From Tubulanus polymorphus (Eukaryota > Animalia > Nemertea): a stretch of DNA of 64,000 bases. The stretch lies in the NCBI RefSeq assembly GCF_964204645.1, contig NC_134033.1, forward strand, positions 1,508,131 through 1,572,130. The letters run 5' to 3'. The first letter of the stretch is position 1, and every line of letters starts with the position of its first letter. Below are positions 1-64,000 of this stretch, one piece after another. Both the position numbers and the translations under genes were made by a program. Below the pieces are notes generated by a model, which worked only from the letters and a program-made list of their open reading frames with translations, had not been told where the DNA came from and searched no databases.

Positions 1-379
1 TCAGTAGGAAGTAAGTAAATACATCTCAAAATGAAATAATCGAAATCATTGAAAATCATATATTACCATTAGTAAAACGGGTTTCATTGTTGTCTCCTGT
101 TACCACGTCGACCAGTGAATATAGCCGGTCAGTTCGTCGCGATGTCGTCTTATAGAAACTGTCGCAGGCGAACACGTGTAATTTGCGTTGACGTGTAAAC
201 TGATTTGTAACACACGTCTGTGGTCGGATCTATTGTGATCGTCGCTGATTTAACTCGCATTGTTGCATCTTTTCGTATCTGAAATCGCTCGTTGTCGAGG
301 GAAATCGATTCCGAGATCGACATCTCTTCAACGTGTCAAATTTATCAGACAAATAGATATGTCATTTATTGCTGCCGAC

Positions 380-700
380 ATCAATCCCCCTACGACATCA
401 TCGAAATGTCTCTAGATCATTTGGCCCTTCTCAAAAAAGATGGCAGCCTCCAAAAATCCCCTATGACATCATCAAATTGTCTCTAGATCATTTGGCCCTT
501 CTCAAATAAAATGGCAGCCTCCAAAAATCCCCCTATGACATCATCAAATTGGCTCTAGATCATTTGGCCCTTCTCAAAAAAGATGGCAGCCTCCAAAAAT
601 CCCCCTATGACATCATCAAATTGTCTACTAGCGATTTGATATTTAGACGCTTCCTGGAAAGATGTCAGCCTCCATAAATCCTCCTATGACATCATCAAGC
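380..700. repeat. About 72-bp tandem repeat (CCCCTATGACATCATCAAA...AAGATGGCAGCC family)
   Basis: About 4 copies. Related dispersed copies at about 5005-5340 (inverted), 7370-7600 and 19320-19530. Confidence 0.9.
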
Positions 701-1447
701 ACTGATCATACCGTTTAGCATTTTGATTTATTTTTCTCCATTGCTTGTTTCTACGGACTGATCCGGTTTTTAGTTTTACCCGCTCGTTCCCGTTTTTATA
801 GAACCTGCTTTTTAGCTTTTTTTTCTCGAAATGAAAATCGTTTTCGATACAAAAAAAAAAACCGTCGACAACAATATCATTGATCGTCTTACGCTCATCG
901 CCATGACGACTATTACTGCCGATTGTAACGGAATCTACCGCGGCAGCAGTCGTCGACGGCGACGGGGATGATGACAGCATCTCCGGGCGGACGCAGTATC
1001 CGGGATGATGCTGCAGGGAACACCAGGATGAAGCGTCTTGGCTTCGTTTAGTCTCCGGATGGTCGTTAGATTAGGAATGGATTAAAGGAACGGATTATCA
1101 AATGTTAATCCGTCGGATTATCAGAATGGATTAGAATGGGGCGTCGACTCCGGTTTTAAGGAATGTTAGAATTTTCATTTTTCGCGTTTTTAACGGAATT
1201 CTAATTCGATGCACGCGATCGGTTGCGTAATAATAAGACGTCTAGAAATGCAGTCGGTCGGCCATATTGGATTGTATATATGTACGTGCGTTCTGCGCGA
1301 GTTGAATCGTTTCTGCGACTGTTCGCTTTGCACGATGGCTTATAGTACGTTCAGTCATGTGACCGGGCGTCTGCTTAATCACCTGACTATCTTCCCTAAA
1401 CCTATCACCGGTAAGATGATGATGTTATTTACGGTCTTGCGGTTTAA

Positions 1448-1722
1448 CCCTTTCAGTGCGTCTACACCGCAGTGCGGTGTATGAATCGGTGATGGATTTT
1501 GCTAGTACACCGCACTGCGGTGTATTGATGTAATTAATAATTAGTTTTTATCTCTATTGAAAGATGGCGGCACCTGTCGAACATAGTGAAATAGTAGTAA
1601 CTAACAATACACCGCATCGTGGTGTAGATGCACTATAGTGGTATTCCAGTTATTCAACACACTGGGGTGGAATTTTTCAAAATTTTCAAAATTATCTCCA
1701 GCACTATAGGGTATTGAAAGGG
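1448..1722 (-). mobile_element. piggyBac-like MITE, copy 1
   Basis: TTAA|CCCTTTCAGTGC left end, degenerate TGAAAGGG|TCAA right end. Body is the reverse complement of 5757-6022. Confidence 0.75.
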
Positions 1723-2584
1723 TCAAGCTTATTTCAGAATTAGGCTCGGCTTTTAGGGGCCAAGACTCGAGACCAGTCTGAACGGGGGCTGATCCCGGGG
1801 CGGACAAAGAAATGAATAGGGTACATTATGTGCTGAATAGAGCGAGTTGATTATCCACGCAGACTGAACAAGGGTCTGGGATATTATGAAATTTTTAAGT
1901 ACGTTTTCATGCAGAGCACTTGAGAATATAAACTAAATCTCGCGCTGCAGACGAGTGCCCCGAAAAATATCGCCGTTGTATTTTCAGAGTTACGAGAGGA
2001 GCACGAGCCGGTTGGGCTCCTGTCTCGGTTCAGCCCATAGTTCTGAATGATGCCTATCTAAAAACCTACCGCCATCTAGGTTCTATCGTCAAACTAGCAA
2101 CTGGAGACCGGTCTGAAGATTTAAAACCACCTGCAGACGACTGTTAGGATATAGTCAAAACATCGGATAAATATATTATTAGATTAACGGACGTTTTTCA
2201 GACTTTCTCTTTGTATCGATGTGGAATTCTCGAAGCCACCGTTGGATTTTTAAGTATGGACCTTTAATTTGGCCTATAACCGGTCTAATGGCTTAAAGAC
2301 CAGTCTTTTTAACCCTAGTGATTCGAGACCATTTTGTTTTAGATAGTGTTTTAGATAGGACCAGGGTAAGCTTCATGGATAGATTTTGAGTTGAGAAGTC
2401 AATAATTGTCTATAATGTGACTGTGAATATGCATCGCGCAGATGTGTTACTGAATAATATGAGTCATCCATGTAAACATCAGGTCACCTACTGTTCATAC
2501 AACTTCAATAAATGTATATATCATTTAAAATCAATTCACTGGTTATTAGATTCGACTTAAGGTAAATATAAGCGATTTTTATTT

Positions 2585-2945
2585 ACGGAACTGTGGAACT
2601 GGATGCAGAACAATATAGAACCTGATCCAAAGCTATGGAACTGGGTCTGAAACTGTAGAACTGGGTTCAGAACTGTGGATCTGGGTCCAGTAACTGTGGA
2701 ACGAGGTTCAGAACTTTGAAACTGGGTCCAGAACTGTGGAACTAGGTTCAGAACTGTGGAACTGGGTTCAGTAACTGTGGAACTAGATCCAGAACTGTAG
2801 AACTGGGTTCAGAACTGTGGATCTGGGTCCAGTAACTGTGGAACTAGATCCAGAACTGTAGAACTGGGTTCAGAACTGTGGAACTGGGTTCAGAACTGTG
2901 GATCTGGGTCCAGTAACTGTGAAACTAGTGTCTAGTCTGTGGAAC
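2585..2945. repeat. 20/21-bp minisatellite GAACTGTGGAACTGGRTCCA
   Basis: About 17 degenerate units. Same family at 8785-9125, 13200-13685, 18735-18865 (inverted), about 46575 and about 49945. Confidence 0.93.
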
Positions 2946-2994
2946 AAATCTGCAGTTATCACAAATCAATAAATGATAATGTTTATATTTGTAG

Positions 2995-5900
2995 AATGTG
3001 TGATGGGAGATGCTGCTGGCGACCGAGAGTTAACAGTAATAGACGTAGCCGACCTGCTACAGGCTCGATACGCGTTCATCTCCGGAGGTAAAGATCGCCA
3101 TGGACGCACGATTGTTACGTTCCCGGATAACCCCGGCTCGTCGGAAACCACTGACGACAAATACCGTAAATGTGTCACGTATTTGAGCGGTATTCCCACG
3201 TAAGTTCAAATCTTTCGCTTTATTCCGAAAATATTTTATTAGGCTTTATTTGAAGAATTCTACTTCATCGTGGCCCCCTAATTCATAACTAACCAACTGA
3301 GTCCGTGTTACTGGTTTCAATATGCCTCGGAGATGCAACTGTGGTTATAAAGTATCCAGCAGGTGTCGCTAGTGTGCAGTATGACATCAACTACTGCGGC
3401 AATAAAGGATTCCACTTGTTGCAAGTGAGGATCCACCAGGTGTCGCTAGTGTGCAGTAGGACATCAACTACTGCGGCAATAGAGGATTCCACTTGTTGCA
3501 AGTGAGGATCCACCAGGTGTCGCTAATGTGCAGTAGGACATCAACTACTGCGGCAAAAGGGGTTCCACAAGTGAGGATCCAGCATGCATTATTCACGCCA
3601 TCTGGTGGCGTATGCTGGCACCCATAACTGGTGTAGAAAACCACGACGATATCATGTTCCGCATTTGGTCTGAAATTGGCCACTTATTTTCACCCATCAA
3701 TTTCATGCCGAATTCCCGAAATAAAGCGTTAACGTTGTGTCGTTATCGCGCATCTGACACCGTGTGCACGGGCTCGCGCGCACAATTATATCACACGCAT
3801 GAATAGTTGCTAGGCGACCGTAAACAATGAGTCATAGGGTGGAGCTGGCGCACACAGCTGTCAGTGAACTCAATGTACTGAATGTTCATTTCAAACTGCT
3901 GAAGGCAATTCCTGGAATTCACGAATTAAGAATAACCGTTATTTCCTAGAAAAACATGATTTTTGTAACGGAACAAATCTTTTTGCTTTATTTTGTAGAA
4001 TTTACAATAGAAATTCGAGGTAATTTCTGAAAACGACGTGTTTTTGATGTCCATATCGTTCGTTGGTTCTATTTTTCGATGATTGATTGTGTAGTTTTTG
4101 ATGATCTATTCGTTTTGATGTTTTTCGATGATTTCGTCGTATTAATTTTTCGATGATTTTGTTGTTGTAATTTCCGATGATTTCGAGGTTTTCGATGATT
4201 TCGATGTTTTTGATGATTTTAACGTAATTGGATGTTTTGATTTTTCGAGGATTTTAATTTTTTGATGTATTTCGACGATTTTGATGTATTTCGATGGTTT
4301 TAATGTTTTGATTTTCGAGGATTTCAATTTTTTGATGTATTTCAATGATTTTGTTGTTTTGATTTTTCGAGGATTTCGATGATTTCACCGATTGTTGTCA
4401 GGATGATTGTATTTATCGCAATTGATTGGATTTTGAATTATTTTCTCGCTTTTTCCCTTAAACAAATGAAAATCATCAGTTTTTAACGTATCTTCTAGAC
4501 AGGTTTGGAAACAGTTTGTTTTACTCAAAAACAAATAAGTAACGAATAATTGGAATAAGGGGTTAAAATTGGTTTCCCCATCCATCGCGCCCCAGTTCAA
4601 CCCTAGACCCACATAACCCCCTGATCCGACCCTCATTCTATAGGTGATTATGCACTATAGATGATTCTAAAATCAATAGGTTATGAGGAGTCGCCATTAA
4701 GAAAATCAAAAATCAAAATGACAATTTATCTGCAGCATCTCTGCAGGTCCAGACTGAGACTCCGCCCATATTCATGTGTCAATCAAATTGAAATCTTTAT
4801 TAAGACAATATTTCTGATATATTTCTGATTTTTATTTCTGATATATTTCTGATATTTATTTCTGATATTTATTTCTGATATTTTCAGCGTTGATGAAATC
4901 GATGTTGGATTTGTGATAATAGTCGACAGGCGCCGAGACAAATGGAGCTCCGTTAAAACGATACTCTATAAAATAGCGGTAACTACTCATTCACTGTTCT
5001 CGGGGTAGATGATGTCATAGGGGGATGTATGGAGGGAGCCATCATTTGTGAGATCATTCCTATAGACAATTCGATGATGTCATTGGGGGATTCATGGAGA
5101 CATCTTTCTGAAATTTTCTATAGGCCCTGCTTCAAATCATTTGTTTATTTGATGATGTCATAGGGGGTAGTTATAATGGCAGCCATCTTTTCGAGACGTC
5201 TATTCCTGGACAATTTGAAGATGTCATAGGGGGAGTTATGGTGGCAGCCATCTTAACTGTAATGGACTATAGACAGAAATCGCTCTGTTATTTGATGATG
5301 TCATAGGGGGAGTTATGCTGGCAGCCATCTTGGACGTCGACAATATCAAATTCGCCCTACGTTTCCGTTCTGATATTACGAATTATCTAAGCAGTGGTTG
5401 CCATGGTGATTAAGTTTCAATTATTGCGAGCCACGACTTAGTAATCATTCAACCGCATCAAAATGAGGCTCTTCCCTGGGACAGACGGACTGACAGACGG
5501 ATGTTCATATCTCTGTCATAAACCCATCAATCATTAATAATACCGCCGTTACCATGGCAACTCGACAGGGTTATTAATTTTTCAGCGATGTCGGTTTTCA
5601 TCTCGGTAAAATATGATTTACCGAAAACCGAAAATAATGATTTAGCAGTAATAGAATCGAGGGCGGCCAACCTGGCAATCAGGGGAAACTTAGCGAAATT
5701 TGGTTAAGATTTCTAGATCGCGCGTGAAATTAAACAGTTTCTGTCTATTGTCTTAACCCTTTCAGTGCTGACTAGTTAATACTTTATAGTGCTGGAGATA
5801 ATTTGAAAATTTTGAGAAATCTAGTGTGTTGAATAACGGGAATACCACTATAGTGTGTCTACACCGCGGCGCGGTGTATCGTTAGTTACCAGTATTTCAC

Positions 5901-8900
5901 TATGTTTGGCAGGTGCTGCCATCTTTCAATAGAGATAAAAACTAATTACTAATTCCGTCAATACACCGCAGTGCGGTGTACTAGCAAAATCTATCAATGA
6001 TTCATACACCGCACTGAAAGGGTTAAGTATTTGAATGTGTTAATTGATTGGATTCTTTAAAGATTGAGACAGGGAAAATAACACGTTCGTATCAGGGAAT
6101 AGTCAGGGTGAAAGCAAGTCAAATTAAGGTGGCTCACCCCGAATTCGCCACCGACACACGAGATCACCCTATGACATCATCAGTACCGGTATTCGCTATC
6201 GTTTAAAAAAAGATTCTAATAATTCTGTTCTTTATTTTTTTTTTTCAGGGATTTTTCCCGGCTGATTTACACATGGTTTTCATACTGCGGCCGAAAGGTT
6301 TTTTCCAACGAGCAATTTCCGACATGGGTTACAAAATGGTGAAAGATGAATATAAATTCCAGGTCAGTTGACGAAATACTTTTGATATTTCTTACTCCTA
6401 TTCATCCTGCTAAACGACCGATCCCAGGCTCCGACTGCGGCGGAATTTATCGGCCCCACCAAGATGAAACGGGATCTCTGTCACTCCTCGATACCTTGAA
6501 TGCAAAATGCTTTTAAAAATGCTTGAAAATCCTTTAATTTGAGTAGAATGTTAAAACTGCTTTAAACCTCCATCAATTTTGAGAAATAGACGATTAGAAA
6601 TGTGTTGTACAGTTACCTACTCCTGAATAGGTACAGTCGAGCCCTGGGCTCGGTTTCATAGATGTGGAAGAAAGATTTTACCTGGGAACTATTTTGAAAT
6701 TTGTCAGTTATAACCATAGTTTCTGATTGTTGCTACGGCGGTTGTCACCCAGATTGATGATTTACCCCTAGGGATAACTTTGATACTCAGTCTATGAAAC
6801 CGGGCCCAGATTGATGATTTACCCCTAGGGATAACTTTGATACTCAGTCTATGAAACCGGGCCCTGGATTTTTTTTAACCCAATCAAGAAGTTACCGAAT
6901 TTAAAAGCTAAGTTTAGGTAACTAGGGACCCTGTGCCGAGTCTACTGTATATGAGGCCATCCCAAATTAATTGTCTGTTTGCCGTAACGCGGACTCAAAT
7001 TTTCGGGATGAGTCCGTGGGTAGAAATGTTTTTTTGCAAGATTTTAGGGCAAAAAACAAATTCATCACCTTTTTTATATGGAAATAATATCATCGAGAAA
7101 AATTCATTTCGATGAATCCCCAAAAAAAATTTTCACTCGGTACGTTTGAAGTCGGGTCGGTCGGGTTACGGCAAACAGACCATCATTTTGGGATTAATTA
7201 ATGAATTAATTTACTAATTAATTTATTTTCTGATCTCGTAGGTCGTGATGTGTAATAACGCGGAGGAGCTACACGAGTATATCGACGTGTGCGAACTGAC
7301 AGACGACTTCGGAGGATCAATTCACTACAACCACGAACAATGGGTTCAACACAGAGCTGTACGTTCTTTCACCCTATGACGTCATCCATAGAATTCATCT
7401 ATAGATCCTAGTAGTAGTAAACATGGCTGCCTTCGTAAATCCCCCTATAACATCATCAAATTACTGACTTAGGAAATGATTAGCAGTTGAGATAAACCCC
7501 CTATGATATCATCAAATTCGTAAAGACAACTAACATGAATCCACCTATGACATCATCAAACTGTAATAATGTCTCTTGGATGGATTTTATAATTGGTTGA
7601 TGTCAAAGGAGGCGTTTGCAAAGGTTGCCATCTCATTTGACGTTAATTAATTTTTTTTTCTAAATTTTCAGGCGATCGAAAAGTTTTCGTCGAACATGAA
7701 CGACATTTGTAAAACAATGCAGGAATTCATAACTCAACTGCAGGAGACGGAGATGCCGAACGATACTCCCGGAACGCAGGAGCTGATCAGAGATCACAAC
7801 GCTCAGCGTAAAGAGGTTCAGGAGGACTTACAGAGCGCCGTCGATCACGGGGAGTCGTTATTGAACTGTATTCGTAGTCTCGACGACTGGGCAGACGCTG
7901 CAACAGTGACAGACGCATCGGCAGCAGCAGCAGCAGCTGAGGCGTCGCGGTCAAATAATCTAGTTCATATTATAGCTGTAGAAAGGTTAATAATTCTCTC
8001 TACTCTCTCTATCTTACTCTCTTTGTCTCCCCACTCTCTCTCCTCTCCTCCCTCTCTCCTCCCCCTCTTTCCTCTCTCCTCACTCTCTCCGCTCTCTCCT
8101 CTCACTCTTCCCTCCTCTCACTCTCCCCTCCTCTCAGCCTTCCTTCTCTCAGGGTGGCGCCACTGACCTGGAAAACCTGGAAAACTCAGGGAATCAGAAA
8201 CTCTGGGAATCAAAAAAAAAGCTTAAAAATTCTGGAAAACTCGACAATTTGACAAATTTTACCAAAAACCTGGAAAACTCAAGGAATTCAGACCATTTTA
8301 TTGACCGTGTGTTTCTTTATCAATACGTGATTCAATGAAAAATGATTGAATTGTAAACATCTAAATTTCTCTGATTCACTCTCAGAGGGGATTTGTAGAT
8401 GGCAGATTTGTGGTGGCTGCCCTGTTCTTTCTCTTTTCTCCCGCTCAGCGTAGAACCACCATATAGAAAAAAATGTTGATAAAATATATTGAATGTCTTT
8501 AGTGGGTTCAGGCAGCATAGATTTTATATTTTTAGGTTATTGGAACAGTTGACCGAAACCATGGACAACTTTGACGATTTTTGGAGTAAACACGAAAAGA
8601 AGCTCGGACAATGTTTACAACTGAGGAAATTTGAGGAAGATTTTAGACAGGTATGAAAAATAGAAATACATTGAGTGAGGGGCTACAGTTGCTGAAAAGT
8701 TGATAAAAGTTTATCTGCGGATGGTCGACATAGTGACAATTTAAAGTTCATATAGTTCATCGATAGATTCAAACATCAACAATAACCGTGGAATTATAGG
8801 TCCAGAACTGTGTCACTGGTTCCAGCAACTGTGGACTGGATCCAGTAACTGTGGAACTGAATCCAGTAACTGTGGAACTTGGTCCAGTAACTGTGGAACT

Positions 8901-11900
8901 GAATCCAGCAACTGTGGAACTGGATCCATGAGCTGTGTAACTGGATCCAGAACTGTGGAACTGGATCCAGAACTGTGGAACTGGATCCAGCAACTGTGGA
9001 ACTGGATCCAGAACTATAGAACTGGTTCCAGCAACTGTGGAACTGGATCCAGCAACTGTGGAACTGGATCCAGCAACTGTGGAACTGGATCCAGTTACTG
9101 TGGAACTGCATTCAGTTACTGAAACTGGACTGCAGTTGGTGAAAAGTTGGTAAGAGTCATCAGTGGATAATCAGAAGTGACAAGCAAAAGTTCATTGTTG
9201 ATATCGTTTTTATCCGATGGTTATCTTTAACCAACTTTCCAGCAACTGCAGCCCCTGATCTTTGATTTGAAATTTTACTTTTATCCGAACTGTTTAAAAT
9301 GTGCCCGATTTCGTCGTCCGTAGATTCAATACATGATGGATAAATATCTGGATGAGTTGGAGCACATGACCGAGGCGGGAGAGACGCTCCAACGCGTCGA
9401 GACGTTGCTCCAACGAGTCGAACAGATCCGCGACGAGACGACCGAAGCGATCGAGAAAGCGGATGAACTGATCGAAAATGGAGAGAAGTTCATCGGAGAG
9501 GATTACTACGCCGTCGACTGCATCCGACCGAAGTGTATGGAACTGAAACGAATGCGAGATCAGCGTCGAGAATTACTCGACGGCAGACGTAAAACTCTCG
9601 AGACGAGTTACGAGTTACAAACTCGTATCGATAAAGTAAGTAAAAACTCAATCTCCAGTGCATAGTCATGGCTTAGACTTAAAACCAGTCTAAGACTTAC
9701 TTAGTTCTTTAGCCAATCTAACAACTTAAGACCAGTCTATGCTCATTTTAGTTCTTTAGCCAATCTAACAACTTAAGACCAGTCTAAGCTCATTTTGGTT
9801 CTATAACCAATCTAACAACTTAAGACCAGTCTATGCTCATTTTAGTTCTATAGCCAATCTAACAACTTAAGACCAGTCTATGCTCATTTTAGTTCTTTAG
9901 CCAATCTAACAACTTAAGACCAGTCTAAGCTCATTTTGGTTCTATAACCAATCTAACAACTTAAGACCAGTCTATGCTCATTTTAGTTCTTTAGCCAATC
10001 TAACAACTTAAGACCAGTCTAAGCTCATTTTGGTTCTATAGCTAATCTAACAACTTAAGACCAGTCTAAACTCTTTTGGTTCTATAACCAATCTAACAAC
10101 TTAAGACCAGTCTAAGCTCATTTTAGTTCTATAACCGATCTAACAACTTGAGACCAGTCTAAGCTCATTTTAGTTCTATAGCCAATCTAACAACTTAAGA
10201 CCAGTCTAAGCTCATCTTAGTTCTATAACCAATCTAATAACTTAAGACCAGTCTAAACTCATTTTAGTTCTATAAACAATCTAACAACTTAAGACCAGTC
10301 TAAGCTCATTTAAGTTCTATAACCAATCTAACAACTTAAGATTTAGGACCACATTTGGACTTAAGTCACCACCGTGCAACTAGCCCCTGTAAGCTCCATT
10401 CAGGGGCCGGTTTCACGATCGAGGCTTATATTCTAGGTCAACTCAAAGCGATGTCTGAGTTTGATAGTAGACTGTAAAGTCCAATAGCTGAAAATCCAGG
10501 TCGGCCATTCACCAGAATTTCCTTTTCTTTAAGAATGTCTGGAGAATATCCGGGAAAGTATTTTGAGATTGCTAGATCGCGCGTAAAATTAAACAGTTTG
10601 CGTCTATTTCTTATGTATTTGTGATTAATTGATCAGATTCTTAGCAGATCAAGTCAGAGAAAACAACGTGTATATCAGGGAATAGTCTGGGGAAAAGCGA
10701 GTCAAATGAAATCGGCCACCTTGAAGAGGTTTTAGAGTTCATTTCGATTTTATTTTTGCAGGCTAGTCAATGGTGCACGCATGGAGTTGATCTCCTGGCA
10801 ACGCAACAGATCGAAAACATCCAGACAGAAGACGGCGCTAAAGCGGCGATTGCGGATATCGAAACGTTTCTCGTGACGGTTAAAGATTTGAAATTGAACA
10901 ATCCGAAAGAATTTCGCAATCAATTCGAGCACATCCTTACTTCTGATACGCGGGTAAGTTTAATACGGAACCAATATTATTGATTCTGTAGGTTCATCAC
11001 TGGTTTAATCTTTTGTACAGAAAACGTGTTGTAGCTGCTATGCAGCTATATTGAATATCTTGTTTATTTTCAAACAGAAAACCCGTTATTGCTGCTTTTG
11101 AATAACTTGTTTATTTTTTAAAGGAACTTCATAATCTTTTCGTTCTCTTATAGTCCATGATCAACTGATTTAGAAATTAACAGAAAACCTGCAATGGCTG
11201 CTTTGCAGCTATATTGAATATCTTTCGAACAGAAAACCTGTTATTGCTGCTTTTGAATAACTTGTTTATTATTGAAAGGAACTTCATAATCTTTTCGTTC
11301 TCTTAAAGTCGATGATTCAACTGATTTTGATTTCATGATTTCAAACGAACAGAAAACCTGCAATGGCTGCTTTGCAGCTATATTGAATGTTTCATTATTT
11401 TCTGTTCTCCCACAGTCGACGGTTCAACAGGTTTTAAAACGAATCGACGACGTTCGAAACATGTGCGAGAAACGTCGCGACAGTTTGCGCCGCGTGGCGG
11501 ATAAACCACCGCGCCCTGTTCAGGCCGTCATACCGAAACCGTCGTCGGTGGCGACGCCGTCACCGCGTAAACACAAAACCACACCGACAAAATCGCCATC
11601 CGATCTCGATTTGAGGAGGCGTAAACATCTGTCGGATTCGAATAAGAAATCTCGAAGTCTCGATCATCGTAAGGTAAGAAAATTTCGACTCGAATAAGCT
11701 TACCCTGGTTATAATGGGGACTCTACATTCGACTGTGGCAATCGAGGATTCCACTTGTGGCAATCGAGGATCCTCCAGGTGTCGCTAGTGTGTATTCAGA
11801 CAACAAATTCTCAGATTCAAATTAAAATCTTTCCCTTATTTCTCAAATTCTGTGAATGATGATCAGTAAAATTTACCCTATATACGAACCTAAAGATCAT

Positions 11901-14900
11901 CTGTGTTTATCAAGAGCAGTGATTTGCCTTATTTCTGATGAGGGAGGCTGAAAATCTAGATGAAAGTTCATCGAAAATGAACTAGATTTTGACAGGGATG
12001 TCGCACTGATACGCACGCCATCTAGTGGGACAGCTTGTGGCGCAAAGTCCTCATCGTAGCCAATTTGGATGCCTGTGAAATTAAGAAAACTTAAAGAAAC
12101 AAGGATAATTCAAGGCTTTGTGATCTTCTGGGTCATTTTTGTTGGAAGGTAGCTGACTAACTACTAGCGACACCTGATGGATCCTAACTTGCCACGGTAT
12201 CAATGTGTGTTTCAGATTCGTTTGGAAGTTGTGAAAGTTGACGATAATGACAGTAGTACGTCTGTCGACAGCGAGGGGGAGCTGCCGTACTTGTCTATGA
12301 TATCGGGCAGTAAATCGCAAGGCAGTTTGATCGAAATGGATTCACTTCACGCTAAACGAGGGTATGTTAGTCTGCTCGCCCACTGTTAGATCCGTCTGCT
12401 CATGGAGAGTAGAGATCGCCCTCTGCATTTAAAACTACGTACTAAAATATTTGAAAATCATGCGCCGTGTCATTAAGTAAACAGGATATACTCTAAACAT
12501 TATAAACATGAAATTTTGTATTCCTGAAGATAGATGACTATTATTAAGATATACCAGTAGTTGAAACATTGAAATAAATTACCTCAAGGAAACATTTTGG
12601 GCGCATTTTTTTCTGCATTTTTTTTTGATTTTTTGGTCTTGAGTTGTTAGATTACCGGTAGCTTTAGAACTTCAAATTGGTCCTCAGCTGGTCCTAAATC
12701 TAAGCCATGGATATTCAACTGGCCCGTGAACTCAATTCGGGTCTAATTTAGTCAGTTCCAAATATTTCTAAGTCGCTAATAACTTCAAAATGATGAAGGT
12801 CATGGTGCAGGGAAAGTTACAAGTATTTATCTCGATATTTTGTTTTCAGGTTGGTAATGCGAGAGTTGATAGAGACCGAACGTCTTTACGTATCTGAGTT
12901 AAACAGTATCATTGTTGGATACCTGCATCAGTTACACAGTACCGAGATGAAACACGTCGTGCCAGACGCGTTGAAGGCGAAATCTTCGATACTGTTCGGT
13001 AACCTCGAGGAAATCTACGCCTTCCATTCCAAGTGAGTTTAATTCACGCGATGAAGTTGACCAGTTGAAATTGTGGCTCGGAAAATCTGAAATTTCGATT
13101 TGGAGACAAATTGTCGATTTCTGAATTAGCCCAGTTCCTCAGGTGTCAGTGTAAGGTTGACTCAGGTTGAAACTAATTCATTATCGATAGTTTTTGGTCT
13201 AGTAACTGTGGAACCTAGTCCAGATCTTTGGAACTTGGTCCAGTAACTGTTGAACTGGCTCCATAATTGTGGAACTGTCCTGTCCTGTGGCATGGTGGAT
13301 AAGGTGTTTGACTCACAACTGAGAGGTTGAGGGTTCGAATCCTAGTGAAACCATGCATTCAGGCAGGACACATATCAGTGTTCGTCGACTCACTGATTAA
13401 AAAAAGAAGACGCTGTGGGACAATGCCCAACTACGGGTCCTCCACATTACTCTAAAGAAGAAAAGAAGAAGAAGAACTGGGTTCAGTAACTGTTGAACTG
13501 AGTTCATAACTGTGGAACTGGGTTCAGTAACTGTTGAACTGAGTTCATAACTGTGGAACTGGGTTCAGTAACTGTTGAACTGAGTTCATAACTGTGGAAC
13601 TGGGTCCAAAAGTTTGGAACTGGATCCATAACCGTGGAACTGGCTACAGAACTATGAACCAGTAACTGTGGAACTGGTGCCAGTAAATGTGCAACTGTTT
13701 ATTCTGTAATTGTTTCACTTATTTCAGTATATTTCTGCGCGATTTAGAGAACTGTATCGACACGCCTTCCCTGGTCGGACAATGTTTCATAGACAGGGTA
13801 AATTATAAACTCGTGAATTGTGTAACTGAATCCTGGGACTGGAACTCATTTCATTTTGTCGATTTTCTTACAGAAAGGCGAGTTTCAAATCTATAGTAAA
13901 TACTGCCAGAATAAAACTCATTCGGACGGACTGCGAAAACTCATCGGTGACAATCACGAGTTCTTCAAAGAATGTCAGAAGAAACTGGGACATCGTTTAC
14001 CGCTGAGTGCTTACCTGCTGAAACCGGTTCAACGGATAACTAAATACCAACTACTACTCAAGGTATAGTTATGATTCCTCAAGCTTGGTTTAGTTTTAAG
14101 GCTGGTCCAGTTGATTTCATGATTCCAGAAGGCCGATCTAACAATCTTAGTCCAGTCTCTTGTTTTTCTACTAGGATAAGATTTGTCTTTCTAAAACCGA
14201 TTTCAATTCTGGAAACAACCTGATTTTAGTGTACGTCTGCTGCTAGTACACAAGGTCGTGTACGTCTGCTGCTAGTACACAAGGTCGTGTACGTCTGCTG
14301 CTAGTACACAAGGTCGTGTACGTCTGCTGCTAGTACACAAGGTCGTGTACGTCTGCTGCTAGTACACAAGGTCGTGTACGTCTGCTGCTAGTACACAAGG
14401 TCGTGTTGTTTGATGAAGTTGCGTTGATTATTTCAGGAGATGTATAAATACACTCAGAATGATATCGGTAACGAGGAACTAGAGGAGGCCGTCGACGCGA
14501 TGTTAGAGGTTTTACGTTACGTCAATGACATCATGCACAGCGTCGCCATCACCGGATTCAAGGTAGGAATAATTAAACGCAGAAATTAGAATTATCGCCG
14601 AGTGCTCACAAGGACCATTAGTTAGAACTCAGTGGTCAGTTTTATAGACTTATTGTCCGTTTTATAGACTAGTGGTCAGTAGGTTCATTTTGTAGTGGTC
14701 AGTTTGTTAGACCAATGGTAGTTAATTTTTAGAGACCAGTGGTCAGTTAAATATATACACCAGTGGTCAATCAGTTGGTCATCTTCCATAGACCAGTAGT
14801 CAGTAAGTTTTATAGACCAGTGGTCAGTCAGTTTAATAGACCAGTGGTCAGTAAGTTGTATAGACCAGTGGTCAGTTAGTTCTATAGACCAGTGGTCAGT

Positions 14901-17639
14901 CAATTTTATAGACCAGTGGTCAGTCAGTTTTATAGACCAGTGGTCAGTAAGTTGGATAGACCAGTGGTCAGTAAGTTGTAACACAAGTGACAAATCCAAC
15001 ACAAGTAATGATTATTCTCTTATTTTATTTTCAGGGTAATTTCGATGATTTGGGTAAATTTCTGATGCAAGGCCCGTTCAACGTGTGGGTCGAACGTAAG
15101 GATACGAAACTGAAGGATATGTATTCGCGTTTCACCGGTAAACCGATGCATCGTAACGTGTTCCTCTACGAGCGCGGAATTCTACTGTGTAAAAAACACG
15201 AAGATCCAAATCATATCGAAAAGGCGACGTATATATATAAAAACATGCTGAAGGTGAGAGAAATGTTTTATCGTCCTGGACGAGAGGTCAACACCTCAAT
15301 CTAAAACTAATCTTAGATCTTAATACAGGGGCCTGTTGCACTGTTGTGACTTAAGTCCAAAAGTAGTCTTAAATCTTAAGACTGGTCTTCAGTTGTTAGA
15401 GTGGCCATAGAACTAACTTGGTCTTAGACTGGTACTAAGTCTAAGCCACGACTATGCAACCGGCCCCTAGTCTTAAGTTACTAGATTGGCTATAGAACCA
15501 AAATGAGCTGAGACTGGTCTTAAGTTGTTAGATTGGCTATAGAACTAAAATGAGCTGAGACTGGTGTTGAGTTGTTAGATTGGCTTTAGAACTAAAATGA
15601 GTTTAGACTGGTCTTAAGTTGTTAGATTGGCTATGGAACCAAAATGAGCTTATACTGGTCTTAAGTTGTAAAATTGGCTATAGAACCAAAATGAGCTTAG
15701 ACTGGTCTTAAGTTGTTAGATTGGTTATAGAACCAAAATGAGTTTAGACTGGTCTGACATTGTTAGATTGGCTTTAAAACCAAAATGAGTTTAGAACTAT
15801 TGGATAAGGTCTATGCTTAAGCTAAACTGCTGCAAATTCTTTTTGTAATTTATTTCAGATGTCCGACATCGGACTGACGGAGAACGTCAAAACCGACAAG
15901 AAAAAGTTCGAAATCTGGTCTCAAGGTCGTACCGAAGTGTACATCTGCCAGGCTTTGACGCAGGAGATGAAATTGCTTTGGTTGAAAGAAATAAAACGTG
16001 TTTTGATGCTGCAGTTCGCTTCATTGAAAGGTTAGAGTAAAACTTGTTAAGCGTGAATCTTGCATAGGAATTTTTTTCTTACTTAAAATCAGGGGTTAGT
16101 TGTAGGGTTGTGACTGAAGTCCAAAAGTGGTCTTAAATCATAAGACCAGTCTGAAATGTTTAGATTGGCTATAGAACTGAGTAGTTGGTCTAAAACTGGT
16201 CTTCAGTTGTTAGACTGGCTATAGAACCAAAATGACTAGTTCAATCTAAGTTTAGAATAAGTTTGTTATTTGTATGACGTGATATACTTCAATATAGCAT
16301 AGTTTTTCACTCCTAAAATGTGGATTTTTTGGTCAATATCTCTTCAGAACAACAAGTCCGGATCCGTAAAGGATCGATGGTCACTCTCACGTCTGTCGGG
16401 TCGAACAGTAGCGCGGAGACGGATAACATTTCCTGTAGCAGGTAAGATCCTTTTACGTATTCCACTTCCATGGTTCCACTGTTTAAAATATTGGTTGCGT
16501 TCAATTTTAGTTTTAAGTGAAAATAGTCGAAACAAATATTTGTTCTGTGCTAGTAAAATATTTGAAAATTAGCCGTCTAACTGGCTCCTGTATCTCCCAT
16601 ATTTTTCAGTCGACCTGCTTCCGTTTTTTCGCGTATCGAAAACAACAATCCGGGCGTCATACCGGAAGACAGCGCTGACTATCGTTACGACGAAGGCTGG
16701 ACGTCGGAGGAATTTGATTCAGAAGATGACAGCGGCGCGTATCCTAGCTCTTCTAGTTTACAGGTAATAACAGGTTCTACGTTAACATAGACACAAGTGA
16801 ATTTATTTCGTTCAAGAAAATCCTAAGTTTGACTGATTCAATCCTATCATTTATTTTCCAAGCTTCTAATAGTTTTTTCTTTAAAATTGCAAGAAAGTTT
16901 CTTGTTTTCAAGTGTTGAATATTCAAATTTTGAATTATTAACTGTTGCGTTTGTTGCAAACTAACGGTTCTTTTATGTCATCATAAAATCAATCATCGTT
17001 AATCGCGTATGCGCTTCTTTCGAGCGTTCGCGACATTCAAATTTTGAATTCTAACGGTTTTGTTTGTTGTAGAATTGTTTGTTATTACACTATGCCGCGT
17101 TGGCAGACTATCACCGCGTCGATGACTCCGAATTGAGTATGAAGGAAGGCGATCTGGTCGACGTGCTGAAATGCGGCTCCGAGGGCTGGTGGTACGTGCG
17201 TCACGTATCCCGCGGCGACGAGGGATGGGTTCCGTCGAGTTATCTCGAGGTCGAATCTCAACGAGGATCTCGATCGACTTTATCAGTTAGCAGTATTGGT
17301 AAGTTTTATTCAATATGGCCACTATGGCAGCCAGTTCAGTTTTAGATATGGCCACCATTGGAGCTAGTTTGGTTTTCAATATGGCGACCATGGAAACTAG
17401 TTTAGTTTTGAATATAGCCACCATGGCAGCTAGTTCAGTTTTCAATATGGCCACCATGGCAGCTAGTTTAGTTTTCAATATGGCCACCATGGCAGCTTAT
17501 TTCATTTCCACCGTAAATTTATTTTGATTCGTCATTTTCAGAATCGACTAACGGAAACCAACACAGCGTATCCAGTAGTCATAGCAACCTCATGAAAATA
17601 AGCAGCAGCATTACGCATCTCGACGGTACATCCGTGTAA
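2995..17639 (+). CDS. MCF2L: Guanine nucleotide exchange factor DBS / MCF2L-like RhoGEF (Sec14-spectrin-DH-PH-SH3), 20 exons, about 1128 aa from ATG 3003
   Basis: AG/GT-bounded exons join in one open frame: 2995(ATG 3003)-3199, 4888-4978, 6249-6362, 7242-7358, 7672-7985, 8536-8650, 9324-9635, 10762-10953, 11416-11673, 12216-12361, 12850-13032, 13728-13797, 13874-14062, 14437-14562, 15035-15253, 15859-16030, 16348-16441, 16610-16763, 17073-17298, 17542-17639(TAA). Total 3387 nt from the ATG. Recognised DBS-family motifs: GFVIIVDRRRDKWSSVK and LRPKGFFQR (Sec14); FWSKHEKKLGQCLQLRKFEEDF and YAVDCIRPKCMEL (spectrin); VMRELIETERLYV and YLLKPVQRITKYQLLLKE (DH); IGLTENV..DKKKFEIW (PH); ALADY..ELSMKEGD..GWW..EGWVPSSYL (SH3). 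Further 5' exons may lie upstream. Confidence 0.95.
3340..3610. repeat. 77-bp tandem repeat carrying a CCACCAGGTGTCGCTA motif
   Basis: Motif at 3356, 3433 and 3510 (period 77). Confidence 0.85.
5757..6022 (+). mobile_element. piggyBac-like MITE, copy 2
   Basis: TTAA|CCCTTTCAGTGC ... GCACTGAAAGGG|TTAA: perfect 12-bp TIR and TTAA target duplication. Confidence 0.88.
6955..7194. mobile_element. MITE with about 30-bp imperfect TIR (Harbinger-like)
   Basis: GGCCATCCCAAATTAATTGTCTGTTTGCCGTAAC ... GTTACGGCAAACAGACCATCATTTTGGGAT; the extreme right tip is eroded. Confidence 0.65.
8785..9125. repeat. 20/21-bp minisatellite (same family as 2585-2945)
   Basis: CAGCAACTGTGGAACTGGATC repeats. Confidence 0.93.
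9655..10390. repeat. About 47-bp minisatellite CAATCTAACAACTTAAGACCAGTCTAAGCTCATTTTAGTTCTATAGC, inside a MITE-like frame
   Basis: About 14 copies. An inverted array lies at about 15470-15800. Confidence 0.92.
13278..13476 (+). mobile_element. tRNA-derived SINE with (AAG)n tail, in an MCF2L intron
   Basis: A-box TGGCATGGTGG, B-box GGTTCGAATCC, tail AAAGAAGAAAAGAAGAAGAAG. Flanked by GAACTG of the host minisatellite. Confidence 0.8.
14229..14402. repeat. Perfect 29-bp x6 minisatellite
   Basis: GTGTACGTCTGCTGCTAGTACACAAGGTC repeated identically six times. Confidence 0.97.
14620..14975. repeat. 24-bp minisatellite TATAGACCAGTGGTCAGT...
   Basis: Directly visible. Confidence 0.9.
15328..15467. 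mobile_element. Short MITE (GGGGCCGGTTGCA-type TIR) containing the AACTTAAGACCAGTCT unit
   Basis: GGGGCCTGTTGCA ... TGCAACCGGCCCC. Related copies at about 51088-51230 and 16090-16240. Confidence 0.7.
17310..17500. repeat. 33-bp minisatellite filling the last MCF2L intron
   Basis: AATATGGCCACCATGGCAGCTAGTTTAGTTTTC-like, about 6 copies. Confidence 0.9.
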
Positions 17640-20600
17640 CCACGGTAACCAGTAAACGCCATCCGGATTCCGGATGCTGGGTACTGTGATTAACTACCGC
17701 TTCGCGCAGGCGCCGGCCTCGTGAACGTCCTATGGCTATCACTATACAGTGGCAGCGCGTGCGGACTCATATTTTGACGCAGGATTTAATGGGGCCAGTA
17801 TGGAATCTTTATATGCAACGAACACTGTTGGACTAACGTGCCGTTATCAAGGCGACCAATTCTATCGGAATAATACCACGCATTACTATTCACATATTCC
17901 ACTTGTTTAAAGTTGATAACAGCAACAGCAGCTGCAGCAGCAGCAGCAGCATCAGCGGCAATTTAACATCTTTTGTTTACTTAACACAATGATTCATGAA
18001 TAGATACATGATACACCTTTAACTGTGTTAGAATTCTATATAACATGTTTACAATTGTATGATAGGTAGACCTACTCTGTATGGTTATAATTAGGTTCAC
18101 TATTCTACAGTAGGTAGACCTACCCTGTAAACTCCTATTCTACATAAGGTTCACAATTCTACAGTAGGTTCATCGAGTATCGATATCAATTTGCGTACAT
18201 TGTTAAAACGGTTCTATCACCCTTCGTTAGTGGTGGTGGCAGAGTATCTGAAGGTTTTCCTCTGACCTCCCAACTCTTTTTGAGAAAGAGGGTAATGATA
18301 TCCTGAGTGGAGCTCAGCAAGTTCAAGAATGTCAGTATATGATCCCAGGAGAATCAGTGTATCATCTCGGCTTGACCCCCAGACATCAGTTCCGTACCTG
18401 ACTCGGACAGCAATCGGTTTTAAATGATAAATATATTGAACTATTGAATGTAGATTGTCTCCTGTATCTCATATCATTTACATTCCCGAATATTTAAAGA
18501 TATTTTAAAGAAACTATTTATGTTTTGTTACAGTATGATATGTTTATATATATTTCATCCTGCCATTTTATTTATTTTTCCACTATTTGTTTATGATGAT
18601 ATTTTGTGCGCGTCTTTTGATTTATGTTTTTTCAACCGCTGCGGTTTCGCTATTTTAGAAAAATGCTTTATTCATAATTTGTTCTCTACATTCCAGCCAC
18701 AATCAATAGCTTTTATTAAACAGGACCCAATTCGACAGTTAGTGGATCCAGTTCCACAGTTAGTGGATCCAGTTCCACAGTTAGTGGATCCAGTTCCACA
18801 GTTACTGGACTCAGTTACACAATTCTTTATCTAGTTCTACAGTTGCTGGATTCAGTTCAACAGTTATCACAGGTTTTACATTGAACTTAATTTGAGTATT
18901 TGAACTATTAATTTGAATGTGCAGTTAATTTGAAAATTTGAGCAGTTAATTTGAATACCGTATTTGAGCAGTAAATTTGAAGATTTGAGCAGTTAATTTG
19001 AATATTTGAACTGTTAACTTGAATACCGTATTTGAGCAGTTAATTTGAAGATTTGAGAAGTTAATTTGAATTTTTTACCGTCCTGTATATGCCGTTAAAT
19101 ATATATATGCCGTCCTCTCAATCAATGATATTGATCTTGTGTTGTTAGGCTTTTGCTTTCGTCCATTCACAGTACAGTGACTGTATAATGTCACTGTACT
19201 TACTTTGTATCTCGATTATCTTCTCTTTTACATATGTTTTAATATTTTAAAGACAATTTTTGTATCCCTCACGTCTCTGTACATCTCTATATACCGTTCT
19301 CGAAAGATGGTTGGCTCCGTAATTCCCTGTATGACATCATCAAATTCCCAATGGTCTCTGATCTAGACCCTTCCAAGATGGCCATAGTCGTAGGTGATTG
19401 TTGATGTACATCATAAGGGGATTTATGAAGGCTGGCATATTTTTAGGAAGGGCGTCCTAAAGATAAAATCATCTCCAGTTCAATTCAATGATGTCATAGT
19501 GGGATTCATGGAGGCAGCCATCTTTTCTGAATTCTCAACCCTGAAGGTGGTTGGTTTTTTCGTGAGATTGTAATTTTCGCTTGCCTCCGATATTTTATAC
19601 CTGTCCTTCGCAGCAGGTGGCGCTAGGCATCTGCTGGATGAATGGATCAACGGCGCAGAAATCTCTGATATTTCTGCGTTCATTTCGATAAACTAAGTAC
19701 AAATATCTCTGCAGTTCGAAGGTCTCCAGATCTGGTCCGGAGTCACAATTTCGGGTTTTAGACTCAACTATAATTTGTCTAAAACCAAAACATAGACAGG
19801 CTTTTTAGGGCCCAGAAGTGCAGTTGCGTTTTCAGCCCGAAAGCGGTCTTTCAAGTTTGAACCTAATCAAGTCCTAGATCAAAACTTCGACTATGCTACT
19901 GGCCCCAAGTCAGGGCACTGGCTCCGGAGACCTTCACGCGCTTTCTGGTAGAGACTTTATTTTGTACTTATTAGAAGGACAGATAAATATTGGTTCCACG
20001 GTGAAGAGCAGAATTTCATCTTGTTAAAAGTTACCTTTCATAACTGGTTTAGTGTTTCGTGTAAATTAATTACTGGTTGAGGGCTCCGTGTGGAAGGCTC
20101 CTGGTGGAGGACTCCACATGGATGACTGGTTTGTTTTATTAATCTCTGCGTTGGGGGCTGGTTTCATGGAGAATTCCTCCTCATATTGAATCAGCCCTCG
20201 GTTATTTCGGTTTTCAGTTTGTTTCGCATTTTCGAGATCTCCGCATTCTGCATTTAGTTCTGCTCTTGTTTAAAACGGACCTTAGTGTTGTCGCGTAATT
20301 TAGACGAGCAATTATTCAACTTATCGAATCATGCCAATTCAATATCTGGTTTAGAATATTAGCGTCGGGTGTTTAGCTAATTTAAGCATCAAAAAACGAA
20401 TTCCGTAGAACCTGATTAAGAGAAAACCCGCTGTTTCAATCTAAATAACTGTTTATTCTTACGTCTCCGTTCCTCTTCAGAGTTTATTTCACAATGGACA
20501 TATGTGGTAGAATTCAACTCAAAGTAAGAAAAATTAGATTGATAACTTCGGTTTCTCTCGTCAAGACTGGACATAGTTTCAACTATTTACAACTGTGGAA

Positions 20601-21499
20601 CCTCGTTACATCAAACCTCGGGACGCTAGAAACGTATGTTTGTTAAAAACGATACTTTGTTCATTCAAATTGTGTCATTTTTGACAAGTTTGATAGATAC
20701 ATAGGTAAATCCCAAGGTTCCGCTGTTAATTCTTAGAAGCATTGGTTGATATAGTGATAAAGGGGGGAGTAAATTATTGAGAAGTGCTATTATTTGTGTG
20801 GGGGAGGGAACTTCGCAAAGTGATAGGGTTTTTAATTTTCTAGGCTGTCAGATTTTAGAAGCGCATCCATTGAAAAAATGCACATTAAACTCTGCTATCT
20901 GGAATCCAACTTGAATATCAGTGTATAGTATTTATTAGTACCTATTAGGTATTCCTATCAGTCCACTACTACATATTAACTGCTGTTCAACAGTATTTGT
21001 TAAAGGCCTGATAAATCATTGTGATATTCAAGTTCCAACACTTTCAGTCAAATACATTAGAATCTGTCTCTGCGGTTATGTTGAGACCGGTAAAATTCTA
21101 CCCCGAGTTTGTGTCAAATACTGAGTACCGGCAAGAGTTTGTGAAATACAGTAGATTATGTTTCCTACCACAGATAAAGTGATGTTGGACCATAAAATTG
21201 GGGTCAAATTTGGAAATCTAAAAGATTTTGAAAGTTAATGTCTTACAGGAGTCCTCTGTATTTCCACATGTTTATGTAATCAATGTCTTAATCACTGTAA
21301 ATACCGATGGTCTACGTGACGTAGGAATTAAAGTTTCCGTGTAAAAATGCTATTCCTGCATCAGAATAAATTATTGTTCTTATTTGTAAGTTAAATATTA
21401 TCAGGATGTTGTTTATATCACTGCTGTCGGACTATTCAGAGATCAGTTCAAACTGTTTTCATCCTCTAGAACTGTACCGTGTTCAAACCTACTCGGAAT

Positions 21500-21900
21500 C
21501 ACTACCATCACCATCATCACCATCATCTCTACCATCACCTTCCCCAGCATCACCATCCCTTCCCCAGTATCACCACCACCTTCCCCAGCATCGCCACCAC
21601 CTTCCCCAGCATCGCTATCACCTTCCCCAGTATCACCACCACCTTCCCCAGTATCACCACCACCTTCCCCAGTATCACCACCACCTTCCCCAGTACCACC
21701 ATCACCTTCCCTAGCATCGCCATAACCTTCCCCGCATCGCCATCACCTTCCCCAGCATCGCCATCACCTTCCCCAACATCGCCATCACCTTTCCCAACAT
21801 CGCCATCACCTTCCCCAGCACCGCCATCACCTTCCCCGGCATCGTCATCACCTTCCCCGGCATCGCCATCACCTTCCCCGGCATCGCCATCACCTTCTAC
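21500..21900. repeat. 21-bp C-rich minisatellite CCATCACCTTCCCCAGCATCG
   Basis: Directly visible. Confidence 0.93.
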
Positions 21901-22574
21901 AGAAAAACTCGGCACCAGCAGAGAAGCGTAACATCCTTGACATCATCCCAGCTTTTACAGGGTGGTTCTTATCAACTCAACAGATGTTATATTGGGGAAA
22001 AACAACTCGAAAAACTTAACATTCAACGGCATCAGGTCAATGTCATCTTCACTTCAGTTTTCTGGTTTTACTAATGTGACTGAGTAAGAATTGTTTAATA
22101 AAGAGACTCTAGTTTACACTTAACACAAACTTAACACAAAAAAACAAAATGGTTTCCACGGTAGTTTTATTTGCAATATCACACGCGAAATAGATTTGTT
22201 GAGAAAATTCAGTTTGAAATATTTGTATTCTACATAAAGTAAAAGTGCTCCCAATTCCTATTAATTTGCACCAGTGATTTGTGGATGACTTGAGCTATGT
22301 CCGTTAAATCGGAGATACACATTAGATTAGTTGAACGAACGTCTATTGCAAATAGTTTTAAGATTCATTTAAGTGATGGTAGAATATCTGATATAACAAC
22401 TTCATATATTTGAAATGTATTCGTTAAGATATTGAAGTTGAAATATTTGCAGGGTCAGTGTGGTATTATCTAGTCAGTGGTGCCGTTGTCTATTGAACCG
22501 CAAATGACCGAACCGCATTATTATCATCAAAACGCCTGTCGCTCTCTCCCCGACTATACTAGAAATACCCCGAT

Positions 22575-25500
22575 TCAAATTTACTCTTAAGCCTAATTCT
22601 TTCATAGAAAATTGTTTCTTTAGTAGTTTCCGAGCATTGTTTTTCTGGTCACAGTGTTAGTGGTAGTTGAATGTACTAATTTACAGAATAAAATTTAATT
22701 TGCTTGAAGTTCTTCCTTTGGCATGTGAGCCTACCGCTTTACCGGATGCTAATACATTCCGCAGACAAAAGAGTTCTATCAAAAATGGTTTAAAATTCGT
22801 TTTAAAAAGATGATCCCCTTCGATAAACCTTAAACGATAGTAGAATTATTCATATACAATGGAATCGTATTAGATAATCAACGAAATTCGGCTAAGAAAA
22901 ATATCTGTATTGCTCGCATGCCACAGTAAGATCGCGAGGCTGAGTTAAATATTTACCGTACAGTGCTGCCCCTATGAATAACGATAGCGGAATTTCTGCG
23001 AACTAAAATAGCGCATATTTACCGCCGGAATTTAAATGTCCTTATTACGTACAATACGGACTAGTGTGTCGTCTAATTCTGATTAAATATGATACTATGA
23101 ATACTTTCTGAATTTTGTATGATATTGCCTTAATTCTTAGGTAACATATTTAATTCTTTTTAGCTTAAATTCACTTACTTATCAATCAATACAGTATTTA
23201 TATGCAGAATTGGTTATTTATTTACATTTTTGAATGATAATTTATCATCTGAATTGACAAAATGTCCATATTTTTTCCTCAATATATTCTAATTGCTCGC
23301 AAATAATCAGGGAACATACAAACACCTGTCGCTCTCTCCCAGACCATACTAGAAATATTCCGATTCAAATTTACTCTTTCTAAGGCTTATTCTTTTATAG
23401 AAAAATTGTTTGGTTCAAACTTTTAGAACAGTTTCGAGAATTTGAGAATTTTCCTCGGAACCCGGCCCGCAAATCGGTAATTAGTTCGTCCACTACTGCC
23501 GTTGGAAGGCTCTGGCAAGCGAGTATTATGTTAGTTCACGTTTTCCACGCTATCGTTATACATAGCGGCAGCACTAGACGGTCGAGATTGGGTTGATCGC
23601 GCAAATTTTACTGTGGAGCGGGCTCAATTCAATCGCTAAATCTTTATTTACAATGAACTCAATTGATAAAGCCACGATGTTTTTAAATATACGAATTTTG
23701 ATATTGGGTCAAAAGACAAGAATTCATGATATTTCATATCCTCACTCAGGGACGCACAGGGGGACCTCACCCCAGTTGACTTCGGCGCAAGACACGTCGT
23801 CACGACACTGAGCAGGTGAGTGAGGGACCTACTACATTTATTCTGAATCAGCCAGTCTTTGTTACACTACGGGTTCCGGGTTGTCCGGGTAACGACGGCT
23901 AGGTGCTAGGCTAACAGGGACCTCACTCGGTGTCAAAAACCACTTTCTAGCCTACACGGGCCGCACTACCATAGCCGCTTGCATTGCACATGGTGCAGGT
24001 GATAGTTTCACAAATCTTGTTGGTTGAGACCAGCTGACTCGACCAGTTAGTTACACCAGCTTTCTCCCACTGCCACAGGCTGCCTGGGCTCTTGTGTAAA
24101 ACGAGAATCTGTTAATCCAATGTCGTACTGAAAACTGCTGAAAACTTTTGCCTCAGCCTTTACTTTGTCAGAGTAATTGTACTGTTTTGCTTCCCTTTTC
24201 ACCCATCCTCCCTCAACCTCACCCCAACCTCCCCCAACCTCTCATCCCATCCTCCCCCAACCTCTCACATCATCCTCCCTCAACCTCTCACCCCATCCTC
24301 CCTCAACCTCACCCCAACCTCCCCCAACCTCTCATCCCATCCTCCCCAACCTCTCACATCATCCTCCCTCAACCTCTCACCCCATCCTCCCTCAACCTCA
24401 CACCAACCTCCCCCAACCTCGCATCCCATCCTCCCCCAATCTCTCACATCATCCTCCCTCAACCTCTCATCCCATCCTCCCTCAACCTCACCCCAACCTC
24501 TGACCTCAACCTCCCCCAACCTCTCACCCCATTGTCCCCAACCTCATCACCCCCTCCTCCCCAACCTCATCACCCCATTGTCCCCAACCTCATCACCCCC
24601 TCCTCCCCAACCTCTCACCCCATCCTCCCACAACCTCATCACCCCATCCTCCCTCAACCTCATCACCCCATCCTCCCCCAACCTCTCAGTCAGTCTTCCT
24701 GTTAATGTAATTTCAATTTTATATTTCAGGTTTTCCTCTGTCGGGCTGTCGTGTGTAAACTTCATCATGAATACTGGACGTGGTGGACTTCAACTGAAAT
24801 TCATCACAGTTTTACTTCTTCAGTCAACTTTTTCCGGACTACTAGTCAACTAACCCGACTATTAGTCAACTAACCGGACTACTAGTCAACTAACCGGACC
24901 ACTAGTCAACTAACCGGACTATTAGTGAACTAACTGGACTATACGTGAACTTACCGGACTATTAGTGAACTAACTGGACTATTTAGTCAACTAACCGGAC
25001 TAAAGTGGATTGATACTCATAAAAAAACAGGCAGTGGTGGACTCCAGGAGGTGTGGAACTCTGTATGTGGATTTGTGGAACTCGGTGGACTACCATTACT
25101 GCTAGACAAGGGCTAGTGAGTGTGTGAGTAGAATTTCTAATAAGTTTCCAAAACAATTATGAGAAAGCAGTTTATCTGTAAACACTGTTTACTGCATTTC
25201 ATAAGAGTTGTCAATGTGGTTATTTGAAGCAGCCTGTAATTGTGTAGCAGGAATTATAATACAGGGTTTTAGTAAGAGCATCAATTTCTACCTTAAAAAT
25301 TAATTGAATATTTGACATCATTGAATAAAATTCTTTTTTTGGACCGAATTTCCCAGGCAAATTTCATCAAAATTTGTGACGAAATTAAGGGGGTCAAAAC
25401 ACGAAATCCTGAATATCTCATTTTAATTGCCTCGGATCCAAAATCTAACCTCATATTTGTAATCAGCACCCCAAAAAACATGTCTGCACTAAGTTTCATT

Positions 25501-28500
25501 AAAATTGGACCAAAAAAAAATTTTGACTTTGTACCCCATTTTTGGGGTGCATATTTTGGGCATTAAAACCTTTATTTGCCCATGAAGATGAATTCCGATT
25601 CAAAATCTGATTGCGGATCCGGAATCTACACCTCAGAATACATATTCCTACCAATTTTAGAAGGAATCAGAGAAAAAAAATTTTTCGCCGAAAAAAAACT
25701 CCTGGACTAACACCTTAGATTTTTGCCATTTTTGGCCAAAAAACCGAATCTCTTCGATTTGCTTGAAATTTTAGTCCTTTATATTCTCAGGGGTGCTGAT
25801 TCCAAATCTGTAATCAGATTTTGAATATCTCGAAAACTCTGGGGTCCAAGGCCTTTTGAAAATTTAGGGGTCCCCCCAAAAATTCGAATTTCTCATTTTC
25901 TGGGCCTCGGATCCGGAAAATTCGTTCAGATTTGCGATCAGCACCCCTTAATACATGGCTGAACGGAATTTCATCAAAATCGGAGACAAAAAATATTTGA
26001 CCCCTGACACTCATTTTGGGAGTAGCCTACCTTAGATTGCCATTTCTCTGATACACCGGTAACTAGACTTAACTCTAACTGTGTATAACTGATTGGTGGC
26101 ATCAAATCTATTAAGTTTCTTTTATATCTTTTAGGATGTTTGTCATCATTAGGATGGAATTATTTTGAGTTAGATGATCAGGATCAGATGAACTGGATAA
26201 ATATGTGTGGGCAGTGTTAGACCTCACCGGGAGGATAAACAAACAAACGAACAAATATTGGGAGAACTTGACTTCAAATTTACTCTTAAGCATTATTCTT
26301 TAATAGTTTCCGAGCATTATTTCTGGTTACAGTGTTAGTGGTAGTTGAATGCACTATTATAGAGAATAAAATTTAATTTGCTTGAAGTTCTTCCTTTGGC
26401 ATGTGAGCCTACCGCTTTACCGGATGCTAATACATTCCGCAGACAAAAGTGTTCTATCAAAAATGGTTTAAAATTCGTTTTAAAAAGACGATCCCCTTCG
26501 AAAAACCTTAAACGATAGTAGAATTATTCATATACAATGGAATCGTATTAGATAATCAACGAAATTCGGCTAAGAAAAATATCTGTATTGCTCGCATGCC
26601 ACAGTAAGATCGCGAGGCTGAGTTAAATATTTACCGTACAGTGCTGCCCCTATGAATAACGACAGCGGAATTTCTGCGAACTAAAATAGCGCATATTTAC
26701 CGCCGGAATTTAAATGTCCTTATTACGTACAATACGGACCAGTGTGTCGTCTAATTCTGATTAAATATGATACTATGAATACGTTCTGAATTTTGTATGA
26801 TATTTCCTTATTTTTTAGGTAACATATTTAATTCTTTTTAGCTAAAATTCACTTACTTATCAATTAATATAGTATTTGTATACTGAATAGATTATTCATT
26901 TTCATTTTTTAATGATAATTTATCATCAGAATTGACAAAATGTCCATATTTTTTCTTCGATAAAGTCTATTTGCGCGCAAATAAACAGGGAACATACAAA
27001 CACCTATCGCTCTCTCCCAGACCATACTAGAAATATCCCGCTTCAAATTAACTCCTTTAAGGCTCATTCTTTTATAGAAAAATTGTTTGGTTCGAACGTT
27101 TCAGAGCAGTTTTCAGAGTTTGAGAATTTTCCTCGGAATCCGGCCCGCAAATCGGTAATTAGTTCGTCCACTCCTGCCGTTCGAAGACTCTGGCAAGCGA
27201 GTATTATGTTAGTTCACGTTTTCCACGCTATCGTTATACATAGGGGCAGCACTAGATGGTCAAGATTAGATCGCACTATTTTTACTGTGGAGCGGGCTCA
27301 ATTCAATCGCTAATTCTTTATTTACAGTGAACTATTCCCTCAATTGATAAAGACTTTAAAGCCGCGCTGATTCTAAATGTACGAATTTTGATATTGGTAA
27401 AAAAGATAAGAATTCATTCATGATATTTTATTTTCATGTCCTCAGGTACACACACTTTAGGGGGACCTCACTCACTCCAGACCCATTCGACAGTCACTGT
27501 CAGTGACTAGTGAGGCCGGGACCTACTCGAATTTAGCCTGAATCAGTCAGTCGTTGTTACTACGAGTTCCGGGTTGTTTAGGGAACGACGGCTAGGTACT
27601 AGACTAACAGGGACCTCACTCGGTGTCAATAACCACTTTCTAGCCTACACGGGCCGCACTACCCTAGCCGCTTGCATTGCACATGGTGCAGGCGATAGTT
27701 TCACCTTCAACTTCCTCCGGCACCACATCTTGTTCAGCAGGTTAAGACCAGCTGACTCGACCAGTTAGTTACACCAGCTTTCTCCCACTGCCACAGGCTG
27801 GGCTCTTGTGTAAAACGAGAATCTGTTAATCCAGTGTCGTGCTGAAAACTGCTGAAAACTTTTGCCTCAGCCTTTACTTTGTCAGAGTAATTGTACTGTT
27901 TTGCTTCCCTTTTCACCCATCCTGCCTCAACCTCATCACCCATCCTCCCTCAACCTCTCACCTCATCCTCCCTAAACCTCACCCCAACCTCTCACTTCAT
28001 CCTCCCTCAACCTCTCACCCCATCCTCCCACAACCTCTCACCTCATCCTGCCTCAACCTCACCCCAACCTCTCACTTCATCCTCCCTCAACCTCATCACC
28101 CCCTCCTCCCCAACCTCTCACCCCATCCTCCCTCAACCTCATCACCCCATCCTCCCACAACCTCATCACCCCCTCCTCCCCAACCTCTCACCCCATCCTC
28201 CCTCAACCTCATCACCCCATCCTCCCACAACCTCATCACCCCATCCTCCCCCAACCTCTCAGTCAGTCTTCCTGTTAATGTAATTTCAATTTTATATTTC
28301 AGGTTTTCCTCTGTCGGGCTGTCGTGTGTAAACTTCATCATGAATACTGGACGTGGTGGACTTCAACTGAAATTCATCACAGTTTTACTTCTTCAGTCAA
28401 CTTCTTCCGGACTACTAGTCAACTAACTGGACTACAAGTCAACTAACCGGACTATTAGTGAACTAACTGGACTATACGTGAACTTACCGGACTATTAGTG

Positions 28501-29760
28501 AACTAACCGGACTATTTAGTCAACTAACCGGACTAAAGCGGATTGATACTCATAAAAAACAGGCAGTGGTGGACTCCAGGAGGTGTGGAACTCTGTATGT
28601 GGATTTGTGGAACTCGGTGGACTACCATTACTGCTAGACAAGGGCTAGTGAGTGTGTGAGTAGAATTTCTTATAAGTTTCCAAAACAATTATGAGAAAGC
28701 AATTTATCTGTAAACACTGTTTACTGCATTTCATAAGAATTGTCAATGTGGTTATTTGAAGCAGCCTGTAATTGTGTTGCAGGAATTATAATACAGGGTT
28801 TTAGTAAGAGCAGGCAATTTCCCAGGCAAATTTCATCAAAATTTGTGACGAAATTAAGGGGGTCAAAACACGAAATCTTGAATATCTCATTTTAGGAACC
28901 TCGGATCCAAAATCTAACCCCATATTCGTAATCAGCACCCCAAAAAACATGTCTGCACTAAGTTTCATTAAAATTGGGCAAAAAAAAAATTTTGACTTTG
29001 TACCCCATTTTTGGGGTGCATATTTTGGGCATTAAAACCCTTATTTGCCCATGAAGATGAATTCCGATTCAAAATCTGATTGCGGATCCGGAATCTACAC
29101 CTCAGAACACATATTCCTACCAATTCTAGAAGGAATCAGAGAAAAAAAATTTTTCGCCGAAAAAAAACTCCTGGACTAACACCTTAGATTTTTGCCATTT
29201 TTGGCCAAAAAACCGAATCTCTTCGATTTGCTTGAAATTTTAGTCCTTTATATTCTCAGGGGTGCTGATTCCAAATCTGTAATCAGATTTTGAATATCTC
29301 GAAAACTCTGGGGTCCAAGGCCTTTTGAAAATTTAGGGGTCCCCCCAAAAATTCGAATTCCTCATTTTCTGGGCCTCAGATCCGAAAAATTTGTTCAGAT
29401 TTGTGATCAGCACCCAAGAATACATGTCTATACTGAATTTCATCAAAATCGGAGACAAAAAATATTTGACCCCTGACACTTATTTTGGGGGGAGTAGCCT
29501 ACCTTGTATTGCCATTTCTCTGATACACCAGTAACTTTACTTAACTCTTACAATGTGTATAACTGATTGGTCGCCTCAAATCTATTAAGTTTCATTTATA
29601 TCTTTTAGGATGTTTGTCATCATTAGGATGAAATTGTTGACGTTTGTGTTTGATGATCAGGACTACATCAGATGAACTGGATAAATATGTGTTGGCAGCG
29701 TTAGACCTCACCAGGAGGATAAACAAACAAACGAACTCATATTGGGAGAACTTGACTTCA
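22575..29760 (+). repeat. Tandem segmental duplication (units about 22575-26275 and 26276-29760)
   Basis: Collinear shared blocks, e.g. GGCATGTGAGCCTACCGCTTTACCGG (about 22720 and 26398), GTTTTCCTCTGTCGGGCTG (about 24730 and 28303), GGAGAACTTGACTTCA (about 26261 and 29745). Indels differ between copies. Confidence 0.95.
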
Positions 29761-29919
29761 GTTATAGTGAACTTTATGTCCACGAGGACTAACTATGTGA
29801 TGACTTTGCTGCTGATGGGATAAATATCTGTTTGAACTAAAAACTGTAAAACTGTAAACTACTGACGGCATCTACAATCTGCAACGGGGAACATAGAAGT
29901 TCAGGTGATATACAATCCC

Positions 29920-30290
29920 CTCTCTGTCTCTTTCTATCATCTCTCATCTCTCACTCTCTCATTCTCATCTCTCTATCTCATTCTCATCTCTCATTCTCAT
30001 TCTCATCCTCATCGCACTTTCTCATTCTCATCTCTTTGTCTCATTCTGATAGTCTCATTCTCATCTCACTCTCTCATTCTCATCTCTCATCGCACTTTCT
30101 CATTCTCATCTCTTTGTCTTATTCTCATAGTCTCATTCTCATCTCATTCTCATCTCACTCTCTCATTCTCATCTCTCATTCTCATCTCTCATTCTCATAG
30201 TCTCATCCTCATCTCTCTGTCTCATTCTCATCTCTCATTCTCATAGTCTCCATTCTCTCTCTCCTTACTCTGGTCTCATTCTCCACCATC
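29920..30290. repeat. (TCTCAT)n-like simple repeat
   Basis: Directly visible. Confidence 0.9.
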
Positions 30291-30407
30291 TACGGGTTGT
30301 GATAGGAACTATGTAGTTCCTGTCTCGCCCGGTAGATGGCATTATTTTTTTGATAAAATTTGCTTAAGCAATGGATAAATATGAGTTCCCCTGCATGCTG
30401 TCAGTAC

Positions 30408-30471
30408 GTCCCTATAGCGTAGTGGGTAGGGTGCTGGACTGCTAGTCGAATGGTTGGTGGTTCAAATCCCA
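30408..30471 (+). mobile_element. tRNA-like SINE head fragment
   Basis: TAGCGTAGTGG (A-box) and GGTTCAAATCC (B-box); no 3' acceptor strand. Confidence 0.55.
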
Positions 30472-30854
30472 TATTTATATTTTATTGTTGATTAAATAAA
30501 ATGTTGAATTGGTTGTTGAATAAATAAAATGTTGAATTTTGATTTTGTTCGTTTCAATAAAATGTTGAATTTTACTTTTGCAAACAAGCTGTAACAAATT
30601 CCTACTTTGAATTTGGAATAAATCCTTTGATTTGTACTTTGCGTTTGTCCTTTCCTTTTTGACTTTGTCCTTTTTGACTTGAACGTGAGCGGAAGAGTCC
30701 TTTCCGGGGCAAGTGGAAGTTGTGAGAGGGAACAGTCCTTTCCGGGGTAAAGTGCCCGAGACAAAGAGATTTTATTAAAGAGAGCATTTTATATATGGAC
30801 GTTTATTTATTTACGTTACGTTACGTTACGTTACATGCGGCAAAACGAAATAAT

Positions 30855-31327
30855 GAGTAGAGTCTGCGTCTCGAGGTTTGAAGATGGTGCTGTAGTCGGA
30901 GTAGAGTCTGCGTCTCGAGGTTTGAAGATGGTTCTGTAGTCGGAGTAGAATCTGCGTCTCGAGGTTTGAAGATGGTACTGTAGTCGGAGTAGATTCTGCG
31001 TCTCGAGGTTTGGAGATGGTTCTGTAGTCGGAGTAGAGTCTGCGTCTCGAGGTTTGAAGATGGTGCTGTAGTCGGAGTAGAGTCTGCGTCTCGAGGTTTG
31101 AGGATGGTACTGTAGTCGGGGTAGAGTCTGCGTCTCGAGGTTTGGAGATGGTTCTGTAGTCTGAGTAGAGTCTGCGTCTCGAGGTTTGAAGATGGTACTG
31201 TAGTCGGAGTAGATTCTGCGTCTCGAGGTTTGAAGATGGTACTGTAGTCGGAGTAGAGTCTGCGTCTCGAGGTTTGAAGATGGTACTGTAGTCGGAGTAG
31301 AGTCTGCGTCTCGAGGTTTGAAGATGT
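30855..31327. repeat. 44-bp minisatellite, about 10.7 copies
   Basis: GAGTAGAGTCTGCGTCTCGAGGTTTGAAGATGGTACTGTAGTCG, head to tail with no spacers. Confidence 0.96.
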
Positions 31328-32742
31328 TGATGTAACTCAAATATTGCCGGCTGATAAACAAATCGGATAATCGTCAAGCTAATGAAGAAGATTGAATATG
31401 CAAAATGTACGGATGGGTGTAGTTTAATATAATTACCTTATCTTAATGTAAAGATACCGAAACAGCAAAATGTGGGTTGATGCGGTTCCCAATGCAGCAG
31501 CAGCAGCAGACTAGTCCAGGACGTTGCGACAAACGAGTTGTGTACATGTAGTTGTCAGTAGAAGCGAACTGGTTTCGGTTTAACCCTAAAAAGACACAAT
31601 ATTCATAATGTATAAATGTGTGTGAAATTGAACATCGGAAATCAGCGACAACAGCAAATTAGCCGTCATCTGTTTGTTGTTGAAATCCGACATCAACAGC
31701 AGCAGCGACACCAGTAACAGCAGCAGCAGTATCGGGATCTCCTCCGCAATCGTCAGCACCAACAGCCGCCAGTCTCATCTTGCGTTCTCAATCGCTAGGC
31801 GTCACAAATTCCTTCACGTTCCAGTCTCTCCTAACATCATCAGCCGCTAATTAGAAGGTTGTTTGCTTGAAGCCACACGTTCTTCACGCCTTGTTGCAGA
31901 GCTCTTATGGGTCGACCTTCATCACTGGACATCGGTTCTCGGACTGGCGTCGGGAGGCTCGAACCGCGCTTCTAATACCTACGTCGACCAATCAACGACG
32001 GTGCATCATCGATGCGACCGGAATGGATCAATCAGAAAGCTCGATCGCGCATTCCTGTGACAGACCCGAGTCCGTGACGCTAATCCGACAGAACCATTCA
32101 ATTCGAGCCAAACATTTTCAATGGGGCCTACAGGTCATCGAGTTTAATTCGACTATTCATAGAGGCACATATTGTTTAAGATAGAAATATCGAATGCTAC
32201 GATTTTAGCCTAAAATTGTATGCTGAAATTTTATCTAAACTATCCAACAAACTTTAGTGTAGATTTCCCTTCTATTTACGTCTGGTTTTGAACTATAATA
32301 CCGGCTCAATTTTACTATTTTCGAGTTTTGCTTTAGGATATCGAAGTTTGCTTAAGGATTTGTGCAGTCACGCGGCACTATTGTGTAGTAGAGCGTATGA
32401 CAGGTCTCCAGAGAGTAATTCTCTATTGGATAGAGTCGTTTTCAATCCGAATTTATACACAAGCTCACCAGACATCGCCGCGTACACATCTTCTTTAACT
32501 GAAATCTGGTGAAGTTAAAAAATTATCAAAGTTTTATCATCAGTTGAGAAAGAACTGTGATTGATCACCGCGCGCACTGCTTGCACCGAATAGTCGCTTG
32601 GATTTCTTCAGTTCGAGGAATTGAATAAATATAAAAAGATTTTCCGAACCCTCACCACTAAACTTAAAATAACAAACTAATATCGTAAAAAAGTCGAAGG
32701 TCCCTGGGGGAATTACTCCGCAACCTGGACCGGTATTGTGGG

Positions 32743-32972
32743 ATAAATAAATAATTCAGCCAGAAACGACTGAATTAAACATAATTTACCCCACACCAGT
32801 TATTCTGTAGGACTCACGCATTAGCAACCTCATTCCAGGGAGGACAGTACTCTCGACTCGCCCGCTTACCGGAGATCATTTGCCACATCCTGACCCGCCT
32901 CCTCCGAGACTCGAACCCGGGCCACAGCGGTGACACGCTAGTCGCCGACCGACTAAGCCATCCGGTCCGCCC
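32743..32972 (-). mobile_element. tRNA-derived SINE
   Basis: On the minus strand, A-box TGGCTTAGTCGG and B-box GGTTCGAGTC, followed by a unique body and an AT-rich end. The 3' boundary is approximate. Confidence 0.7.
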
Positions 32973-34696
32973 GATTGTGACAGGAAAACATTCGAACATA
33001 TTCCACGGCCATTCACATTCGGACAAAAGACCATGACGTCACAATGGTCAACGCCGTGACGATGTCGACTCAGACTGAAATCGCCCGTTTCTGACCAAAC
33101 TTGCAGCTCCAGAGTCTATATCTTGAATCTCTACAAATATATACTGATCGTTGCAGCATATTATTAGGCCTAGATACGACGGGTGGTTTTTGAATTTGAG
33201 AGTTCTAAATAGCGTATTTTCCGTTTCAAAAATCCAATATCCTAAATCCCCACAAAACTCTACGTGCGTCTCGTATGACAGCCGATCTGACTCATGTACA
33301 GAATATATATAGACTAATCACGTCCCGGTCACGGCCATGGTTCCAGTTAAGTCGTGCGCGACACATTTTGTTCAAATACGTATGCAACTTGCGCCTCTTA
33401 ACCCTTAAAAAACTTCGATTATAGTTAAGGAATGATTATTTTACTTTTAATATCACTATCATCAACGGCCAAAACCATTCCTTGGCCATTCATTGTCGAA
33501 CGAAAGTTGGGCTCGGCTGATAATGGTTTTCGCCCCACATAACCAAACTAACTTTTGAAATAATCAAACCTTTAGAAAGAGGGGTATCCCAGTACAGGTA
33601 TGCGAGTACATCCGAGCCGAATATAGAAGGAAATCCCCCACCTGTTTGGTACTCTTTCTCCAGGCGAAAAAGTCCAGAAAATCCCTTGTTTTATCATCAA
33701 TCTGTCTCTCAGGACCAATGGATTTGGGGTCCCTCTTCATTACAAATATGGTCTGATGCCTGACTGGATAAATGGATGACTGGTGACCGAATGACCGAGC
33801 GACTGATTGATGAGATATTCTTAACAATACAATCTAGGAAATGCAGAAATCACAGAGGACCCTTAAGGCGGGGATCTGAGACATAGACCTCTGGACCCCG
33901 TCAATAACTGTGCAAAATGAATGAAGCGTATTCGAAGGAGAAAATGTGGCACCAGACTGAATCATACGTATTACTTATTCAGTAATCCAATACGCACTAA
34001 GCCTCAGAAATGGTGATCGATGGTGGTTTTAATTCCGGGAAGCAGTATTTTCCTATGGGGGCAGGAGAAATTCTCCGCTTCATTCTCCGGAGTAAATGGA
34101 TAGATGATTGATATCGTAGCCAGGCCTGTAATGTGGCCGATTTTATAGGCAGTTTGCTTTCCCTATAGATAAAAGTTTCCTTAAAATGTGGACTTTTAAG
34201 TGGACCTTTTTGAAAAGGCGCTCGAAGGTAAAAACGGAGCCTAGTGACTTATGTGTTAGCAATGCAAGGCTCCCTACGGAGTCCAACGCTAGTCCTAGGT
34301 ATCTGTAGCACTATAAGATCGGGTAGGACATACGGCAAGCCTAGGATTTTATTCATTTCCAGCAAATTCATTTTTCAGAGCGAACTGTTTTGGGTCTTCC
34401 GGCGGTTTGTCGTAAACCACCTGAACTATCCCCCCCCCCCACTCCGCTGCAGGCCCGGTTGTTCGGAAGTTACTACTCCCCAGTCACTACACAGATTATA
34501 GGCTAGAGATAAAATGTTAATACCAGTCTATGCGTGTCACTGGTCAGTATATAACCGCAGTGTATAGATTTTTAAAAAAAGAGCAAAAAACAACCCTCTA
34601 AATTTGGGAAACTTATTTTATTCAATTCCTCGAACTGAAGAAATCCGAGCGACTATTCGGTGCAAGCAGCGTGGGATAACCTCATGTCGATCTTAA

Positions 34697-35632
34697 TCAG
34701 CATTTCAACAACTGAACGAACTTTTCTCTAAATTGCTTGTTCACAATTATATAAAGAATAAGATTTATACAAGAATTGATGATCGATGTAACCAGATAGA
34801 ATGTTAATACGTTTAAACCGCGCCCGAGGACGTAGCGTCCACCGATTTTACCGAGCAAACCTGGAAATTCTAAAATCGTGAAAATGATACTCATTGTAAG
34901 CACCATTTTCGTGGCTTTTGCCATGCCCTTTTGCGGTTTCGGATCGCTAGTTGTGGCGGTCAGATCTTGCCTACGCGTCGTTTTAACGTGTAATACAATT
35001 AAAAGAGCTATATTCGCTACGAAAACTAATAGATTCTGTATGAAAATACGGAAGATCGGGTCGATGTATCGGTTCATTAGTAGAAAGACACTGTCACGCG
35101 CAAATGATGCTTTGTAATGAGGACCGAGCTTCGATGTGGGCTGATAGATTACACGCATCGTGATCGGGTAATACGAACACATAGCCACAGAAAAGACACA
35201 CGCGAATAAGATAAGAAAATTTATCCTATATCGTACCTTCAGTAGAAAAATGATAGTCACTAATCTTTCGCATTGAATAATTACAGTTAAATAGTTACGA
35301 AACATTTGAAATCCGTTATTCAACATTGTCAGCCATATGTAAATGTACGGGGAAATTCGCGGCGCTACGAAATAAATGATCATATCACCGCACGTGGCAT
35401 AGTGAATATAAAACCGCACCGGGTCCTGAATGAGTTTCGTCACCAGAAATATGATATCGACAACAGCGAGACATTTCAGTAAATAGATGCAGCGATTTTT
35501 AGTTTTCAGTTTGACAAATACGACAATGATCATCGCGTTTAAACCAACACCGACCGGGATTAGAGGCGGCAATACATATGCGGCCAAAATCCATTTGTCG
35601 ACGTACGACCTCTTGAAAATCGTTGCGTTCAT
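34697..35632 (-). CDS. Intronless rhodopsin-like (class A) GPCR, FMRFamide/peptide-receptor-like invertebrate family
   Basis: 311-aa ORF with seven hydrophobic segments. TM1 PVGVGLN; TM2 YLLKCLAVVD; TM3 ending QCERL (DRY variant); TM6 ATKMVLTMSIIFTILEFP; TM7 NSCINLILY (NPxxY variant) followed by helix-8 NKQFREKF. Confidence 0.9.
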   Translation of the reverse strand: MNATIFKRSYVDKWILAAYVLPPLIPVGVGLNAMIIVVFVKLKTKNRCIYLLKCLAVVDIIFLVTKLIQDPVRFYIHYATCGDMIIYFVAPRISPYIYIWLTMLNNGFQMFRNYLTVIIQCERLVTIIFLLKVRYRINFLILFACVFSVAMCSYYPITMRVIYQPTSKLGPHYKASFARDSVFLLMNRYIDPIFRIFIQNLLVFVANIALLIVLHVKTTRRQDLTATTSDPKPQKGMAKATKMVLTMSIIFTILEFPGLLGKIGGRYVLGRGLNVLTFYLVTSIINSCINLILYIIVNKQFREKFVQLLKC

Positions 35633-36368
35633 CCTCGTTCTCTATGATAGAACTGATGAATTAAACTAAACATTTCATCAATAGATAAATGCAGCAGTTT
35701 CTTGTATTCAGTTTTACAAATACAATTACGACCATAACGTTTAAACTGACACAGCTGCTGACTGATTGAATTAGTCGTTCCTATGGTTTGACGACAACGC
35801 GCCGAAATCAATCGTCCAGAATAAGTTCTAAACTAAACTACGATAAGATGAATATTATATACTAAATCATGACGACCAATGAACAAGTACCATTTCCATT
35901 TTTAGAGTATGTATCTAAAATTTTGAGTATTGACGGAATAAATAATATAATGAACGTAAAGTTAATGTGTGTTTCTATTTTTTTGTACGCTACAGGAATT
36001 TAAAATCAATGTAAAGCTATGAAACAACAAACAAAAGAAAAATGAAATTCAGGTGCTTGTTCTAAACAACAATCGCATCTCGAAACCTACGCCATCAATT
36101 CATATTGTAAAGGACATCTCTCGCTGAAGAACGTATTCTGCCGAAGTGTCATCGGGGAAGGCCTATCTTAGTGTTTGATATCATGATGTTTTTGTGAGTT
36201 GTAATTATTCCGGCGTGAGTGAGGACGTTTTGACCGACGAAAGCGAGGACGTTTTGACCGGGTCTGCGAGGACGTGTTGACCCGACACCACTTATAACAT
36301 CTATAACCCCTAACGTAACCATAAGTATAAGCCCATCCGATTGTAAAAGCTTACCACCAACGATTAGG

Positions 36369-38834
<2,466 letters not shown>

Positions 38835-38902
38835 TTATTGCTCACAAATTTGCGAAGAGCAACTAACTACTACTAGATAACTAACTATACTATGATCCCT
38901 AA

Positions 38903-39960
38903 CTAAAACTTAAAGTACTCAGAGGTCGTGGCTACAAAGACCGCGAACTGCGACACATCAAAAGCCAAGCTCTACGGCACCACGCCGAACGAGATCTACG
39001 AGAACAACAACGGGCCAACGAACCGCCGAAAAAGCGTTTACCGCTTATCTTACCTCACTCCGAAGCCAACAGAACCCTAGCCCGTAACATCCGAACCAGA
39101 TTTACGGAACTGGCTACGGCCACCGGCCGGTCGGACGAGGTAACCACGGTCACCGCCTACACCAAGCAAAAGAGTCTCAAAGATCTCCTAACTTCGTCGC
39201 AGCTCAAACCCACGGAGCCACCCCCTCCCCGAGTCCCCTCTTCACCGCATCGTAACAGAAATACTTCCGTTGTTTCCAATTCTTCTATTTCCAGGTCTAC
39301 TCAAAGAACTCCGACAACCCGACGTCGAGGCACCAAGAAATGCAGAACACCGAGATGTCGTACGTGTCCACTCATCCGAGAAACAACCGTTTGCCGCAGC
39401 CACAACAAAATGCACGCGATCCGCAGCACAATCAATTGCGCGACCCGTGAAATTGTATACTGCATCGAATGCACCAAGTGCAACATGCTGTACGTCGGCC
39501 AAACCGGAATGTCTCTACGAGAACGCGTCACGCATCACGTCTCACGCATCAGAACGAAGAATTCGACTCCAGTCTCGGACCACTTCAACCAAGTCGACCA
39601 CACCCGCGAACACTTTCGGGTGTACGGTCTCCAACACCTACCAGGCTCCACGAGACCGATCCGCGAAGCAGCCGAACAACACTGGATACGACGACTCGAC
39701 ACGAACAAGCCCCGAGGCATGAACGTCCCGTAGACCGCCTCACTACAACAATTAACTTTTACTACTTTTTTTACAGGGATAACCCGCTGCCCGTGCACTA
39801 GTGGGGTCTCCAAACCTTCGGTTTGGTCCCCTAACCTCTATCTCTAAACCTAACCCCGCCCCGATTCCCGGCCATTATGAGTTTTCCGGGGTAGTCTAGA
39901 GAGGCCAATGAAAACCCCGGTTTGCTGAACTACCCCTCTTTGCGGGGATGCGGTATGATG
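38903..39960 (+). mobile_element. 5'-truncated Penelope-like retroelement (Neptune-type: RT thumb remnant, Cys linker, GIY-YIG endonuclease) plus 3' region
   Basis: Uninterrupted frame 38903-39733: LRGRGY (end of thumb), AYTKQKSLKDLLTSS linker, CRTPRCRTC Zn knuckle, INCATREIVYCIECTKCNMLYVGQT..LRERVTHH..VSDHF..AEQHWIRRLDTNKPRGMN (GIY-YIG). RT core is absent. The 3' boundary is approximate. Confidence 0.9.
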
Positions 39961-42900
39961 TTTGATCTGACAGTTTCAAGTGGTTAATGGCTGTTTCAAG
40001 TGCTTAAACGATGCTTATTACTTCGTGGTACCGTGGTTTAAAAAAAAAGATTTCATAATAATATCGCTCACCGCGTGTTACGGTGTCAAACTAGAAAGGA
40101 TTCGCCATTGAAAATTCATAAATTGACCATCACTGACCACCACTGCCCTAGTGAAACTTCTCGAATATCGTGGTCGGATTCGAAAGTGCTTGTCGTCGTA
40201 TTGTTATTTCTAGAGAGATATTACGGGTTTGCATACATGTAAAATTATTATTTTCAAAATACTCAATTTTCCCCGCCGATTTTGAAGAAATTCTGTCATC
40301 TCCGCTCGACACATGATTTCACTTCGGTGCCTTTTAAGGGAGTGCCCCTTAAAGTTGAGTTCATGCTTAGTCAAACAAGGAGATATGCCTGATTTCTTTT
40401 TAAAATTTAAATTCGACATATATCATCAAATTACTAGAAAGGGACAGCAACTTTCGGTCATCCGCGAAAAGATACCTAAAATGCAGTCCTAGGGTTATGG
40501 AAAAACAGGACACGAAACATACAGAAAAACCCTTTGTTTGGTAGACTGAAATTATTGAACTCTTAAATAGCAACATTCACAGAAACAAAAACATAAGAAT
40601 ATATTCTCGCCCAGCCTAAAAACATAACGTAATGATATGAGGGCCACGGGTCATCTTTAATTGAAATCACATGATTTCAATTAAAGATGACACGTAGCCT
40701 CATATCAAATGACAGAGCCTATATATTCATTCTCTTACGAGGATGGGTCTCCACATTCATAGGATAGGAGAATTGTGGGTTCGAATGATGAATACAACTG
40801 ATAAAGCGCCAATTTCACTGATTCTTGTATATAAATGTTCAAAAGCGCTTTAGAGTAATCGAGTAAGCAGATATGTTTTTAGGAGTCTTTGGAATTTGAT
40901 TTCAAATCGGGTGTTCATGACGACTATAATTGAGCATTCTAGGGCTGGGGCAAGAAACGTGTGGGATCGTCCGCCAAGGTATCGCTAAGGAGATAATAAG
41001 GAGCCAGTCCGTGGTGGCTATTGAAAGCGACGACCGCATATGAATGCATTGATTGAATGACATCTCAAAAGTCAGATTATATAAAATCAAAAATGATACA
41101 TGGATAAGTTATTCCATATATACTGGTAAAAATGATGCCCAATATGTGATATAAATGTTCAATCAAATAATAGAAACTGAAACCATAATTCAGTATGGTA
41201 TTGTTACAACATCAAACACACAAATTCAATCCTTTGTTAAATTGGTAGCCAGTGTAGATGAGCAAGTATCGTGGTCCCTAATTTTAGCTATCGCAATAAT
41301 TCAAGCCACGCGATTTTGAACTGTTCAACAAGTTGGAGTTTGTGTAAAGATGAATGAGTTTGAAATAGAGTGGAATTCAGATATTACTGTTTGCATGTTT
41401 ATGTCTATTACCGGTACTCAATCTTTTTACTAATCATAGAAAATTGTGGTAAAATATTTGACTACGTTTTAGATTGTATCTCTCCACGCCAGAGGTAATC
41501 ACGGATATCGGACTACAAAAGCATTCCTTGTGTAAAGCTCAACTTTGTAAATTCCTGGAAAAGCTCGCCTCGGATATTTCAATAATGATTAAACATTAAT
41601 TTTCACAACGAAAAACCTAAACCTAAACCAATGTACGCTTGCTTCAAGTTTAACAATGCACTATCGTTGCTTTTTCTAGCTATTTGTACTGTTTGCCACA
41701 AAAAGATTGCATCCTCTATTACAGGAATTAAGGATACAACTCTGGGACCAGTTAGTTTAGATTAACCATTATACAATATGATACATGGCCAAATACACTG
41801 TTAATATGAACAAGATCCACTATGTACAGATTTCAAATTTCAAACCAAGTTTTATCATTAGAACATTACGACACAACGTTCAATTTCTCACTAGAGATCA
41901 TCTTTTTGAATTTGTTTGAACACAGTGAGTTTTCGTATCGTATTATCGTATTATCGATTCTCCGCATTTGAGTGTGACTATTTTACAAGTACAAAGTTAT
42001 TTTAGCAATGAAGTTTTAATTGTCATTATTAATGTTAACTATCCACTGGTAAACTTACTAACTTTTGGCAACTGACCTTAGATCGTGGAATAGTCTCAGG
42101 TGGCCTGCAGATCCACTCTTGATTTGTACTACTAAAGAAATAAACATTATAAGACTTAACAAGTATATTAAAGTACCATTTATCTTTATAACGCGATAAT
42201 TCGCGTACGTATGATTGAAAAACGATATTCTATCGAATCTCATGTTACGTACTTATGATTATTGTGTATAGAATCAATAATTAGCAACCTTCCACGGATA
42301 CGAAGCGGCCTAAGTTTACATCCTACCATAATTTTCCTCGAAACTCTCAGCATTATTTCAAGGGTCGGTCTTATATGAAGAAAATATATGAAGGACATGT
42401 TCACAGGGTTAGGCCAAAAATCTTCCCCGAAAACTTCAAATTTTTACAAGCAAATATAATATACTTCATGCTTTTCGTGCAGAAAAAATGCATGTTCACA
42501 AATTGTAAATTGTGTTTTCAAAGTAAACGATTGAGTGTGGAATTGTTTTGAATTCAGGGTTCTCCAATTAACTCTCCGGTATTTTACAATTGCTTCAATA
42601 AGACAAGTCACTATTGTTGTGATCAGATGGCCAATTGAATACTTCTTCATTATATTGAAAGATACGTTATACTTAATGCATCTTTTCTTAGGCCTTACAG
42701 CTTTCTCTATTGGTCAGCGTAAACTTATGGGTAATTTTGAGTGATCACTCAGAATTACCCATAAGTTTGAATTCTCGCTGAACTACTACATCCCTATAAC
42801 ACATTAATATATACTTCATATCAGGCGATTAACTTTGATCTGTGGTCAGTGGACAGCAGCTACGAAACTACTACATTATCATTCCTTCTATATTCATATA

Positions 42901-44654
42901 TATGATATGATATAATATCTTCTTTAATGTTCAGTTTGAACAAGTCTCGCATAATGGTACCGATAGGCACGTTCACGCGAGTGAAATGTGCACGTTACAG
43001 GCTCAAATGCGCACGTTACAATTACAAATCGAAACATTGTTCGTTCAAAACCCCACGAGATAAATCTTTTGCATTTAGTAGGAAATTCCAAAGTTAGCTC
43101 GCTACCTACAATAAAAATCTGACAAGACTTTTCAAGCGACAAATTTAAATATAAGAGCTAGTAGTTCTAACGAAGGGTTCAGGCAAAACCCCGTGTCATT
43201 TCTAAAAACATTTAACCAGTAATTAGAGAGAACTTGTGTAGCTTATACATGTAAAAGAGATGTTATATTTACGTTCAGGCCAAATGAAATCATTTGATAC
43301 CAGACACGACTAAGTTGTTTCTGAAACAGATAAATATAGCTATGTGGTCAGTATTGGTCAAGATTTGGTCAGTTGGAATAGTGTTGTTAGATGAAAGCCC
43401 ACACAATATCTAATTATTAGACACCAAACACGACTGCGTTGCTTCTAAAATAGACAAATTACTTAAAGTATTAGTCAGTATTGGTAGAAAATAGGTCAGT
43501 TAAATAGTTGTTAGATCATAGCCCGCGCCATATTTAGTCGCTCGACGCCCAAACACGATTTTATGGCTTTACTAAACATATAAATTACTTATGGGGGGTT
43601 ATGGTTAGCACTGATAACTGGTCAGTACTGGTCAAGTATTGGTCAGTTAAACAATTTTTAGATTAATGCCCACATCATTTCTAGTTATTTGACACCAAAC
43701 AACTTGATTGTTTGCAAAACAAATAATTTACTTTATATGGTACTGGTCATGCAGTGGTCAGTTAATAGACCATGGTCCGAGCCACATTTGATACCAAACA
43801 TGATTGGATTGTGTCGTTTCGAAAATTTATCTGGTGGGCAATTTGTGGTCAGCCCTGGTTCGTTAGGTTCTTATTTTGCGGGCATTTTATCTCGAACCAC
43901 CGAAAGACTGAATTACTAATTAATTCAACAGATCATTAATTGCTGAAAATGTCATGAAGATTATGTTTAACTAATAGTCCTTGTCTGAATAAAATGTCTC
44001 TAGTATGGGTGCTATGGAATCATGTCCTTAACTGTACACCGTACTGTATCTTTCCTGTATCTTTTTATTTTCACTACTACCGTAATTGACTATGATGTTT
44101 TCAAGTGGTCTTAAGTACCGCTAATAGCCGAAAGTCGTTGATTTATGTGAAATTTACATACAGCGCCACCCGTTGGTAGTAAAACTAACCCGAGCAATAC
44201 GGGTGTTAAAGAGATACGCTCTTCCATGTTCTCCCCCATGTTCTCCCCCATGGTCTCCCCCATGTTCTCCCCCATGGTCTCCCCCATGGTCCGCAGGCAC
44301 TAAAGAGAGTCTCTCCCTCAGGAGGTAGCTAGCAATTCACTCATTGTTACACAAGGAAAATCAATAGAATTATCCGAAACATTAAAAAGAAATTTATTCA
44401 AAAAGAACAAAATTATTACAATGACGATTGAAAATCGATTAATTTATTAAAATCGATTACAAGTATATAAAAACAATACATGTAAATGTTTTAGCCGAAA
44501 TATCAAGAGACTTCGTCTGGGACTTACATGAACATTTTTACTAATAAAACATGAGCTAACAAGAGTAATTAAAGCCGGGGATGAAATCTTAATCGCAATT
44601 ATTTCTAAATAAGGTTTCAAGTTATTTTTGAAAGTGTTTGGTTGGTATCGGTTC

Positions 44655-45396
44655 CAGGGGCGGATCTAGGCCCAAATTCAAGGGGTAGCACTCAATCAAG
44701 AGGGCACCAAGGTACGAAGCCACCAAGGGGTTTAGAATCAGTTAAAAATTTGAAGCCCAGCTATCAGAGCATCTGAGGCATCAAAATAGCAAAAATACCC
44801 TTGTCTGAATTTTAGGCAATAACAAACCACTCTTAGTATTTATTGCAATTTGAATGTGCCCCTTTTAGAATGTGATAGTTATTAGTCATTTTTTTGAGCC
44901 AACTATTTTTGAGGCCTTTTCTGAATTTTTATGAACGTGCCCTTTCGGCAATACAATGTGCCTTTAGAATTTTTTTTGGCAATTTGAACGTGCCGATAGT
45001 CACAGAGTTGTGCCCTGTCAGAGCACATCAGTACGGTAATATGATTGAACACATGCGCCCTCATTTTGGAGATTAATCGTGCCCATAACAGGATTTTTCA
45101 AACTATTTTTGGAGCACTTTTCTTAATTTTTTTGCAAATGAACGTGCCCTTTTTCGCAATATATGTGCCCTTCTTGACAATATAACGTGCCTTTTGGCAA
45201 TTGATTCAATGAAACGTGCCATTTTTGCAATATAAAGTGCCCTTTTCCGCAATAATTCAAATTCTAATTAATTTCATAGGTCCGGACGTCGGATTTTGCA
45301 GGCGCTGTATTTTCATGAGAATCTTTTTGAAAAGGGCACTTCACAAATTCAAGGGGTCGCACGTGCCGCAGGTGCGACCCCCTGTATCCGCCCCTG
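44655..45396. mobile_element. Non-autonomous DNA transposon (CAG..CTG termini, hAT-like) with apparent 5-bp TSD
   Basis: GGTTC|CAGGGGCGGATCTAGG ... CCTGTATCCGCCCCTG|GGTTC, with internal GTGCCC repeats. Confidence 0.8.
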
Positions 45397-47990
45397 GGTT
45401 CATAGCCTAGATAGTGCCGATGGCCGATACGCAGTCCGCGTTCAACGTTTCATCCGGCCCCTGGCAATCGAGGATGATGTGAGTTGTTTGGTCGTCGGGC
45501 GTCCGTAAAATCTTAAAAAAATCCGATACTGATATTAAAAGATCTACGATATAATCATTTCTATTTCTATCGATAGTCGAATTGATATTTCGATACATCA
45601 ATTGAAATTGATAATGATATATCATTTCGACGGTTCGGTTATAGAATCCGTATCCGAGTGCCGCCGATTCAAACACACCACGTGGTCCGGCATCCGATAG
45701 TATCCGTTCCGTTGATTGGATCCTATTGTTTCCGTCACGGTGATTGGCTCGCCCGTTGCGCGCATTATCATTCATGCTAAATCGAGCGATGTAAGTAAAC
45801 GTGTTGGTGATTTTTTTCGATTTAAATCTCTTTACATCCGTTAAATCGGATCGTTTTGCGGTAGATTTTACGGCCAATATCACAGAAGAGGTCGTTTGGA
45901 CGGCGTAGAAATAGTTTTTGACGATCATCTATTGATGTAAACTGATATTTCAGACGATGTTTTAACTCGATATTCCGTCGTCTGAAATGGCGCCACTTTC
46001 CGCACCCATCCCGCTCCTCAATCCTGATCGCCGCCGATATTCTTGAGGCCGATCTTTTTGAGATCTCAAATTTCTGCAGGAGAATATCATCACAGCAGCG
46101 ACTGGTTGAAAAAATGAGATGGTCGAACGAACGGCAGAAGAAAACTGAAGAAACAAAGCCCCGTCGGCGGCGATCCCTCTCCCTCCTACCTCTTCAGCCC
46201 GGTGGCCATTTTTTGTAAACTAGGCCTAAGTTTTTGAAGTGAAGTTTTGATTTTAGACCCGAGCTTTATTTATACGTAGCTAAGGGTAGCAAAATAAACA
46301 AAGCTTCCAGGTTGTGGTAGAGCTAGCTGAGTTCATTTTTGTCCAGTGTTAAGGGGTGTGAAATTAGTTCTAAAGATCAGAAATTATTTTGATAAGAATT
46401 ATTCTGAATTGAGAGCTGCATCTGAAAATCAGCATTCGATCTCGGTTTCATCTTTGGTTTACTTTGAGTTAAAATTAGTTCATTTCAATTTGCTTTAAAC
46501 CTGAACTCTAAATCTGAGTTCAAAATTGATTGTAGTTAAAACATTGAAAATGAACTCAGTTAGCTCTAACTTACAACTGTGGAACTGGGTCCAGAACTGT
46601 GAAACTGGATCCTGATAGCTGCCTATATGAAATATACGACCCTGGGTACATTTTCCCAAAACGAAATTAATCCTAAATCGATTCAATATGCACCCGTGTT
46701 GAAATAATTTTAAAGCGATTTTAGAGTAAGATTTTCTTCACGTAGGGCCTAGTCTAATTAGGTCCAGGGGTCAGTTTCACAAAAAATTTATTGCTGAGAT
46801 AAACTGAATTAAATGTAAATATTTCTAGAATCGATTTGAAAAACTTTCTTGCCAAGCTCATCTGCCAGCGGACAATTTAATCCGATAGACACTCATAATT
46901 CATAGTATCCACTAGATGGCGAACTAGTCAAACCCTGGCAAACCCTTAGTCAAACCCTGGCTGCTCAAAATGTAACGGCATGTCTTACAGTTGTTTGAAT
47001 ACAATACAACTCACTGAGACCTTAGATCACTATTAGCTGTGGATGATGTTGATACAAATCAACGAATACTAGGCAAAATATTATTATATTCTAGAATTAT
47101 CTATTCTCATAAAATACTGAGCCATGAAATAGATTTTGGTGTCAAATTTATGTCATGAAATTGCTTCCCCGATTTTAGTTGGCCCTGGTTTTACAAGATT
47201 TTTGTATCCATTAGTGTTGGTAAAGAATATTGTTTTTCGATTAATTTCTATTTCAACTAGATTTGGCCGCACATCAGGTGGCCTAGCTCAGTCAGTTTTG
47301 GTAGTACGTAACCTGTTATAAAGGTCTCAAATGAGATGGCACAGAGATAGGCGGCCAACCTAAAACTTTGATATTTAATCCATTTTACGTTGTATTGAAG
47401 ATCATTTGAGTTAAAGAAGATTTAGGTTATCCCTCAATGCAGTTTAAATGGAACCGATGCTTTTAGATCAGCTGCCCATCTGTGCTTACCCTTTTGACCC
47501 GTTTCTTTAATATCAGGTATATACTACCTAAACTTACTGAGGGGCAGTCGTTTTTTAATCCATTGCACACTGTATCAAATGATTACAAAAAAGCCTTAGC
47601 AACTGAAGTTTGCTATGTAGGCATGGAAATGAATTGTTAGAATTTAATGTTGGAATCATAGAGCCACTTTTGTTAGAATGTTAGAATCATAGAGCCACTT
47701 TTGTTAGAATGTTAGAATCATAGAGCCACTTTTCTTTATTTTAACTGTTTTCAATGAAGACTTTTTTGCAATCCTTAAATACAGTGTAGAATGGATCAGA
47801 AAACAATGTTTTTCGTCAACTGCCAGTCCTTTCTGGTCCTCATAAGACTTCTATCAGGTATATACCACTAAAACTGACTGAGCTAGGCCACCTGATGTGC
47901 AAGTCAAGTCGAAATAGAAAATAGCTGTACAAGAGAAACTGACTCTTGGACCCAATTAGACTTGGACCCACTTAGATGAAGAATATCTTA

Positions 47991-48212
47991 GGCTAAAAAA
48001 AATTGATACCTTGTTTTCTCCGCTCTGCTGAGCTTAAATGTTGACCCGGCCGGCCGCCTATCTACCCTATACATTACTTTTTTAAAAAATCGTGATCAAT
48101 TTTACCATAACAGACCCGGCCGCTATAGAAATGAACTGTTTATAAATTTTATCATATTTTACAAAAATGACCCGGCCGCTGCAGGGAAACAAGATATCAT
48201 TTTTGTTTAGCC
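47991..48212. mobile_element. PIF/Harbinger-like MITE
   Basis: TTA|GGCTAAA ... TTTAGCC|TTA (3-bp TSD). An empty-site paralogue AATATCTTACACTT lies at about 48327. Confidence 0.75.
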
Positions 48213-48492
48213 TTACACTTAGAATCGATTATAAAATTTCATCATTAACTAAAGTTTATCTCGCCAATAAAATTTTTGTGAAACTGACTGTTAGACCCAA
48301 TTAGACTAGGACCCACTTAGATAAAAAATATCTTACACTTAAAATCGATTTTAAATTTCTTCATTAATGCAGGTGAATTAAGTGAGTGTTGAATTGATTT
48401 ACAGGGTTTTATTTTTACGTTCATGAAACGGAATGGACCGATGTCTTCATAATTTTTGCATGACATCCGTTACTTTGTGACATTTCTCTTAA

Positions 48493-49390
48493 CCCTTTCA
48501 GTGCTGACTGATCAATAGCTTATAGTGCTGGAGATAATTTTAAAATTTTGAAAAATTCTGCCCTAGTTTGTTGAATAACGGGAATACCACTGTAGTGCGT
48601 CTAAACCGCGGCGCGGTGTATCATTAGCTACCGTATTTTCCGGCCAATAAGCCGAGGGCAGTTTTTTAGCCTAAAATACATGGATTTCATAAAGCTTCGC
48701 CCAATAAGCCGAGGCCCTTCATCAGAGATTTTAATTCACTGATTTGTCAATTAGTTCGTCTTAATTGACATTTAAGAGGCTGACAGTAGCGCCCGCCGAT
48801 GTGTGTGAGTGCTGTGTATACTATCATCGCGCCGAGTGACTGTGCTATATATAGACTCACTCAGCTGATTACTATACACACAGCCATACACGCAGTACGC
48901 GGCTCACTGCTGATTTGCATATGTACTAATGTATGAACTGACATGTGGTAGTAGATGAACTCGCGCATTATATAAATGTATACCATCGCCGCTGTGCGGT
49001 GATGGAACAATCAAAGTAAAAATAAAATAGTTCAAAATAGATTATAATTGGTAGTAAATAATGACCTCAAATAAATGTCGACCACTTTTCTTGATTTTGA
49101 TGATCATTGAGAGCATTAGAGTGGCATAGATCGGGAAGTGATTTTTTATGTCAGATCGTATCCGCCCAATAAGCCGATCACGATATTTTGGGTAAAAATC
49201 TGAGGCTAGAAAATCGGCTTATTGGCCGGAAAATACGGTACTAGTATTTCACTATGTTTGACAGGTGCTGTCATCTTTCAATAGAGATAAAAACTAATCA
49301 CTTGTTACATCAAGACACCACAGTGCGGTGAATTAGCAAAATCCATCACCGATTTATATACCACACTGTGCTGTAGACGCACTGAAGGGG
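48493..49390 (+). mobile_element. piggyBac-like MITE, copy 3, carrying a nested Tc1/pogo-like MITE
   Basis: TTAA|CCCTTTCAGTGC ... GCACTGAAGGGG|TTAA. Body matches 5757-6022 on both sides of the insert. Confidence 0.88.
48631..49238. mobile_element. Tc1/mariner (pogo/Tigger-like) non-autonomous element
   Basis: Perfect 25-bp TIR CCGTATTTTCCGGCCAATAAGCCGA, TA on both sides, and internal CCCAATAAGCCGA subterminal copies. Confidence 0.9.
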
Positions 49391-50477
49391 TTAAACTTTT
49401 GAACACACCTCAATTTGGTCTCGATACGACCAGAGTGAAAATGTGCAGTCTGAATAAACAGTTGTATTTACATCCACTTTACACCATATTGAAGAATTGC
49501 CAAAAAGTCTTCATTTTCTCATGTTGCAATTACAAAAGATCAGCCATTTTTGAAATTCTAACAAAATGTTTCTTGTGTTTCCATGCCTCTGAAATATGAT
49601 TTTTGATGATTTGAAAATAATTTAAAATGGTAGGCATGGAACGTATTGTTAAAATTTATTTAGTTCATAAAATGTAGTCTCTTTTCTCTGATTCAAATCA
49701 GTTAAAGACGATTTTTTGACAATCCTTTGAAAACAGTGTCAGATGGATATAGAAACGATGGTTTATCTGGACTATACAGTTTCACTGGTCCTGTTGAGAC
49801 CAAGTTGAGAAAAGTTTAAACACGAAAATAAAAAATTTAGTGTGTATTACTTTGGATAACTGATCTGGGATTTTTGGCACCCTACACAAATTTAATTTCT
49901 TCAACAAAAATTTCAAAAAGATTTCATTTAAAGCGGCTATCAGGATCCAGTTCCACCGTTCTGGACCCCCCAGTTCCACATTTCTTGATCAGTTTTTTAG
50001 ATTTAAAACATTCTGAAATAAACCAAATTTCAACTGGTAATGAAAAATGGTAGGGAATCGTTGGTGCCCTCAAAATGTCTTCAACAGAAAATATCTTTAG
50101 GGTCTTATTCATTGATTAGCCTTGCCGGTATCCCATTGCGTCCAAAACTGTTGAACTGCATGTATGGCCTGATGGTTTACTGAATGAAACCCTAAACAAA
50201 ATATTTTGTTGAAATTTTAAGGTGCGTTAAGCATTTCATTGAACTAATCAATACTCGAAAGTGCTGGAGATGTAAAGATTTAAAAAATTCCACCTCAGCA
50301 CTTAGATAAACAGGCATACTCATGGTTCCCACAGAACGCAGAAATTGGGAAAAACTTTGGAATTTTGAAATGATAATTCCTAGTTTGGAAATATTTCCAA
50401 AAATAAATTTCGGAAATTTTCATAAAATCAAGGAAATATTTGGGTAATTCATTTATATTTTGTGTATTTACCAAGTG

Positions 50478-50562
50478 CAACTTTCGTCAGCGAATTCCCT
50501 TGAGAATCATCTGTAACTGGTTGATACAGATGATTCTCAAGGGAATTCGCTGACGAAAGTTG
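50478..50562. other. Perfect inverted repeat (38-bp arms, 9-nt loop)
   Basis: CAACTTTCGTCAGCGAATTCCCTTGAGAATCATCTGTA-actggttga-TACAGATGATTCTCAAGGGAATTCGCTGACGAAAGTTG. Confidence 0.95.
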
Positions 50563-50740
50563 TTAATGTGTTGTCTCTGAAATTGTTTCTATTAAAACCC
50601 AAGGGCTACCCTCCATAGCACTGACTGATTACAGATCTGTCATCTGGCGGATTTGTTTACAATCGATATGCCAATTTTCAAATGATGATAAGTGTCGTCG
50701 CTCAAATGTTTATGATGTCTCTATTTTGTTTTCTAGAAAT

Positions 50741-53700
50741 ATGGCTCCAAAACGAAAGCAGATAGTAAGTATTCATTTTTTTTTGTTCCAATAATATGTC
50801 TGTATCTACATTGATACCTAGTATACTTACCTGAGTAGATGTGCACTACGTCATCGATATTTTTGAGATAGTGCGCACTATTTCATTGATATATCGGAGC
50901 TAGATTTAAATCCCCCGCCCCCACTCCCCCTGGTGTTGGCGTTCATACCAACCCATCAAAGATACCGTCCACTCCACCTCACTAACCATCCAGGATACAG
51001 ATGGAATAATGAATTAAATGTGGAATTGAACCCGGGACCGGTTATCATTTGATGTTACAATCAATATTCAAAACTGAAACATTTTCTGGGGCCGGTTCCA
51101 TAGTCAGGGCTTTGACTTAAGATCAGTCTAAGACCAACTTGGTTCTATAGCCAATCTAACAACTTAAGACCAGTCTTAAGATTTAAGACCACTTTCGGAC
51201 TTAAGTCTCGATTGACGTGCAACCACCCCCAGATGCTTATTTTTCAAATAATTCTAATGAATGTGAATGTTATTGTTCTTTTCTAACAGCCAGAAGTCCT
51301 GGAGGAAATTCCGCCGCCAGTAAGTTTAGATTTGATGATATCATTTTATGTAAACCTGTTTTGTTTAACCTGGTCCTCTGAAGCCGGTTAGACTGGTATT
51401 ATGTTTAACCCGTGCTCAGTTAACTGAATTCACTTTTAATCAAGTAAACCCAGATTTATTAAAGTAAACATTGGTCTCCATAAAACTGGCGCTTAGATTC
51501 ATTGATCATTTAATGAATGATTTTTATAGATATGAATGTTAATTCTCTTTTCTAGATAACAGTAGAAGCGGAAATTCATTTTGTAAGTTTTCTATTAATC
51601 TCCTCGGTGGAATATGATATCTACCATTTTCGCTGAGAGTCATTGAAACTTCATAACTCTTTAAGCAAGTTGTAACTGATTTCGTCTTCAGTTTGTGCGC
51701 GCGCTCACTTACACATACGCTTATATTTGCGCATATAGTTCATAATTATCATCAAACTCGTAGTAATAACGATAATAGTAATGATAATAATTACAATTGT
51801 CATTTTTAAAGTGCAAATATCCCGATAAAAGGAATTATCAAACTGATTTATCACGTGGTGTTTTTGGTTTTCTCTCATTGTAACAAGTTTACTCTGATGA
51901 AATCTTTTTCCAGATATTAAACCTGTCTGGTATTCGTTTTAATAATGATCTCTGTTAAATGTGTGCTACTCAATATGAAATAACAACGCAATTAATTACT
52001 ATTCTTTCATCGCGACAGTTTGCTGCTGCAGCGGCAGCAGCAGCAGCAGCAGCAGCAACGACAACAGAAGTTTGAATTTTTCTGTTTCATGGACTCTATC
52101 GTTTGAATCAAACTGTAAAACAAACGAATACAGAAATATCAAAGTTACAGAGATCAGAGTTTTAATGCAAGAAATTAATGAATTCTCTTTTCTTTTATTG
52201 CAACAGAACAGACCAACAGCGACGAATACAGTAAGTTTGAATTTTTCTGTTTAATGGACTTTATATTGTTTAAATAAAACCCTAAAACAAACGAATACAG
52301 AAATATCAGGGTTTTTCCAAATACAGATATAAAACTTGTCTCTTGTTTTAATTATAATATGATCTCCTGTGTTTAATGTTTGCTACTGAATATGAAATAA
52401 TGTAAGAAATTCATGAATTCTCTTCTTTTTTTATTGCGACAGAATTCAGCGACGACGACGACGACGACAAAAACGACAGCACCAGAAGTAAGTGAGAAGT
52501 TTTCTGTATCATGGAATTTCTAGTCGTGTTTATTTCTTTCTTACAGACGATGATTTGTTTGTGATTTTCATCGTATATTTCATACCGGGAACAAAGTCAT
52601 GAAAATAATCCTGCTTTCAATGAAATAAATTCCCGTCACTTAGAATTATTTTATAATCAAGTTTTTTTTATATAATATTAGCGCACACAGTAAAATCTGG
52701 AAGCATTTGCTCACGGATATATGTGCATATATTTTATGTATCTCTTTTATTGATGTATTTTTATTTACTGTATTTAACGTGTGAACGTGAAATAACAAAA
52801 CTAAAATGAATTCTCTTTTTTTCTTTCATGTCATCAGCGTAAACAAACAGCAGCAAAGGCAGTAAGTATTAATTCTTCTGTTACCTTGAAACAACCGATT
52901 CTTATGAGTTTTTCAACAGAATTATCATCAAAATTACAGAATTTAATCGGAGTTCGATTCCCTTCATAACTTATCGTTTTTGACCTGAATGTGAATGTTA
53001 TTGTTCTTTTCTAACAGCCAGAAGTCCTGGAGGAAATTCCGCCGCCAGTAAGTTTAGATTTTATGATATCATTTTATGTAAACCTGTTTTGTTTAACCTG
53101 GTCCTCTGAAGCCGGTTAGACTGGTATTATGTTTAACCCGTGCTCAGTTAACTGAATTCACTTTTAATCAAGTTAACCCAGATTTATTAAAGTAAACATT
53201 GGTCTCCATAAAACTGGCGCTTAGATTCATTGATCATTTAATGAATGATTTTTATAGATATGAATGTTAATTCTCTTTTCTAGATAACAGTAGAAGCGGA
53301 AATTCATTTTGTAAGTTTTCTATTAATCTCCTCGGTGGAATATGATATCTACCATTTTCGCTGAGAGTCATTGAAACTTCATAACTCTTTAAGCAAGTTG
53401 TAACTGATTTCGTCTTCAGTTTGTGCGCGCGCTCACTTACACATACGCTTATATTTGCGCATATAGTTCATAATTATCATCAAACTCGTAGTAATAACGA
53501 TAATAGTAATGATAATAATTACAATTGTCATTTTTAAAGTGCAAATATCCCGATAAAAGGAATTATCAAACTGATTTATCGCGTGGTGTTTTTGGTTTTC
53601 TCTCATTGTAACAAGTTTACTCTGATGAAATCTTTTTCCAGATATTAAACCTGTCTGGTATTCGTTTTAATCATGATCTCTGTTAAATGTGTGCTACTCA

Positions 53701-56700
53701 ATATGAAATAACAACGCAATTAATTACTATTCTTTCATCGCGACAGTTTGCTGCTGCAGCAGCAGCAGCAGCAGCAGCAACAACGACAACAGAAGTTTGA
53801 ATTTTTCTGTTTCATGGACTCTATATCGTTTGAATCAAACTGTAAAACAAACGAATACAGAAATATCAAAGTTACAGAGATCAGAGTTTTAATGCAAGAA
53901 ATTAATGAATTCTCTTTTCTTTTATTGCAACAGAACAGACAAACAGCGACGAATACAGTAAGTTTGAATTTTTCTGTTTAATGGACTTTATATTGTTTAA
54001 ATAAAACCCTAAAACAAACGAATACAGAAATTTCAGGGTTTTTCCAAATACAGATATAAAACTTGTCTCTTGTTTTAATTATAATATGATCTCCTGTGTT
54101 TAATGTTTGCTACTGAATATGAAATAATGCAAGAAATTCATGAATTCTCTTCTTTTTTTATTGCGACAGAATTCAGCGACGACGACGACGACGACGACGA
54201 CAAAAACGACAGCACCAGAAGTAAGTGAGAAGTTTTCTGTATCATGGAATTTCTAGTCGTGTTTATTTCTTTCTGACAGACGATGATTTGTTTGTGATTT
54301 TCATCGTATATTTCATACCGGGAACAAAGTCATGAAAATAATCCTGCTTTTAATGAAATAAATTCCCGTCACTTAGAATTATTTTATAATCAAGTTTTTT
54401 TTTATATAATATTAGCGCACACAGTCAAATCTGGAAACATTTGCTCACGGATATATGTGCATATATTTTATGTATCTCTTTTATTGATGTATTAATATTT
54501 ACTGTATTTAACGTGTGAACGTGAAATAACAAAACTAAAATGAATTCTCTTTTTTTCTTTCATGTCATCAGCGTAAACAAACAGCAGCAAAGGCAGTAAG
54601 TAGAAATTCTTCTGTTACCTTGAAACAACCGATTCTTATGAGTTTTTCGTCAGAATTATCATCAAAGTTACAGAATTTAATCGGAGTTTGATTCCCTTCG
54701 TAACTTATCGTTTTTGACCTGAATGTGAATGTTATTGTTCTTTTCCAACAGCCAGAAGTCCTGGAGGAAATTCCGCCGCCAGTAAGTTTAGATTTTATGA
54801 TATCATTTTATGTAAACCTGTTTTGTTTAACCTGGTCCTCTGAAGCCGGTTAGACTGGTATTATGTTTAACCCGTGCTCAGTTAACTGAATTCACTTTTA
54901 ATCAAGTTAACCCAGATTTATTAAAGTAAACATTGGTCTCCATAAAACTGGCGCTTAGATTCATTGATCATTTAATGAATGATTTTTATAGATATGAATG
55001 TTAATTCTCTTTTCTAGATAACAGTAGAAGCGGAAATTCATTTTGTAAGTTTTCTATTAATCTCCTCGGTGGAATATGATGTCTACCATTTTCGCTGAGA
55101 GTCATTGAAACTTCATAACTCTTTAAGCAAGTTGTAACTGATTTCGTCTTCAGTTTGTGCGCGCGCTCACTTACACATACGCTTATATTTGCGCATGTAG
55201 TTCATAATTATCATCAAACTCGTAGTAATAACGATAATAGTAATGATAATAATTACAATTGTCATTTTTAAAGTGCAAATATCCCGATAAAAGGAATTAT
55301 CAAACTGATTTATCGTGTGGTGTTTTTGGTTTTCTCTCATTGTAACAAGTTTACTCTGATGAAATCTTTTTCCAGATGTTAAACCTGTCTGGTATTCGTT
55401 TTAATAATGATCTCTGTTAAATGTGTGCTACTCAATATGAAATAACAACGCAATTAATTACTATTCTTTCATCGCGACAGTTTGCTGCTGCAGCAGCAGC
55501 AGCAGCAGCAACAGCAGCAACGACAACAGAAGCTTGAATTTTTCTGTTTCATGGACTCTATATCGTTTGAATCAAACTGTAAAACAAACGAATACAGAAA
55601 TATCAAAGTTACAGAGATCAGAGTTTCAATGCAAGAAATTAATGAATTCTCTTTTCTTTTATTGCAACAGAACAGACAAACAGCGACTAATACAGTAAGT
55701 TTGAATTTTTCTGTTTAATGGACTTTATATTGTTTAAATAAAACCCTAAAACAAACGAATACAGAAATATCAGGGTTTTTCCAAATACAGATATAAAACT
55801 TGTCTCTTGTTTTAATTATAATATGATCTCCTGTGTTTAATGTTTGCTACTGAATATGAAATAATGCAAGAAATTCATGAATTCTCTTCTTTTTTTATTG
55901 CGACAGAATTCAGCGACGACGACGACGACGACAAAAACGACAGCACCAGAAGTAAGTGAGAAGTTTTCTGTATCATGGAATTTCTAGTCGTGTTTATTTC
56001 TTTCTGACAGACGATGATTTGTTTGTGATTTTCATCGTATATTTCATACCGGGAACAAAGTCATGAAAATAATCCTGCTTTCAATGAAATAAATGCCCGT
56101 CACTTAGAATTATTTTATAATCAAGTTTTTTTTATATAATATTAGCGCACACAGTAAAATCTGGAAACATTTGCTCACGGATATATGTGCATATATTTTA
56201 TGTATCTCTTTTATTGATGTATTTATATTTACTGTATTTAACGTGTGAACGTGAAATAACAAAACTAAAATGAATTCTCTTTTTTTCTTTCATGTCATCA
56301 GCGTAAACAAACAGCAGCAAAGGCAGTAAGTAGAAATTCTTCTGTTACCTTGAAACAACCGATTCTTATGAGTTTTTCGTCAGAATTATCATCAAAGTTA
56401 CAGAATTTAATCGGAGTTCGATTCCCTTCGTAACTTATCGTTTTTGACCTGAAAAAAGGCGGCTCTAAATCCAATTCGGTTACAGATATCAAACCTGTCT
56501 ATTTTTGGTTTATTTGTATTGGTCATCAAATTCAATTCTTGGCGCACATTTTTATGCCCATAAACTGGTGCTGATTTTCATAAGCGCAACGATTGAATAG
56601 ATTCCGACTCGTTTTTTTCTTTCCCCTGGTAGATTTTCTGCAAAACAAGATGATGTTTTCCATGGTCGATTTACCAATTCCTAGGCTTTGTATTAATGAA

Positions 56701-59700
56701 TTTTATTCTTTTACAGCATCACACTGGAACGAGGTCCACGTTGGCGTCCCCAGACATCGAAGTAAGTTTAGATGTATCCGTTCTGTTGGCTGGTTATCAA
56801 TTGTAATATGTTGAGACTTGAGATGAAAATGTGAGATGTGCGGGGAAGGCAAAACACAAAACGCCGAACAGCAAAATGTCGTGTCCGTTGAACATTTTAT
56901 TGTTTGTGGGCAAAACGTGTTCTGAAAAGTGTGTTTTCTGTTTTGGCGAAACAAATGTTATGCCGGGTGCGGCGGGCTTATGGCGAGTGAATAATTAGGG
57001 TATATGAGAAAAAAAAGCGGGAATATAAATGAAGAACATTCGTAACTCTTTGCCTGCCACGCCTATTTTTCAGGCAATGCTGCGTTTTGCCAGGATTTCC
57101 GTGTTTTTCAGAGATTCATAAAACAAAAACAAGAAGAGATATCTTCTCATCAAATTTGTTTATATCTTTGATCTGGTCTTGCATTTTCATGTAAAATAAG
57201 CGGCATTTCTTCTAAGAGTGATAAAATCTGTAGCGATAACCAGTGCAGAGGGAGTATTTTGCAGAATATATGCTCGTTCATGCGTGTTCAGCCCCCATTT
57301 CAATAGATGATGTCACTCGCACACTGTATAGAACAACTGATGAGTTTGTTTAGTAGTAAAAGGCATTAAACTAACTGGTGTTGTGCGATGAATTCGCCAT
57401 CTATCGTTAGAGTTAAGAACCAAGCCAACCATATCGGTACGGTTTTGAGTTAAGAATCAAGCCAACCGTATCGGTACGGTTTTGAGTTAAGAAACAAGCC
57501 AACCGTATCGGTACGGTTTTGAGTTAAGAATCAAGCCAACCGTATCGGTACAGTTTTGAGTTAAGAAACAAGCCAACCGTATCGGTACGGTTTTGAGTTA
57601 AGAAACAAGCCAACCGTATCGGTACGGGTTTGAGTTAAGAAACAAGCCAACCATTTTGCCAGTACGGTTTTGGCAGGAATGTGATGGGAGATAACGAACA
57701 TACGAGAACGTGTTTGGGTGGAAATGAATTAAGGAGTCACGTCGGATCAACCCTCCTCCCAGTATATATCATCCAAGGGCATAACTCTTTCAGCACTCAC
57801 GGGTGATTTGATAAAAAAAAACACTCAGAGTGCCCATCATTGTTAACATAAAAGTAGGAAAATCAATAGAAACTTTCGAGCTCCATAGAGTGAAAACTGT
57901 AAGAGATAGAGCTTAATGTTAATTGAAAGGTTTCTAGGGTATCACTGACCCTTAGAAAAGATTGGTAACAATTTTTTGAAAAATGATCTAATTTGCACGA
58001 ATTATAGCTCTTTTTAAGAGCCTCAAAACGCTAAGCGCCACACATGGCATTATAAGTGGATTCGTTGTTTAAGAGACCAGAGAAAAACATTCGACTAAGA
58101 AACTCTGTCGTCACAAAGGTTTGAACCTATAAACCCTGGATTGATGAGACCAGTGACCGGCGGCTTAGTCCACTTGGCCACTGCGCCTCTCCAATTAATT
58201 ATAGCTCAGCGACCTATTTATTTGCTAACTCCTTAAATTTCAGGTATAGGATAAACAACCCAAGGGCTTAACGACAATTTATTGAAATGTCGTTTTTGAG
58301 ATGCTCTCACGATTCAATCTTTTGATGCAATTTTTTGGTAATTCGACTGTATTATTTAACGGGAGGGAGTGTTAATAGCGAAGCGAATATCGCAACTTTT
58401 TTGATGCCGTAAAAACCGGAATTACAACGATGTTCATATACATTCATACCTGTGCGTTATTTAAAACAGGTTCTCATAGGCGTCCCCAGGAATTTTCATA
58501 CGGGGTTCGAAATAAGCATCAATCCAGCATCCAAGCACAATGTCTGGTGTTTGGGGGGCCTCCCCCAAAAAACTTTTTTTTAAATTTGAGGCTTTAGAGA
58601 CGTTTTCCAGGCTCTAAATGAATCACTTAGAGTTAAAGGACTTAAGTCAAATTGGCAAGAAAAATCTTGAACATTGATTACATGTTAACTTGAGAAGTTA
58701 GCTATCTTGAAAAGGGTCCGCTACCCCTGCACCCCCCTCGGGGACGCCTATGGTTTTGTGCGAGTCAATGTGCGCTACGTCATCAATATTGGAGCAATTC
58801 AAAATAACAATTACAATTGTGAATGTTCGCTTATCCATTTTGTAATATAACGCTTGCCAGGGGTCAGGTATCACTCCCGAACTCGCCACCAGCCCCCTGG
58901 CCTCATGAAGCGTGATTTCATTACTGGCGCTGTTGCGCGTGACGTCATATATCGATTTGCGAAATACTTCCTTGTTCGGTAAAACGTTCGCTGATTGGTC
59001 TATGTAACGGGAAAACCAACATAAGTCAACTGACGGTTTGTTACAAGGGCTGTGATTGGTACGACCGGATTCTGGTCGGCTAGTAACGACTCCAATGACT
59101 CGTGAGGTCAAGGGGTTCGGGGAACAGCTTTAGCGTAGTGGGTTCGAATCCCTTGACAGGTGAAGATTTCAATATTGAAGCATTTCAAAATAACAATTAC
59201 AATTGTGAATGTTCGCTTATCCATTTTGTAATATACAGTGTTGCCACTTCTCCGGATTTCTCCGGAATTCCGGATTTAAAAAAAAATCCAATTTCATTTC
59301 CGGATTTTCGGGAGAAGTCAAATAACCACAAAAGAAAACATCGCGAAAAAAATAAAATCAATTCGGGATTCGACCCTAAACATCAAAACGTGACGGCTCC
59401 GTAGAGGGTTCGAAAAAGCCGTATTGTGCTGCCACGTAGTGGCAACAACCCCGCGCGCAGTACATGATTAAACCAAGATGACGCAACGATCGAAATCGAC
59501 TGACGCTTCGTTTGTTTTTTGGCTCTCTGGTTAATATATGAGGTGTATTTGCCGGAGCCAATTGCTATTTGAAAAAAAGATCTATAAGCGGTAATGAAAG
59601 TGAGGCCTATAACGCGTATTGCGCCAGAATGCATCTCCTGGCGTTCTAATTTAAAAAATTTTTGGGGGAGGGCCTCAGACCCCCGACTTATTTTCCGGAT

Positions 59701-62700
59701 TTTTAGCTTCACATAAGTGGCAACTCTGAATATAACATATTTCATTCTGTATGTTTTCTGTTCGATAAATTTTATATATGTCTTATTGACAATAGACATT
59801 TGTGTACCGGTATTACCTCGTTGATATATCGGGGCTAGAGACTAGAGATTTTGCCGGTCCGTTCAATTCAATCATCGATATATTCAAATTCAACATATAT
59901 TTATTGATCCTGCTAGTAGTCACACTGATTGACTACCCCGACTCATCGGACGGAACAGGAACACGGAGAACTTGAAGAATAAAGATGTAACTGACATACG
60001 ACAACACTGCTTTCGTAACTTTCATTCCTATGAAAGGAAAATACAGAATTCGACCCCGATTAATTCATATATCGTCAATCGTTGACAAGCAATTCATGTG
60101 TCATTCAAGGTGTCAATAAACACCTCTTTCAGTTTTCCTCTAATTGATATTTATGGAGATGTAAAATTTTCATTTATATTTCAGGAAATCGAAACAGTTT
60201 TCGAATTAAAGTTGGGGACGTCGCTCAGGGCCTCGTTCCAGAAGACGCTGACGCGAAAACATCCGGTAATGTGAAAAAGATTGATTTCAAAGGAAGTGCA
60301 GCTTACCCTAGGGGGAGCCACTTTGATTACATAAATTAAACAGTCAAAGGGTGAAAATGCTCTATACATTTTGTATTCAATTCATTACTTTCACGTTAAA
60401 ATGACTTTAGATATAACGACTTATCTAACTATTTGTTAGTTTTATTATAAACCTGAGAATTCCGTCCAAAATAAAACATTTTAATAATTTCATATCGATT
60501 ATAAACGAACAGATTACTGAAATTCATTGTTGTATATAACGAGCTTTCAGTGAATGACGTTTATTTCTCATCACTTTCAAACTGCTACTGATTTAAAATG
60601 CTCATACGGTCTCTTTTGTTCTCTATTTACAGCAAGTGATGGTAGATTTGCCGAGAGTTCATGCCATCGTGGTAGTTCGTGGGCCGAAAGTAGCAGTTGA
60701 CAACTGCTACGAGTACGCCCACGAACTACGCGACCGGCTCGTCGCGCAGGAGGTAAGAATAATAGTGTTAATAATATCCATACTTGATTATGACAACTAT
60801 AATATGAGAGTATATTAATGTTTCTTCGGTTGTGGGGGCCATCTAATCTTACTCAGTGTGTGCAGTCCCAGCATCATCCAGCCTGCAATCCTCGGTGCGA
60901 TATAGGGCACACGTTAACCCCTATTGAAGGATGTCATCGGCGGCCATCTTGAATTTATTTTTAGCGCGACAAAGCCTGGACGAACTTTGGTTATCGCAGT
61001 TAGTCGACTATTTGTGAACTAAGTGCAACAGAATGTCAGTTATGACTATAGTCAGAAATGATCGACTGTGGTATTGAGCACGGTCGCTGTAGTTCGGACT
61101 TCATGATTCCAAGATGGCTGGAATATGTTTCGACTGAGCTATCGCGCGTTCAGTGATTTCCAACCATTGGTCGACTAGCGACGAAAAACCAAAGTTTGCC
61201 CTGTATTTCTCGATGGATTCCCGTGAAACTTCGCTTTAAGACGGCTAAGCTTAATTCTTTCGAAGTCAATAACAAATTAAGTAAACTCTGTCGTTTTTTA
61301 CGAAGACTGCAACATTCTTTACCTGTCTTCCAGTTGTTGCCACTTTGCTAAGTTTTAGTTTCTCCTCATTTTAACAGCTCAGCTGATACCAAACAATCAC
61401 ACAATAATTTCTAGTTTATCGTCGCCGATAACAATTTCTATTGTTGATTACTCTCATCACTCTTGAAAATAGAAAAAGAATTTAATTGAATCGTTTTTAT
61501 TTAATAGACTCTGAAAGAGAAGAGAAAAATGGAAGTAAGTAAATTCTTTCGAATAATTACAGGCGGATTTAGGTCACACAGTTACTGAGTCTGAAATAAC
61601 AAAACTAAATAAATTAATTCTCTTTTCTTTCCAGAGGGAAAGGAAAAAAAAAGCATTAGAAGTAAGTTTGAATTTGTCTGTTTAATGGACTTTATATCTT
61701 TTAAACCGTAAAACAAACGAATACAGAAATATCAATTTCAAAGTTACATAAATATCAGAGTTTTTCCAAACACAGATAAAAAACTTGTTTTTTGTTTCTT
61801 TTGTTTTAATCAAGATATGATCTATGTTTAATGTTTGCAACTGAATACAAAATAACGCAAGAAATTCATGACTTCTCTTTTCTTTTATAGCAGATGAAAG
61901 CAGCAGCAGCAGCAGCAGCAGCAGCAAAAACAGCAGCAGCATTTGTAAGTTTGAAGTTTTCTGTATCATGGACTTTTTTGTCCGTCTGTTCATCTCTCCA
62001 TCTGTTCACTTGCGACATTTTCTATGATAGTGACGAGTTTCAAGGTCAACGGTTTTTGTATATTTTCACCAGGGGGCGTTGAATATTAAATAAGTCTGAT
62101 TATCAAGCGTCCAAATCATTTTTCGCGTGGGATTGGCGACTGGACCACAAGTTCATTGATAATATTAACCAACAGATATATGTAAACCAATGATCATCAA
62201 ATAATATAACAATCGATTCTTAAAGAGCTTTTCATCAGAATTTTGTCAAAAGTTACAGAATTTAATCTGAGTTCGATTCCCTTCAAAATGATTTACCATG
62301 TGGCATGTTTGATTTTAACTTAATGTAAGAAATTTATGCTAATGACATCAAAATCATTTTTCAGATACAGATATCTATATGAACCTGTCCAGTTTTTATG
62401 TCTACTGTGTTTATTAACGTTTGCTGCTGAATATGAAATTTAAAACAAAACTGAATTTTCTTTCTTTTATTGCAGCAGAAACCACCAACAACAACAGCTG
62501 CAGCAGCAGCGGCCGTTCCTGCACGAGTAAGTTTCTATTTTATAATTACGATTTTATGATTACGTTCATTTCTCTAACCGAGACCGAAACTTCTCGCACC
62601 TTACACTTTACATCCCTATTTCGTTACCTGATATAAGCATTTCATGAGGCTGTGGTAAACCTCTCGGCCTATGGGCAATTATTTTTTGCGATTTTCATCG

Positions 62701-63669
62701 ATTTCCAGACACAGATATTAAACCTGCCCAGTTTTTGTGTCTTCTGTGTTTAACGTTTGCTGCTGAATATGAAATATAAAAAAAAAAACTTATTGAATTT
62801 TCTTTCTTTTATTGCAACAGAAACCAACAGCTCCAGCAGTGGCAGCGGCCATTCCTGCACGAGTAAGTTCAATTTTATAATTAAGCGTCATTCGTTTCCC
62901 ATGTATACCCGCGTAGATGATCCTGTCTTAACATCAACTTTAATCCATTAGCACTCAGGAATTGCACTTAACTTAATGTAAGATATTTATGCTAATGACA
63001 TCAAAATCATTTTTCAGATACAGATATCTATATAAACCTGTCCAGTTTTTGTCTACTGTGTTTATTAACGTTTGCTGCTGTATATGAAATATAAAAAAAA
63101 AAAACTTACTGAATTTTCTTTCTTTTATTGCAACAGAAACCAACAGCAGCAGCACCGAAGGAAGTAAGTCAGCATTTTTCTGTATCATGGATTTTCTGTC
63201 GTGTTCATTTCTATCTGACAGCCAATGTATTTCATACCGGGAACAAAGTCATAAAAATTCTCCTGTTCGTTTTATTAAATAACGATACAGAATCAAAACA
63301 ATATAACGAGGCATCCGTCGCTTAGAACTCATTTATTACGTATATTGATACCTACGTGTGCTACTGAACATAAAATAACAAAACTAAAATTAATTCTCTT
63401 TTTTTCTTTCATGGCATCAGTGCAAACAAACAACAATAACAACAACGAAAGAAGTAAGTTTTGGCCATGTTTTTAGTTTTCGCTCATCGCTGACATTACT
63501 GATATCTTTCCTCGCAGTCTTAAATCGGCTCCACTCAATTTCTCTCATGAAATGCTTTCCATGTTCGAACTACACGTGATCATGAACTTGAAAATGAAAA
63601 ATGATTAAATCTAAATGTTGCTCGTTTATTTTATAGGTCACCAGAAAGCGACGCCGATCCGTCGACGAG
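50741..63669 (+). CDS. Uncharacterised microexon-built protein (NLS, A/T/K/P-rich repeats, central KH-like module); 3' end not seen in window
   Basis: Phase-0 AG...GT exons: 50741-50764 MAPKRKQI; 51290-51319 PEVLEEIPPP; 51556-51582 ITVEAEIHF; 52207-52230 NRPTATNT; 52443-52487 NSATTTTTTKTTAPE; 52838-52861 RKQTAAKA. Copy 2: 53018-53047, 53284-53310, 53934-53957, 54170-54220, 54572-54595. Copy 3: 54752-54781, 55018-55044, 55671-55694, 55907-55951, 56302-56325. Then 56717-56761 HHTGTRSTLASPDIE; 60185-60265; 60633-60752; 61508-61534 TLKEKRKME; 61635-61661 RERKKKALE; 61894-61944 MKA9KTAAAF; 62479-62526; 62821-62862; 63137-63163; 63421-63453; 63637-63669 VTRKRRRSVDE. All lengths are multiples of 3 with no stops; 24 of 27 donors are GTAAGT. 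Confidence 0.8.
51258..56453 (+). repeat. Tandem triplication of a 1.73-kb exon+intron block
   Basis: Units start at TGAATGTGAATGTTATTG: 51258, 52986, 54720. The third ends at about 56453. Copies differ by scattered SNPs and trinucleotide-run lengths. Confidence 0.97.
57410..57672. repeat. 37-bp minisatellite, about 7 copies, with internal hairpin
   Basis: GAGTTAAGAAACAAGCCAACCGTATCGGTACGGTTTT, head to tail. Confidence 0.95.
58095..58188 (-). mobile_element. tRNA-like SINE head fragment
   Basis: Minus strand TGGCCAAGTGG (A-box) and GGTTCAAACC (B-box). Confidence 0.55.
58475..58752. mobile_element. MITE with 13-bp TIR
   Basis: CATAGGCGTCCCC ... GGGGACGCCTATG; flanks GTTCT and GTTTT. Confidence 0.78.
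59236..59728. mobile_element. hAT-like MITE with apparent 6-bp TSD
   Basis: AATATA|CAGTGTTGCCACTT ... AAGTGGCAACTCTG|AATATA, with subterminal TCCGGA repeats. Confidence 0.8.
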
Positions 63670-63925
63670 GTCAGTTTGAATTCTATCGAATCGTTCTCCC
63701 GTTATTACTTTCAATCTGTCTTTTCGTCCATAGATAGGATCTCACAATCGCCAGTGGTATAGGCATTGTTCAGCAATTCAAGGGTGCTAATGTCCTAGAA
63801 AACCTGGCAATCTCATTGAATCAGAAAGATTGGGGAATTTGATAGATTTTTACCAAAATCCTGGAAAACACAGGGGATTTATAAATTCTTAATACTACAA
63901 AATCAGGAAAAAAAGTGGTCTACCG

Positions 63926-63998
63926 TCGGTCGGTCGGTCGGTCGGTCGGTCGGTCGGTCGGTCGGTCGGTCGGTCGGTCGGTCGGTCGGTCGGTCGGT
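63926..63998. repeat. (TCGG)n microsatellite
   Basis: Directly visible. Confidence 0.97.
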
Positions 63999-64000
63999 GA

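Follow-up and report, generated by a model that had tools for sequence, protein, structure and literature searches.

A predicted phase-0 microexon gene of Tubulanus polymorphus, enlarged by exon-plus-intron cassettes and present in multiple near-identical copies

Introduction

The closest described systems are the micro-exon genes (MEGs) of schistosomes, which consist of very short exons (6-81 bp) with lengths divisible by three, separated by far longer introns, and which encode secreted proteins with an N-terminal signal peptide, the longest of 189 residues (PMC10526429). The locus described here shares with MEGs a predominance of very short 3n exons, long introns, poor automatic annotation and the property that loss of a cassette is frame-neutral. 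In contrast, its predicted product is 735 aa long and has no leader as modelled, and the gene is embedded in large segmental duplications and possesses larger non-repetitive central and C-terminal exons. Exon skipping has been shown for MEGs, whereas the present gene is known from DNA alone. No sequence similarity to schistosome MEGs was found, and identity with them was rejected because the product as modelled carries no signal peptide and is far too long.

In the PEVK region of titin, the fibrillar collagens and tropoelastin, each phase-symmetric exon encodes a short peptide module, and the exons have undergone tandem duplication; the titin, collagen and elastin genes are conserved and single-copy, with known folds or mechanics. 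The present gene resembles them in having one module per symmetric exon and in having grown through tandem exon duplication, but it belongs to an orphan, multi-copy family in which the cassettes are flanked by approximately 100 nt of homologous intron. An association of exon-phase symmetry with intrinsic disorder has been described (PMC3632108). Neural and endocrine microexons dependent on SRRM3/4 are at most 51 nt long and possess strong 5′ splice sites and a UGC between the polypyrimidine tract and the AG (10.1101/2024.09.17.613571). Exons of at most 51 nt, strong 5′ splice sites and some UGC acceptors also occur at the present locus. However, the SRRM3/4-dependent microexons are single conserved alternative exons in ordinary genes, whereas the present gene owes 56% of its coding sequence to its 34 microexons, and among its 26 non-redundant acceptors only 6 carry a UGC. 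Ampliconic multi-copy gene families reside in large segmental duplications, and the present family is similar to them in its approximately ten copies at 96-99% identity, in its units of tens of kilobases in tandem or inverted arrangement, and in its partial and rearranged derivatives.

Gene Model and Splice Signals

The window, that is, the whole stretch of DNA analysed, comprises 64,000 nt. On its + strand, an earlier note had proposed a hidden microexon gene built from 27 units of a polypyrimidine tract and AG followed downstream by GTAAGT. These units were reproduced at 50741-63669, where they amount to 1014 nt, or 338 codons; as claimed, all but two have lengths of 24-51 nt (25 of 27), and the remaining two are 81 and 120 nt. 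When the units were joined, frame 0 contained no stop codon, whereas the alternative frames contained 16 and 5. The exon coordinates also stood overall, with corrections to three exons, designated A (60185-60265), H1 (61508-61534) and H8 (63637-63669). The earlier view that such a chain is unlikely to arise by chance was borne out by the clustering of GTAAGT, which occurs 35 times on the window's + strand, 24 of them within the last 13 kb, and by the near-absence of such units elsewhere in the window: none is present on the rest of the + strand, and none of the five on the entire − strand is in frame. These tiny in-frame exons belong to a coherent, hidden phase-0 microexon gene, as predicted from its sequence.

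The coding part of exon 1 (50741-50764, donor GTAAGT), comprising eight codons including the ATG, is intact in all six other full copies of the gene. It is followed by three copies of a six-exon cassette unit of 1.73 kb that are 99% identical to one another and contain phase-0 exons a to f. Unit 1 (51258-52989) carries exons a (51290-51319), b (51556-51582), c (52019-52069, donor GTTTGA), d (52207-52230), e (52443-52487) and f (52838-52861); unit 2 (52986-54723) carries a (53018-53047), b (53284-53310), c (53747-53794, donor GTTTGA), d (53934-53957), e (54170-54220) and f (54572-54595); and unit 3 (54720-56453) carries a (54752-54781), b (55018-55044), c (55481-55531, donor GCTTGA), d (55671-55694), e (55907-55951) and f (56302-56325). 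The three c exons are in frame and have weak donors, and the earlier note had rightly left them uncounted; together with them, the window holds 30 exons. Because 18 of these 30 belong to three near-identical units, only about 18 independent exon types are represented, and fewer once paralogous cassettes are merged.

Downstream of the units lie the phase-0 exons G (56717-56761, 45 nt), A (81 nt, donor GTAATG) and B (60633-60752, 120 nt, donor GTAAGA), the last two forming the first and second halves of a non-repetitive central segment. The basic exons H1 and H2 (61635-61661), each of 27 nt, are followed by the Ala-rich (GCA)n exon H3 (61894-61944, 51 nt), which is 42-63 nt long in other copies, and by H4 (62479-62526, 48 nt) and H5 (62821-62862, 42 nt), a pair that occurs one to three times in other copies. 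H6 (63137-63163, 27 nt), H7 (63421-63453, 33 nt) and H8 (33 nt, donor GTCAGT), which encodes a basic cluster, complete the exons in the window, and the gene runs on past its end. All of these exons are on the + strand. Further exons were placed in L009 (C9:1572131-1582130) at positions 949-1002, 1930-1962, 3323-3364, 4189-4230, 4741-4791, 5551-5602, 6204-6269, 8291-8526 and 8862-9329, after which the frame terminates in TAG.

The full predicted model consists of 39 exons with 2208 nt of coding sequence and spans 22.6 kb, from 50741 to 9.3 kb beyond the window end. Frame 0 is free of stops over 733 codons, and the alternative frames contain 26 and 22. Phase-0 microexons of 24-54 nt account for 34 of the 39 exons, and three asymmetric exons (52, 66 and 236 nt) together bring the frame back. 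The G+C content is 56% in exons versus 35% in introns. Every exon of the model is preceded by a pyrimidine-rich tract and AG, and 31 of the 38 donors are perfect GTAAGT. On this sequence evidence, the locus is probably a real protein-coding gene that is invisible to ORF-based reading, has been amplified and enlarged by cassettes, and has a predicted intracellular product. Counting against the model, neither AATAAA nor ATTAAA was found within 1.5 kb of the stop codon. A search of sequencing runs yielded three DNA runs, which covered the exons and introns of 60000-63900 evenly and without splice joints, and one possible RNA run that was empty; this outcome is no evidence for or against expression. 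No tRNA genes were found at 40000-64000, and ORFs elsewhere in the window could be assigned to no family. Since genes composed almost entirely of microexons elude ORF-based and many automatic annotations, a family of at least 40 loci may be absent from the gene set.

Predicted Protein

The product is rich in Ala, Thr, Pro, Glu and Arg and is mostly of low complexity. It comprises six basic clusters, in line with the basic motifs noted earlier, together with the short central segment encoded by exons A and B and a non-repetitive C-terminal block. Homology searches were run exon by exon; exons were joined for stop and composition counts and for alignment of the A-B junction with a paralogue on C8 in which the two are fused. 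In Pfam, exons A, B, J2, J3 and J4 and the fused paralogue gave only one low-complexity match, and KH profiles gave no match at E values up to 10 with exons A and B apart or with the fused paralogue. A PDB sequence search with the exons and the fused paralogue returned nothing meaningful, and nothing usable came from a feature search of the ESM Atlas. When the last exon was compared by HMMER with 1.84 billion representative proteins, only two low-complexity Pro-Glu matches and no homologue were obtained. The AlphaFold single-sequence model of the fused paralogue was all-helical with a pLDDT of 48, too poor to use, and the predicted fold of the C-terminal 77 aa (pLDDT 61) was too poor for a fold search. 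These results lend no support to a folded domain at 60185-60752, and the earlier picture of one folded domain is also incomplete: conservation in the wider family resides in the C-terminal block beyond the window.

The N-terminus as modelled has no hydrophobic leader, in agreement with the claim that a signal peptide is lacking: the first 25 aa begin with a basic motif and average −0.25 in hydropathy, and no 19-aa window exceeds a Kyte-Doolittle mean of 1.39, a value reached in poly-Ala, so that no hydrophobic segment is present as modelled. We infer that the predicted product is intracellular and disordered and that it differs between paralogues in length and charge; judging from the basic motifs only, it is probably nuclear. 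An upstream untranslated exon is likely because a strong acceptor (a pyrimidine-rich tract with AG at 50736-50737) lies 3 nt upstream of the ATG. This acceptor also leaves room for a further upstream coding exon, and a signal-peptide exon could have been missed there. The product would then be mucin- or elastomer-like, either secreted or structural, with glycosylated or cross-linking Thr/Pro and poly-Ala/Lys cassettes, and the Thr-, Pro- and Ala-rich cassettes do resemble those of modular extracellular proteins. However, a search of the 12 kb upstream revealed no exon that combines an open frame with the required phase and a strong donor, the ATG carries A at −3 and G at +4, and Arg-rich clusters beside an acidic Pro-Glu tract are atypical of such proteins. 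A secreted product is accordingly considered improbable, and an intracellular one is preferred.

Cassette Growth and Exon Skipping

With exons masked, the intron sequences on either side of cassettes c-f and H2-H7 show 74-93% identity when aligned. The flanks of H2 are homologous to those of cassette d and the flanks of H3 to those of cassette e, and the flanks of H7 are 93% identical to those of cassette f. Each cassette thus keeps the homologous intron sequence on either side, and these alignments show that the predicted gene was enlarged through tandem duplication of exon-plus-intron cassettes. An origin of the cassettes from a dispersed repeat was rejected, as they were found solely inside the gene family. 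Because all cassettes are in phase 0, their gain, loss or in-frame resizing at the DNA level preserves the frame, and it is exactly in these ways that the paralogues differ. The locus offers a clean natural case of phase-0 exon-plus-intron cassettes allowing a coding sequence to lengthen, shorten and vary without frameshifts, with ten paralogous snapshots of this process available.

The same symmetry would make the skipping of any of the 34 microexons frame-neutral, and each copy might therefore act as an intracellular MEG-like system that yields an in-frame ladder of isoforms. The weak donors of the three c exons suggest that these could be facultative, and the tandem CAGCAG acceptors at H4 permit 3-nt shifts. 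On the other hand, the prevalence of perfect GTAAGT donors favours constitutive inclusion, and the variation actually observed lies between paralogues, in DNA. The UGC near the acceptor that is typical of regulated microexons (background 0.11 per 15 nt) is found at just the six acceptors noted above; five of them derive from one cassette lineage, and the sixth belongs to J4, the last exon. Skipping is compatible with cassette growth and would add to it, but we consider it unlikely. Similarly doubtful is the combined picture of an orphan amplified family of approximately ten copies and at least 33 related loci, whose disordered, intracellular and probably nuclear products are diversified in length, charge and Thr/Ala/Pro content both by paralogue cassettes and by transcript skipping. 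If true, this family would parallel, inside the cell, the repertoire of secreted MEG proteins of schistosomes, and if transcripts do skip cassettes, MEG-type diversification would no longer be confined to the secreted proteins of parasites but would also include an intracellular protein of a free-standing gene family.

Copies and Wider Family

The multi-copy state of the gene is a new finding: the segment in which it lies spans 50 kb or more, and nine complete and two partial copies of it were found at 96-99% identity on three contigs. Colinear homology between copies exceeds 40 kb and extends to position 32300 of the window. An intact exon B was found at 11 loci (93-100% aa identity); the last exon is intact at nine loci. 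The number of cassettes varies from copy to copy. The multi-copy nature of the gene had been missed in the first reading.

The copies occur in both orientations, and parts of the segment are repeated at least 40 times, as might be expected if the gene were carried by a mobile or virus-like element of very large size; such a carrier would account for near-identical copies of 50 kb or more. Such an element is nevertheless highly improbable: no transposase-, integrase- or capsid-like ORFs were found in the window and Pfam gave no matches, the largest window ORF outside simple repeats is at most 311 aa, and several copies are paired head to tail at distances of 78-82 kb, a pattern known from tandem segmental duplication.

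In an older, 86%-identical paralogue on C8, the exons at 60185-60265 and 60633-60752 are joined precisely where the model places their junction. This fusion establishes one intron boundary, and the next exon is probably also fused without an intron. Broken, frameshifted derivatives are present on C8 as well. The predicted C-terminal exons tie the gene to a wider lineage-specific family, whose members, 45-53% identical in these exons, form tandem arrays and number no fewer than 33 additional loci.

Selection on Frame and Sequence

In the other copies, all 226 phase-0 exon instances are in frame and free of stops, including 65 of altered length, and splice sites are retained throughout. Length changes are divisible by three in 19 of 19 cases in single-copy exons versus 17 of 69 in introns. 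The introns contain 214 distinct non-3n indels in approximately 19 kb, a rate that predicts about 24 in the exons, where the net number observed is zero. Most exon length changes, however, fall within trinucleotide repeats, in which slippage alone yields multiples of three, and this weakens the argument for selection on frame.

The family could alternatively be recently amplified and silent or decaying, with a frame kept open by its youth and by three-nucleotide slippage. The copies differ by just 1-4%, so that some survival of open frames is expected even without selection; the failure to find a homologue and the broken derivatives on C8 point the same way, as does an exon divergence that is not lower than that of introns (variable sites 5.6% versus 4.4%), which also speaks against the gene model. 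This reading is nonetheless distinctly unlikely in view of the frame and splice-site retention described above and of a pN/pS of 0.27 over 434 non-repeat codons (28 synonymous and 22 non-synonymous sites; binomial P = 4e-6). Purifying selection on the copies, from which expression would follow, is what we infer from these sequence comparisons. Silence or decay is also opposed by a second subfamily, which keeps the C-terminal block at 45-53%, with open frames of approximately 143 aa, and by the lower variability of CpG sites in exons (5.8%) than in introns (13.1%).

Exon chain and complete gene model

A chain of short exons begins at position 50741 on the forward strand; every exon has a pyrimidine-rich tract plus AG on its 5′ side and a donor of GTAAGT or similar sequence on its 3′ side. 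The 27 units counted in the earlier note, which had read a phase-0 microexon gene at 50737–63669, were reproduced exactly (1014 nt, 338 codons), and the joined units contain no stop in frame 0 versus 16 and 5 in the remaining frames. That such a chain is very unlikely to be a product of chance, as claimed there, was upheld by the clustering of GTAAGT (24 of 35 forward-strand instances lie within the last 13 kb of the window), by the count of such units elsewhere in the window (zero on the forward strand and five on the reverse strand, none in frame) and by a G+C content of 56% in exons versus 35% in introns. One 1.73-kb unit of six exons, cassettes a–f, occurs in three 99%-identical copies and provides 18 of the 30 exons in the window. 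Three extra in-frame exons, one per repeat unit, carry the crippled donors GTTTGA, GTTTGA and GCTTGA; they could be facultative or no longer functional.

The next 20 kb past the window (C9:1508131–1572130), in a genome of 268 Mb and 77 contigs, was read to extend the gene. The chain continues with five further phase-0 microexons, followed by exons of 52, 66 and 236 nt, asymmetric singly but jointly restoring the frame, and by a last exon of 468 nt with TAG at its end, 9.3 kb past the window. The complete model, of 39 exons and 2208 nt, encodes 735 aa, with no internal stop in frame 0 versus 26 and 22 in the other frames; 34 of the exons do not exceed 54 nt and account for 56% of the coding sequence, and 31 of the 38 donors are exactly GTAAGT. 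An acceptor 3 nt 5′ of the ATG implies an upstream exon; a candidate upstream coding exon was looked for within 12 kb and not found, and a secreted product is therefore unlikely. The absence of a signal peptide, as asserted in the earlier note, is borne out by the 735-aa model, in which no hydrophobic leader or membrane-like segment was found.

Several minor features accompany the gene. The 3.4-kb intron separating exon G from exon A contains a 37-bp tandem repeat (57410–57652; 6.6 copies, 96% identity), and the intron that follows exon H8 contains, at the edge of the window, a perfect (GTCG)n repeat of 18.5 units (63925–63998). Directly after the stop codon is a tandem repeat of ~160-bp period (positions 9509–10472 of the first 10 kb past the window), whose copy number varies between amplicons; no AATAAA or ATTAAA was found within 1.5 kb of the stop. 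An inverted partial copy of the 236-nt exon (C9:1587552–1587686, C9 being the contig of the window; L010:5422–5556, reverse strand, in a downstream stretch of it) lies some 6 kb past the stop, shows 89% amino acid identity over residues 34–78 and is found with the other gene copies too.

Gene copies and probable selection on the reading frame

Whether 60185–60752 has paralogues, a question raised earlier, was answered with a 701-nt probe over exons A and B including their intron, which gave about ten genomic matches at 96–100% identity on contigs C9, C11 and C8; exon B is intact at 11 loci and the last exon at nine. Comparison of 40 kb from each of five other copies showed colinearity with the window at 91–99% identity in colinear stretches, mostly 95–99%, from ~39500, the edge of the compared sequence, to more than 17 kb past the window. 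Because colinear homology reaches a probe at 32300–33300, which is colinear with six copies, and several copies form head-to-tail pairs spaced 78–82 kb apart, the amplicon is at least 50 kb in size, a lower bound set by the compared sequence. The gene sits among large duplications nested within one another. The segment 32300–33300 recurs 40 times or more (91–99% identity), for the most part within the first 5 Mb of C9 and C11. Also in the window are a 2.4-kb (AGAC)n microsatellite of ~616 units (36371–38833), the source of strong A/T and G/C skew there, and many further minisatellites of 20–80 bp at 1–31000.

Exons were located in one partial and six further full copies. The phase-0 exons of these copies, 226 instances in all, are without exception in frame and stop-free, 65 of them differing in length from the reference, a count to be read with the youth of the copies in mind; H5 acceptors that seemed lost proved to be AGs moved by exactly 3 nt. 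Length changes are divisible by 3 in 19 of 19 cases in single-copy exons versus 17 of 69 in the intervening introns, although most exon changes fall in GCA, ACG and CCN repeats, where slippage in threes is expected anyway. Introns carry 214 distinct non-3n indels in ~19 kb, a rate that predicts ~24 in exons, where none is observed net. Across 434 non-repetitive codons, the variable sites divide into 28 synonymous and 22 non-synonymous ones, a pN/pS of 0.27 (binomial P = 4e-6), and overall exon divergence is not lower than that of introns (5.6% variable sites, or 4.5% without repeat exons, versus 4.4%). With these caveats, the copies appear to have been kept as coding sequence.

Origin and variation of the cassettes

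With exons masked, the flanks of cassettes c, d, e and f (~110 nt on the 5′ side and ~90 nt on the 3′ side) match at 74–93% those of H2–H7, which lie across the central segment from c–f, and because these intron flanks align, the microexons must have spread as exon-plus-intron modules. Relatives of the cassettes elsewhere, also raised in the earlier note, proved confined to the family: a cassette probe gave no match outside it, and a dispersed-repeat origin was thereby ruled out. Paralogues differ in cassette content: the 1.73-kb unit occurs two or three times and the H4/H5 pair one to three times, and there are an additional d and many in-frame length variants. Frame-neutral cassette variation thus distinguishes gene copies in their DNA; the combinatorial splicing put forward in the earlier note would be a second, candidate level of variation. 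Within one gene, the units at 51258–56453 are 99% identical, equal to or above the likeness between gene copies. That they are so alike, yet three are present in most copies, suggests that the units still undergo gene conversion or unequal crossing-over with one another.

Schistosome micro-exon genes have short exons in multiples of 3 and long introns, with a signal peptide and small size as constant features (PMC10526429). The earlier comparison with these genes holds for the exon architecture, which is shared, and fails for the other features, since the gene model lacks a signal peptide and its product is not small. Titin PEVK, collagen and elastin are fibrous or disordered proteins with symmetric-exon modules, and the gene resembles such modular genes. 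A link between symmetric exon phases and intrinsic disorder has been described (PMC3632108). The gene is best called an orphan, amplified, microexon-cassette gene.

Predicted product and expression

The predicted product is rich in Ala (16.6%), Thr (11.3%), Pro (10.9%), Glu (10.9%) and Arg (9.4%), with a net charge of 0 and six basic clusters. Based solely on these clusters and the absent leader, the best reading is that it would be intracellular, probably nuclear and largely disordered. Homology searches were run per exon, exons being joined only for stop and composition counts and for the A+B junction alignment with the C8 paralogue. No Pfam family or PDB relative was found for any exon searched, an HMMER search with the last exon against 1.84 billion protein sequences returned two low-complexity matches only, and no Atlas look-alike was found; function cannot be read from homology. 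AlphaFold single-sequence models were poor: the fused A+B paralogue reached pLDDT 48, and the C-terminal 77 aa, modelled as four short helices, pLDDT 61. A KH-like identity is unsupported by sequence.

The three public runs containing the locus are all DNA, with even intron and exon cover and without splice joints, and the only candidate RNA run for the species is empty. Donors of such strength favour efficient inclusion of the predicted exons, and the likeliest sites of any alternative use would be the weak-donor c exons and CAGCAG acceptors.

Wider family and a fused paralogue

Relatives of the 78-aa and 155-aa C-terminal exons occur at no fewer than 33 further loci (45–53% identity, open frames of ~143 aa), with tandem arrays at C6 0.65–1.75 Mb (650000–1752000; period ~30–33 kb), C3 0.42–1.33 Mb (419000–1328000) and C8 15.07–16.3 Mb (15074000–16315000) and array periods of ~30–45 kb overall. 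Weaker loci, matching the 78-aa exon alone (E 0.07–0.9), lie at C12 3.30–3.34 Mb (3299000–3336000) with a period of ~11 kb. Together, these loci constitute another subfamily within the gene family. The conserved match covers residues 88–153 of the last exon, and because it lies beyond an internal GTAAGA, it shows that this donor-like site is read through.

At C8:13995500–13997600 (L032:1500–3600, L032 being a stretch of C8), adjoining a partial copy, is a tandem array of ~720-bp units, each with a version of exons A+B at 86% identity that is continuous without the 367-nt intron. Because this sequence crosses the predicted A|B junction without an intron and with the same codon count as the gene, the boundary 60265|60633 is fixed independently of the splice-site reading. 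Upstream of the fusion, the last ~22 nt of the preceding intron and AG, the normal acceptor of exon A, are retained, and downstream it probably runs on into H1-like sequence with the introns precisely missing. The fusion may represent intron loss via spliced RNA or a state preceding intron gain, and the boundary is fixed under either. The frame over the junction is open in one unit and has a 1-nt deletion in others, and the fused A+B version adjoins a basic, Ser/Lys-rich reading frame that is unrelated to it.
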